NCBI GenBank assembly: GCA_973895155.1
Contig: OZ316891.1
Span: 11,654,771 to 11,718,770, forward strand
Source of the DNA: Marsupella aquatica
Taxonomy: Eukaryota; Plantae; Marchantiophyta
Length of the DNA: 64,000 bases
Direction of reading: 5' to 3'
A program made the position numbers and the translations under genes. Positions 1 through 64,000 of the stretch are shown in pieces. The number at the start of each line of letters is the position of its first letter. Positions within the stretch are counted from its first letter, which is position 1. Below the pieces are notes generated by a model. The model was not told where the DNA came from. It did not search any database and saw only the letters and a list, made by a program, of their open reading frames with translations.

Positions 1-1029
1 GGAGTGACAAAAGCTCTGGTTCTTACTCCAAAATATCAACAATCGATGTGTCAAGTAAACAATACAGATGGGGAGTGAGATTCTCCATGAACCTGTTCAA
101 ACAAGCTGTATTTCTCAAGCCACTCTGAAGGGCCTTGAGAATGGAAGAACCGAAGACGTGTGAGGCCACATTTGCATCTAGTTGAGATGAAGGCACAGCT
201 CGAACGTGGGCCGCCCCACTGACTATTAGATTTTCTTCCAAGTCCTTCACTCCGGAGAACTTCACTTTTTCGTGAGAAGTCTAATTTCTGTAAACGACTC
301 CTTCACTTGTAAACTGTCCACCCTTGCATTGTTTTGAAAAGTGAAAGCAAAAACACATTCCCCCTAAGATATGTGCCAGAATTTAAACATCTAAGTGGAA
401 ACAAGGATGGACACAAATGTGATGCTTGGAAGGACAAGCTAAACCTTGATGGACATGAATGCAACATTTAAATCTACTCACATGCGTTACACCTTGGCTC
501 CAAAGATGACATACAAATATGCATGGACTGGCAATGGAAGGTTTTCAGTGGATTCCTTGGTATTCTGTCCATGCAACCCAGTTTGTTCTGCTCCACCTGA
601 AGGAGTTGGGTTCTTTGGTTATCATTATTAGTGTATACAGGACCCCTTACACTTTCTCTCTCCACTGAGCTTTGAACATGGTTTTGGTGGAAATATGTAG
701 CTATCTTACACTTGTTTATCATCCCACTGCAAAGTTTTGGGGAATATTGTGACATTATAAAGTTCCACTCTCAATCCTTCTTCTCTTTATTCAAGCCTCC
801 ACTTAAGATGGTTGTGGTGGAAAAAGCTTTCGTACATTATCTATATCATGCCACGGTGAAGTTTGAGGGGAAACAGTGACTCTGTAAAGTATCTTCATCC
901 CAGCTTCCACTTAATCATGGTTTTGTTGAGAAAAAGTATTGAAAGGATAAAATCGACATGGTTTCCATAATACCTACTCTTAAAGCACTCCACAGTTTTT
1001 ATTTTTCTGTTTTGGATAGCCTAAAATTA

Positions 1030-1760
1030 AATGACATTGATGATGCATGTCTCTCAGTTACTACAATCGACCACAATTCAATCTTTTTATCACATATGTA
1101 GATGCAGACCATTAGCTCATCAGGGATGGCACTGGTAGATCTTTATCACTTATTTTCCCTTCTTTTCTAGGGAAAGTTTCCATTATGACTTATTTTCCCG
1201 ATTCATTTGAAGTAGGGGTTTGCCCTCTCTGAACGTCTTGCTTTACCTTCATTATATTTAGTTAGCCCTTTTAGTAAACTGGTCCTTTTCATACTCTAGG
1301 GGGTAGCAAAAAGAACTGTTTTCCATTCACCCTCCCCTCTTCTATTGCATAGCATCAAAAGTCACTCACATTGATGAACCATTTCTCCCCAGTTTCTACA
1401 ATTGACTACGATTCATTCTCCTTATCTCCCATGTAGCTGTGGACCATTATCTCATCCCACTATTGCTGGGGTAGATGGCAGATCTTTATCACTTGTTTTA
1501 CTTCTTTCTAGGTTTTGGGGTTCATTTCAATTTGGTATTTGTCCTCTCTAAACCTCTTTTGCTTTTCCTCCGTTATACTTAGTTTGGTCCTTTTCAGTAA
1601 AGTGGTCCTTTTTCAACCTCTAGGGAGGGTGGCAGAAAGAGCTGTCTTCCATTCACCCCTCCCCCCTTTCTATTGGAGAGCCTCCAAAGTCACTCACATT
1701 GATGAAGTATGTCTCTCAGTTTCTGCAATCGACGACAACTCAATCTCCTTCTCACGGAAG
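1030..1760. repeat. Degenerate tandem repeat, ~330-bp period, about 2.2 units (likely TE-derived)
   Basis: A motif like CACATTGATGAA...TCTCAGTTTCTACAATCGAC recurs at ~1035, ~1368 and ~1695. GATGGCA..GATCTTTATCACTT recurs at ~1124 and ~1473. CTCTAGGG...TTCCATTCACCC recurs at ~1294 and ~1618. Confidence 0.7.
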
Positions 1761-2453
1761 AACTTTAGTTTTCCAGCAGCTCGTCGACAAATCGCTTTAG
1801 TACTCATGCGCATCACATTTTCAGGTGGGCGTCTGAGAAAAAGCACCCTTTCCACTGGGACGAATGAGAAGCACTGGAGTGCGTCAATAGTCAATCGCTC
1901 GGTCAGCAAGGATTGTGCATTGTGGTCAAAGCATTGAATCTCTTTTCCCAGTTCTCTGCTGAGAGACACCCCTCATCACTGAAACGGCTGTGAACTTTTA
2001 AATGAATGCAATCATGCACTGGCGAAGTTCAATACACCACAGTCAGAGTACTGATAAGTGAACTGTGAATTGGCTGGAGGGTTTTTTGGTCGTCGACGCC
2101 CCCCGTGAGTTGGAACAATTGTTTGTCGACCAGCGTACTCTTTCTCCGCTCCCATCTATCTCAGCTCTGACCCGAAGGAATCCACAGATGGTGGATGTTT
2201 CACTGGAACAGCACATTTCATGTTCTTGACACTAAGAATTGCACGTCTTACCGGTCATCGGGAAGGAAGGGGTTGGAAGATCGACTTGCGAAGCGTCACT
2301 GTTCTTCGGAAGGTTTGAAAGATGGAGTGAGAAGGAGCTGACAGTGAATCTCACCGCTCATTGACAGGCGAGGGAGGGTTCGGAAGCGTTGGTGACGAGG
2401 AAGAGAAAGGGCTAGCGGCAATATCAGGAACAGCGTCAGCAGCAGCAGCAGCT

Positions 2454-5151
2454 ATGGCGGAGTTGAGGAACAGACGCATAGCAGGGTATGAATACGGGGG
2501 TGAGCTTGGGCTGGACGAGTTGCAGCCGCGACCGCCTTCTGCGACTCCCAAGTGGAGGCGGGCAGTGGAGAACACCCTCTGGCTCGCAGCCGCGGCTTTC
2601 GTGTTCTACTACGGCGACGGCCACACCGACTTCGTCTCCGTGCTGATTTCGAATCCACGAATCATGCGGTATGTGCGCACGTTGTGTCTCGCAGTGCTCT
2701 GCAGTGCTGCTTATCATTTCTCATGTGGGAGGCAGCAGTAACGAGGCAATCTACGTGCTAAGGGAGGGAGGTGAATATGAATGTGCGAATGAATGAATGG
2801 CGCTAAGATCAAGCCTCTCATGGCGGCACCCATTTGACCTCCCATCCCCTGACTTCAGTTTTGAGTGGCTCAAACCTTTGTCCATTTGATTCTCAATTCA
2901 GTTCGAGTATTCTCAATCTGTCTCTGTATCTCAACCTGCTGTATGGCCCTCTGGAGAGAAAGAAGTGAATCTCGTCATTGTTCGTACGTGATCTTTGCTA
3001 GGCTCGGTCTGACATTCCAGATGTTTAAGTGCCCCGCGCGCCTTTCCATGATGTCTTCTGTTCAGATTAAGGTCTGAAATCCATTCCTGAGTCAAGAGTT
3101 TGTGTTTTCTTGTTGCTTTGGAGCCCTCCATGCATATAATGTACAGCGCGGGCGAGAATCGTTAGCGCTTAAAAGATATTCTGCACAATCTGCCACTGCT
3201 TCAATGTGTGTGCATCAAATAATCGACCTCGTCGATACTGAATTCGCACTTTGCACAAATTTCGTTGTCAAGAAGAATGTGCAGAACGTCTTTTAGATGC
3301 TGAAGGTGTTCTTTCTCGTAGATCTAAAGTCTTTCCTGCGACAAGTTTTGGGTTTCAGTTTGCCCGGGGCCCCTGTCACATCAATAGCAATGTGTGCGTT
3401 GAGTTACATTCAATGAATATCGAGGAGAGGTCTACATCGTCAGTGTTGAATCTCTGTACTCTTAGGTTCCTTCACTCAATTTATTTTCATCACCTGCATT
3501 TTCTGAGTACTCTGTTTCCCCCGGAGCTCGTAGTGATAGGCATGTACATAGTGAAGTAGTGCATTCTTTTGGGTTTTCAGAGGCATTACGTTGTCTCCTG
3601 TATTGAAAAGTAGTGGGAAACGACATCTGCTCAGATTGCGTGAGCGTTTGTTTCGCAACTCTTCTTTAGCACAGAGAAACGGGAGGGTCGCATACATTTG
3701 GGTGTCTTTGTCACAAGACGTCATACTTTAGGTTGTTGACCAATGGTCACCTCTGGACTGTAAGGTAAACTCAACGATGTCCTCTTGGCAGACCATCGTC
3801 TGATCTTGCTGTAGGTATCACAGACGAGCAAACGGTGCACATGACGCAAATACAGATTGAATCGTTTCCTAAGCCACGTGACCCTAATGGGAGATACGAT
3901 GAAGCAGAAATGCATGACAATTTCACGAAGATTTCAAGGCTAAACTTGACTGACCAAGTATCCGATGAAGGGTTGATCCAGCAGAAACTGAAGAAGAGTT
4001 GTCCCTCGGCAGAGAGTTGGTGGTCAAACTTGCCAAGACGGGGAGAATCAATCCTGGAGAAATGGCTTTGTATAAAGCTGAATGTGAAATACTGCGATGG
4101 TTATACTGACACATCTTTTTCAATTTCAGGAGCTGCTTATTTTGAAGAGAGACCATGTACTGAGGACAAACCTATAGAGACAGAGAACAGCAATATTCTC
4201 ACCGCCTCATGGTCATAGTCTGTCTATAAGCGGGAAATTCTTCTGAGCATACTTGTCATGCCTTTTTGGATGTTGCAGGAGACCGTTCTACGTAGGGTTG
4301 CTTTGTCTGGCTATCAACACATTGATATTCTTTTATCTAGCAGTCTGGTTACGGCATGTTATCAGGACTGATGCAAGCTGGGAAGTTATTGCTCCTGGAG
4401 CCATTCCAACTGCTACAATTTTGGGAATCAGTGCTTTTTTGATGTAAGTATGATGAATTTGTCTTGACTTCAGCTTCTTCTTGCCAGATCTAGGATGGTG
4501 CTAATGAATGACTTTGGCAAAAGTGAATGGATCGGCCTTAGAGCAGCCCACTTGTCCTGGGTTGAGTCGGTGGCTTCTCTGATCGTTGGATCTTTGTGCA
4601 GGTTTGTGTTTGCCTTGTGGCCAGTTTGGGGACTTCTGACACTTCCTCTTTTGGTACGTTCTCCTCGCCCCTACGACATGTTTTTGTCCGCTTTACAGTG
4701 ATCAGGTGTACTATCCCCCGATGCTTTGGGGATGAAGGTTAGGTCCGGTAGGTGACGCACTGCAGGGGGTTTAGTTGAAACTATCCTGAGCAGTAGATGA
4801 TATGGCTAATTGTCCGATTGTATCGACTTATTAGCAGGCTTACCAGTTTCCCCTGCGATTTCCATTCCTTCGTTAGATTTATGGGCATAGTGTCAGTGAG
4901 AGGCTCGTCGTCGACCAACTACATCTACAGAGTCCACTGATTTCCGTCTCGACAACGAATTGCATTGGCTTTGACGTAAGCTGTCGTCTCGGTTCGATTT
5001 TTATGTGATGGTTGGGTTTTGTTGCATTTTGCAGATTACGCTGTTTATGACGTTTGTCATCATTTCCCCTTACCTTCCGCCTTATACAAAAAACAATGTT
5101 GTAGACGAGCAGGCCTCAGACCCAAAAAATCTCTACAAGAATCATGATTAG
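2454..5151 (+). CDS. Transmembrane protein 128-like membrane protein, 4 exons (2454-2668, 4279-4443, 4602-4653, 5035-5151)
   Basis: Canonical GT-AG junctions join in frame: MAELRNRR...ENTLWLAAAAFVFYYGDG...RIMR / RPFYVGLLCLAINTLIFFYLAVW...PGAIPTATILGISAFLM / FVFALWPVWGLLTLPLL / ITLFMTFVIISPYLPPY...HD*. The hydrophobic helices and the ALWPVW motif fit TMEM128. Confidence 0.8.
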
Positions 5152-8100
5152 AATGGAGAGAAAACTGCTTCCAGTCTCTTTGAGGTCTGGCAACTTTGGT
5201 GAAGTCTTTTGGGATGAATCAGCCACATGGTGACACTGCTGTTTGGCTAAGGATCGGAGGTAAACAAAGAGGTTTCGTTTTGTCGTTCAGGTGCCATGAG
5301 TTTGTAATGGAGGGCAATGATTGCTGATCTCCTTCTAGGATCTTGCATTAATAGCACTCAAAGCAGTAGAGTTGTCTTGACCCTCTGTGAAGACAACTGA
5401 TTGTGCAGTGCTGGACCAACTATTAGGTTCCAGTGACGGTATTGCTTAGGATCATCTTATTTGTCTACTTCTGCACGTTCTGGTGGTAGATCAATTGCGA
5501 CTATCTGGCATTTAACGGATCCCTCATCTCATCCTGTCCAAGACGGATGGAAAGTCTTGATGTGAAATAGAAACTTGGATTCAGAGCGGTCCTTCTGGAC
5601 ATCCATAGTGCCTGGGCAGGTAACTTATAACATGTCACTTAATCGACAATGTTGATAGCTATCAGTGATTTGCGATCTATTGTAGCTGTACATAAAATGC
5701 TCTCTCCTCCCCTTTCGCGGTACAAGAGTCTTGAACAATTTTGTTGTTGTCCTACGTTGGAACCAACCCAGGTGTCATAGAATTTGCGATGCAATCCTTG
5801 GTTTGAATGTTCTCTTTGGATTGCACAAATATCAAGTTTCCAGTTTGAACTCGAACTGAGTATTCTTTACTGGTTTGGAGTTTACTCAATTCTTCTTTAG
5901 ACTCTGCACGTGAGATACTCGAAAGAAATAGTAGCCCATAGCTGTAAGTTGAAGCACGCGTTGTGTAGGCCCACAACTGCAAGAGTCTAACGGAGTTATT
6001 TTCTGTGATTTTACTGAAGTTCATAAATCTAGCTCGTGATCCTCGTTGATCCGGTTGTGAATGAGATGCACAACTCCCTCATTAGTCAATTCGCTCATGC
6101 CTTCCGTACTGTAAAATGGTCATGACAGTTCTTTCCGTCAAGAGATCAATATATGCCATAGAACTCGAAACTATTGAAACTTATAGTAAAAGCTGCCAGG
6201 GACTTATAGTAAAAGCTCCACCACATATGAAGCTGACTTTACATTCCACCATTTGGTGCAGCCAACAGAATACTGTCAATATCTGCACATGTATTACAAA
6301 AGGATTCCGAATACTCACAAATGAATGGCCCAAACGACTAAATGTGTCTGACTGGCCACAAGAATCCCGTGTAAGCCCATCTATTAAGCAGCCTTTGAGT
6401 ATCTATTGTTCAATTGATTCATGGATCTGAGTGAGCAGAACTCACTGCCATTTATCTTCCTTTTAGGCGGCAATTCGTAGCAGTGCGAGTCCAGGAGTAA
6501 GAGTGGACAGGCTCACGGGTTTCAAGCAAGCACAACAGCACAGTACAAGCTGAAGTGGTAGCTCGATAATATCGCTCATTTCATTACGAATATTTTCACT
6601 GTACCTACTGAGCAATTTCAATCACCCGCCCGTGATAATAATTTTCTCGATCCAAAAGATGGAATATGATCGTGGGGAGATTTATCACGTGGCTGCATAT
6701 GGAGGAGTGGAATGAAGCTTTCATTATTCAAGCAATTGAGTGGAATTGAAGGTAGTGAGAGAGCAGTTAATAATGGAAGACGAAGAATTGGCATGGTCGT
6801 TGATCTACCAGAATCTGCGATTAGAGTACCGGACCATACGCAATGACGGCAACCTCGCATCTCAGGACACGTCAGACGTTCAAGCGGCAGTCGCTGATCG
6901 GCGTCCCAGAAAAAAAAGCTTGAACTCTATGACAGCTTGTCAAGAAGGAAAAGATTGAAGCAATTCTCGGAGAATGAGGTATATCATCTCTGTCAACAGG
7001 AGATGGAGGTTTTGTAGGGCTTGGCTGCCTTATAAAAGACGCTGGTGGCGAGTCATCTTCGAAGCGGAAAATGCATGGGCATCAGTCACCACCTTGCAGA
7101 ATGTACAGGGCCTTGATGTATGGTCTCGAGATTGCCAAATCCATTTGAGACAAATAAACGCGCATGGCAATCGGGCTGTGAACAGGAGCACCAGTTCGAA
7201 GCCCGATCAATCTTCGGGGTGATTAATCTTCTCTACTCACGTGAACAGGAGAACCGGTTCGAAGTCTTCTTAGTGAATATCAAGCTTTACATAGCATATT
7301 GTTTTTTGGGTTGTGTGGAAATCACTTTGAATAGCACTGTTTCAACCAAGTTGTAGGCTACTGAGTCGGAATGTGAGTTCCCCTATCTCGTTGGTCTGGC
7401 CGACGCTATTCTTTTGCAAGGTGCGGCCATCAGTTCTGCTACACTTGCGGAGCCAATTAGCGAGGGAGGCAGAAGATGTGCTCATCTCCGCTCTTCTCGG
7501 ATACTCTACAAGAAAACATGCAGCAACCAATGATTAGGCAAGCATTTGAGATATTGAAGTGATAGACTGCATAAAGGCTGAGATTCTTCAACGGCATAGA
7601 CCGAAATTACGATGATCTGGGTAATGTAATATGGAGCTCCAGCTAACACGACATCTCAATCAGACGAATTTAATTCACAACTGCCCACATATGGTATATG
7701 AACTTCCAAGACTTCTCCCTTTTCCACACTAGCCCCTTTTTCCACGTTAGCCCCATGACAAGTTCTAAATAGATATGAAAAAAAAATACTGGACAATAAA
7801 TTTCTATGTTATTTTGGTTAGTCTTGCTCCATCTTTGTTTTTTGTCTATCCTCATTTCAATTTTGTGGTTTTAGAGTTAATGTCACTTTTGTCCATCCTC
7901 ATTTTAAATCACTTTTGTCTATCCTCGTTTAACTAGAGAAGAGTTAAGGTCCCTCAAATTGTCAGCATTGAGACCTATTAAGTTACCTCCAAAATTGCAC
8001 CACCTTCTTAAATTGCCTCCAAAGCTAGTTTAATTAGTGAACTGCCCCCATGGATTAATCTTAGTTGTACATGCCAACTATTTTTAGTTATTTTGTTCTA

Positions 8101-11100
8101 TTTCTGGGGAGATATAGTATAAAAATGGGACAAACAAAATGATCAGATCTCATGACAATCATGATGACCGAAAGCCAGACGATTACGACAGAATGCTGTA
8201 CCGTGTGCACAATGTGGCAAAGCTCAGAAATAATCATGTGAATGATGAGGACGTTCTGTACCAAATAGATAAAATACCAAAGGGGGCTAGTGGCCAACTT
8301 GCACCCAGGGAAGAGAGCAAGGCAGCAAGCCACGTGATATTGTCCTCGAAAAACTGTGCTGTCAGTGTGAACGACGTTTTGCGTGTTCATGTTTAGCACT
8401 ATGACATTCTCGTCAGTGCATCCAGCACACGTTTACTTTCTTTAAAGGGCTCCTTATTTGATGCCACAAGAAATTCCCCCAATCGGTCTGCAAGCCAGTT
8501 GTGTGGCTTGCTAAGGAAGGGTTTCCTTCTTGGAAAAGGAATTCCCCAAACATCTAAATTGTCTTCTTAGAGGTGATGATAGTCTTAGGCTTAAACAAGA
8601 GTTTCAAAGGTTGTGTGTGGGTCAAGGAATATCTTATTTCACACTTCAAACACGCTGCTTGAAGGTTTAAATTTCTTGATAAGTGCAACAAATAGAAAGT
8701 TTCACTCTTATCAATCATTATAAACTACCCTAAAAACATAATTTCTGTACCTGCAGTACAATTTAAAGTAGATATTGCATACTCAATAAGTGGAAGGACC
8801 AAAGGTACTCACGACCAGCTTGCACTTAGGGTGGCTTTAAAAGAAAGTGCGGGCACTTGTGAACTTCTTTGCCCAAAATAAACTGGAGAGCTCCGCTTAT
8901 TATTTCAAATATAGACTCCATACCAAAGATCTTTTGAAATGAAATTCAATAAACTCAAATCCCATGAATGAAAGAGTCAAAGTTTAGAAATGTTTAGACC
9001 GAATGCTCAAGCCAGGTGGTCTAAACTTCTAGACAAAATAAGCACCACATTAGCATTTACTTGGGCCCACTGTTTGCCATGTAGGATTGGTAGACACCAT
9101 ATATGAATGGGCCCCCAAGTTCTTGTAAAGCCCACTGCAGCACTTTCCATTCATTACATTGTCTACTTAGATTTTATCTTAAATGATGTCATTGTGCCAA
9201 AAAGGCAAAAATGCCAAACCTGGAGATAGGGTCCCAATGACAAAGCGGGCCAATAAAGGGAAATGGCCCCAAGAAGACCAAAGAGGCCAAACAAGCCAAG
9301 GACCCCCCACAACCAAAAATGAGCAAAGACAAAGACCAAAACAGGGAACACACTAAGTAGCTGAGAAGACTAACGCCTTACTAGGCTGAGAACCCAGGTA
9401 GATCTCTGGAGTAAACCACATAGAAGGATCCCGAACATGAATCTTTCTAGAGGCCCTAAAACCAACTGCTTTGGCCCTCTGAAGTGCAACCAGGAGTGCA
9501 ACAGATTGACGCACCTTTGTCAAAAGAAAGTGTTGAGGACAGATACACGAGGGAAAGGCCTCCACGCAATACAAAAAATTGCACAGGTCGGAGGAACTGG
9601 TCGGATGTAAGGTTGAGAGCACCAAAAATCTTAGAGCAAAAGGGTAGAAAAGATCTCTGGGTAGAAATTTGCATAGGCTTTCTCCTTGAGCTGGGCTGCC
9701 TTGGCTACAGCTTGTCCAGGCCTCGGGGTCCAGGCACATGTTATTGTTCCATGGAGATATGGTGCAACAATGTGATGAAGAGGAAGGAGCTCAAACAAAA
9801 GGGGGGCCATCAAGGACTGGCAGATAGTCAAACTCCAGAACAAGTCCTAGCACAATTTAAGAGGCAGACCCAAATAGAGTCAGAAGGTGCCTCAAAGAGC
9901 ATGCTAGAAAGGGTGTGATGCTGTATGCAATCAGAAATCACTTGCTGAACACGATTTGAACTGTGTAAGACTCCCGGTAAGACTACCTCCATGAAGGCTG
10001 GAACAACAGCCTGCACAACCTTGAGCAAAAGTGATAGGGCCTGGCCAAGGCAAACCTGAAATGGGAGGACCCGGCCAATCCTCCACCCCCATGACATGGT
10101 CAAAGAGGATAGGCTAAGATCCGCAATGAAGCTAGAGGCAAGGGTAGGGACCACCAACGCCCTTGGAACTACTGAGGAACGCACGAGGAGCCATGGAGAC
10201 AACTGATGAAAGAACCATGCCACCATTGCAACAAGGCAGGGCAGCCTGCTTGGCAACAAACAAACCATCCTCTTTGTCAACTAAGGGCTCCGGGGCCAAC
10301 AAGGTGTCCAAAGCTCCCCATCAGAGTGGTGATAAAGGATGAGAACAAGGACAAAAACAAAGTGGGTGGTATCATGCACTGAAGATACAATGGGCACCAG
10401 ACGAAGCACTGGACCAGTATCATGAAGCAATCTGAATGTCGCCAAGAGCTACCAACTGGTCAATGTGATGAAACACCACCACAAAGGGCCTGAAACAATA
10501 CAACTCACACACAACAGCAGGCCAACGCCAACCGCCATCAAATACCAACATACACCAAACGAGCCTAGTCCGACAAAGCACGACACTCGGCCCCACATAA
10601 TAGAAACTAGTTGCCGACCCACGAGGCCAACCGTTGGCGGCCAAAAAGTCAAGCTAAAACGCCTTGCCGAGCACCAGCACCAAGGCAAGGCCCAGTCAAG
10701 CCAGCCAAAGTACAGATGCCAGGTGGACATAGGGACCCAAAACACATCAGCGAAGGATGGGGTCCGACCGCATGTGTGGCCACCAATCTCAGGTGTGGCC
10801 ATAGGGCTGCGAGGTCAACCTCTTGGCGAGTGACCTCCCAGGAACTCCCCCAGCCCTGTGGGAGGGCGTTCCAGCAAAGTTGGGCGCAGGGTTGGACTTG
10901 CACTTGAGTACCCCGGACAACCAGCAGCTTCGCATGCACTCCCGGCTCTGTTCAATCTTAGAGGGAATGAAAGCAAGACAATGTGCCTGCAAGGTCTTCT
11001 GGAGCTTATGCCAGACTTCTATGATAGGCCAAACTGATGGAAAGAATTGGCAAGATCTATTTACGGACCCCATGAGAGGTCTCTTCCAAAATTCTTGGCA

Positions 11101-11452
11101 CCAGAGTGTGCCATGTCAACAACAACCGCAACAAACAAGACTCATCAATTTTGTGAATCAAACTTATAGTTTTCATTCGTGTTTGTGTCAATTTGGGTGT
11201 AAATTGTGGGACACCATGCCATAAAAAGAAAAGTAAAAAATTAGAAATGCAAAGAGCAAGACTGTTAAAAGTGTCACTATGTAACAATTTTAGTTACGTA
11301 TCCAATTTTTATACTTAAATTCAAAGATTTTTAAAAAATATCTTTCATATAATAAATAATGAATAATAACTAACTTGATAACTTCCTTGTTAAAGGGTAA
11401 TTGGCTCTTGGAGTAAGATTTCCGGCCCTTTGCAATTAAGGTAAACTGCTAG

Positions 11453-11855
11453 CCATGGCCCGAACTTGAACTCAACGAACTAATACAATTTATTTGATCG
11501 AACATACATTGATCTGGTTTCAAATGCAATTGCCACAGATTGAATTTTGACTCTCTTAGCTTGATAACCAGGTTGTCCAACCTGCAAAGCAAAGTATTCC
11601 TACGGCAGCTGAAGGAATGCCAAACTGCCAACTATGGTCCGAACTGGAACTCAACAAACTGATACAATTCATTTGATTAGACATTAATCCAATTTCAAAT
11701 GGACTTGCCACAGATTGAATTCTGACTCTCTTAGCTTAAGAATTTGGTTGCATGTAGCAAGAAGACATGATTTTGACAACTACTTAATTGTGATAACCAC
11801 ATTGTGAACTCCTGCAAAGCAAAGTGTGGCAGTTGAAGGAATGCCAAACTGCTCA
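11453..11855. repeat. Tandem duplication, ~180-bp unit, two copies plus a partial third
   Basis: ATGG(C/T)CCGAACT(T/G)GAACTCAAC...TTGCCACAGATTGAATT(T/C)TGACTCTCTTAGCTT occurs at ~11455 and ~11635. CCTGCAAAGCAAAGT...GAAGGAATGCCAAACTGC occurs at ~11581 and ~11811. Confidence 0.8.
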
Positions 11856-12635
11856 GGCCATTGCTGAATGGGTCCACAATGATTCTCTGAAAAAATCTAA
11901 TCTAAAGAATGCAAGCTTTAAAATCTATCTTATTTGTCCAACACAACATGACTACCAGCTTCCCTTCCTAATCAAACTTCTCTCTTCTCTAAGCTTAAGC
12001 TTTGCCATTCTCCATTTGATGAATAGTTGCGTCAAGGTGATGAGGCTATTAACCTTTAATTCAAAACTTGTCAAAGTCGGACTGCAGTGAAATCTCCAAA
12101 ATTTCCAATTATTTGAAAGTATGTTGACAAATCGGGCGACACATTTTCTACAAACATGACTTAGCTACTAGAAAGCTTAGATCACAGTATTCATTAAAAC
12201 TGGAAATTTAAAAGTCCAGATTGTGATCCTCAAATTTACATTCTTGTCTCTAAAAAGTCCATTAATTTTGCTCCAAATAAACAATTTTTCAAGACTAAAT
12301 ATACACTCTTTTTGGTTTAAAATTACACTTTTGCACTCCAAATTTGATTTTAATCAATTAATCATAATACAGAAATTATTAATATTAATTGTATTTGAAA
12401 TTAAATAGATAAGTGACAAACATGTATCATTTGGTCAAAAACTCATGATTAAATTCAAAGTGAGATTAATCATCTCATTTATCATAACATATATTCAAGG
12501 TTGGCTAGCCATAATGTCGATCCTACTCCAATGGTCAAGCTAGTGTAAAGTCCAAAGTAGTTCTATGACCTGTGAAATAGAAAAATGATTGCATGACTCC
12601 AATCTTGTGTCCTACAATGTACAGAAACATAATGA

Positions 12636-13708
12636 TTAATCATCTAAAATTTCAAATTCTATGCCTCCATGAATATGTCTACATGACTGATTTGAACAAG
12701 TGAGTTGCTCTCCATTTGGGTCATATAGTCTGTCACAAGTGCAAGTGTCTTTGGGATAACGGTTTTTAAACTTAGAGGTGAGATCCCTAGTCTTTAGAAC
12801 TTCCCAGACAAATCGGCGAGGATTTTCTCTGAAGGGACCTGCATAAGACTCGCCCAAACAGTTGTTGACCACATCTTTCATATCATCTTCGGTCAGGTTC
12901 TCAAATGTAGGGTAGGATTGTACCATATCCCTCACTTCCCAACATATCTCATCTCCAGTGACATCCAAGATGGTATACTCAATCTTGGAACGCCAAATCT
13001 TACTTCCCCACTTATGGGAAAGTAAATCATAGATTGCAGCATTACTTTCACGGTCATCATTTATATTAACAAATGACCAAAGTGGATTGTTGACAGATAT
13101 ATATTGTCGGATGTCATAAGCCTTCCACAATTTTCTAAGGAATGACCAAAGTATCTCTGGTAGAAAAGTGTCACTCTTGGCAATGTGTGAGAAGGGAGTT
13201 GGGAACAAACCACTATACTGTGGATTTGCAAAAGCCTTCACTGGAGAGTCATCAATAAGTAGAGTGTTTGTATCATCATACTTGTCTCCAAAATGACTCC
13301 ACACCACACGCAAATCCTTCAACATAATATTTTCTTTCCCATCTGCTACGTCCGGTCTTTTTATGCCAGTATCAAAAGCATCTTCTTGTGTGAAAACAAA
13401 TTTAAATTGCCTCCGCTCCTCTTCTTTGAAAATCAAATTCATCATTTCATTAGTTCTTGGCCTCCCCGCACAAGTCCACAATGCGACATCAAAACCTTTG
13501 AAAGCCACCTCCAAAAATTGGTGCAACCCTGGCCTTTCCACGTACATGAAATTGAATCCACCCCGTCTCCCCCAATGCACACCCCGCACAGTTGTTGTAG
13601 ATCTTAACGGTCCCGAGCTTTTTGTTTTGACGCAATCCCAACAAATTTTGTTCAGGTCCAAAATCAAGAGTTTTCTTCTTATATCAGAGTGCAATTTAGG
13701 AGTGAAAT
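12636..13708 (-). CDS. FCP1/NIF-family HAD phosphatase-like domain exon (last exon of the cargo gene)
   Basis: LLILDLN (motif I, DxN variant), YVERPGLHQFL, VALWTCA, LKDLRVVW, NTLLIDDSPVKAFANP: the motif series of NIF/FCP1-like proteins. Confidence 0.8.
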
Positions 13709-14026
13709 CTGCAAAGATCCAAATGAATCAAAATTATATCTAAAAGATATATAAGAAGAACTTAGGGTCAAACCTGGATCGACCTGACCTAATGGGGAAA
13801 ACAAACATATCATTTTTGAATGTCAAAGCATTTTGATATATCAATGTAGAAGTACCTTGCTCAAATGCTTTGTCTTGGACCAGGGTACCGCTTGCTGAAG
13901 GTAGACCAATAATATCCTTCGATGGAAGAGATGCTATGACAAAACTTTGGTCTGTCCATATATGATTTCCAAACATAATATTTTAGATTATTGTGAAAAA
14001 TAGAATAACAAAACCATAATATTAAC

Positions 14027-16310
14027 CTCCACTACTAAATGACCCATATTCATCTATCATTTTATCACCTAGATCACTTTGGATATCAGAATTGACGCCA
14101 ACAGGAAGCTGCTCCACCAACGTTGGCGGCGCAAACACTGGACTCAATCTCAATTTGTCTATTATGTAATCAGGTTTGACCATTAACTTAGGCGCATCCT
14201 CCAACGTTTCTTTCAATCCAACTTTAGGTCCATTTCTCCAAATGAAATGAGTTGCATGACGGACTGTCTTCATATATCCTGTTCTACCTATCTCAGATCC
14301 AGACTTTTGAGACAAGCGTAATATTATGGGGCTTCCGCTTGACATCCTTGTGAAGACCAATTTATTCCCTGACGAACAAAATTGAGGAGACTCGGAACAA
14401 GTTGAAGCACCTGCCTCTTCAGCTTCAACATTTGTTGTCTCTCCAAGTGGAAGGTTGTCTTCAATCGCTTCTGCAATACCAACTTGTAGGTCCGTGGTGG
14501 GTGTAGTGGCCCCAATATTCTGCCAACCTACATCCAATGTGCACGATACCTGCGGTCTCTCAGGATGCAATTTTGATACTTCAGGGTTGAGAGGATTTGA
14601 TGGAGGGTCGCTCTCAGGGCGACCCGACATCACTATGTTGAGTTGAGGTAGCCCTTCAACACCGTAGGTAGTAATGCCAACCATTTCTGTTGCTCGAGCA
14701 TCCCAATTTCCGCCAAAATCCTCCTCTACCATAGGACTTGAACCTCCATCGTCATGCTGCAACTCACCATCCTCAAGGTCAACTCGCTGAGGGCCCGGTT
14801 GGGGGTTGTCCATAGGCCCGCAAAGAACACTTAGATGAGCTCTCCTAGGACCATGTACTCCCATCCGCTCTTTCATAAGGGAGGGAATCCTGTTGCACAA
14901 AACCCTTGCATATGCTTGGGTGAAATGGTGTTCTTGCAAAGTGTCTGAATAGACAAAACAATCTCGGTATGCCAACAAGGCCACCTTCAAAACCTGCCCT
15001 CCTGAAAAAAAATCGAGGACAGTCTCCCCCTCACCGGAAAAACATTCAATAATATTTTTGAGCATGTGTCGGGGCTTGGCATGCGGATTGACAAATCCTC
15101 CTCGACTTCCGACCATCTCAAACATTGGAGCTTGCCGCAATAAATCTGCCATATCAAATGCGGGAGATTGCTCCTCTGTCTCATTCTCTTTTCCCTTGCT
15201 TTTCTCTTGCTTGTCAGCCTTCACTTCAATATTGAAATCACAGTCAACATCGGGGTGAAAACTAAATTTTGAATTGAACTCTGGCTTAAACAATTGATTC
15301 CAATCAAAATTGTCTTCACCTATAATTCCATCAAAAATGACCTGCTCAATCGCTCCTGTAAAAATTAAGCCCTGCGGATTTGGGCGATCTTCCCGATCAT
15401 AACTCCCGTATTCAACATGGATGGCCAAATGCTTTTTATGTCCTAATTTCCTTAGGGCACTTAAGATGTTGGCTGGAAGTGGCCCTGGATGAGTAGTCAT
15501 GACAACTACAATGGTTGTATTCCTTGGCAACTCCACAATATATTGGAGCAATACAAAAATTTCCGAATCTGTCCATTCATGTTGTTGTGCCCTACTAAAA
15601 TCAACAATTGCAAGTGGACACATTGGCGTCGCCTCTTCCAATAACTCTGGCGTGGTTGTCTTCATTAGATTCTCACTGAAGAACGTCAAGAAAGGCTCTG
15701 TTCGTGTGCGCCCAACTCCACCAAATTGTTTGCAGTACAACCCGTCTAATCTCACCATTAGACTTTGAGGGAAAGCCTCCTTCACAATGTTCTTCCTTAA
15801 TAAACTGCTAAGGTAGGCCTCCCCAACTGCTCTTCGCAATTTTGTCAGCTCAAGTTGAGATCCCAAGGCCGGCATGATGTTGACCACCGAAGCCCACGAT
15901 GTCCCCCCGGGAAACTTCTCCTTGTGCTTCTCAACAAAGTACTCAACAATGACTTGCTTCAATTTAGTCATTACCTTGATGGTATGAGCCATATCTGGCA
16001 TTGACACCAGATCCATCTTGTTGGAGGCATCTTTCTTGAGAAGTGCTTTCTTCTCATAAACCGCAGTCAATATATCAATGATATCCTTAGAGCTGATCTC
16101 CCCTTCAAAACATCTAAAAAGAGTTGACGGGACCAGCTTTAGTGGCCGCGGCCCACCATACTCTCCTGCCCCGCCAGGGAGCTTCCCTGCCAACCAATCC
16201 CAACAAACAGTTTGCCATAAATGGAAAAGCTTATCCTCAGCAAAGAGCAACCAAAAAATGGCTTTCAAGCTCGACTTTCCCATTGTTATCTTTGCGAGGG
16301 CAAACCAATC
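14027..16310 (-). CDS. Exon containing a beta-class amino-methyltransferase-like (N6_N4_Mtase-like) fold, catalytic motif degenerate
   Basis: VNPHAKPRHMLKNIIECFSGEGETVLDFFSGGQVLKVALLAYRDCF resembles the HPxxKP..L..II...S..GD.VLDPF.GSG...AA...GR SAM-binding end of beta-class MTases. The upstream PLAIVDFSR lies where the (D/S)PPY motif would be expected. Confidence 0.6.
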
Positions 16311-16522
16311 TTGCATTTACATTCATCCACCAAAAAACATGTTAGATGTTTAAACTTAGAAACTTCAACTTCTCTGCCTCGCCCCTAGAGCGAGGCGAAG
16401 AAAATGACAAAGCCATATGAAAATGGTTGGGGCAATCATTGTATTCATCATTCAATTTCATTTGGGTCGCTCTAAGAGTGAGGCAAAATTAAAGTACAAT
16501 TCCAACTAATGAAAATGTTTAC

Positions 16523-18039
16523 CTGGTATTTCTGGTTGTCTGTACTTTGGTTTGTTCCAATTCCTGGACGCGGTGGTTTCCCACATTCATCAAATTGCCT
16601 TCTCGCATGAACAACTGTCTCTAGAAAACAAGACTTAAACTGCATGGTCTGATTTACTGCATTTGAAAGGCTCGAGTGCTCGACCAAAATTGCCCTTGGA
16701 GTGAGGTCTGATAAGATCCTCGCTTTCCGATATTGGAGTTTGCTAGCAAGATCAGTTAGCTTGGCATCCTTGTCTGCCCACCCTTGAATCCATTGTGCAG
16801 CCTTTGCGGAATGTTGCCCACTGATTGCAAGAAATTGTATCTCTTGCTTCTTAACACCAAACAAAAATTGCTTCCGATCGCGTGCGGTATTGTCAAAATG
16901 TAACAACTGCTTAGTGCGCTCTAGAAATGGAATCAAATCTGCAACATGTGGTTCCTGGCCAGGGTTTTTCATCATTGATTTTGCTATCTCTAAGGCATGA
17001 GCCTGGTTGAACATCCGATACACAAAAATTGCAGTAGGCGGAAGAATACTTTTAACCGGGATTTCAAAAACCTCCCTGATTCCAAAAGTGTAGTATTGCT
17101 CGATGTTCCGCAAAGCTTTCTGCCCCTCCAATACATCTCGTTCCTCTGGTGCATCTGTTGGGCATGTATCATCCTCTGGATCCAAGACCAACCTTGCTTT
17201 TGACGCTGACACGGGCTTTGATTTTCCAATCTTGGCCTTCTTCTTGGGCTTCTTGTCGGAGTCCTTATCTTTCTTCTTCAACGCCGCCTTTTTTCCTCTA
17301 GTACTTCCTTCACTCCTTGGCTCTCTTTGTTTTCTCTTCTTCTGTGTTTCAGCCGACGTCATTTCTTTGGCCTTCATCTTCATCTTCCCCTTACCTCGAT
17401 GCTTTTCTTCCTTCTTCTTTTGAGTTGAAATCCACTTCATGCAAGCATCTTCGTCAAACTCATCAGAGAAAATAAAACTCTTATCAATTGCTTGCTCATA
17501 TGAAAAGCGTGCTGTTTCAATCATCCTTTGGACAACCCATGTGTTAGGAAGATCTATAAGGTCCGGATGATCATGCATGTACCGCTTCACAGAGAGGAAT
17601 CCAAAGACAACATCAACCCCACTCAATTTGAATCTTCCATGCCTCTCAAGAACATCCTCTGCAGTGAACCCATCTGGAAGAAATCCCATTGAACAAATAC
17701 TAGCCTCCGAGCGTGCTATCCACTCCACGTTGATAATTGACGAGTACATCTTGATTGGCAAGTAAAGTCTCATCCACTGAGATCTTTCTCTGGATTCAAT
17801 AATGATTGTAACATTGCGGTTATCACTGCAATTTACAAGGACCACAGGGCCCAACGCAACTATCTTCTTGTCGTTCATTGTCTCAGCAGTGATTGCCTTG
17901 ATACAAATCATTGACAAGTCATTCTCCATGATCCCTACTTCAAGTGCCCACAAAAATCCTGCCTTATCTTGTCCAGGGAAAATAAAGTCCTTGACATCCT
18001 CGGCCATAATATTTAACTCTGGGGATCCAAGTTGTTCTC
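16523..18039 (-). CDS. Exon with a Lys-rich segment and a ParB/sulfiredoxin-like domain
   Basis: FEIPVKSILPP...YRMFNQAHALEIAKSMM...QFLAISGQHSAKAAQW resembles the ParB/Srx fold with a hydrophobic-x-G-Q-H motif. It is preceded by a basic, NLS-like stretch (KKRKQR, KKPKKKAK). Confidence 0.55.
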
Positions 18040-18124
18040 CTGGAAAAACAAATTGAAACGACAAACATTAAAGCAAGAGATCTTCTGTGTTGCCTCGCCC
18101 CTAGAGCGAGCTGGAGACAAGGTC

Positions 18125-18487
18125 TGCATCAACAAACATGTGGGTTGGGTCGCTCCTCGAGCGACCCTAGGAAAACTTAAATCAAGGTCCAACCAACAAC
18201 AAATTTGGATCGCTCCTGGAGCGACCCTAGGAAAACTTAAATCAAGGTCCAACCAACAACAGAGTTGGGTTGCTCCTGGAGCGACCCTAGGAAAACTTAA
18301 ATCAAGGTCCAACCAACAACAGAGTTGGGTCGCTCCTGGAGCGACCCTAGGAAAACTTAAATCAACGTTCAACCAACAACAAAGTTGGGTCGCTCCTGGA
18401 GCGACCCTAGGAAAACTTAAATCAACGTCCAACCAATAACAACGACAAATCTTAGGCAAGATAGGGTCGCTCTAAGAGCGACCCTTC
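18125..18487. repeat. Tandem array, 60-bp unit x5 plus partials, each with the palindrome GGGTCGCTCC-T-GGAGCGACCC; inside intron 1 of the cargo gene
   Basis: Near-identical sequence lines at 18181, 18241, 18301 and 18361 show an exact 60-bp period. Confidence 0.95.
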
Positions 18488-18980
18488 AAAGACTAACTTG
18501 CATCAATTGTTGAATCATACTTACGTGGAACTGTGATATGAAATCCCCTTGAGGCGGCCAAAGCGGATTCCACCGACATCTTTAGTAAAGTGTCTTGAGA
18601 ATCATACTCAAAGATTTTACTAGAATCAAAGTTCAGGGACTGCCCAGAACTAGAAGTGCTAGTAGAATCATCAGAACTAGAGGAAGTGGCCATTGAAAAA
18701 TGCCTCACAAATGTTTAGATGACATGTGGCAACCTAGTATACAAGAATGCCTATAGCTAGACCACACCACGGAGCGAGGCTACAGAGCAAGGAAAAAAAT
18801 CTACTATGAGCAAGGCAAAATCAACAGAGCGAGGCAAGAAAATCTACTATGAGCGAGGCAAGAGGGAGGAGGGAAACCAGGGCAGCCGGTCAAGAAGACA
18901 ATGAAGGAGGAGATGGATGCAAGAAGACAATGAGGCAAATGAGGTAATGTCTTTGCCTTTTGCCTTCCTATACCCTCACT

Positions 18981-19033
18981 GCCACGGCCGATCGTACGCC
19001 ACGGCCGATCCTATGCCACGGCCGATTGTACGC
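18981..19033. repeat. 17-bp tandem repeat x3 (GCCACGGCCGATC/TGTAC-like) in the divergent intergenic region
   Basis: gccacggccgatcgtac gccacggccgatcctat gccacggccgattgtac. Confidence 0.85.
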
Positions 19034-20019
19034 GACCTTACGCAACCCAGCCACTTGCTCCCTTCCACGCGCCTGTGAACTCGCAACCCTCATAATGACC
19101 TAGCTGTACGGGTATCCATAGATTTTGAAAAATGATGCACGGTCGTACGGGTGTCCACAGAATGCCGATCAGAGTAATCAGACTTTCGGCCTCTCGATGT
19201 TGTGAACCCCTTCAGGACAAACTTGGCTAAAGCTTGCTCACAAATGGTATAAAGCTCTACAGATCCAATCATTTCTCTCTTTTGTATGGCGCGTGCGTTT
19301 CTGGTCATTGCTCACTCTCGGTCTTGCCCTTCGGCCCTTGTCTATCTTGCTTCTGTTTGGTGACTGATTCGACTGACTTGGACATTTATGGTTACAAGAG
19401 TTCGTGCAAGGAAAGTCCTGTTTCAAGTATATTGCATTAGTTTTGGTGTCCTTGGTTGGCGACACGTCTTCTATAGTCCTTAAGAGAGGTATTACTTCAT
19501 CTACCATTCTCTTAATTTCTTCTCTATGATATCCACCAAATATTTGGCCCTAGCTTTATGACCTAACTAAGCCCTAGATAATGTAGGGTTCCTAACGACA
19601 CACTCGTCTACCCACACGTCTACACACTTCAATGGTCTAATTCAGCTTAATCATTCCCCTGATTTATTCCTCGGGGGTTTCACTTCCACAAAAATGGCAT
19701 ATCACGTGCGACGAAGGATAGGGTCATTTTATTGGTTCTAAGGGAAGACTTAAGAATTTTTGTAGAAGAACAATAGGGTCTTTTAAATTCAATTTTGAGA
19801 CTTATAAGAACATTAGGGTCCTTTTAATCCAATTTTTAGAATATTCCAAGAATATTCCAACTTTATAGGGGTTAATAAATAATTTTTTTTTCTTACATTT
19901 TAGGGGGTCCGAGGCCTAAAAACGTCGCAGGCGATGGGGAGGTCCCCATATAGTGAGACCCCTGAGATTTATTCATTTCCATATTTTCTCTTTTCCTTCA
20001 CAATTCTTGCTTCTCCAGG

Positions 20020-20456
20020 ATTGTGCTCATCTTTTCTTGCTCTCCCCTTGCCTCGCTCCAAGAGCGTCATGCCCTTGCCTCGCTCCAAGAGCGTCATACA
20101 CTTACCTTTCATCAGGAGCATCCTGCCCTTTCTTTTCTCCAAGGGCATCCGCTCTCCATTGCCTCGCCATCAGAGCGTCCCTCAACCGCCTCGCCCCTAG
20201 AGCAACCCTCCATCGCCTAGCCCCTAGAGCGACCCTCATTCACCTTGCCCCTAGAGCGTCTCTCCATCGCCTCGCCCCTAGAGCGACCCTCATTCACCTC
20301 GCCCCTAGAGCGTCCCTCCATCGCCTCGCCTCTAGAGCGACCCTCCATCGCCTCGCCCCTAGAGCGACCCTCCATCGCCTCGCCCCTAGAGCGTCCCTCA
20401 ATCGCCTCGCCCCTAGAGCGTCGCAACCTTGCCTCGCTCCAAGAGCGTCCCTGACC
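20020..20456. repeat. Tandem array, 27-bp unit (CGCCTCGCCCCTAGAGCGACCCTCCAT), about 15 copies, upstream of the transposase
   Basis: Visible directly, and gives the 9-aa periodicity (RLAPRATLH) in the overlapping spurious ORFs. Confidence 0.95.
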
Positions 20457-20629
20457 TTAGAATCCTGTTGTGTAAAGCCAATACACATAAACTCCCAAAT
20501 ATTTTTTTCCTTTAAATTGAATTCAAATGTTTAGATCTAATATTGTAATATCTAGAGTAGTGCTTATCAGTATGCACATCAGCTGAACAATTTTTAAATG
20601 TTTTTGGATGCAGAGATCCTTTCGCTACC

Positions 20630-23600
20630 ATGAGTAAATTTATGCGAGGGGATGAAGTTTCATTGATAATTGATGGTTTTGAAGTGGCAATTGGGACCAT
20701 CCAAAAGGTTGATCCCAAAGACACTATACACAATATTTGTCTTGGGAAAAATCGAATTGGGGTCCTTATCGAGAGGTGTCTTGAAACATCTTGTCCACTA
20801 CCATTTCCATCCAAAACATCATCGAGCCTAGGTGATGCAGTTGACTCGTGTGTGATCTGGGATTCTTCCTTGGCATATTTGAGGTCTTCAACATTGCCGA
20901 AAAGAACCGCTGTGGATGGTGTTCCTACTCCAGTGGACGGGGATGAAGGATGTTCCGAAATGGATGTTGGTGGTAAAGGAGGCAACCTTGCTGAAGGAGA
21001 GGAGGTTGAGATGTTCATTTTAGATGAACTTGTATCAAAAGGAGTTGTCTTCAATACCAATCCAATGGACACTTGTCATAGTGAACGACTCGGTGTTGGC
21101 CGTGTCAGTATACAAATATCAGAGGTTGTTCAGGGAAATAGAAAATTACCGTATCCGCATCCTGGAGCTGACACAGTGCAAGAGGCAATGCAGACTTGGG
21201 TAATGTGGGATGTTGCTGATGTTTCAAGAAAAGGCTCTATTCGAGGTTCTGGCATGTTTGTTGGTGCAAACCCGGGTGCAAACCTGTTTAAGGATCTTCC
21301 ATTGAAAGATTTTACAATGCGTTCCAACTGGATGGCAGAGGAAGTTGACTTGTATGATGTTTCTCGTTGTCGTAAGGTTGCGACAGGGGTTATCACAGTT
21401 CATTTTGAAGCAGGTGCTGTTGATGATGAACTTCTTGGTCCAAAGCATGTGGGTGTAGCTGTTGTGAATATCAACGATCCCGCATTATTTCCAAATATCC
21501 GTGCTGGTACTCCAGGTTTGGTGAGGTGGGAAATCAAATCTTTGTTGTTGATTTCATCTCAAATGTTTCTCGGGGATATCCTTGAGAAAGGTTCACATGT
21601 GTGGATAGAATCGGGTCGAAATGAGAGCGACCCGGATTTGGATGGTGATGGGAAACCTCCAAAAAGACCTTATAATTTCATTAGAAGAACCAAAGTGGAT
21701 CTGGAGGAGAAAAAAAAACATTTGCAATCAAGGGCGCTTTTGAAAATCACCGAGGAGTCCATTGATTCCATCCAAAGAGAAGGTTGTTGCAGGTTAAAGT
21801 GTTGCTTGAACATGCCAAGAGAGGACTTGGAGGCAATGAGGAGGGAATTTCATGGAATGTCAAGTGACAACAAACAAGTCATATCTTCAATCTTTTTGGG
21901 TGTAGAGAAGACCAAGTCAAGAGAAAAGGATTTTTTGTTCTAAAGGGACGTGTGGTTTGTAAGGATGCGTTCATAAAAATGCATGGGTTTAGTACGGCAA
22001 AGTATTATGATTACAAAAATCAGTACGAAGCTGGGTGCACAATTGGTTTCCATGGAAATCAAGGGCAACATAAGACACGATCAAGCACCTTGCATGCTCG
22101 TGCATTGTTGGAGTCCATTTTAATCCAAAATGGAGAACCAATGCCACATCTTCCCTATGGTGGGTCCAACGGCACCGATACTGTCAAATATCGACTCCCA
22201 TCATGTTTCACTAAGAAGGAGATTTTTCAAGAGGTATTTGCAAAGATGGAATTGGACGGCTATGCTAAGGTTACTGAAGTTACCATGTACAACATCTGGA
22301 AAAATTCTTTTGATAATTTTGACTTTCACAAGGGCAGTGCATTTGCCAAGTGCACATTTTGCACTGAGTTCAAAGATCAATTGATGCGGGAGAAGAGAAA
22401 AAAGAGCGTGCAGAGATTGAAGAGAAAAGAGCACGACATCTTCATGAACAAATGTCAAGGAGATATGTTTACTATGCTCATAGGGTTCTTGCAAAGAAGG
22501 ATCCTCAAAACTATCTTTGCATTATTCATGATAAGATGGACCAAGCCAAGACTTGGATCCCCAGATTGGTCCCCACTCCAAAATCTCTCTCTGGTAGTGG
22601 TCAACCTCTGCCCATTGCCCTTACTGGGATGTTAACCCATGGAAGGGATCCAGGAGTGTATGCACACTTTAGTTTGACTGGCCTTTGGCCTGGAGATGCA
22701 GACTTCACTGTGACATCTTTGGCCAAATGCCTTCGAGATTTGGAGGATTACACTGGAGACAAAACGGGAGACATGCTTGAAGCTTTCAATTGGAACGCAA
22801 CTAGGCCAATATTTCAGTCTCTTTTGGACTTTGAAGCATTTCAAGCGGGTTACTTGGAACCCAAAAATGTTTCAATTCTCAAGTTTCAAGGCCTTGATGA
22901 CGGTTAGGAGAGCCAAAAAACCAGCACAACAGATGCTGGTTCTAGAGTTGATCCTGAGACTACGAGCTCTTTCAAGCCCTTACCAAGGCACCTAACATTG
23001 CAGATGGACAATTCAGGAAAAGATAATAAAAATCAATATGTGATGGCATTTTGCAACGAGCTTGTTAGCAGGGGGTGTTTGAAACTGTGCAAATGTCATT
23101 CCTCATGGTTGGCCACACCCATGAGGATGTGGATGCACTATTTTCTCAAGTATCCAAACAGGTCAGGTACAAAGAGGTTGCTACCCTCCTTGCGTTGATG
23201 GCTGAGGTTTGGGAGTGTGAAAGCATCCATCCCGTACCACGATTGATTCAGGAGGTTGCATCTTACAAGCACTATTTGAAGGCTTTCCAAGTGAAAGAGA
23301 TTGAAGGTCACTCAAAACCAGTGGCATTTCTATTCTCCATGAGGGATAATGTGCCAGTGTATCAATATAAAGCACATGTCAAACAACCTTGGCTTCCAGC
23401 AACAGGGAGGTCAATTTGGAGAACTGATCTCATCACAAACACACTCATTTTACCGGAGGGCCAACCATTTGCAAAACCTATATCGGGGGAGGTACAAAAG
23501 AAAGCCGAGGAAATCATCCCATTCCTTAATCGTTACATTGATTTCTTGAGGAAAAGTTGCAAGGATGAGACCTCTGCAGCATACCGCGAGAGATTTCCTT

Positions 23601-24361
23601 TGGTGAAATATTGGGAGAGGCTTGTTATGGCACTCTCTGAGGCACTTACAATAGAAGGGGAGGGAGAAAGACAATTGTCATTGACAACTGATTTCTGGCC
23701 AAAGACTAACCATGGCACAGGTTACAAGGTGATTTTGGGGACCTCTCAACCTTCAAGTGAACCTACTCAAAATTCAGAGATGATGGACCTTCAAAATGAG
23801 TACATGGAAGAGATGGAAGGTCAAGCTGCACCCTTCGTTGGTGCACGAGAAGAGCGAGAACTTGCACGTTGGATTCCCCTACAAGATATTCAAGAGGGTC
23901 ACTTTGTGTTTTTACGTCCAGAGGATGAATGGGAGCAAAAAAATGGCAAAGGGCGTTTCTGGTTAGTTCGAGCTTTGGGTGGTGTGGATCCAAACCATGA
24001 GGTTTCTTCACTAGATTTGCAATTTAGTGAAGGGTCTTCTTCAAGGTTTTCTAAGAGCATTCACCTAAGTAGCATTCCTAAGCGGTATGCTCCTATGTTC
24101 CAAGTGCAATGGTGGAGGCCTAAACATGGTAAGCATGATGCAAAGGATGATGTTCGATACGAACGTTGCTTTCAGACCACTAAGACTTGGGAGCTAGATC
24201 CTGGGTTTAACACTATCACTCAAAGTTGGCAGTTTGCAAATTCTGCAATGTATGGGTTTAAGTCAGGTGCCAAAGAACAAAATATTATGGATAGAGGTTT
24301 GACAATTCCCAAGAATGTTTTGAAAACTCTCAAAACTTACATGGCAGGTATTGATGAGTAG
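20630..24361 (+). pseudogene. Frameshifted DDE transposase, Sola-like (DUF7869-type), with three N-terminal TNP1/En-Spm-associated-like (DUF8039-like) repeats
   Basis: Fragments 20630-21943, 21952-22635, 22452-22907, 22998-23198 and 23075-24361 carry CCRLKC, VCKDAF, CTFC, IIHDKMDQ, QMDNSGKDNKN and FLMVGHTHEDVDALFS. The VAxG.I...(D/H)...LG...V.I...LPxP...V.W unit occurs three times at the N-terminus. Confidence 0.75.
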
Positions 24362-25775
24362 AGTGATAGAGTGGTCACAAGTGTCCACTATGTAATGACT
24401 TGTAGGTAGGAGGGTCAAGTTAATTTCCATGCATTTGTCTAAAGTAAGTGAGAGAACAAGGCTTGCAATCAAATACTCTATGATCTTTCTTAGTTATTGA
24501 ATGGACTTTTTGATAATTATTGTATTTTTGTCTTAGTACATATATTTCTAGAAAATGATGGCAGTTCTAAGTTACTTGGATGTCATCCTAGTTTGAATAT
24601 AAGATATTTAACTTGTCTAGCATTTCATTGTTGCTTAGATAATGATCCTATCCAAGCTAGATGTTTTGAGTATAGATGCTATCCAAGCTTATGTGTTATT
24701 ACACACGTTCTATCTATTTTCAACCAAATGAACACTTTTTATCACCCAAATGTTTTTTAATATTATCCAAATTAATATTTTCTTTGCCCAAATGTCTATT
24801 TTTTTGCCCCAAATTTATAATTCATGATGCTTAAATTTTCATTTTTCATCCTTCAAATTTACAATTCTTATGCCTAAAAGTGTGTTTTTAAATGCCCAAA
24901 TTTCCAAATCTTCTTTATAATTCCACTTTTAATGAATATAGTGATTTAGGGTTTGTAGTTGAGAAAAGCAAGGAGAAAAGCAGACTTCTCAATTAGCCAA
25001 GGGGTCCACTAACTAATTAAAAATGCATTAAGGTTGTCTGGTCTTCAATTCAGGTTCTGGTTCACTCATACCCTGACAAATCAACACAATTATCAAGGAT
25101 TCTATCTCATTATAAACGAACCTTATGAATGTATGGTCTGCTAAGCTAATATGTTTGCCAGCAGGCAAGAGTTGGATGTTCAGGATGACAAAGTATGTTT
25201 TGTCAATGTTTGACAATGTTAACATAATGTTAAAGTCTGTCACTCGTACCTTTATGGGATATACAATAGACCATATATGGTTGACTATACATCCCTTAGT
25301 TAAAAGGGATACCTCCTGTCCTTAACCATATACATAACTATATACATAAAATCAGGAAACCTCCTTCCAATAAGCTGGGCACTTGACTTACAGGCAAGGA
25401 AAAACCCCTTTAATGTCATTGAAATTTGTTTTAATAATTCCTACCAACACTGCATGCAAGAGCTGGTCAGCGGCCCACAACACACTGAAGCCCCCATAGG
25501 TGCTTTAAAGCAAAGCTGTGGGGACCAGCTAGCAGTTTTTTTAGTTGCAAAAAATTGTCAAATTTGCTGAAAAGTCTCAGCCACTGGTGAATAATATTCC
25601 CCAAACTTTGTTGACTTTGATTGGCCAGTTTCCAATCTACTCACAAACTCTATTTTGTTAGAATGTGGTGGTTACCTTGAAATGTAAGGAAATCTAACAG
25701 TAAAAACTTTAGGGGGCAGAAAAGGAAAATAAGTTTTATAATTGGTTGATTTGGCCACAATCAACTTAGTTATTA

Positions 25776-26187
25776 ATAGGGCGTCTCAAACCTGCACATT
25801 CCCAATAAGTTTATAGCTGTGATATATGGAAACGATGCACATTCCCAATAAGTTTATAGCTGTGATATATGGAAACGATGTGTATGTTGTCTCGACCGAA
25901 ACTGGGAATTTGGTCAAATTTGCCTGGCTTGAATTTTGCTTGGAGACAAGTCACACAATGCCCTAGCAAAACAGCGCACATCACTGATATTTCATAGTGC
26001 AAAGACCATTCTTTGAAAGGTGCCCACTCATTCCATGTGGGGCAGTTCTTTGTGCCTAGGCCGGTGCACCGATTGCCCAAATTAGTGTTGGTCATGGTTT
26101 AGGGGCACCACATAATTTTGGTGCCCTGGCCTGCAACATTTTGGTCACTCGAATCTTTCACGAACCACCTAGTTTAAGACGCCCTAT
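25776..26187. mobile_element. MITE (~410 bp), TIR ATAGGGCGTCT(C/T)AAAC, flanked by TA
   Basis: Left ta-ATAGGGCGTCTCAAAC and right GTTTAAGACGCCCTAT-ta (15/16 match). Internal 43-bp direct duplication at ~25795-25881. Confidence 0.7.
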
Positions 26188-27588
26188 TAGTAGCTCCAGA
26201 ATAAAATTACGCACGACGCCTTGCTGATAAATTTTTTCTAAGAGTACTATCAAACACAATCAAAATGAATTCTATTGTCATAAAGCCGTTCGGAACCTTC
26301 TGTGCAAGATCTTCATGCAAGATTCAGAGTCGTCGAATACAACGAGAGACAATTTTCCTCCGCATGGAAACGAAACACGGTGAAAGATTCTGTGAGAGCA
26401 CTTTCTTATTGTGTTGTGTATTTCCTTCAAAAAAGGCGCAGGAATCTCGACTCGTACAGTAGGAGACATGTGTCTTGGGTGGGCAACTTTTGGATTCGGA
26501 GCTCGATTGTTCTAATAATGGAATTGCACTAGTTATGCGTATTGCAGCTTTTTGACCTCGATGACGATTGGAATGCGTGAAGCACTCTCTCTCTCTCCCC
26601 CCAAGGAGTGGGAAGCTCGCAACGGCATCAAAAGACGTGCAGATGTACACAGCGCTGGCCAACCCGAACGCAATGGGACACAGAAGAGTTCGATGGATTC
26701 GATTCTAATGGAATGGGAACGAGCAGCCCCAGGAAGATCCCTGTATTTAGTTGAAATCTCAAAGATATGAGAATCCACACGGAAGGGTTAATTGGGCGGC
26801 GGGATGGAGCCGATGAAAGAGGAGAGGAGAAAAGGAGGAGGAACGGAGAAGCAGAACAGTGGCGAAGAACGAGGACGGACTGGGTAGGTACGATAGGATT
26901 CGATCGATCGATGGAGCCATGAAAATCGATGAAATCCTGAATTCGTCTTCTTACACCCCCTTCTCCGGCTCCGTACCGCAGCTTTATAGCATGGTGCTGC
27001 GGTGGCCTGATTGCGCCCCTCGTGGGCTTGACTTTCATGTTTTCTAGGGAAAGTCGAATTTGCTCGAATGAAGGTGCGCCGTGAGAACAAGTTTGACCTG
27101 CGAGCCAAATTAAGCCTTTAAAGCTCTATGGATTACTACAGTGCAGCGAATGCAGGACCGGCACCATGGCGTCGGAAATCATCGGGTATGGCGCTTTTTG
27201 TCAAGGGCCTAATAATATATTTGGTTTGTTTGAAGCTTCATACTTTCTGGTGCTCCTTTCTGACTCTGTTGAGTGTTCGCCGTCGAATATAAATTAGAGT
27301 CTTAGTACACTTGCATTGTAGAATTACGAGGTTTGCCATCCTTCGTTCCTTACCGAGTAATCAATTCTTCCAATAATTGGAGTCGGTTAGTTCGTCTTCG
27401 AAGTAGCTGACTACTGTACCGTCCTGGGATGAAACTCGAACTTGTCCATTCTCACCAAACTCACCGTTCGATTCTTGTGCAGTAGATGCTACTTTAGGAA
27501 CAGCAGCAGTCTTCTATTGTCACCAAACTCACCAAACTCACTGGTCGATGCTTGTGCAGTAGAGGCTACTCTATCAACCGCAGCAGCC

Positions 27589-30200
27589 ATGACGGCAGCG
27601 ACTGCGCTCGGGCTACTCGTGCTTTTCTTCTTCTACCGATCGGTCCAAGAAGTGCACGGGACGTTCGACAATGTTGGGAGGTCACGGATTGTCGAGAGTG
27701 ATGTCGGGGTGGTCGCAGCTGATCACTTTTTGTGTTCGGACATCGGCGTGGACGTGCTGAAGCGGGGCGGAAAGGCTGTCGACGCTGCAGTCGCTGTCGC
27801 GTTTTGTCTGGGAGTCGCGAATCCCGGGGCTAGTGGAATTGGCGGAGGTGATTTCATGCTCGTGCGCCTTGCCGATGGCCGCGCTGAGGCGATTGATATG
27901 CGAGAGACAGCCCCTTTGCACTCCTCTGAGGTACCACAAACACCCGTTTTTATTCAATTCCTGCGACTAATACAGCGCAGCAATTGAAGTTTGACCATCT
28001 AGACCTTTTCGAGTGCGGAAAAGCAAGATATTGAATTTTCGGACTGATGTCTAGCCTTACTCATGAACGGAGCTTGTTTCTGCAGAGTATGGATGCCAAT
28101 TCCTTCAGTAGTGCTCAGCGCAGCGTAGAAATTGATCGATTTTTAGCTCGTTTTTTCCCGCAGATAGGCAAGACATTGGAATCGTTGGACTGATAACTCG
28201 TTTCTGCAGAGTATGTACGCCAATGATCTCGGAGGAAAAACCGTGGGCGGATTGGCCGTTGGAGTTCCTGGTCAAGTGAAGGGGCTGTATGAAGCATGGC
28301 AAAAGTACGGGACGTTGCCATGGGAGTGTCTCGTGGAGCCGGCCATTAAGCTCGCCGCTCACGGGTTCCCAGTACAACCATTTTTGGCTGCACAGATCCA
28401 GAGTGAGTTGCCAAGCGTCCTCGCAAACAAAGGTTTGAGGGATGTGTTCGCCCCCAATTACGTCCCACTTCTTGCTGGCGACATTTGCTACAGGAAGAAG
28501 TTAGCAGAGACGCTTGCAGCAATTGCAAAGGACGGCTCAGCCGCATTGTACTATGGTCCGATCGCCGAAGCGATGGTTGAGGATGTCCAAGCTGCAGGTG
28601 GTATTCTCACAATGGAGGATCTTGCAAGCTACAGAGTCCTTTTCACGGATCCTGTCATGGCAGAGACTTGGGGGCATACGGTGATTGGAATGCCCCCTCC
28701 TTCGTCTGGTGGTGTGGGCTTGATTCTGGTGAGAAGTTAGCTCCTTTTCATGGCGATTACTCCGATTTCCGCCCCTCGCTCCGTTTCTCGCACGAAGTAT
28801 ATAACGATATTGTTTTCTGAAACAGATTCTGAACATTCTAGCAGCTTTCAAAAACGCAAGTGCGATTAACGGAGATTTGGGTCTACATCACATCGTGGAG
28901 GCCATTAAGCATACCTATGCCGTTCGAGCCCACTTGGCCGATCCTCTCTTTGAGAACATCACTAGTGTCGTGGCTGACATGCTTTCTGCAGATTTCGCTG
29001 CTTCTTTACAGAAGACGATTGCTGACAATACCACCTTCGGGCCAACTCATTATGGTGGAAAGTGAGTCTCTAGGAGTGAATCCAAGATTGATTTCCATTT
29101 TTTAATTTTTATAATGCTGATTTCGATGAAAACATTTGTATGCATCTCCTTAATCCCACATACATTTGGTTTTTGCAGGTATCATCCAATGTCAGAAGGC
29201 GAGAATCATGGCACAAGTCATTTTAGCATCATTGACGCAAATCGAAATGCAGTGTCAATGACGTGCACAGTGAATTATGTGTTCGGAGCAAAATTCATCT
29301 CTGAGCGGACGGGCATCTTGATGAATAACGAGATGGATGATTTCTCAACTCCACAAGATTTGGTTCCCCCTCCTGGTGTTCCTGCAAAACCAAATTTCAT
29401 TATGCCCTATAAACGGCCATTGTCCACCATGAGCCCTACCATTGTGTTGAAGGTAAAATTTACACATATTCTGTCCACAGTAAAGAATGGATGGTAGATG
29501 GATGTTAGTATATATTGTTTTATTACCTAACCCTTTTCTTTAGCTTGTGTACATGTTAAATTCATTTTTGTTTTTTCTTTCTTTCTGTGTTTGTGAGTGC
29601 GTTAAATTAATCTTTGTTTTTGTTTTCTTTCTGCCCAGGATGGACAGATCAGAGCAGTACTCGGTGGGAGCGGAGGTATCAAGATTTTGACCACCGTGGC
29701 CCAAGTTTTGATAAAAATATTGGGAGGATTTGACCCTCTCTCATCAGTGGGTCTTCCAAGAATTCATCACCAGGTTTTTGTTCTAGTATAACCTCATTTG
29801 TCTTAAAATTTATTTATGTGGACTAAATATCATTCTTGTAGTGAACCAGGTTTCATCTTTGGAGTTATCACTCATTTGTCATTGAATACATTCCTTGGTG
29901 ACTAAGAGTTGGTTGTGATAATTGCAGTTATTACCTCATGTGTTATATTATGAAAACTACACCACAGTGAGGGGTGATATCGAAGTGTTACCAGAACACA
30001 CCTTGGATTTTCTTCGTACTAGAGGACACAATCTATCCCAGGAAACCAGTGGTGCAATATGTCAACTCATTATACATGATTTTCCTAGGCGTGGTAAAGA
30101 ACCTAAACATAAACATACGATGAAAAATAAAAGAGTTCATTGGGGAAAACTGATTGGTGTGAGTGATTTGAGAAAAGATGGTTATCCTGCAGCAATCTGA
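27589..30200 (+). CDS. GGT: Gamma-glutamyl transpeptidase / glutathione hydrolase, exons 27589-27930, 28210-28728, 28826-29061, 29179-29452, 29639-29773, 29928-30200
   Basis: GVVAADH..CSDIG, AVDAAVAVAFCLGV..PGASGIGGG.FMLVR, IDMRETAP, VGVPG, PPPSSGG, catalytic HGTSHFSI, NNEMDDFS, KRPLSTMSPTIV, GGSGG, terminal SDLRKDGYPAA. Junctions are GT-AG. Confidence 0.95.
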
Positions 30201-30547
30201 AGTTCTTGTTGCTAAATCTTTGAGGACAAGGATATATTTCTAAGAATTGTAAAATCAAATCAAAGTAAACAAGAGTTTACTTTTCAATTTGTATCATACT
30301 CAAGTAAACAAAAGTTTACTCATATGTAGGTTTGTATCAAACCAAAGTAAACGGAAGTTTACTCCTCAGTTTGTATCAAACCAAAATAAACAAAGGTTTA
30401 CTATGGAGTTTGTCACCAGTGTAAATGGTTTTTGTGGAACTTGTGAGTATTGTTTGGTAAGGCGAAGGGTACACTTGAATGTATTTGTTGGAAAACCTAT
30501 GAATGCTGGATTGAATGTTAGGTTTAGTGTAGGATACACTAAACTGG

Positions 30548-32150
30548 AACCTGCAAGAGAACTCTGTACTAGAAACAATTACAGCCTGTCCCTCTTAATT
30601 TCACACTACCAAAGCTCTTTGCTCATTCGGATTAGCAAAGTAGCTGACTAGGAAAGTGTTGCTGGTCTCACTTCATGCATTGCAGTCGCAAGAGCCGTCT
30701 AGGCAAATTGAGGGGACAACTCATCTCCAGATGTGTAGAAAATAATTGTGATTCATACTTTCCGAACAGATGTCGATATGAGCTGGGAATTGGGAAATTC
30801 TCACGAAGAAGGGATCTCATACAAGCTTTTCCTCGTAGATGTTCGAAGACCAATTATCACTCGGAACATGATGTGGATCGCCCTGGATTGTGACAAAACT
30901 CACGCTGCCATTGTTTGATTACTTTATTTGTCCCACCTACCCAAGCATTTCAAAACGCACATGCACCTCGTGATGATAATCAAGTCGGTTCGTAGACTTT
31001 CACCCAAGTCGATCACGATCCATCATTGCATGAAAACTTTCTCTCGAATTCCTCACGAGTACACCCGACCGTGAGTGACACAGAGCTGTCTTATTTTTAA
31101 CACTCGATTTGAGCTGCTCCGTTATGGGAACTTCGGAAACGCTTCGACAGTCCAACGTAACCTCCGTAATTCGCCATGAGAGGTCGGGTCTTCACCTTAC
31201 AATGGCTCTATGGAAAAACTAAATGTCTACAGGAAAGGAACGGTATCTACTAAAACAGAGAAATTTCCGAATGCCGTCTCTATATGAGTTTACATGTTTC
31301 AGAAATTGCAGTGCATTTACAATGTTGCCCTAGCCTTCAGTTGACCGTCACCGTATATCGCCCTCTCCACCATGGCTGTTTTGATTTCCAATCCACCTGA
31401 ACAAGGACTAAGAGAATACGTCTCCTTGTTCATTCAGCGTGAAACCTTTTGGAAGTCACATTTAATCTTGCATATCGCACGGCTCATTATAGAGGATTGA
31501 GCACATTCGTAGCCTCCAAGTTCAACAAGTTGTCACAGACTATGCAAATATCTCTTACTTCTGTTCCTACTGATTTCACTGGATGGCGCTGAACTCACCG
31601 TTCATGGGACCGCCGGTTTGGGACGGAAGTGAGAAATCGAGGCCTTCTCTGGCTGTGGATGGAGTTATGCATTCGAAGATTAAATGGACCCTCATGTCAT
31701 CTATACTCAACGGATTTGCTTCACATAGGACCTAGTCATAAGTTGTCAGAAGCGATACGAGGTATTAATCCAGGCAACTTTCTTGGAACTCAACGTTCTT
31801 ACTCCGCAGGGAAGGTGCCAAAAAATCGTCGTGCCTAGGACTCGGTTCATCGTGCCTGAAACTCAATATTGCCGGGCTGCAGGTAGATCTGGATGGCGAA
31901 TGAAAAATAAGTTCGCAGAATGTGTCCAAGAATTCAAAGCTTTGCGACGTGTAGATTACCTCAGGGGGCGCTATGTACTGTACATCCAGAACTGCCCCCA
32001 ATAATAAACTTCACGCATTCTTGCCATTAGTATGATCAGTCGATCTAGTCACTGTTACTCTGAGATAGTACTCCGCATGGTTCATCCACTGATCTGAGGG
32101 ATTGTCTCCTGCAGACGGTTTCCAGCCCGTCCCCTGCATCAAGAACTAAT
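30548..32150. repeat. Diverged direct-orientation duplicate of 57213-58760 (CAP-D3 last ~30 codons plus downstream region)
   Basis: Colinear matches: AACCTGCAAgAGAACTCTgTACTAGAAACAATT (30548 vs 57213), GAGTACACCCGACCGTGAGTGACACAGAGCTGTCTTAT (~31057 vs ~57760), CTAGTCACTGTTACTCTGAGATAGTACTCCGCATGGTTCATCCACTGA (32045 vs 58656). Confidence 0.9.
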
Positions 32151-32474
32151 GGCCATTGCTGGGTTCGCATGCCACTTATGAAGAAGGAACCGGCCATGAT
32201 TCCTTATCATAAGTTGTGTCATGGCCAGTTCCTTGCATGGCCATGATTCCTTATCATAAGTTGTGTCCTTGTGCATGCAAGGAACTGGCCATGATTTTAG
32301 GTGTGGAAGTTTGATCAATAATGCACCAGTTATAAAACGCTCGTGTCTAGTTCATAATAGATGGCCAACTGCAATCCCTGAGTGAGCAGTACAGAAGGTG
32401 CTGCATCAGCAGGTACTTCCTTCAATCGTCCCTTCTGGGTTGCTTGCGTGCATTCTTGCGAACCCAGCAATGGC
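32151..32474. mobile_element. MITE (~325 bp), 18-bp perfect TIR GCCATTGCTGGGTTCGCA, TAAT/AAT target duplication
   Basis: Left taat-gGCCATTGCTGGGTTCGCA and right TGCGAACCCAGCAATGGC-taat. Internal direct repeat GGCCATGATTCCTTATCATAAGTTGTGTC x2. Confidence 0.8.
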
Positions 32475-33405
32475 TAATATTTTATAAAGGAAGAAAGCCG
32501 GTATATCTTCTCCGATCTTGATTAAAGGGTCAGATCTCCAGAAAACTGGCGAATTCAAGGCAACTTTTTTGGTGAATTTGAGTTACTCCCCCCCCCCCCC
32601 CCCCCCCCTAAATTTTCTTTGTAGCATTCTCCAGTATAGATGTTGGAGGAGGTGAGATTTTCAAAATTTTCCCCTGCCCACTCAGGAATCATGGCCAATA
32701 ATATGCAGTCATGGATGGCCTGGTTTCAACCTGGAGTCGTAAGCTCAGCAAGGGTCTGAGTCACTCAAATCTTTAAATTTATATGAGATACCAAAATGTT
32801 CTGTGTGGAATAAAAAATAAATAAATCTGATATCCATGTCATCCTAGTTAAAGTATACGTTTCCAAGACACTAGGCATGTGCACTTAGGAATCCTATCCA
32901 AACCAAAGTTAGGGCGAAGTTTCCTTTCTTTCCAACAAATACCTATCCATAAACTCAAGACTTTTGTATGTGACACTGTCAGGTTTTTTTAAGACTTTGA
33001 AATCTTCTTACATAGATTTGATTGCCAAAATAGATATCACACAAATCTTTTCTTTCATACTGCTTTCTTCATTTGGAGACTCATTACATACGTCCAAAAA
33101 CAGCCACCAATAATGTCTAGTTATGCAAGTTTATGGGTAAGTTCTTTTTTCCTTGGGAAGGGTTAAGTTCTCTCACAAAAAAGGTCACAACCTTTGCAGA
33201 TCATTCTAACAATAGTCTTCCCAACTTCAAATGGGTGATGGATCACTCTAATTACTCATAGATCAAGCTCACTCTCAGACCCTTCCATTTCCGATAGTGA
33301 AGCTGAGAAGAGAAGAGGTGGAGAGAAGTGTAATAGCCTGTAATTTTTACTCTCACAATCCTTTAGATCTCATGATTGCTTAATATATAGCACATCTCCT
33401 GACTA

Positions 33406-34307
33406 CTGTCTTCCCCTGAACACAACGCCCGGGCGCTAAAAGAAAAAAAAATGTTTTCCTTCAAACACAACATCATATTACCATAACGCCCCGCACAACG
33501 CCCGGGTGTTGTGTTCGAAGTTGGTGTTGTGTTTGAATAGTTGGCGTTGTGTTTTAAATTGCACCCCATGTTTGAGAGATTTGAAGTTGGCACTGTGTTT
33601 GAATAGTTGGCGCTGTGTTCGAATAGTTGGTGATGTGTTCAAAATTGTACCATGTGTTTGAGAGAGATCCTATTGTGTGTTTCATGTTACATTCGAAGGT
33701 GAAGCAAAACTGAACAAAAAAAGCTATCCACAATTTTTGCAGCGCCTGTAGCAATAGTCGGAACAATTTCTGGAGCAAAAGCTCAGAAACACGTACTCGA
33801 CTGAAAGAGCACTCAACAACTTTATCTCTTTGTGAAACTTCTTACGTGAGTGTGCACATGCACAAATTGAGAAATCAGATCAATAATGAATCTCTAAACT
33901 CCTATTCTGACTTATCTACTGTAAATAGGTTCATCAAATTTGTGACAGGCTTTCCTTTTGGTAATAGGATAGAGATCCTCTTGGCTCTCTTGGCTCTGCT
34001 CTCTTGGCTCTCTTCCCTTGTGTAATTTCAGTGTTTGAATTACCTACACATTCTCAAACACTTTCTTTAAGACATCAGTTCTACATATGAATTTTATTTG
34101 TGCTTACACCATAAATTAATCTCCTAGCCTTATACACAATGCCTACACTCAAACACAATGTCAAACTCAAACACAACGCCATTTTTCGAACACAGCGCCA
34201 CAGTCAAGTGAAAAAATCCAAACCTTGAATGTGACAAAATTTGAACACAACGCCTAGGGCGCTATATGCAAACATAGCGCCTGGGCGTTGTGTTCGGGGG
34301 AAGACAG
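33406..34307. mobile_element. Tc1/mariner-type non-autonomous element (~900 bp) with TA target duplication
   Basis: Left TA-CTGTCTTCCCCTGAACACAACGCCCGGGCGCTA and right TAGCGCCTGGGCGTTGTGTTCGGGGGAAGACAG-TA (31/33 match). Many subterminal G(G/C)GTTGTGTT(T/C)GAA / AACACAACGCC repeats. Confidence 0.9.
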
Positions 34308-35865
34308 TAATGGTTTTGCCCTGCCCGTAATCATACATCAAATTGTAGTTATATACGGTGTGCACTCATCAATTTAAAGAAAATAACAAAGTTTATCATG
34401 GTATTGAAGGATATCTTACTCCGTATATGTCATAAATGATGTGCAGTTACCGGGAGCGTGGTTTTGTGGCTTTCAGCCGCTACCACTCATGTGTGCGGAG
34501 ACCCCCAAAGCAGCTGTCCGGCATCCTTTTCACAAATTACCAGTGGTGCAATCCATAAATTGCCTTCATTCATTGTCACTTGCAGAGGTCAGACGTGGAG
34601 GTATAATTCCTGCTAATTTGAGTTATCATCACAAGTGACACGTGTGGTTGGAAGACTTCCAATTGATAGGGGGGGAGCATTTAGCAGTTCCCTAGTACAA
34701 CCGATGCTGCCAAATGTAAAGGCGGCCTGCTCGCGTGTGGGAATTCGGGGTTGCGGTGGGGAGCGAGGTTTGCCTGCTGCCAAAGGTAAAAGATGGAGGT
34801 TACGGACTTTTTAGGGCCACCATTGGAGATTCTCTTACTACTTCTCCAAACTTTCTCTTCCAATCCCAACAAGAATAGGAAACAATGCAAATAGAGGGCA
34901 TCAAATTAATGGACTTTGAGAGAGTGTGTCACAGATCACTCGTTTAGCCGAGCTGTGTCTCTGTGCAAAGTTATAAAACCATAAACGTGGCATTCATGTT
35001 TCTCATGTTCGGAATATATAAAGATCCTGCCGACATTGCCCCAAGACAAGAAACCTTACATTTTATCAGGAATGTCCATCAATTTCGATCACCTCGCTTT
35101 GCTCGGGGATTTCTGGTTCCTTAAATTAAGCGTTCGAAGTTGAAAGATGGGCTTGGACAACAAGGCAGACACGGTAATCTGTTCTGGAGAGCAAAACTGG
35201 GTTCATTTGAAAGATAGTCTCTAAAAGGGGCCGGCATACATGGAAGTCTCTCATGGATCTGCTCAAATTCCGAGTTCTACCAAGCTAGAGAACGAGACAA
35301 TAGCATGATACGTTAAGGTCGGTCCTACAGAAGCTAGCTGCTACATTAGCATGTGAAAGACGTCAACTGTTCCGGATTCCTATGAGTCTTTTCTACGGAG
35401 GAAGCGTTTACTGCGTGGCAGCCTAGGAAACTTGGTCCCCTCTCTTCAGAATGAGGGTTGATGAGGCTAGAATCGATCTGGCTTGCGGTATCTGGCTTGC
35501 GGTATCCAAGGGTGATATCTTGACAAAGTTGTGTAGTCCGAGAATTCTTTTCAGAGGCGAGGGAAGCGGTTTTTACGTTGTTGCCAACACGAGATTGAGA
35601 CGAGGAGAGCGCTTGAATTGTAGGCAAAACGCTGAGTATGCATTATGCAACGGAATATAGCAGCCAGTCATGTTTCTTTGGCAACGGGAAAATTCCCCGG
35701 GGGAAGAAGAGGAGCTGAACTTAACGGCTCTTCAAGAGCTTGAGATTCTTGCCATTGAGTTCTTTTTATTTGAGATGGACGGTTTATACGTACACGCTCT
35801 GACTTTTGTCCATGCCAGCTGCTCAATGTGAATGAAGCTTGGCCGCCTTGAGAGTGAGAGAAATC

Positions 35866-37257
35866 ATGGGGACAAAGCGTGGCAACAGAGTCAGGGGTCC
35901 ATTCGTGCTCTTTCTTGCATCGTTAATCGTTCTCCTTGGTTTCAGTTATTTCAACTACGAAGTTTTCTCAGAATGGGGCGCCTATGTTCTCCCAAATATG
36001 GTTCAGGCATCTTGTAACAGCTCCAGGAGTGCATCCGAGACCAATGAGACGTGTAGCCAGTGTTCCCCAATGCGAGAGAAGGTTATTGTCCAGGAGAAGG
36101 TCGTCGAGAAGATTGTGAAGGTGGAGTCGGCTCCTATATTTAAGCAATGGTGGGCCGAAGGTAGGCCATGGCACACACCCAGCAAGTTCCCGCTCTGCTC
36201 TATGGATACGTGTTTCAACTTCACAAGATGTGAAAACATGGACGAGCTTCTTGTGTATCACTATGACATTCCAACTTCGCCTGTAAGATACTTCGAGGGA
36301 TTTAACTTAACTCGCTGGTATACCTCTGATCCAGACAAAGCATGTCTTTTCTTCGTCTTCCAAGATCTCGAGTCCCCTTGGAGACCTCATCCGAATCAGG
36401 TCGAGCACTGGAACAATGGAATAAACCACATTCTCATCACCTTTACGGATCTGTGGATTCAGAAAAATCCGCCAGAAGAGACGATTGGGAATGCGTCAGT
36501 CCTCAGCAGTGCCCTCCTCGAAACAACATATCGCCCAGGGTTCGATATAGGTATTCCGCTTCCTGGTAGAGGACATATGACACATTTACAGAGTCTGAAG
36601 CCATCAGAAAGGCAATATTTACTCACATTTAGAGGAACCAGATACGTGGGATGGCGAGGGGAAGGTACTTTTCGTAGCGAAGCAAGTTTTCGCAACCTGC
36701 ACAACGGTAAGGACGTGATCGTGGTCACGAGCTGCAACCATCTGATTAATGATCTGGTCCGGGAAGAGAATCCGAAATTCGGGGAGAGATGCGATGAAGA
36801 CCAAAAGCTTTATAACCAGTACGACTTTGAAGGTCTTATGAATTCCACATTTTCTCTTGCGCCTGCAGGCATTTCGGGGTCGTCTTATCGGTTCATTGAA
36901 ATCTTGAGTTCTGGCGCAATCCCAGTGCTTGTTGTGGATAACCATGTGAAACCATTTGAGAACATTATCCAGTGGCCAAGATGTGCGCTGCAATTTCCCA
37001 CAACAGAGATGCACCGCATTGTTCCTGCTTTGAGGGCCATGTCTCAGAAAGATATTGAAGAAAGGCAGAAATACTGTGTTTGGGTGTACAAAGAATTTCT
37101 GAAGGATGACTCAACGCTTCTGCGCTCAGTCATGAGAGCCTTGAAGGTTCGGTTCAACGGTATATTCGCCCAATTCTCCGATACAGAATCGATATTTGCA
37201 AACAAGATGCGCAGGAGGCTCCAGTTTCTGCCTGAAGACATTCCGGACGCCCCTTGA
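35866..37257 (+). CDS. Exostosin-family (GT47) glycosyltransferase, type II membrane protein, intronless
   Basis: N-terminal TM helix; CSMDTCFNFTRC; TSDPDKACLF; HWNNGINH; YRPGFDIGIPL; RQYLLTFRG; MNSTFSLAPAG...SYRFIEILSSGAIPVLV...PFENIIQW. Confidence 0.9.
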   Translation: MGTKRGNRVRGPFVLFLASLIVLLGFSYFNYEVFSEWGAYVLPNMVQASCNSSRSASETNETCSQCSPMREKVIVQEKVVEKIVKVESAPIFKQWWAEGRPWHTPSKFPLCSMDTCFNFTRCENMDELLVYHYDIPTSPVRYFEGFNLTRWYTSDPDKACLFFVFQDLESPWRPHPNQVEHWNNGINHILITFTDLWIQKNPPEETIGNASVLSSALLETTYRPGFDIGIPLPGRGHMTHLQSLKPSERQYLLTFRGTRYVGWRGEGTFRSEASFRNLHNGKDVIVVTSCNHLINDLVREENPKFGERCDEDQKLYNQYDFEGLMNSTFSLAPAGISGSSYRFIEILSSGAIPVLVVDNHVKPFENIIQWPRCALQFPTTEMHRIVPALRAMSQKDIEERQKYCVWVYKEFLKDDSTLLRSVMRALKVRFNGIFAQFSDTESIFANKMRRRLQFLPEDIPDAP

Positions 37258-38511
37258 CGCTAAGAAAATCTATTCGTGAATATAGTTCTTTCTTAGAGCT
37301 TGATAATCAGTTCTAGCTAAATCGACTTTCAGCAAAGATTATCTTGACAGTTTCTCAAGAGATGTTCGTAGAGCCTGGACTCTCGTGATTGCTAGAAATC
37401 TCTGCACCTCTTTGATTCGCAACATACTCGAAAGACTGAAAATGCAAAAGATTCAACTATCGCACAAGAGCCAAGGAGACTTTTTGACAACGATGCCCTT
37501 TGGCTATTTGTCAACACTACTGTTTTGCGACGTACAGTAGACCAGCTACTGTAGCAAAGTAACGTAAGTTTCGTTCGACTCTCCAGCAAAGGTGATTTTG
37601 ACACTTTTCTGTTCAAACCTCGGATAAAATTCTGAAGTTCTACTAACAAGTTCTAACTGTGAGTATTCGTCGACCATCACGAAGATTGCCCTACTGTCTA
37701 AAACAACAGCTCTCCTGCGAAAATGCTGACAGAGCATGCCTGCCTCGCCGCTCGCTGTGCATGTAGGCCAGGAAACCCCTTTGTGTGGAATACTTTCCGG
37801 CTGTCCGGTTACAGTTTCCATACCGTCCAGCTTACATGTTTAATCAAGACCATCCTGTCCCAAGAATAAATAGCAGCACTCAGGAACGGTTTCATTCCGT
37901 TCTTCAACCTGCGCTCTAGGTTTTCCCTTCTTGTTGTCTTGAGTCTCAATTCTTAGTTTTAATCTCGAACTCATCTCTCTATAATTGCAGCCCCGCATAG
38001 GGATTAACCTGCTCGCTCCTATTGTCATTACCTTTAATAATAAGCAGAGAGTTTTTTCACATTGAATACAGTATCGTAGTTTGTTGAATTGAGCTGGTTT
38101 GTACCTCTCATGATGAATAAGAAGAGGACAGCTGCACCGCAGATTCTGTAATTGCGAGGTTATAAAGTAACGATCATACGTTCTACTTTTCGTCTGCTTT
38201 CGTTACTCATTATATCTTTGAGTCATACATTGGTTCATGATCGAACTTGATCATGTGATCAATCCTTGATCCCTCCTTCCTTTCAATTGATTTGAATCCT
38301 TCCAAAATCCTCTATAAAATAGCTAAATCTTGCACTGTCATTAAAAACCAGCAATCAGACGACTTATATATGGAAATTTCTGGAACTGCAAAAATTTATG
38401 ATATTGCGAATGAGAGCAACATTAAGTCTCGAGAACAAACTCCTCTCGAGTAAAGAAACATCCGCATCAGGAAGTTACGGAGTACTTCGTGTTTGTTTTG
38501 AAAATTTCGGA

Positions 38512-38612
38512 CGTGGTACTTCGAGACGTGCTCTTCTCCCTTCGTCGTACTCAAACGTGGTACTTCGAGACGTGCTCCTCTCCCTTCGTCGTGTACTCAA
38601 ACGTGGTACTTC
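38512..38612. repeat. ~45-bp tandem repeat, about 2.3 copies
   Basis: CGTGGTACTTCGAGACGTGCTC(T/C)TCTCCCTTCGTCGT..ACTCAAA repeated. Confidence 0.8.
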
Positions 38613-39756
38613 AAGTCAGTGGTTCGACGATTTTCTCGTCTTAATGACATTTGAAGAGCACGTTTGAAGACGTCACGTCGACTACCTTGAGGGCACAAAT
38701 TGCAATGGACAAGATTACTTCTAAATGTATAGTATTTCGCAACACCACTAAGTCACTTTGTCAAGAGATACAATTCTGGCCATTCTCGAGGGCCATGATA
38801 CTCAAACTTGCCTGCGCATACAATCGTTCCAAACAGTTTTCTGGCACTACTCAATTGTCAACTGTTTTTCAACCCAAAATTATATTAATGGCTTTGTAAG
38901 CTACAAGAAATGCTTTGCAGGCTTGTGACAGGATACTTTGTCTTCTCATGATCGACTGCTATCTGTTGTGAAGTTTCTGGGTTACTTTACTCATGTAATA
39001 TGCCGCGGGTATAAGTAGTTGAACTGGTGTAAGTCGTTGAACTCACCACGTGTCATTGTTTGCTGCTCTCCATTGATAGGGATTCACGTCTCTTGTATTT
39101 GAATTGTCTCTTTGGTCCGCGGGGATGCAAGGTATTAAGTTGGATCTCTCCCTCGCTCTGCGGCATTGATGATGAGAACATTCCAAGGTTTCTGTCTATG
39201 CTCTTCACAGAGAATACAAGGAAAATAAAGATGACAATCCGTACACTATCTTCTCTCAATGTGTAATCTCAAATCAATTGATGTGTGTAAAATTGTTTAT
39301 GTTCGCTCCATTGGGAAAGATCACAGGTTATGAACCTTAGCTTTATGACCTGCTCGAATATGGCCAGAAGCTAGCTGTTACTACTGCAGTCTACATTACA
39401 AATCGGATGCCTACAAGCATCAATCCTGATGACATGTCACCTATTGCCCATCTACATGCTGCGATTAACTGTGATTATACATCAAACATTGCTCATCTAT
39501 GAACATTTGGTGCGGGATTTGGTGCTATTGCCTATGTTCATCCTCCTGAGAAGTGACTCAGTGGTGACAAATTCAAACCTCAAGCTCAACGTGGCTTTCT
39601 TGTTGGTTATGCAGATGGTCTCAATTACCGCATTTGGTATCGTGACTCCCACCAAATTGCTATATTTGCTTATGGCATTGTCGATGAGACTTCACGCTCT
39701 AAATGTCCAATTCTTGAGTCCACAAACGACTATGCTTCAGTGCTCATTGATACGAC

Positions 39757-42700
39757 TGTTGTAAAACACTTGCTCGTAAGTCACTTAGGAGATTAAGCTT
39801 TTCTCTTAGCTTAACCTGCGCCTCCATTCTTACTTCCGGCCGCTCTCTTCCCTACTGTCGATCCTAGGTTACTACCTTCCCTCCGTTGATTCCCTCTCCC
39901 TAAATCCTACTTATAGTGAGTCCTGCGCTCAGTCCTATGTAGCAATAGATTAGTGTTACCAACATGGTATCAGAGCCATGCTCTGATTAGCGTCCTCAGG
40001 TATCACGCATGTTCAGGTAGAAAGTTCCCTGACACTTAGTACCAGCAGCACTAGATTCTAGATTTGCTCGCCGCGTACTCAGGTTGAAAGTTCCCTGACT
40101 AACACGAGCACTGCTTAGAACATTCCTTGCTTGATTAGAGCAACTACTGACATTCATAAGATTAGATTTGACTCAATCGACTCATTGCTTTGCTCAGGTT
40201 TGAAAGGTTCCCTGACACATCACTATTCTGCATTTTTTACCATTCTTCTCATTAGTGAATCAATAGTTTCTTTTTGCCATGGAACTACTGAGGATATTCT
40301 CCGACACCGATAAGCTAGATGGCACCAGTAACCACATGGCCTGGACCATTGTGGTTAAGAATCTTCTGAAAAAGGAAGACGTGTTTCATGAACTCAACTT
40401 CAACGCCAAGCCTGACGCCAATGGCAACTTCATAGATGGCGGAGCCCATCTGACCGCCAAGGAGAAACAGAAGAAGAAGGACAAAGTTGTCGCCATCCTT
40501 GCATTTACAGTGAAGTCCAAATTTCTGTCCACAGTGGACAAGTTCTCCGACGATCCAGCCAAGTGTTGGGAGCATTTTCATCAATGCTTTGGTGGAGATC
40601 TACTACAACGCCAGATGTTCCTGATGCAGAAGCTTCAGACTACACACATGGTCGAGGGGAGCTCTGTGGAACTCTACATCAACCGGATCAACGAGTTGGC
40701 CGGACAGCTTTCCAGCATCAACGCCGAAGTAGACGAAACGCGTCTCATGCATATCGTACTACAAGGCCTTCCGCTCAGCTGGAATGCATTTGTTTCTATT
40801 TTCAGTGTTGATCTCTCTCGTACTCCTAAACCAAATTTTTCTAACCTTCTTGAACGTTTGCAATCTGATGAATACTGGAGGAAGGCCAAACAGGCTCAGG
40901 CTGAGTCTCACGAAGAAGCTATGGCTGTTACACGTTCATTCACTCACAGCCGGGGATGACCTTTTCATCGCCCTGATTCTTATCCACCTCGCAACAACTT
41001 CCGCAACACTCCGCCTCAATCTCAATCTCGGCCCAATCCTGCTCTCTCAGTTGGACGTGGGCGGCGAATCGGCACCTACAACTACTGTGGAAAGACCGGT
41101 CACTGGGAACCAGAATGTGATCTAAAGAAACTAGATTCTCAAATCGCTGATCTTCAACTCAAAGCTGCTGGGATACGCAGGTACCAACCTCAAGCCAACA
41201 GTGTTGAGACCCCTCCTAACTACTACGATGGACCTGAGGACACCACAGAAGTCTACAACGACAATGAGCACGGTGAGTACTTTGAAGCAAACTACTCTGA
41301 GCTTGACACAACTAGCCATAGTCCTAGTGAGTGGATACTCGACTCCGGCACAAGCACTCACGTTATAGGAGACAGTTCTGTCTTCCGCACTATCAACGCC
41401 GACTCTCACTCCGAATCAGTGACTACTGCTAGCGGTACTCAGCTGCCTGTAGCTGGACATGGTACCATTTCTATTGATTGCAATAAAGAGATCAACAAAG
41501 TTTTGTACGTGCCTGGTCTTCAACGGAATCTTCTCTCCATTGGGTCCCTCACCGACGCAGGCCATCTCATTCTTTTCAATTCAAAATCCTGCTTTGTTTT
41601 TGACAAGGACAACCCGTCTAACATCTTCCTCAGAGGAGCTCGCGATCCTCGCAACCGCCTCTACAAACTGCGTCAACCACTGCCGCTCGTTCCTTCACAC
41701 TCATGTCATCCCGACTTACTTCAGCAGTCCCCTATTTTGCTCATAGAAGTCTCTCACACCGACCCTGTCGACCTCTGGCATCGTCGCCTCAATCACGTGA
41801 ACTACCAGATGGTACATCACATGTCCACGGGGTCCTTAGTCACTGGGATACCACCCTTTCCTTGGGTAAAACGGGTTTGCGACACCTGTGTTCTAGGCAA
41901 ACACCATCGGGACAAAGCTCCCAAATATTCTTGCTCTCGATCTTCTTGACCTCTAGAACTCATTCACTCCGACCTTTGTGGACCAGTTCATGGGCCCGGT
42001 CCCACCAAGTATATTCTCACTCTTATCGATGATTTTTCACGCTTTACTTGGGTTTACTTCCTCGCTTACAAAAGTGATACGTTCGCAAAATTCAAGGACT
42101 TCAAGATTCTTGTTGAAAACCAATTCAACCACAAAGTTGGTTGTCTTCGCTCAGATCGCGGTGGGGAATACATGTCCGTAGAATTTCTATCTTTTTGCAA
42201 GCTCCACGGCATTCGACGTCAACTAACCGTAGTTGACTCTCCACACCAAAATGGCATTGCAGAACGCAAAAACTGCACCCTACTTGAAGCTGCCTGGACC
42301 ATACTAATTGATTCTGGTTTTCCACTGTCTCTCTGGACTGAAAGTATCCGTGCAGCTAATTACGTCCAAAATCGATCCGGCACACGTGCCCTTCATCAGA
42401 CTACTCCATTTCAGGCTCTACATGGCTCCAAGCCCGACCTCAGCCACCTCCGTGTTCTTGGTTCAACTGCATACGTTCTTATACCGGCCTCTCAGCAGAC
42501 CAAGCTCAGCATCAAAGCCATCCGCACCACCCTTCTCGGCTATGACGATCAATCTAAGGCCTATCGTTGTTTTGATGCTACACGCCAACGCATTCTCATC
42601 TCCAAAGATGTTACATTCGACGAGAATACCATGGGCATTCACGTCACCAATCCTACTGCCGCTCAACTACTATTCCAATCTCTCCTCACTGATGATATTC

Positions 42701-45337
42701 CTACAGCTTCGCTCGCTCCGGCAATTCTTGCTCCAGAGGGGGAACCAGTGCCCGATCAAGCACCTGATCAGGAGCCTCCAGTTCTAGAAGAGGAGCCTGT
42801 CTGTGAACCTCTGGAACCAGTATGTGAACCAACACCTCAACCAGCACCTCAACCAGCGCTACGACACTCCCTTCGGACCCGACAACCACCACCTTGGCAC
42901 AACGACTACGAAATGAGCAGCAATCTCGTCGAGGCCACTGGATCTGAATGTGGAAATCTATCTGTCAAAGAGGCTCTCAAACACCCAGGATGGAAGAAGG
43001 CCATGGAAGATGAAATCAAATCTCTCCTCGACATGGGCACCTGGGAGCTAGTCTACCTCCCTGCTGGACGACGCGCCCTCACAGCAAAATGGGTCTTTCG
43101 TGTCAAGCCCGACTCAACCAGATTTCGACTGAAAGCTAGGCTCGTTGCACGTGGTTTTGAACAAAAGTTTGGCATCGACTACAATGAAACCTTCGCCCCT
43201 GTAGTCAAATGGTCCACTCTGCGTGCTGTCATCGCCCTTGCCATAGCCAACAGATGGGAGCTACACCATATGGACATCATCACTGCTTTCCTCAATGGCA
43301 CCCTCACAGAAGAACTCTACATGCAACAACCTCAAGGTTTTGAGACTCCTGGAAAGGAAACAATGGTCTGCCGCCTACGACGATCACTCTACGGTCTCAA
43401 ACAATCTCCCCGGGCCTGGTACAGTGAAATCAACTCTCACCTTCGAGAAACTGGATGGACCCGTAGCACTGCAGATCCGAATCTCTACTTCTATCACTCA
43501 GATGGGGCGCTTCTTATTCTCATGCTCTATGTTGACGATCTCCTCATCACCGGCAGCGATTCTGGCAAAATTGCTGACATCAAATCCCATCTCCAACACA
43601 AGTACCAGATGAAGGACCTCAGCTTGGCCCAGAAATATCTTGGCATTGAGTTCCTTTGAACACCTACTGGCCTCATTTTACACCAAGCTACCTACTGCCA
43701 GGAGCTCATCAACGAATTTGCCATCACCACATCAACGTCAATTCCACTCCCTGAAGGCCACATCCTCACAACTGATACTAACACCCCGCCATTCGACACA
43801 AGTGCTTATTGCCATGCTGTTGGCAAACTTATTTTTTTAACTCATACTCGACCTGACATCTCCTACGCCGTCGGCATCGTCAGCCATTACATGAGCGCTC
43901 CACAACAACGACACTGGGATTCTGTTCAAAACATTCTCAAGTACCTACACGGCACTTCTGACTATTGGATTACCTTTGTCAATACATCTACGACCTCCCT
44001 TCAAGGATTCACCGACGCTGATTTTCTTGGATGCCCGGAAACTCGTCGCTCCCGTGGTGCTTACCTGATTCAATTGGCGAACGGTCCCATCTCATGGTCC
44101 AGCAAGCTTCAAAGTACCGTCTCTGATAGCACCACTGAGGCAGAATACAAGGCACTTTCCGAAGGGGCTAAGGAAGCTGTCCATATTCGCAGACTACTTG
44201 CCGAACTTGATCCTCACTCCAAACTTACCGTTCCTCTCACTTCTTCAAACTCATCCATTCATCACAATCTCTCCCATGCACATATTCCTACCTCTGCTGA
44301 CATCCACTTACACTGTGACAACCAGGGATCTATCAAGCTCGCCAACAATCCCGTTTTTCATGCACGCACCAAGCACATCGAAGGCAAATACCATTTCATC
44401 CGCGAAAGGGTGCTAGAGGGGGAAATCTCATTATCTTACATCAACACAAACAAAAATCCCGCCGACATCTTCACCAAGCCTCTCTCAAAACTCAAGTTTG
44501 AGAAACATCACAACTTTATTGGAGTGAAATCTATTTCAGGAGCACAGAAACACTCCTGAAATACACCTTCCTTCTACATTCCATATTTCGACAAGAAATA
44601 CTCTGCCTCCCGCAATGTACAAAAACTCTGATGACAATTCCTTGAATAACCATTGACCTCCTTACTTGCTTCTGCCTAATTTAGGTAGATTCCTGGCCTA
44701 CGCCCGACTGCCACTGCATAATAACGACGTCTATACAGCATCGGCATTCTATCAGCCTGATCTTCTTGGGAGACCTGAGCTTCAGAGGGGGCACTCGGCC
44801 CATACACTTCAGCTCTCCTCAACGACACTAACATTCAGCTCTCCTGCTGCTCACCAATCCGCACCTGAGGATCCCTCCTCTCCTCCTCTATCTTTGGCAT
44901 TTTGATCAGCTCATCGACATCCTGCAAACGAATCCATCCGAAGACTCCCCTACATCCCCTTGACAGCAATTGCAGCAATCACGCCACTACTTCCAAAACA
45001 CCACATATACTCACCACTAGCACATGACGGAATGACATTCTCGCCTTTCCTTCCTCTCTCTTCTCCTCAGTTATTTTGTGGACATCACCGTCCTCCTTTC
45101 TCTCCTCAAAAACTTACTCGAGAGGGGGTGTTGTAAAACACTTGCTCGTAAGTCACTTAGGAGATTAAGCTTTTCTCTTAGCTTAACCTGCGCCTCCATT
45201 CTTACTTCCGGCCGCTCTCTTCCCTACTGTCGATCCTAGGTTACTACCTTCCCTCCGTTGATTCCCCTCTCCCTAAATCCTACTTATAGTGAGTCCTGCA
45301 CTCAGTCCTATGTAGAAATAGATTAGTGTTACCAACA
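39757..45337 (+). mobile_element. Younger full-length Ty1/Copia retrotransposon (LTRs 39757-39964 and 45129-45337; TSD ACGAC) nested in the old Copia
   Basis: TG...CA LTRs of ~208 bp differing by about 2 substitutions and 1 indel. PBS TGGTATCAGAGC (tRNA-iMet) at 39965, PPT GAGAGGGGG, 5-bp TSD ACGAC on both sides. Confidence 0.97.
40279..44559 (+). pseudogene. Copia gag-pol polyprotein (Gag, zinc knuckle, protease, GAG-pre-integrase, integrase, RT, RNase H), one frame broken by three TGA stops
   Basis: ORFs 40279, 41419, 42172 and 43891 share one frame. Motifs: WILDSG, LWHRRLNH, RSDRGGEY, PHQNGIAERKN, KARLVARGF, LYVDDLLI, CDNQGSI, ADIFTKPL. Stops at 40957, 41947 and 43657. Confidence 0.93.
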
Positions 45338-46036
45338 ACGACTACATCCTATTTGGCAACACCACATGAGACGCCGACAATTGTTCATACAATTTGTCTC
45401 CTACCACCACTCTAGCATTATCAACCATTGTTACTGACTCCTTGGCTATTCCTTCTAACGTCTCCATAAGGGACCCCTTAGAGGATGTTGTGCAGTACCT
45501 GGTCATGTTTCCGCCGCTTGGGGTGGTATCCGATGAGTTCCAATAGGATGTTGCGGTTGCTGTTGCCGCTGCTGGTCCTGTGGAAGTCCCAAGTGGGGTT
45601 CAAAAATCTAGTCAGTCAACTCATGGTGTTCCTACTTGTTGCTATTCAGCTATGGGTCGAGTGATTCATGTTCCATCTTCGCTTCTTTATTCTTACTCCA
45701 TGGGGCTTTATTCTTCCACATCATTCTGGTGACACGCCAGTGACGCATAAAGTTGCAATGGCTGGACCAGACGCTGGTCAGTGGAAAGAAGCAGAGCAAC
45801 ATGAGCTTGATCAATTGAAGAAACATCAGGTGGCTTGTCTTGTTACTTTTAATTACCACCTGATGCCCGAATGTTGCCCTCAAAATGGCTCTATACACAA
45901 AAATCGAATGGCATTTTCAAAGCCCGTTTTGCTGCTCATGATGATAAGCATAGGTCTGGGGAGGACTATGAGGATACATTTGCGTCTATTGTATGTCCAA
46001 AAACATTTCGCACACTCATGGCCATGATTGTGATTG

Positions 46037-49000
46037 ACAGTCGTGATCGACAGGAAAACTCTTGCACAAAAGATGGAATGAAAAGAATGCGTACTGCTTT
46101 CATTCAGGAGAGAGAGAACAAATAGATGTCAAAATGGACATCAAGATTTTTCCCCGAAAAAGGCGGAAGGGGAAAAGTAAAAAACTCCAGGTGAAAAATC
46201 AGTGGGGGGCGCGCCTGGGGTAGCGTAGAGTCTAAACTAAAACAGGTGTCAAGATCACAGGAGATCGACAAAAGAGGTAAACCACAATGATTGCTCAAAA
46301 CAGCTATGAGGCTGAGAGTTTCAATGTTATTACAGCTTTTTTATACGCCTTACTTGCGAGCATGATCCTATTTACATTCATCCACCAATATGATTTCTGA
46401 CCGAACAAGAACTATTTCCGCAAACGAGAAGTGTGTTTTCATTTTCTGTCGAATCTCGCAAAATCGGTGATTTTTTTAATCAAAAACAGGTTTTTGGGGA
46501 AATAATGAAATCCGCATCGGAGTTTGGATTGAATCAAGAAATTCAGGAATGTTCCAAACCACTGAAATTAATGCTCACAAACATTCAATTTATCAAGGAA
46601 AAATTAGATACGAAAAACTTTCGCCTGAACCTCATATTCACGCTCTCCGAAGATATATGAAAGGTCTTATCTAGAAATCTATATCTACTTTTTGAACAAA
46701 GTCCAATAACTGTATCGGACTCCGGATTTCAACCATGAAAGTTTTGACCCAATCTCAGTTTTCTCAGTTTTTGGTTATTTACCGTAACTATTTTACATCA
46801 CAGTCAATAAGAAATTATTGCACGGTTCGTCAAACTTACCTTGCAGTTACCTCCACAATTGACCATAGTTACCTCCACAAGTAACCATAGTCAACATGCT
46901 GTTGTTTCAACAGCAATGCGCAGTCCGATAAAATTATCGCGAAAACTACGGACGGCAAAAATACTTGCCGACAATACTAAGATCCTTTGGTTCATCGGTT
47001 AAATTTCAAAATTGCAACTATCCATATGAAGAAAACACTTTTTGCAATACCAACATCAGATAAATTTATCGCTTCAATTTCAAAATTGCAACTTCCATAT
47101 GAAGGAAACACTTTTTGCAATACCAACATTAGATAAATTTATCGCTTCAATTTCAAAACTATATAAACCCCATAGTGTCTCGGATAATCATGTCTCAATC
47201 AGACACAGATTCACCTTCAAGTTTAGTTAAAATCCTCTCCTAATGTTGTCGCTTGCTCTTTGCCAAGTCGCATCCCTAAAGCTCTACCTCTCTCATAGTA
47301 GATTGTGCCTGAAATCTTTGACTTTGATTGGGATTATGATGCAAGTTCTGGTCCTAAGCCCAGTTCTTACTATGTGTCGCCTAATAAACCTGACAAGTGT
47401 CGTCTCTTGAGCGTTCCATCACCAAGAATTGAGAAAATTTCAATCCCAGGTTTAGGTCTGAGACATCGCTTCAGGCCATCCATCCCGGGTTATGGAGAGG
47501 GTATCCGGCAACCGATACGCGTATTGCACTTGGCATTCAAGTCGCCACATTCAACTCACATTCAACGACGGATTTTTCAGTCTTTGGGTGAGGAACAGGA
47601 AGCAGAAAAGAGTAAGTTTCTAAACTCGTGTGTTACTCCCCATAATTTTATCGGGTTGAGGATTCCAATGCTTCTTCTTTGGTAATTGTGTGTGAATATA
47701 TTGTTTGAATAGTTTGAATACTTATCCCAATAAATTTATCGTTGTCATGGTTTAACATTATGGTAATCGAATCAAGTGTTTGAATACTGAACGTGATAAA
47801 TTTATGGTATCAATCCAGCAAAGTTCTAAACTTTTTTATTATTGAGGAAAATTCTCAACATTGCTAAACGAGCATCGGAAGGCACAAGCATTGGAGAGGG
47901 AGAAGTTAGCAAAGCACCGGAGCAAATATAACAAGAGTTCTTAGAAATATTTGGAACACGAATTCGGACAAAAGATAACATGGACAACATAACACCACTA
48001 TTAGACTGGGCTCATTGAGTGCTTCAAAATGAGTCCAAACATGACTACCTATGTACATCCACAAATAACATATCAACAATTCTTAGTTTTGTAACTTTCT
48101 ATAATGATAAAACAATATCAATCTTTGGAATACAAACAACAATAAATTTATTGCAACTTTCATTCCTCCTTATATTTTGGGTACTCCTGGTTGGTCTCTC
48201 GAGGTAAGATCCATTAGCACAAGGTTTTGAGGAACAAATCTTGTCCCTATTATTATCTTGTATTGAAACATAATATGGACAACATAACACCACTGTTAGA
48301 TTGGGCTCATTGAGGGCTTCAAAATGAGTCCAAACATGGCTATCTATGTAAATCCACAAAAAACATGTCAATCATTCTTAGTTTTATAATTTTCTATAAT
48401 GATAAAACAATATCAATCTTTGGAATACAAACAACGATAAATTTATCGCAACTTTCAATCCTCCTTATATTTTGGGTACTCCTGGTTGGTCTCTCGAGGT
48501 TAGATCCATTAGCACAAGGTTTTGAGTAACAAATATTGTCCCTATTATTATCTTGTATTGAAAAATAATATGGACAACATAACACCAATGTTAGATTGGG
48601 CTCATTGAGGGCTTCAAGATGAGTCCAAACATGACTATCTATGTAAATCCACAAACAACATGTCAACCATTCTTAGTCTCAAATGATTAATCCGTCAAAG
48701 GATCATTTCATTTATCGGAGTCTCAATTTATCCTCAATCCATCAAAGGAATGTCGACTCCAATAAATTTATTGAAGTCTCAAATAATCCTTAATCCGTCA
48801 AAGGAATGAAGACTCCGATAAATTTATCGGAGTCGACTCAAACAATCCTTAATCCATCAAAGGAATGAAGACTTTGATAAATTTATCGGACCTTGAATAT
48901 AGTATATGGAATGATTGCTCACTCCTATCATTCTATTTGATGTTCTTCAAACATATTCAATTCTTCAAAGGAATGCAACTGAGGAATGCAGAATGCGATA

Positions 49001-49547
49001 AATTTATCGCAATCCACTCGGGTCAAGACATTGCCACCAAATGACAAGTCAACCTTACATAGATGTTACTCGAACTGGAATGGTAGTTCCAATAAATTTA
49101 TCGGGTTCTCTGGAGAAAGAGTCAAGTCTCTTGTGAGGAATGTAAGACTTGATAGGAGTCCAATATTCGCTCTGAGTGAGGTGTTGTTCGCTCCGGCAAA
49201 AATAAACCTTTTATGGGCAGCCCACTCCTCTTTATATAGGGGATGCTCTAACCATGGCTACTTTTCCCCGTTAACCATGGTTACATTTGCACTAACCCGG
49301 GTTAGTACGTGGTCGATCCTCGATTACGTGGTTCGGACCAATTTACTCGCAGTTCGGACTTTTTCACAGACCGAATGTAAAACCCGATGCACGTATCGCT
49401 CCCTGCATTCCCGCGTCGATGCAATGTAGGCAACTCGTGTTTTTTCAATTTTTTGGCAGTTCTATTGGAGATTGCATTGCCTTAGAAAAAAATGGAATCG
49501 GGCTAAACGAGAAGTGTGACACACTTCTCGGTCGATCCGAAATCGTG
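46037..49547. mobile_element. Non-coding ~3.5-kb insertion in the RT of the old Copia, rich in palindromic (G/A)ATAAATTTAT(C/T) motifs, with a terminal hairpin; class uncertain (non-autonomous DNA transposon or Helitron-like)
   Basis: The Copia RT frame breaks after ...RTLMAMIV (~46035) and resumes at PPGYE (~49552). Hairpin CGAGAAGTGTG-A-CACACTTCTCG at 49508-49530. Internal ~295-bp and ~58-bp tandem repeats. Confidence 0.6.
47980..48680. repeat. ~295-bp tandem duplication, about 2.3 copies
   Basis: ATGGACAACATAACACC...GGGCTCATTGAG occurs at ~47980, ~48275 and ~48570. The spurious ORFs 48099-48371 and 48394-48666 are near-identical. Confidence 0.9.
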
Positions 49548-51534
49548 TTCACCACCAGGCTATGAGACATATGATGTTGCAGAACATTTACTTGTCTGGT
49601 TACTCCTGAAAGCCCTTTACGGTCTTCACCAATCACCTTGGTTGTGGTATCAAGCAATCACTGAGCATCTTGCTTGTAATGATTTTTTGCTTCTACTTTC
49701 GGATCCTTGTGTCTTTAGGCATAATATATTCTGGGGGATCTCATTGTCTTATGGGTTGACGATATCATCACTATTTCCGTGTCTTTAACAGGTGTTGAGA
49801 GCATGCAACAAATTCTTATTTCCAAATACAAGATTCGTGAGATTGGAGCTTTACAGGAATATCTTGGCCTGTCCATCTACCGAGATCGCAAAAAGGGGTA
49901 TCTCTATGTTGCTCAGCCTAAGTATACTCCAAAATTACTTGTGTAATTTTCATATGGCCAATGCTCTTGCTGTCTCTGCACTGCCCACGGGCAGTGATAC
50001 TTTGTTACCAAGTATGATGGAGGCTGCGGCTGATCAACGTCAACTCTACCAGTCCATAGTGGGATCCTTAATGTACCTTGCTGTCTAGAGGCGACCTGAT
50101 TTAGCTGAGCATTGCTCTCGTCTTGGGCAATTTGCGCATAACCCTGCATCCAAACATCAAAGTAGTATTCGGCATGTTTTGGCTTAATATCTCAAGGGGA
50201 CTCTCACACTTGGGCTTCAGTATTATCATAAGGCTCCATCAGGTCTTGAGATCCATTCACTCAATTTGCAAGGATACTGTGATGTGTTGTCAAATGTTGA
50301 CAACTCGGTTGATCAAAGGCGGGATCCAAGATCGACATCAGGTTACGTTTTCAAAATTGGCAGGAGGTGCTATCAGTTGGAAGTCTCAGAAGCAACCTCA
50401 CATTGCTACTAGTTCTACAGAAGCTGAGTACATTAGTTATTCGGTGGCCATTAAGGAGGCGGTTTGGCTCCGTGCGTTGCTTCAACAACTGTCTGTGAAA
50501 TCCTCTGATATTTTGACTGTTGTCATTTATGGGGATAATAAGTCTGCGCTTGCACTGATTGTCAATCCTGAACATCATCAAAAGACTAATTAAGCACGTT
50601 GAAATACACTGGCATTATGTTTGTAAACAAGTGAAGAAAGGCATTGTTCTCCTTAAATACTTGTCTAATAATCATATGCCCACTGATGGATTGACTAAGC
50701 CACTTGCCGGGGCCAAATTCCGTTACTTCATTCAACTTCATGGGCTTACTGCTTTTCCGCAAGAAGATTGAGCATGTGTGTGAGCAGCAATGGGGGGGGT
50801 CTGTGACAGGATACTTTGTCTTCTCGTGTGATCGACTACTATCTGTTATGAAGTTTAAATTGGGTTACTTTACTCATGTAATATGCCGCGGGTGTAAGTC
50901 ATTGAACTCACCATGTGTCATTGTTTGCTGCTTTCCGTTGATAGGGATTCACATCTCTTGTATTTGAATTGTCTCTTTGGTCCGCGGGGATGCAAGGTAT
51001 TAAGTTGGATCTCTCCCTCTCTCTGCGGCATTGATGATGAGAACATTCTAAGGTTCCTGTCTATTCTCTTCAGAGAGAATACAAGGAAAATAAAGATGAC
51101 AATCGGTACACTATCTTCTCTCGATGTGTAATCTCAAACCAATTGATGTGTGTAAAATTGTTTATGTTTGCTCCATTGGGAAATATCACAAGGCTGTTCA
51201 AACAAAAATGCTTGTCTCATTGTAATTCGCGAGCATCAATGAAAGCACTTGAGCCGAAACTCCTCGACGTACCATCTTGGATCTGAAATTTAGATCATCT
51301 TTTAATTCCTCATTCTGGATCAAACAAAACTCCCCAAAGCTTCCTACCTGTGACAGTACGAGCTACTGAAGGTCTTCCAATTCACCTGCGCTTGTACCTG
51401 CCTTAAACGTACATCTAATTATGAACTCCGCCAGCCAGAACACAAACCAAGAACAGGTTTATTTCAATTGCACAAGAGGATTTACAACAAAGTCTTGGTT
51501 TGTGTTTTGGGAGAACATTGGATGTTGTTTAATG

Positions 51535-51870
51535 GTGAGTGCTTTGTATAATCACGAGGTATAATTTGCTTGATGGACCCCAAAATGAAAAATGTTACTT
51601 ATTGCAGAGTGCTTTATATAATCAACAGGGTCTGTGGGAGGTATTAATTTGCTTGATGCATGACCCCAAACTGAAAAATATTACTTACGGCAGAGTGCTT
51701 TGTATAATCAACAGGGTTTGTGGGAGGTATTTGCTTGATGCATGGGACCCCAAAACTAAAAGAGTGTCTGTGGGAGGTATTTGCTTGATACATGGGACCC
51801 CAAAATGAAAAGAGTGGCCGTGGGAGGTATTTACTTGATACATGAAAAGTTACTTGATAGTACCCCAAAA
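51535..51870. repeat. Degenerate tandem repeats (GTGGGAGGTATTTGCTTGAT..ATGGGACCCCAAAA; GAGTGCTTTGTATAATCA)
   Basis: Four to five copies are visible between 51540 and 51870. Confidence 0.75.
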
Positions 51871-54800
51871 CTTTCCCTGAAATTTGGGGAATGTTGATTC
51901 AAGGTCGATCAATCAACCATTTGGATCACTCAGGTGTCACTCTATGTACAGTAATGCCTACAGTGTTTGACAATTAGTAATATATGCTAGTTAAGGGTGA
52001 GGTATTGTATGATGCATGCATGCAGCAGAAATGTTTGGTAGCGAGGAGAGTATTACTGGTGACTCACAGTAGTGGTTAGTTATGACTTATGCTTACTTTG
52101 TATTTCTAGTGCATTTTTAAGACTCTATATGATTAGCAAGTTAGCTAGCCACAATAGGCGTCACAAAATTAGAATTTACAAATAAAACCTTGCACAAAAG
52201 CTTAAATATTTGAGACCAAGTTTTGGCTAGCTAGACAATGACTAAGTTTACTAGCCATGTAGTGTATATTTTGGATTTCTTTCTCACATGAGAAAGAAGT
52301 TTGGTGAAGTGAGTGTTTTTTTTCTTGCAACAGCAGGAACTATGTTTGCCCACAATTACAACTACCCATTCAGGGTGAGGCAAATTTCTTGTTACATCCA
52401 TGAATTACTGTTAATTTACGTAAATATAAACAATTTGTGCAAATGGAAAGAAGCTAAGGTGGGTGCCACAGGTACTAATGAAAATACTTGGCCCTGGCTA
52501 GCATTCATGGACAGTTCTTTCTTTTCAAATGCATACTTTATTAATTAGTAAAATGTAAAAGTAATATGCAAAAGCACTTCTTGATGAGCATGTAATATAT
52601 AAATGAAGTAGAATTCCTTTAAATATAAATGAAGTAGATTTAGAATTAGCATGAAGGTGTTGCCAAAATTAAATTATTTAACTGGAGTAAGTGGAGCCTT
52701 TTAATGTGAAAGTTAAGCTTGGATGGACGGAGGGATTTGTTTTGCTCATCCCCATGGACAGTGACACACACTGCTTCACTTTTACACCCAAAATCCATGT
52801 TGCGGGCTATCTTTAAAAGGATGTTTCACTTTTGAGAAGGATGCCCCAAGTAGTTTTTCCAGGTGTAAGTCTTGACCAAGTGTAAAATACTAGTTTTTGG
52901 CAAACTTGTAGATTTATTTGGACAACTTTGGATCCCTATTTCAGCTCAAAATCAACAGCAAGTTCTCTGGTGTCCAAATTATTTCCTGACAAAGTTCCAT
53001 TTTTTTCTGAAACCATTGCTCCATTGTTGCTGATGAGTGCAAAGATGATCAAATATTATGAAATTACCACCAACCAGTGTTTCACTTTTGTGAAGAATGC
53101 CTCAGTATTTGGGCATGAGCACCAACTTACCACTTTGGGAAAGGGCTCTTCACTTTTGTGAAGAACACCTTGAGTAGTTTGTCACTTACCACCGCGCAAA
53201 TGGTCTTGAGCCTGTTTACAGGTCACATATGAGTCAAAACTACAAAGAGAGTTGTCTGAACAAATTTTGATCTTATGAGTCAGTTCATCAAAGCTTTGGA
53301 AATTCATGGGGGCATCACAGCAAACCCCTAGGTCCATCCAGGTCTTACTTTCCTTCTAACGTAGATTTCAAAATTAATTTTTACTCTTAAGTTAGTATAT
53401 TGTTTGACTATGAAGCTTATATATCTCCTCATGAGTGCTCCACTGTAACCCCACTGTAACCCCAATAGCACCTGGACGTGTCAACCCACAATTCCGTGTT
53501 TCTGGCAGCTAAATGACTGGAAAGAGTTAGAAATTTCCATCAGATTGACACCTTCAATGTTGCCATCAGCGCCTGATACAATGAATTTTTCTCATGATGT
53601 CAAACCCTTCTCAGGTGGCTGACTTCCGTGTACTCTTGCTGGACTAGGATCTCCACCCTGGTAGTTGAAAATTGTGACAGTTACATCCCTCATTTTCTAT
53701 TCATCGCCTTACCGTAGGCAGCCAAACTTCCTTCTTCAATAAGGAGTTTCACCTTGCCAAAAGATCGGTAAATTAATGACAAATGCAGTTAGGAACCATG
53801 AGATCACCTCAAGGTTCAAGCACTTCTACGCATTCACTGAACTCATATACATTGCACTTACAAACTGGGCCAAGTCAATTCAGCATACAGTATTGGAGTA
53901 AAAACGTTGAAACCAGATGAGTGAATTGCCTCCAGACAAAATTATATTCGGAACATCATACAGACCATGCACATGTGGAGACCCCTGGAAACGTCCAGGG
54001 TGAGGGAATTCCAAGTGAAATACGATTAGGCACGAAATGGCATTAATTGCCTGTCCATAGTCTCAGTATGCATAAATTCATGTTCACATACTTGCAAACG
54101 AAACAGACAGTTATTTAATTCTATATTCGCAACTGACTGTGCTCACTCAACGTACTATCAACACAGCAGACAGTATTCAAAGAGCGTTTCGGTAGACAAA
54201 ATTGCTGAGATGGAACACGCAGTTCCCAACTTCAGGCTATTTCAATGTCCATAGTCGAAGGAATCCCACAGTAAATCAGACGAGAAAATGCGGCATTTCG
54301 TCAAACTCAAGGGAAGGTCAGCACAACTCCTGCCGCAGGCTCTGGGTGTTCAACACTAGTACTAAGCCCTGTAGACAACCAACTACGGCTTGACTCACTC
54401 ACAGATAATTCAACCTCAGCATTGCCAGACAGTCAACTACCTACCGGAGAAAGATCAAAGCAAAGCAGATGGAAATGAAATTAACTTAGCTGAAGGGAAG
54501 GTGAACTCAGACTCGTGAACATCCAAGGGATTTGTCTCCCTTAGCACCCAGCTGCGCGCAAGTTTAGCTGTCTGAAGCGACGCAAAGTACTAATACTAAC
54601 AAAGCAGCTTTCTCGGAACTCGACTTAATTTCTGCCTCCGCAGGGAAAGGTGCATGCTACTCGATGCCGTCGTGCCTCAGACTCCGTTTCATCGTGGCTT
54701 AGACTCCGTTTTGCCGGGCAGAAGGGAGATCGAATCCCGAATGAACAGATTGGTACGAAGAATGCGTCAAGAATTTACAGATAGTTTGCTCCGCGTTGAA

Positions 54801-55431
54801 ATTGCAGCACGCCGTCATCGTGCCTTCGACTCCGTTAATTTTGCCGGGTAGTACGTAGATTCAAATCCCGAACCAAAACAAAATGGATACGAAGAACGAG
54901 CGAAGGATTTCCAGAGAATGCCTTCCCGAGATCCCAATTGAAGCATTCCGAGGTGGAGACCAAAGCTACTCCAGGTGGCGTTGCGTACATCCAAAGCTCC
55001 CGTAATGATTGGCAAGAATAATTCACGTCTATAGCCAAACTAGTCACTGTTACTCTGGGAGAGCACTATACTTTTGTTGAAGAACGGTGGCCACTGTTGT
55101 TGCGGCTGCCACCTCTGCACCAGCTGTTTCGATCCACATCAGAACTGAGCCACCTTCCTTGAACATTCAAAGGTGCTTGAGATCGATCCAGTTCGAGGTC
55201 CAGAGATCAAGGTAGATCAAGGAAGAGGAATATGTTCATCGATCAGTTTCCACTACATACAGATCTAGACATTTAGGAACGAGGAAGCACGGAGCGCATA
55301 ATTCGAGAGTAATATAGTACCGGACAGAAGGGATCTAGAGAGGGATTATAGCCTTTGATTACTGACAGTATAGAGTCAAAGAGGGGCAATGTGAGGTAGC
55401 TTGCTCGTATCGCAGGGATATACATCTTATC

Positions 55432-57099
55432 ATGTGCCAGGAGAGAGGAGGCAGTAACAATTACGCCATCTCAAAGCACTCGATTCACGCGTGGTACATG
55501 AAGCATGCCTTCCAAGACTTGCGGGGCACCTGGCGTTGCTTATCTTTCGCCAGAGCGAAGAGTAAGAAGAAGTCCCCGTACCAAGCCCAAGCGGACATGG
55601 CCAAGACCATGAACCTCCAGCGAGCATCAGCACGAGCGGGTGCCTCGAGAAGCGACATCAACCTTCCGACGCTCGGCTGCGCCGAGTCGAGCCAGTGGAT
55701 GTTAAGAAGCTTGAACTCGTTGTACACGAAGAGAAAGTTTCGGACCAAGGATCATCGGGTGGGTAGGTTGAAGAGTATGAATAGATCCAACACTTTGGAC
55801 AGAGTTGAAGACCCGGTCTCCAGTTCGAGTTTGGCTGAACTCATACCCTCCTGCACCGTGGACTACGACTTGGGAAACATTGCAATGTCCCCCGACTCAG
55901 AATACCACACCACAGGCGAGCCTCCGAGCCGACGATCATCAGACTGTTTTCTCTCTCCGCAGAACTGCGATTCCAGCGGTGTTGCGTCCGTGCCTGCCTG
56001 TCCGAACTCGTCACCGTTTCGGCAAGGGAGGACCCACCGTCGAAAGCGGTCCATCTTTCGTGCGGCAAAGGTTGCTCTGACAGGAGGCCGTGGTAACAAT
56101 GGTGCTGGGATCAGACGCCACGTTCTTCCTGTCTTTCCAATTACGACTGGAATCGGACTCGGTAGAAGCAGATACAGCCTAAGTTCGACGAGCATCAAAA
56201 CGCCGTCGACGAGAATGGTCGAAAAACAGCACCCGACTAGCCCTGCGCCAGCCAGAGCGGCATCCAGGTTGGAGAAGAATCTGAGCAGGGGCACAAGCAT
56301 GACCATGGACACGTCGTCATCCCCGTGCAAATCTTCTTCGAACACTACTAGCTGGATGGAAAACTATGACATGCTCACCACCGAAACAATGTCGACATCG
56401 TCGTGGAGTTTGCGAACAGATCTAGATAGTCCTCCACTCGCAAGAAAACTTGACCGCCCAATGGAGAGGGAGCTCGAGAGTCCGCGGGAAACCTACCTCG
56501 AGAGTCCACGTGAAAGGTTCATGGAGAGTCTACGGGAAAGGGACGACGAGAGTCCACACGGGAGGGACGGCCTTGACAGTTCTCGCGAAAGCCAACTTAG
56601 CAGCGAGGAATGGAGACGCATTTCGCACGAAGACGTCAAACAAGATTACTGGTTTGATGACTGTAATTTGAAGACCAGCACTCCCGTACCTCGTGCGCTC
56701 ACGAGGAGCGATATTCAAAACCGACAAGCGTCGGCTATCAAAGGAGTTCGCCACACAGGGAAAGATTTTCAGGAAGCCATAGTGGACATCATCCTGGACA
56801 ACGACGTCAATGATCTTAACGACCTGGAGGAGTTCTTGCAGAATTACTTCCGTCTAAACACTTTGTATCAGGATCTCATTGAGCAATTCTTCAACGATCT
56901 CTCCGAAGACCTCGTGCATCCGAAGGTATCTCGAGCTCCCTCCATCTTCGCTCGCCTCGCCGAAGCTAACCAAAAGTCCACGGCAGCAGTAAAGGGAGAA
57001 GGCAGGAGCAGAGAACTGCTAACTTCACCTAGTACACCTGTTTCATCTAGGCCTGTCAAATTTAGAACTCGTGAATTTGGCCATTGGTCTCAGTCGTAG
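55432..57099 (+). CDS. OVATE family protein (OFP)-like transcriptional repressor, intronless, with a long Ser-rich N-terminus
   Basis: DFQEAIVDIILDNDVNDLNDLEEFLQNYFRLNTLYQDLIEQFFNDL matches the OVATE pattern DFRxSMxEMI...LEELLxCYLxLN...IxxAFxD. Open 555-codon frame. Confidence 0.75.
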   Translation: MCQERGGSNNYAISKHSIHAWYMKHAFQDLRGTWRCLSFARAKSKKKSPYQAQADMAKTMNLQRASARAGASRSDINLPTLGCAESSQWMLRSLNSLYTKRKFRTKDHRVGRLKSMNRSNTLDRVEDPVSSSSLAELIPSCTVDYDLGNIAMSPDSEYHTTGEPPSRRSSDCFLSPQNCDSSGVASVPACPNSSPFRQGRTHRRKRSIFRAAKVALTGGRGNNGAGIRRHVLPVFPITTGIGLGRSRYSLSSTSIKTPSTRMVEKQHPTSPAPARAASRLEKNLSRGTSMTMDTSSSPCKSSSNTTSWMENYDMLTTETMSTSSWSLRTDLDSPPLARKLDRPMERELESPRETYLESPRERFMESLRERDDESPHGRDGLDSSRESQLSSEEWRRISHEDVKQDYWFDDCNLKTSTPVPRALTRSDIQNRQASAIKGVRHTGKDFQEAIVDIILDNDVNDLNDLEEFLQNYFRLNTLYQDLIEQFFNDLSEDLVHPKVSRAPSIFARLAEANQKSTAAVKGEGRSRELLTSPSTPVSSRPVKFRTREFGHWSQS

Positions 57100-58655
57100 A
57101 CGCCACTAATTCTCTGACTGAACTCGGTCGTGGATTTTAAGAATAACGTCCACCCCAGTTTCGGTCAAATTTGACATCACAAACTTCAGGAATATATTGT
57201 ACCCTGTATTGCAACCTGCAAAAGAACTCTTTACTAGAAACAATTCTAGACAGTCACGTGCCTGTCCGTCATAATTTCACACTACCAAAATAAAGTGCTC
57301 AATTCGAATTTGCAAAGTAGCTCGGTAGGCCGATTTGACTACGAAAGTGTTGCTATATGGTCTCATTTCATGCATTGCAATCGCAAGAGCCGTGTAGGCA
57401 AAATGATGGGACCACTTCTCGAAAGAAATGCCGAAAATAATTGTCATTCGTACTTTCCAAACAGATTTCGAAATAGAACTGGGAATTGGGAAATCCTGAC
57501 GAAGGAGGAGGGTATCTCATACCCAAAGTATTCCCCTCCTCGAAGTTTGAAGAACAATTATGACTCGGAATATAGTGTGGATCGCCCTGGATTGTCACCA
57601 AACTCACGCTGCCATTGTCAGATTACGCAATTTGTCCCATCTATTCAAGCATTTGGAATCGCACATGCACCTCGTGATGATAAGCAATTCGGCTCGTTGA
57701 CTTCACCCAACTCGACCATGATCCATCATTGCATGAAAAATTTCTCACGAATTTCTCAAGAGTACACCCGACCGTGAGTGACACAGAGCTGTCTTATGTC
57801 AACACTCGATTTGATCTGGTCTGTTAAGGAAACTTCGGAAACGCTTCGACAGCCAAACGCAACCTCCGTAATTCGCCATGCGAGGTCGTACTCTTCACCT
57901 TCCAATGGATCTATGAAGCAAATATATGTACACAGGAAAGGAACGGTATTTATTAAAACAGAGAAATTTCCGAATGTCGTCTCTTTATGAGTTTACATAT
58001 TTAATTACAACGAGTTTACAATGTTGCCCTTGGCTGTCACCGTATAACACCATGGAAGCTTTGATGTCCAATCTACCTGAACAAGGTCTAAGAGAGTACG
58101 TCTCCTCGTTCATTCGGTGTGAAATCTCTTGGAAGTCATATATGATCATGCATATGTCACGGCTCTTGAGAGAGGATTGAGCACATTAATAGCCTCCAAG
58201 TTCTACAAGCTGTCACAGAAAATGCACATATTTCCTACTTCTGTTTCGTACTGATTCGCCTTCTCTGGCTGTAGATCAAATTATCCAATAGAAGATGCAA
58301 TGGACGCTCATGTCAAACATACCCGACGGATTTGCTTTACGTAGGACCCACTTGTAAGTTGTCAGAAGCGATTCGAAGTATGGATACAAGCAACTTTCTC
58401 TGGAACTCAACTTTCGTACTCCGCAGGGAAGGTGCCACACGAAATCGTCGTCCCTGAAACTCACTTTTGCAGGTAGATCCGATCCCGAATGAAAAAATGG
58501 GTCCGAAGAACGCACGACGAATTTGCAGAGCTCGACGAATCCAAAACGTTTTCAACGTGTCGACTACCTCAGGCAGCGGTATGTACTACTGTACATCCAA
58601 AACTCCCCATAATAATAAACTTCACTCATTCTTGCGATGAGTATGATCAATCAAT

Positions 58656-61600
58656 CTAGTCACTGTTACTCTGAGATAGTACTCCGCATGGTTCATCCAC
58701 TGAACTGAAGGATTGTCTCCTGCGGACGGTTTCCAGCCCGTCCCCTCCATCGGAACCAATTCGGTCTGGTCTTTCATCTACCAAGATTTCCTCTTTTGAG
58801 GGGATGGATGATTGTTGCCTAAGAGCAGAACTCATGCTGGAAATGTCAGGGCGCAACCTGGGGATGGACATGGCCTTGAATGGAGTGACGCTTCTCTGAG
58901 CCACTTGTTGAAGAACGGTGGCAACTGTTGATGCGGCTGCCACCTCTGCAACAGCACCGGCTAAACAGGTCTCCTCCAGCGAGGCACAGGATGGGCTGGC
59001 GGGATGTTCCACTGGCCTTCGTGGCGTTAGGAAACGATAACAATTGGGTTGTGGGGGCCCAAACGGGGTCTGATGCGATTCATTGGATTGCAGACGCGAA
59101 AAACTGCCAGGCGTTGCGGAATGGATGTTCATTCTTGGCGTGTGCTGCTGGAAACGAGAACAATTGGGGTGTGGGGGCCCAAAAGGGGTCTGATGTGATT
59201 CATTGGATTGCAGCCGCCAAAGACTTCCGGGCGTTGCAGAATGGATGTTCATTCTTGGCGTCTGATGCTGCCAAGCCACGCGTGCTGAAGGCCCTGCCCG
59301 AGAATCTCCTTCACGAAAACTCCCAACAGCCGACCTTCTCAGTGAAGAAAAGGCTGGTGTTCTCATCAATATGTCAGATCCACTACTAGCATTCTGTCGG
59401 GCGTTTCTGGTAACAGGTTGTGGGCTGGCATTTGAGCTGATGTTCGGACAAGGGTTCTCGTTTTCCTTGCCGCCAATGGTCCTCCTTGGTTTTTGCTCGA
59501 CGCTATCTTCGGCTATACTTTTGTCTTTGCTGACCTGCTTCTGAGTAGCTGAAACGGGGATAGGCTGAGCAGGAGTTTGAGCCAAACTAGGACTTACTTG
59601 ATGCAGCACTTCCTTGTGAATGGGAATAGCAGCTGCAGCAGCTGCGACCCTCGCTCGAGCCATGGCTGCGTCATGTTTCTGCATATCGTACAAAATCTCC
59701 TTCTGAAGCTGTTTGTCTGCCACTAGTATCTCCTCGATCTCATTCTTGTAATCTTTCAACATTACACGCATGCACTCCATCAAAAGACCTAGCAATGGAC
59801 TGTTCCTGCCTTCCAGCAATCTGCATCGCAACGAAGACACAAGTTTAAGGAATCAATTGAAGTTCTCAGGAACGGCAGGCAGCAAAGCACACTCACAAGT
59901 CATGGTCGGACTCATTTTTCTTCCTGGGCACATTCGAAGCTCCAATTTGTTGGAAAGTTGAGAATTCGAGCTTGGTGCCAAATAAGTATATTTTAGCTAA
60001 ATTGAATTGCCCCACCTCCCAAAAGCAGTCAAACAGCGCCCGTAATTGACTACACTTGTTGAACCAGAGCATTCGGATCCTCGACCATTTCTCACAATAA
60101 TACACCTGAAGTCGTATTCGCATGAGTTCTTTTAGTCTACGCTCGTTACTCTTCTTTTCAGCATCTGAACAGAGATGAATTTAGTGCGACGGTTGGTACC
60201 TCTTTAGTTCAATAAAGATGGGAACCGCGTTCTGCACTAGATTCTTCTTCATAAGTTGTGTCACCACACGTCCTTTCACTGCTGCTATTGCTGCTGCGGC
60301 TCCCCCATCGTCTTCCTCCAGGTCAGCGTTTCCGGCAGAACCACGAATACCAGAAATTCGCAACTCCTTGGATGCCAGTATCCGCAAAGCATCCTGTTAA
60401 GACCATCAAGCGAGGCTTTCAACAGGAATGTATGGAGGTCGTCTATACGATTCCTCAGAATTGTACTCGCATAATCTCAAAGCAGCGATTGAGCTTGGAG
60501 TTTAATGCATCATAAAGGGATTAAACAGTTGATTGGCAGAGAAGTCGTAAGTACTGTTCCAATAACAAGCTTGGCAGTTCTGGAGAAAATGAACAGCCAG
60601 GTTGTTAAGGGCGAACACGAGTACCTTGAGGACGCACTGGCTGGGTCCATCGTTTAGATCCAGTACACCATCAGCCGCCGCGGCAAGAATCTCCGCGCAT
60701 AGCTTGGCTGACGTAGCTAGGAGATGCTCAGGAACCATTTGCTGCAGAAGTGTTGAATAAATCTTCATTCTTTTCTCCACAACATCTTCCGTATCCCCTC
60801 TGCATCCAAATGAGTTCAAGGTTCACTTCTCTGTGCAAATTCCAAATGCCATCTAACTTGAGACGACAGGATTATCCTGTCAAATTCCGAAGACCTCGTC
60901 AGTGGAATTTTCCGTTTCTCGGTAGTCCAGATCAATTCTGACAATGGATCAATTGCTTTACTACGGCTTCGGGCTTATCGTGCTCTGTGGGATGAGTGGT
61001 CGGAATGCAAGACTCACCCATACTTCACAGGAGTGTGCGTTGTGATATTCAAGGATACGAAACCGCTACAGCAGCTGACTCGAGGTACAATTTAATACTT
61101 TTTGGAAATCTCACAGTTCAATCACATGAGGCATCATTTCTTGATGTTGCGAAGAGGGACGTAGACAGAAACCTGAGACAGAAGAGTGCCCGCTCATTCT
61201 GAGGAATCTGCAAAAGAGAACTCGAGCTCGCCTGGGAAATGCAATCGTTCAACACGAAAATGGCTTCCACAAAACTGTTGTAAGCCAGCAGCGGCGCCTT
61301 CACTGTACATTTACAACACCGCAACAGTCCTTAGATTTTGAATTTTCTGACTATTATCATGTTCTTAAAATTTAGTTTGTGCAAGTAAAGTTCCGAAACT
61401 GAGGAAAATGCGAAATTAGGAGTTTGGGACGAAGAGCTTAAAGTGCTGTTCCTTTCCGAGAATAAAGTGCCATCTGCTAGGACTGAGAACGGACCTGTTG
61501 GAAAAACCAGACATGCAACCGGGAGAGGCCATTTTGTCGAAAGACGCACACAAAATCCGAATCAGCTTGCGATCAAAAACAAAGGTGCAGTCAAGACAGA

Positions 61601-64000
61601 GGAAGGAATGATATAGGGAAAAACACTCACATTTAAGTACGCTTCCAAACACATATCTGGCCAGCTGACTTATTTTGTCAGAATCGTCTACTAGTGCAAG
61701 AAGAAATCTATGGAAGAGCATTCCCCTCCACTTCACGTAGTCTCTCTATATTGCAGAACAACCAGTTCCGGCAATTAGTTTCTTCACCATTGGGATTTTT
61801 TTACCATGAAAGGTCCATAAATGTAAAAAGCTGGAGAGAAATTTGCATGAGTCTGAGAAGGGCACGACGTCACAAACCTGGAGCAATCTTGACAGAAGCA
61901 CGAATGCCTGTCGCCGGACAAGTTCACAAGGGTCGCGGAGAGATCTGGTCAAGTCATGTATATACCTGTCACCAAGGGTTTCAAGAAATCAGATAAGGAG
62001 AAACAGCCATACGCTTTACAAATGCGCAGGATAGCACCAAATGTCTGCATTTGCATTTTGCAGGAAGGATTCTGTATCATACTCCAAGCTTTGCTTCACG
62101 TAGTCGCCTATGGTATTGAACAAAATGCCTTGACATAACTGCATACGGAACATCTCAGCATAGTTGCTTGTTTACGCAATCTAGTCATATGCAAACGCGA
62201 TGGACACTCTACCGGGAGGGAGGGACGAAGGGAGCCTAAAATTCGTTCCCTCACCCATCAATAAGCGCAGTGTAGCGAACACAGAAGTCTGTCATGATGA
62301 TCATGATGTTGTTGCGCACGGCAGCCAAGTCTGACCTTCCAAGCTCCTGTATCAACGCCAAATATGAAGCACTTTATTTCAATATGACGCTCTCGTTAGA
62401 GTGCAATTCCAGCACCAGAGAGTTATAACTTCAACCCTCGGGAATAGGAACACTTATGCTCCCTCCCCATGACTTCTTTGAATAGGGACGAAGCCGGGAG
62501 AGAGGAAAACTTTACTCAGGCAAACATTCGCAATGAAGCAGGACTTGAAGTTTCCAGTAAGCACATAGCAAGGATGTCCAGTAACTAGCGAGCTCCTCAT
62601 GGATCGCAATAGATTGACATCCCCATTTAAAAATTGAACACCAATCCAGCGGGACCGACATCACGTCGAGCCAATTCAAGTAGCGACTCTAATAGTTATT
62701 CACTGGGGGACTTACCTGCACGAAGAGAGGTATGCAGCGCTTGGCAAGCGTATCATCTGCAAGGCATAGCTTTCCGAGAGCTACCCGGACATGTACATTA
62801 ATTTCAGGCGTCAGTTTCTCTTCCAGCAAGATCCTCTCTGTCCCTCTACCTTTTCTGTGTCCAAGCAAGCCACTTGCGCGGGTCAGCAAGGTTTGCAGCA
62901 AAGTGACCACATGACCTGCTTTCACCTGAGGACATGTCAGTGCCAAGGCTCCTACAGTGAATATCACAGTCACAATCTGGGGTGATGATTCGTTCTGCTC
63001 GTTGGATGTCTCATTTTCTCCCCTGCGGCTGTGCCTGCTCCTGCTACGCGTCAGCCTTCCTGCACTAGTGTTTCCATCCCTCGGTTTTGGGGTCAGAAAC
63101 ACATCTGCTGCGGTAGTCACAGGGAAGGACGGGGATAGCGAGGCATGGAGGATGTTCTCAGCTTGTCCAAGAAGCTCCTTCGCCCAATGGATGACAAGCT
63201 GATCTCCTTCTGCAGCAGTGAGTGCTTTCCTTTTGCAGAGTGTAGCGAGCGCCTTGATGTGAGCACCAACCTGCAGAAAGCCTGCGTTAGAATCAGTTAA
63301 GGTGCAGTTAAGTGCCGCAAAATAAACGGCAACTCATACGTCGAAATTGAACGTGAGCGTAGATGCGTTTACATTCTGAATTGAAACTCATAGAGTTTTA
63401 GACGGAGGCAAACGATCGTGAGTATGGATCTTTCAGAAGCGTCCAGCAGCTGCCGAAGTTTTTAAAGGGGAGGGACAAAGTGTCCTAGTGTGTAGACACA
63501 GCACCTCAGCTGGATGCATGTCGAAGGCTTTCAATCTGTCCAGAAGCTCTGTGGCCAATTCAACAGCTGCTTCAGGTGGAAGCTCAACTGCCACATTGGA
63601 TATTGTTTGCAACAGATATACACGATTAACTGCCCACGTAGCCAGATTCCAAGACGGCTTATCAGCTGCCGAAGCTCCTGTTGGCTGCTGCTGGTCGTCA
63701 ATTGAGCAATTATCTGTATCACAAGCGTGGATTTACTTCCTGATCCCCAAAGTAGCAAACTATATCTAAGCCTACCCGTCGAACAAGTGAAATATGAGGT
63801 AGGAAAATTGGAATGTTGAAAACACAAAACAGGGAGGTGAATTAGTAGACACCAGTTTCAATGCGGTATAAAACTGGAGTACTTTAATGAGCAAGATTCG
63901 CTGAAAGTTTTTATAATCCTTAGATATACCTGTCTTATCAAGAAGTTTCCAATGCGTCCTCAGAAATTCCCAACCAACAGCTTTGGGAACAAAAGCTGTG
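58656..64000 (-). CDS. CAP-D3: Condensin II complex subunit D3 (CAP-D3), 3' portion, multi-exon, continuing beyond the window end
   Basis: HEAT-repeat segments ALGKLCLADDTLAKRCIPLFVQ, AAVRNNIMIIMTDFCVRYTALID, LRDPCELVRRQAFVLLSRLLQ, RDYVKWRGMLFHRFLLALVD, KAPLLAYNSFVEAIFVLNDC, KKNLVQNAVPIFIELKR, LKDYKNEIEEILVADKQLQKEILYDM. GT-AG exons include 61745-61631, 61302-61173, 60799-60625, 60393-60200 and 59820-58656. Confidence 0.92.

Follow-up and report, generated by a model that had tools for sequence, protein, structure and literature searches.

Among described systems, Sola1-1_Ec32 of Ectocarpus comes closest to the locus considered here: a large Sola1 element with an opposite-strand gene in which a ParB-like domain is fused with an N4C/N6A methylase, the second protein being proposed by its authors to bind and modify its own element (available text of PMC12477816). 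In Bostrychia, the Plavaka accessory genes PAG2/PAG3 comprise a ParB-like gene with adjacent inverted-repeat tandem arrays as well as a PF01555 methylase gene, and a self-binding hypothesis has been put forward for them too, while VANC of the VANDAL (Mutator) elements, an accessory protein which binds the element that encodes it and acts against silencing, is given as the sole proven self-targeting system (available text of bioRxiv 2025.02.11.637652). The first-pass annotation of the locus had taken its architecture to be undescribed. This does not hold, as both the combination of Sola1 with an opposite-strand ParB-methylase gene and the idea of binding and modifying the element itself appear in these two sources (PMC12477816; bioRxiv 2025.02.11.637652).

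The window, i.e. the whole stretch of 64,000 nucleotides from the liverwort Marsupella aquatica that was analysed, contains a two-gene mobile element consisting of a transposase and a cargo protein (Table 1). The present copy is likely a decayed member of a young, repeated DNA transposon family, which itself is likely of the Sola1 type; its likeness to Sola1-1_Ec32 is one of description.

Table 1. Positions of the features of the element within the window
Feature	Position	Strand	Remarks
Candidate full element	12111..25014		~12.9 kb; right end supported, left end inferred
Subterminal inverted repeat, left arm	12167..12212		46 bp, 80%, E 4.7e-7
Subterminal inverted repeat, right arm	24914..24959		46 bp, 80%; shared high-depth block
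Right terminal block	24981..25018		other contigs exit here into unrelated flanks; X4 record 26
DUF7869 DDE transposase pseudogene	20630..24361	+	three frameshifts, one stop
Cargo exon 1 (predicted)	18525..18693	-	ATG at 18693, GT donor
Cargo exon 2 (predicted)	16523..18039	-	N-terminal domain, lysine-rich linker, ParB/Srx-fold domain
Cargo exon 3 (predicted)	14027..16310	-	helical region, methylase-fold domain, disordered linker, small conserved C-terminal block
Cargo exon 4 (predicted, small)	13856..13933	-	may be skipped
Cargo exon 5 (predicted)	12636..13708	-	FCP/SCP-type HAD (NIF) domain
ParB/Srx-fold domain (predicted)	16643..17098	-	model residues 314-465; invariant SGQHS 16808-16822
Beta-class amino-methyltransferase fold (predicted)	14877..15704	-	motif IV position IVDFSR (15591-15608), motif I DFFSGG (14997-15014)
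60-bp x5 array in cargo intron 1	18144..18442		one palindrome per unit; further sites 18095, 18467
27-bp array upstream of transposase start	20053..20452		13 palindrome sites; x11 units at 20154-20452
Two palindrome sites in cargo intron 2	16379..16481		one more at 14608 inside exon 3
Unrelated MITE between the two genes	19670..19966		8-bp target duplication; not element proper

A repeated two-gene element and its ends

The transposase (20630-24361, plus strand) lies head-to-head with the spliced cargo gene (18693-12636), the reading frames of which were indeed found on the minus strand, as first proposed. In the sequencing runs both genes occur at equal depth, about 20 times that of the flanks (run X1: cargo 314, 309 and 309, 5' part of the transposase 286, right end 349, flanks 13 and 15), read depth being taken as a signal of repetition and not as a strict copy number. 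The contigs differ from the present copy at 40 of 7089 bases (0.56% divergence), and the family looks recently amplified. Dispersal was found at the right end only, where a shared end is followed by differing flanks behind 25018. The MITE between the two genes is seen as a joint from 19660 to 19966 in run X4 and at very high depth.

The same pair of genes is found in Riccia sorocarpa, where R1sor_018196 (DUF7869, KAL3700174.1) and the cargo relative R1sor_018197 (KAL3700175.1) are direct neighbours on a single contig; together with the equal depth, these neighbouring accessions bear out the earlier reading of a two-gene element. It is extremely unlikely that the cargo belongs instead to the host or to another element and lies beside a transposase remnant. 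Although such unrelated neighbours would agree with three of the five Riccia transposase tags having no known cargo tag nearby (the other two have one of the 18 known cargo tags within five tags), with the left end being known only as a range and with no single contig in the sequencing runs spanning both genes, they are at odds with the uniform elevated depth, with the consecutive Riccia accessions and the at least 18 dispersed cargo-like tags in that genome, and with one palindrome being common to the upstream or intron regions of both genes. At 82% likeness, the read depth of transposase relatives is far above that of cargo relatives, which may mean that many transposases move without cargo, or only that the cargo diverges faster. 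Alignment against metagenome contigs gave none of 121 candidates for exon 2 and one of 215 for exon 3 (a single 1.8-kb contig, too short for neighbours), and viral contigs yielded two ordinary phage methylases and no transposase (0 of 97).

The right end lies at about 25014-25018, with loose ends behind 25018 in five contigs of run X1 (agreement 0.5) and three of run X2 (0.59). The left end was placed within 11581-12203, where an AATT at 12107-12110 mirrors that at 25015-25018 and is positioned symmetrically to the inverted arms, in a 1.3-kb search region on the left that contains AATT 26 times. For the final 55 bp at the right end, no good inverted counterpart exists on the left side; when the two end regions were aligned locally, the score was 405 versus a shuffle maximum of 394, and therefore no long TIR is claimed. 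A scan for TIRs with target duplications yielded two pairs. One was the 16-bp TIR originally proposed (11364-11379 and 25760-25775, 15/16), which had to be abandoned: an equally good match arose in 11% of 300 shuffles, its right arm is part of a contig of flank-level depth (X4, 25295-25822, depth 34.7 vs 32.5), and its left arm falls within a separate repeat of very high depth (~11067-11394). The other (12181/24945, with TTAG) was dropped because the inverted match extends beyond it and the flanks diverge only behind 25018.

A full-length relative matched the transposase in four frames, i.e. across three frameshifts (~21875, 22400 and 23075), with an in-frame stop at 22905, and the stretches QMDNSGKDNKN (23001) and GHTHEDVD (23111), earlier ascribed to a frameshifted DDE transposase, do fall inside this DUF7869 protein. 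The conserved motifs HDK, QxDN and GHTHE supply a candidate triad of D (HDK, 22527), D (QMDN, 23001) and E (GHTHE, 23111); alignment of the transposase against the PDB gave no match. The Sola1 label is likely, going by the Ectocarpus parallel. Sola1 elements prefer AWWT targets. The target duplication of Sola1-1_Ec32 is 4 bp (PMC12477816).

The cargo gene and its domains

Stop-free exon joins were predicted, through which the single spliced cargo frame suggested before still stands, albeit with a length of 1670-1712 aa and not ~1734 aa. The frame of exon 5 has no ATG upstream of HAD motif I, and therefore an upstream exon is required. At acceptor 16310, a junction conserved in relatives, the present copy has CAA instead of CAG, which leaves it either broken or dependent on an acceptor further downstream (16289). 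The N-terminal domain gave a weak PH-like fold match, which with Z up to 5.0 stays under the noise level of the tool, and no claim is built on it. The three domain calls made initially (ParB/Srx, beta-class amino-methyltransferase and HAD) were all confirmed by profile or structure matches. Methylase-like and NIF domains are fused in three Riccia gene models, ParB-like and methylase-like parts are joined in a 1009-aa protein (P0180), and none of the 192 proteins examined has all three domains.

As judged from the predicted model, the ParB N-terminal fold is confirmed: KorB (Z 8.1, rmsd 2.7, 94 aligned) and PadC (Z 8.1, rmsd 3.2, 99 aligned) were matched, and rows 1-6 of the structure matches are all of the ParB/Srx fold, though Z 8.1 is near the tool's noise level. 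The best Foldseek rows were Noc, ParB and sulfiredoxin, none of which reaches E 0.001, and the domain went undetected by Pfam, NCBIfam and PDB sequence searches. ParB CTPases are marked by the nucleotide motif GxxR, the arginine of which is a serine in the cargo; SGQHS is invariant (14/14 rows), and the serine is present in 21/21 SG[QA]H matches.

The methylase-like domain best matches the structure of CcrM (Z 14.8, rmsd 4.5, 220 aligned; Foldseek E 7.9e-7), structure ranks 1-11 (Z 12.2-14.8) are all beta-class enzymes, and the Rossmann fold is permuted, with motif IV ahead of motif I. By sequence it matches M.RsrI (E 6.5e-6), to whose DFFAGSG loop DFFSGG aligns with one residue missing; with DFFSGG in 35 of 65 rows and a near variant in most of the remaining ones, the fold appears to retain the SAM-binding motif I. 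Motif IV, placed by the strand ending at D239 and the parallel with a phage enzyme, reads D-x-x-x in 48 of the 52 rows of aligned relatives and is DPPY-like or PPY in none (0/52). Neither was a PPY-bearing protein, or [DNS]PP[YFW] at any position, found among the 155 cargo relatives examined from the matches listed (profile built from the cargo family; 76 of 226 hits left out). It is thus likely that the domain lacks the usual catalytic motif family-wide, and it is predicted to be non-catalytic.

The initial proposal of DNA marking by the cargo, acting as an amino-methylase, finds no support in this motif IV, and self-marking is unlikely because a DPPY-type motif is absent from all 52 rows and the element is CpG-depleted. 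For activity through a non-canonical D-x-x-R/H motif, writing 4mC or 6mA on the element, one could point to the complete beta-class fold, the motif IV aspartate and the K-P motif conserved alongside DFFSGG, as well as to the 4mC methylase in use in liverworts, but the active Marchantia enzymes carry TSPPY (available text of bioRxiv 2021.02.12.428880) and the phage relative has DPPY, compared with no such motif in the 155 proteins. As confidence in the predicted model is also low in the loops around the methylase site, an active enzyme seems decidedly unlikely.

Exon 5 matches Pfam NIF over the full profile length (E 2.8e-16) and UBLCP1 (E 5.2e-8). The DxD of motif I in FCP/SCP HAD phosphatases is not found in the cargo, which has DLN in the present copy and DVE in Riccia P0150, together with a shortened motif IV in Riccia. 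Certain plant and fungal FCP/SCP relatives carry DLN natively, and phosphatase activity of the cargo is therefore possible.

Palindromic arrays and a predicted role for the cargo

The palindromic arrays reported between and inside the genes are present and specific to the element. A 15-bp palindrome (TCGC-N7-GCGW) occurs at 23 sites in the element, with no further site in the rest of the window (23/23 sites with at most one mismatch within 12100-25020), mostly in two arrays flanking the head-to-head gap, and makes a candidate cargo binding site. ParB and KorB proteins bind palindromic sites as dimers, and VANC binds internal tandem motifs. The observed/expected CpG ratio is 0.41-0.56 in the element genes versus 0.82-1.01 in three neighbouring host ORFs, which does not support the earlier idea of protection by the cargo, taken as a shield of the whole element against host methylation, while the arrays reach 0.72 and 1.07 (partly built in, the motif containing CG). 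In the present copy, 7/10 transitions are towards A/T at CpG, and given this methylation-type decay any protection is therefore incomplete.

The reading we favour, which we hold to be about evenly poised between right and wrong, is that the cargo is a predicted non-catalytic regulator that likely binds its own arrays by the promoter region common to the two genes and likely maintains both in a transcribable state against silencing. The ParB-like domain and the helical region that follows it would recognise the two-fold symmetric site as a dimer. The methylase fold, with its SAM-binding loop kept and its base-activating motif lost, would act as a DNA-binding or scaffold module (like METTL14), and the FCP/SCP-type domain may engage phosphorylated RNA polymerase II or another host phosphoprotein. 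The effect would be confined to the arrays, because the coding regions remain host 5mC targets.

The same layout would also suit a cargo that represses its own promoter. As the arrays are found in intron 1 of the cargo gene and ahead of the transposase, the cargo could damp transcription and so limit itself, for which KorB on plasmid RK2 (a repressor according to the title of its structure entry) is a model; moreover, SCP-type phosphatases dephosphorylate polymerase II and can silence genes. Yet the family looks recently amplified and the phosphatase motifs are altered both here and in Riccia, making such a repressor very unlikely. It is unlikely as well that the cargo is a transposition helper, of which the second proteins of CACTA, MuDR and Harbinger elements are analogues, and in which a ParB-like clamp on the arrays would bridge or compact the 13-kb element, allowing poorly matched ends to be paired by the transposase. 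The ends do match poorly, the subterminal inverted repeat being all they share, and KorB, PadC, Noc and ParB are the best fold matches, but the arrays lie 5-7 kb from both ends with no palindrome near either, the GxxR arginine is replaced, and transposase relatives are the far deeper ones (a difference that may only reflect faster cargo divergence).

Relation to known systems

Unlike the liverwort element, Sola1-1_Ec32 measures 21.5 kb and has a 1104-aa protein, AACCG termini and a 282-bp imperfect TIR, and the available text leaves a HAD domain unmentioned and describes the methylase as predicted active (PMC12477816). The Plavaka elements differ in their EnSpm/Plavaka transposase and red algal hosts, and in that ParB with a 2OG oxygenase and methylase with SET are encoded by separate genes (available text of bioRxiv 2025.02.11.637652). 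VANC, likened by description, belongs to another superfamily and host group, and its activity is shown whereas that of the cargo is predicted only. MpDN4MT1 of Marchantia and N4CMT of Adineta are also eukaryotic beta-class amino-methylase folds (N4CMT at Z 12.6 to the model) but, going by the available descriptions, are host genes of shown activity in which TSPPY/SPPY-type motifs are intact, and come without ParB or HAD. A further lead, resting on language-model features only, is that the ParB-like part scores 0.95 to fungal clusters, one of which has DUF3723 on 31% of its members. DUF3723 is conserved Starship cargo (available text of 10.1101/2021.12.13.472469), Starships differing in being fungal tyrosine-recombinase elements.

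Going further, the array-binding regulator could be an independently evolved liverwort anti-silencing machine made of three retired enzymes, with a ParB-like clamp on parS-like palindromes, a dead methylase fold reading or masking CG sites there and an FCP-like domain gripping RNA polymerase II, and could represent the land-plant branch of a ParB-based module common to algal Sola, Plavaka, Zisupton and perhaps fungal Starships (DUF3723); in this full form the proposal is doubtful.

No land-plant description of such an element was found in the literature searched, which lay mostly outside subscription journals and did not take in Repbase, Dfam or Iyer 2011. So far, ParB-like accessory genes of large eukaryotic transposons have been described from algae only. 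New are the liverwort lineage, the predicted family-wide loss of the catalytic motif, the fused phosphatase-like domain and the defined candidate binding site. The same module is now found in liverworts, for which tools for transformation and methylome analysis exist, and in a young multi-copy family that offers a concrete candidate binding site. The family-wide loss of the methylase motif speaks for proteins of this kind being able to do without writing a mark, and thereby revises the published hypothesis of a second protein that modifies its own element.

Gene pairing, copies and ends of the element

The two genes belong to a real and young two-gene transposon family. In sequencing run X1, contigs of 1.4–2.1 kb over the cargo gene (i.e. 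the second gene) and the 5′ part of the transposase had depths of 286–314, against 13 and 15 for flanking contigs, with 40 differences from the window over 7089 bases. In runs X2 and X4 the depths were 488–670 (flanks 34–42) and 1118–2216 (flanks 32–35), respectively, where depth does not equal copy number and the four runs stem from two studies, one possibly being the source sample. No contig spanning both genes was found in the runs. In Riccia, the accession numbers of one transposase and one cargo relative directly follow each other, and another such pair is found at a distance of 5 tags; no known cargo tag was found near the other three of the five transposase tags. Calculated by hand (18 cargo tags, at least 22,323 tags, even spacing), the chance of two of five transposase tags falling within 5 tags of a cargo tag is ~ 1 in 1500, which is optimistic because transposons cluster. 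The named relatives of both genes (30 of ~ 190 fetched proteins were named) are all from the liverworts Calypogeia fissa or Riccia sorocarpa, which makes a liverwort host probable. Patchy matches to cargo (depth 474) and transposase (depth 424–517) in X1 belong to a second, diverged family, suggesting that the genome harbours a further family with cargo.

The transposase pieces match DUF7869 (Pfam; E 4e-11 and 1.9e-22), and in tblastn residues 1–1245 of a 1250-aa relative were covered, spread over four frames, the reading frame shifting at about 21875, 22400 and 23075 and meeting a single in-frame stop at 22905. At all three frameshift positions, contigs from the sequencing runs have one base more than the window, so that the transposase may be uninterrupted there in related copies. 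The HDK, QxDN and GHTHE motifs are retained in full-length relatives (15 examined, the first motif being absent in one). A parallel in Ectocarpus suggests that the transposase is of Sola1 type.

On the right, family contigs end at 24945 in X1, X2 and X4; two shared high-depth blocks follow up to 25018, beyond which contigs diverge into unrelated flanks, a different repeat beginning at 25028. This divergence places the right end at ~ 25014–25018. On the left, X1 depth is only 117 at 11571–11580 and a family contig begins at 12203, so that the left end should lie somewhere between. The 16-bp terminal repeat proposed in the first-pass annotation falls outside the span set by these ends, and chance could account for it (11% of shuffles). 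AATT occurs 56 and 55 bases outside the arms of a 46-bp inverted repeat, a weak hint of a 4-bp target duplication. A 297-bp MITE of very high copy (8-bp duplication, ~ 14-bp inverted ends) is inserted between the genes, in what is likely their shared promoter region; X4 has a joint without it.

Features in and around the element (window positions)
Feature	Position	Strand	Remarks
Very high-depth repeat	11067–11394		X1 depth 6,000–10,000
Degenerate ~ 177-bp direct repeats	11443–11852		left of element
46-bp inverted repeat	12167–12212 / 24914–24959		paired arms
Cargo gene	18693 → 12636	−	five predicted exons
ParB-like part of cargo	16643–17098	
Matches to second family	16990–17933 / 21767–24472		X1
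MITE	19670–19966	
Transposase ORF pieces	20561–24361	+	DUF7869
Transposase N-terminus	20630–21600		small internally repeated domains, also in relatives; PF26133 precomputed on relatives
Shared high-depth blocks	24913–24945 / 24981–25018	
Small element	25768–26195		24-bp inverted ends, internal 43-bp duplication, depth as flanks
Host gamma-glutamyl transpeptidase gene	27433–28740		start 2.4 kb right of element
Copia-type retroelement ORFs	40267–44559		several stops; label from translation

The predicted cargo protein

Joining the cargo exons without stops gives 1670–1712 aa. In Calypogeia gene models Q-D-W marks the junction of the ParB exon and the next exon, where the window copy has CAA in place of the CAG required for an acceptor; either this copy is broken or an acceptor 21 bases further on is used. 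The predicted fusion is supported in pieces: 12 of the 192 fetched proteins (some being members of the training alignments) match the profiles of exons 2 and 3 alike, including P0180, a single protein of 1009 aa. In 3 of 192, each a Riccia gene model, the methylase-like part and the NIF domain are fused, and 0 of 192 contain all three domains. P0182 (R1sor_018197, the cargo relative adjoining a Riccia transposase) carries MARTKQTARK at residues 137–146, resembling the histone H3 N-terminal tail; it occurs in 1 of 192 proteins and is absent from the window cargo, and the start of the P0182 gene model is uncertain.

The exon-3 model has a mean pLDDT of 51 (60–85 in the core); its residues 205–497 match beta-class amino-methylases (CcrM Z 14.8, ranks 1–11 all beta-class), as also found by Foldseek and, by sequence, with M.RsrI. 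Residues 314–465 of the exon-2 model (mean pLDDT 70) match ParB/Srx folds (Z 8.1), and exon 5 encodes a complete NIF domain, whose closest solved relative is UBLCP1. Judged by sequence, the catalytic motifs are altered in all three domains. In a census of 155 proteins (146 new, from the best 150 of 226 matches, plus 9 earlier), motif IV was covered by 52 rows, with the initial D in 48 and PPY in 0, and motif I read DFFSGG in 35 of 65 rows. The ParB nucleotide motif is SGQHS, lacking the arginine, and HAD motif I is DLN in the window cargo and DVE in Riccia. The canonical motifs used for comparison include TSPPY and, in a phage enzyme, DPPY.

Palindromes and host methylation

The array-derived pattern TCGCYCYNNGAGCGW has 23 matches at ≤ 1 mismatch, all within 12100–25020 (20% of the window); allowing 2 mismatches gives 24 inside this interval and 3 outside it. 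Thirteen sites are upstream of the transposase start; the cargo gene holds 8 in its first intron, 2 in its second and 1 in exon 3. Being beside the head-to-head gap and remote from the ends, the palindromes would favour a role in transcription over end-pairing.

CpG observed/expected is 0.41–0.56 in the element genes, compared with 0.82–1.01 for three ORFs of the host; the Copia element has 0.74. Among 14 differences between window copy and family (taken from 40 rows among 1436), there are 10 transitions in which the window copy carries A/T (7 at CpG, 1 at CHG, 2 at CHH). Depletion and transitions together indicate that the element has been a long-standing 5mC target, and protection of the whole element from host methylation by the cargo is unlikely.

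Comparison with described systems

In the literature searched (Repbase, Dfam, Iyer 2011 and the bioRxiv supplements lying outside its scope), no land-plant account of the gene pair was found. The architecture as such is not undescribed: for algae, both the layout and the underlying hypothesis have already been published. In a Bostrychia preprint (bioRxiv 2025.02.11.637652), the ParB-like PAG3 adjoins tandem inverted repeats and PAG2 is a methylase; other eukaryotic ParB-linked methylases and inactive transposon-borne methylases are described in PMC4738411, and Physcomitrella is among the Sola1 hosts in PMC9033089. The ParB-like part has a language-model likeness of 0.95 to fungal clusters, including DUF3723, described in 10.1101/2021.12.13.472469 as a conserved Starship cargo gene. 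As far as searched, the new aspects are that the pair occurs in a liverwort, that its cargo is a putative pseudo-enzyme with a HAD domain fused to it, and that a candidate site is defined.

Follow-up and report, generated by a model that had tools for sequence, protein, structure and literature searches.

Five open reading frames lie on the minus strand of the 64,000-nucleotide stretch of Marsupella aquatica DNA analysed here (the window), and the question that they raise is whether they form one spliced gene for ParB-like, methyltransferase-like and CTD-phosphatase-like (NIF) domains, as a sequence-only reading had proposed, and what such a protein would do in a liverwort. The outline of that proposal stands, with exons 2 and 3 joined; its splice model as written does not, and it left out the context of the gene, which is a passenger (cargo) of a multicopy, probably Sola1-type DNA transposon some 12.8 kb long, and lies head-to-head with a DUF7869 transposase-like gene (Table 1). 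Our explanation, which taken as a whole we put a little short of an even chance, is that the cargo product, with the NIF domain spliced on, is not a methylase; it would be a non-catalytic DNA-binding scaffold acting on the element's own palindromes.

Table 1. Features of the element and its cargo gene, in window coordinates
Feature	Position	Strand	Description
Imperfect inverted repeat, left arm	12167..12212	.	46 nt, 80% complementary to 24914-24959
Exon 5	12636..13708	-	NIF/HAD phosphatase-like domain and tail with Cys/His cluster
Intron 4	13709..13855	-	147 nt, GT-AG, phase 1, 69% AT
Revised exon 4	13856..13933	-	78 nt; 54% AT between two AT-rich stretches
Revised intron 3, or 3' UTR/spacer after TAA 14024-14022	13934..14026	-	93 nt, GT-AG, 76% AT, in frame
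Exon 3	14027..16310	-	Helical region 16310-15711; methyltransferase fold 15710-14830; acidic linker; 125-aa conserved domain ~14420-14037
Intron 2	16311..16522	-	212 nt, phase 0; two palindrome units; ends in AA in the window copy, in AG in its sisters
Exon 2	16523..18039	-	N-terminal 212 aa, lysine-rich linker, then ParB-like domain (~17128-16523, motif ISGQHS)
Intron 1	18040..18497	-	458 nt, GT-AG, phase 1; five 60-bp tandem units, each with palindrome
Exon 1	18498..18693	-	196 nt; ATG 18693; open, in phase
27-bp tandem array of TCGCYY-N3-RRGCGA palindrome	20045..20452	+	Upstream of transposase frame
DUF7869 transposase-like gene	20561..24361	+	DUF7869 E 1.9e-22 and 1.3e-3; broken in window copy
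Imperfect inverted repeat, right arm	24914..24959	.	Complementary to 12167-12212

The extent of the element was read from DNA contigs. In run X1 the collapsed contigs spanning 12203-24945 have a depth of 286-349 and the flank a depth of 15, a ratio of ~20 that is rough, depth giving no exact copy number; each contig differs from the window copy at 1-17 positions, the sister copies thus being near-identical to it. The cargo gene and the transposase-like gene fall together in this block of high depth, bordered by a flank of low depth, and CpG is depleted inside the element (0.41-0.55, versus 0.74-0.99 in four other stretches). These observations, with the canonical introns and the many, often broken, homologs in two liverwort genomes, argue against the view that a host gene after domestication, or contaminating DNA from a bacterium or phage, lies near a transposase by chance; that reading could appeal to the prokaryotic type of the methylase fold and to weak phage matches of the methylase in tblastn (E about 0.03; none for the ParB-like part), and is largely refuted and in our view highly improbable. 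No related DNA, and hence no homologous splice junction, was found in the viral, metagenome or prokaryote genome contigs scanned. Multicopy coverage in DNA runs from two studies, together with the liverwort homologs, supports the eukaryotic, non-contaminant origin that had been proposed from the introns.

The high-depth block begins and ends close to the arms of the inverted repeat, which would mark the termini approximately, and the left arm is likely at or near the left end of the element; weaker repeat likeness continues ~250 nt inward of the arms. No target-site duplication was found at the arms, and three 4-bp candidates ~55 nt further out are at chance level. CACTA-type ends, prompted by the ACTA(C/G) arms, were set aside for want of a matching duplication and because the transposase profile is different.

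The transposase-like frame shifts three times where related contigs hold an extra base (21871, 22397 and 23071) and has a stop codon at 22905-22907; the window copy is therefore likely decaying, given this broken transposase and the mutated intron 2 acceptor described below. Candidate acidic motifs for the DDD are HDKMD, MDNSGKDNKN and GHTHEDVD. The DUF7869 transposase is probably of Sola1 type. Compared by eye, it is unlike the Sola2 alignment in the part of file S10 of PMC3627910 that was accessible. The terminal inverted repeats of Sola elements range from 11 to 1124 bp (PMC10741241).

All eight junction sequences on which the one-gene proposal was built are found at the coordinates given for them, and the exons do total 5205 nt; divisibility by three, which the proposal had noted, hid a TAA at 13985-13983, two codons past the proposed intron 3. 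Introns 1 and 4 read as canonical, with GT-AG borders, pyrimidine-rich acceptors and matching phases, while introns 2 and 3 as first drawn end in AA, not AG, in the window copy. The two defects have different causes. At 16311 the majority contigs carry C in place of T (+ strand), at 293/293 depth in X1 and 426/426 in X2, restoring an AG acceptor, so that the AA of intron 2 is a private mutation of the window copy. Homologs also read across this junction: 12 of 163 have matches on either side of it, in exon 2 and in exon 3, Calypogeia fissa models pass from FQ directly into DW, and a 1009-aa metagenome ORF (P0162) runs from the ParB-like part to DEYGSF, the end of the conserved terminal domain of exon 3. 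That exons 2 and 3 form one gene is thus well supported by sequence comparison, and the stop at 16472, considered earlier as a possible gene end, is intronic. Exon 1 matched none of the 163 homologous proteins, and translation could instead begin at an internal ATG, at 18007. A 152-aa frame at 18013-18471 was rejected as an exon, being the 60-bp repeat of intron 1.

Intron 3 as proposed, merely 36 nt long with its acceptor at 13991, is wrong: an X1 contig has five differences from the window in 13680-14235, which leave the acceptor dinucleotide (13991-13992) and both stops (14024-14022 and 13985-13983) unchanged, and an AA that persists in sister copies is not a real acceptor. From the donor at 14026, five of the nine downstream AGs before the next donor (13952, 13934, 13895, 13874 and 13868) reopen the frame, yielding 1693-1721 aa, and skipping exon 4 also keeps it open (1689 aa). 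About three of nine would be expected by chance, so these acceptors show the splice to be possible and no more; that at 13934 would be the best fit in composition. Exon 4 has no homolog among the 163 proteins.

The NIF domain itself, foreseen in the sequence-only reading as CTD-phosphatase-like, is secure (Pfam NIF, E 2.8e-16, 60.1 bits against a curated cut-off of 21.8); exon 5 also matches UBLCP1 3shq at E 5.2e-8 and is ~33-35% identical to the NIF of three Riccia models. The catalytic motif of FCP1/SCP/UBLCP1 (NIF) phosphatases is DxDx(T/V); the site reads DLNK in the window copy and DVEG in the three Riccia models, not DxDxT. The exon-5 tail gave no usable Atlas match. An upstream exon is required, since the reading frame of exon 5 has no ATG ahead of the NIF motif, and whether that exon belongs to the methylase-containing gene we put at about even odds.

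The chief alternative keeps the same transposon and inactive scaffold but has two cargo genes, or both forms through alternative processing, and we regard it as a real, if lesser than even, possibility. Exons 1-3 would stop at TAA 14024-14022 (~1330 aa), and a NIF gene (~397 aa) would start at ATG 13976, where the revised exon 4 region would begin as the first exon of the separate gene; the frame of this ATG agrees with the phase-1 donor at 13855, and the gene would read on via intron 4. All 28 homologs holding the exon-3 terminal domain complete, three Calypogeia gene models among them, end within 20 residues of it, with tails of varying length, no common donor position visible and, in those of Calypogeia type, a finish in D-I or D-V; an end at the 14022 stop, which the sequence-only reading had named as what would refute it, is therefore what these relatives show. 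There is, moreover, no AG within the first 70 nt past donor 14026, and the in-frame acceptors are near chance level. Against this, a large share of the 28 (sources were looked up for some) are unspliced ORF predictions, which cannot splice and would stop inside the intron anyway; an AG/GT donor sits directly at the stop; and the gap from stop to ATG is merely 46 nt. Five Riccia sorocarpa gene models, furthermore, run from methylase to NIF: P0061, P0116 and P0132 hold the whole NIF domain, P0055 and P0093 reach its first motif, and P0093 has no Met able to start a separate NIF gene. These are predicted models, from a subfamily without the exon-3 terminal domain, a domain with no sequence match in PDB. 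None of the 163 homologs has all three domains together, and a search for long fused homologs with two ORF queries was blank, a result of little weight; lengths of 864-1337 aa were covered by the profile search only. With all 28 homologs ending early, yet five Riccia models joining methylase and NIF, the fusion of ParB-like, methylase and NIF parts is no more than possible.

The methyltransferase likeness rests on fold more than on profile: Pfam N6_N4_Mtase matches weakly (E 3.5e-5, under the curated cut-off) and M.RsrI matches by profile at E 1.2e-5, while structure comparison supports it. On the model, which is middling (pLDDT 57, pTM 0.63; a single-sequence prediction of all of exon 3, at pLDDT 38, was unusable), the exon-3 domain has a beta-class amino-methyltransferase fold, with the permuted Rossmann order of catalytic part before SAM-binding part. 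Every top match in Foldseek and VIA belongs to the beta class, with about 190-230 residues covered: TTHA0409 in Foldseek (E 5.8e-7) and, by VIA Z, CcrM (14.1; rmsd 4.5, 210 aligned), MboIIA (13.6), RsrI (12.9) and rotifer N4CMT (11.8).

What the family lacks is the catalytic motif. [DNS]PP[YFW] is absent from 164 sequences, many of them fragments; at the motif IV site the window has DFSR, and the 44 rows covering it (window included) have DFSR, DLTH, DFGR, DFAR and others, the DFSR being placed on DPPY by position after the matching strand and not by residue-level superposition. Rotifer N4CMT lost activity when SPPY was changed to APPA, according to the accessible text of PMC8885841. We predict from the family-wide loss of DPPY/SPPY that the domain is non-catalytic. 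Motif I is DFFSGG in most of 58 rows, and SAM binding may persist given this conservation. The degenerate active-site motifs had escaped the sequence-only reading.

A methylase that is active all the same, a 4mC/6mA enzyme with an unorthodox catalytic loop marking the element's palindromes, would agree with the entire beta-class fold, with conserved motif I and first Asp of motif IV, and with the TCGC/GCGA sites in the palindromes; self-modification is what the Ectocarpus and Bostrychia authors propose in the accessible parts of their papers (PMC12477816; 10.1101/2025.02.11.637652). We consider it improbable: no homolog covering the site keeps the residues that stack the flipped base, two prolines and an aromatic one, and motif I (DFFSGGQV, against DFFAGSGV in M.RsrI) is one residue shorter, with the FxGxG spacing apparently lost.

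For the C-terminal part of exon 2, ParB likeness is only a lead. It comes from Atlas, where a ParB_N cluster matches at 0.90 and has 112 features in common (PF02195 is on 35% of cluster members), and no match was found in Pfam, NCBIfam, PHROG or PDB sequences, so that the ParB-like domain of the sequence-only reading has no sequence-profile match behind it. GxxR is the nucleotide-binding motif of the ParB/Srx N-terminal domain. The motif [IV]S[GR][QA]HS occurs in eight homologs, and GQHS or GAHS stands at the presumed GxxR place, itself positioned by inference, in the window and in seven of the eight aligned homolog motifs. Candidate binding sites are at hand: TCGCYY-N3-RRGCGA occurs 21 times inside the element and not once in the remaining 51 kb of the window, the pattern being derived from the repeats themselves, whose copies are not independent.

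In the mechanism that we propose, a bidirectional promoter between 18693 and 20561 would serve cargo gene and transposase in common; a splice that joins donor 14026 to a canonical acceptor would bring in the NIF domain (~1715 aa in all); the lysine-rich linker would direct nuclear import, and the ParB-like/helical part would bind the TCGCYY-N3-RRGCGA sites. The scaffold might then aid transposition by holding element DNA for the transposase, or shield the element from silencing. The functional model adopted is the VANDAL system, in which, according to the accessible accounts, an accessory protein acts on the repeats of its own element; VANDAL is a Mutator-type element of eudicots, likened by function and not by sequence. 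The VANDAL anti-silencing protein is named VANC. A bolder version, which we think unlikely, is an old and widespread liverwort transposon lineage whose triple pseudo-enzyme, with three folds that each lack the catalytic motif (ParB-like, amino-methylase, CTD-phosphatase), would bind parS-like palindromes and dock phosphorylated RNA polymerase II or chromatin.

Giant transposons of algae are already known to carry accessory genes that combine ParB and methylase. In the accessible text of PMC12477816, Ectocarpus Sola1-1_Ec32 is likewise a giant DDE element with an imperfect TIR and an accessory gene opposite the transposase strand, which joins ParB-like and N4/N6 methyltransferase domains in one protein; it differs in host (a brown alga) and size (21.5 kb, 1104 aa), its methylase is presented as potentially active and no NIF domain is mentioned there, the likeness being one of description, not sequence. 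The Bostrychia Plavaka genes PAG2 and PAG3 (10.1101/2025.02.11.637652, in part) similarly carry a PF01555 methylase and a ParB-like domain as transposon cargo, with tandem arrays of inverted repeats (palindromes) beside the ParB-like gene, but are two separate genes with SET and 2OG-oxygenase partners in EnSpm/Plavaka elements. Kept folds with disrupted catalytic residues are described, in the portion of PMC4738411 at hand, for METTL14 and for the N6A methyltransferase domain of DIRS1, also transposon-borne; the DIRS1 domain is PCIF1-derived (group 2) and part of a retroelement polyprotein, whereas the cargo methylase is MboIIA/RsrI-like. Marchantia MpDN4MT1, likewise from a liverwort, and bdelloid N4CMT are beta-class amino-methyltransferases in eukaryotes too, and differ, in the accessible text (10.1101/2021.02.12.428880; PMC8885841), as active host enzymes with SPPY, unlike the motif-less, transposon-borne cargo family. 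In a search of mostly openly available papers, no published account turned up of the family in land plants, of its family-wide motif loss or of a NIF neighbour.

The algal ParB and methylase accessory genes have so far been predictions, assumed to methylate their own DNA. The liverwort cassette, with near-identical copies, candidate sites and family-wide motif loss, suggests that binding, not methylation, is what has been retained, an idea that can now be tested in a group of plants that includes genetic models. Cargo copies also make the numbers of methylases and phosphatases in annotated bryophyte genomes too high. The triple pseudo-enzyme, if true, would be a land-plant anti-silencing system made from bacterial parts and independent of VANDAL.

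The sequence-only reading had joined five exons of the minus-strand cargo gene into one frame, fusing ParB-like (exon 2), methylase-like (exon 3) and NIF phosphatase-like (exon 5) domains. All of its quoted junction sequences are found in the window and its exon total of 5205 nt is correct; however, the joined frame is closed by a stop that it meets two codons after entering exon 4, and two of the four introns (2 and 3) have acceptors reading AA. Comparison of public DNA contigs from runs X1 and X2 over 13680-16560, where 26 positions differ, revealed an AG acceptor for intron 2 in the majority contigs of both; thus a real intron had been predicted, even though its acceptor is mutated in this copy alone. 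The proposed 36-nt intron 3 is wrong, since its acceptor and both neighbouring stops are the same in the contigs as in the window. When its donor is kept, the frame is open (1689-1721 aa) with any of 5 among the 9 AGs downstream, and likewise if exon 4 is passed over for exon 5. This fits splicing, yet is close to what chance would give; a 93-nt version (76% AT) leaves an exon of 78 nt (54% AT).

Eight relatives, three of them Calypogeia fissa proteins, came from a word search, and an exon-3 profile matched 219 proteins (E ≤ 0.001), of which the best 150 were examined. The 163 homologs in all were collected with exon 3 and are hence biased. None of them holds all three domains and none matches exons 1 or 4. 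Source clusters of 27 are C. fissa or Riccia sorocarpa where named, the others being ENA, JGI or Logan calls; this makes it likely that the host is a liverwort. On sequence comparison the exon 2-3 join is settled, because 12 of the 163 match both the ParB-like part and exon 3, with P0162 carrying both in one 1009-aa ORF.

For the exon 3-NIF join, the homologs are divided. Three Riccia models combine methylase and whole NIF, and two more extend to NIF's first motif. Against the join, among 30 homologs matching the 125-aa domain that ends exon 3, 28 stop within 20 residues of it, as does ORF B, the window's frame holding this domain, and the other two are cut short; the 28 include three Calypogeia gene models, several near-duplicates and many that cannot show splicing. 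A further homolog, P0119, continues for 97 residues without NIF. We favour, with slightly less than even confidence, a non-catalytic, self-binding accessory protein with NIF inside the fused gene model; the identical role with NIF encoded by a separate gene, as the 28 stops might suggest, is a somewhat less likely alternative.

The methylase-region structure model (12 sequences, pLDDT 57) matches beta-class amino-methyltransferases throughout (Z-scores: CcrM 14.1, TTHA0409 13.7, MboIIA 13.6, RsrI 12.9, PvuII 12.2, rotifer N4CMT 11.8). At the expected DPPY/SPPY place, strand LAIVD is followed by FSR; 44 rows carry variants there and none of 164 sequences has a canonical DPPY/SPPY-type motif. 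Since changing SPPY to APPA abolishes N4CMT activity (PMC8885841), the domain is likely inactive, and an active one is improbable.

The NIF domain passes the Pfam threshold, with UBLCP1 its nearest solved structure; its DxDxT site reads DLNK in the window copy and DVEG in Riccia. The ParB-like assignment of exon 2 is tentative; it draws on an Atlas row (0.90), the conserved ISGQHS motif and the known algal architecture.

The cargo gene shares its element with a DUF7869 gene, which is split over four frames; at three of the breaks, related contigs carry one more base. Long X1 contigs, 99% alike, span 12203-24945; their depth is 286-349, that of a flank contig 15, a ratio which as a rough inference gives about 20 copies, depth itself being no copy number. 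The element is covered in all four DNA runs. Its exact termini and target duplication were sought and not found, partly because another repeat adjoins its left end. Depth over the transposase core implies that related transposase families greatly outnumber close copies of the cargo gene. We take this transposase to be Sola1-like, with Sola membership putative; judged by eye, it is unlike Sola2.

Features of the element and of the rest of the window
Feature	Position	Strand	Remarks
Repeat adjoining left end	11034-12101		far higher depth than element
Direct repeats within it	11443-11575/11622-11750
Imperfect inverted repeat	12167-12212 and 24914-24959		flanks both genes
Cys/His cluster closing exon 5	12670-12750	-	CxC-x13-C-x4-C-x2-H; possibly zinc-binding; no Atlas match
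125-aa domain	14037-14420	-	conserved; no known family
Methylase-region model	15710-14830	-
Stretch between the genes	19578-20111		very high contig depth, many loose ends; may be small repeat or low-complexity match
DUF7869 gene	1.9 kb from cargo start codon	opposite to cargo gene	DUF7869 match
Transposase core	21700-24400		depth 3 to 40 times cargo-gene depth
Host-like gene	27433-29497	+	presumably gamma-glutamyl transpeptidase-like
MITE-like repeat	33404-34309		35-nt inverted repeat, 94%, enclosing short tandem repeats
Host-like gene	35836-37257	+	presumably exostosin glycosyltransferase-like
Retrotransposon frame	40267-44559	+	interrupted by stops; presumably Copia-type by its motifs
Tandem repeat	47971-48677		unit 295 bp, 2.4 copies, 93%
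Host-like gene	62689-63333	-	presumably condensin subunit-like

Cargo genes of this kind are already known from algae: a 1104-aa ParB-like and N4/N6 methylase gene opposite the transposase of Ectocarpus Sola1-1_Ec32 (PMC12477816), and a PF01555 gene plus a ParB-like gene, next to inverted-repeat arrays, in Bostrychia Plavaka elements (10.1101/2025.02.11.637652). Our literature search found no account of the cassette in land plants, of a motif IV lost throughout the family, or of NIF as a partner.

The palindrome TCGCYY-N3-RRGCGA, a pattern drawn from the repeats themselves, occurs 21 times inside the element (in exon 3, in introns 1 and 2, and in an array ahead of the transposase) and not in the remaining 51 kb; CpG is depleted within the element. 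For the favoured non-catalytic protein with fused NIF we infer, beyond gene structure, that cargo gene and transposase would be expressed from a common promoter, that the ParB-like and helical parts would bind the element's palindromes, with methylase and NIF folds retained as binding surfaces, and that the protein may aid transposition or resist silencing.
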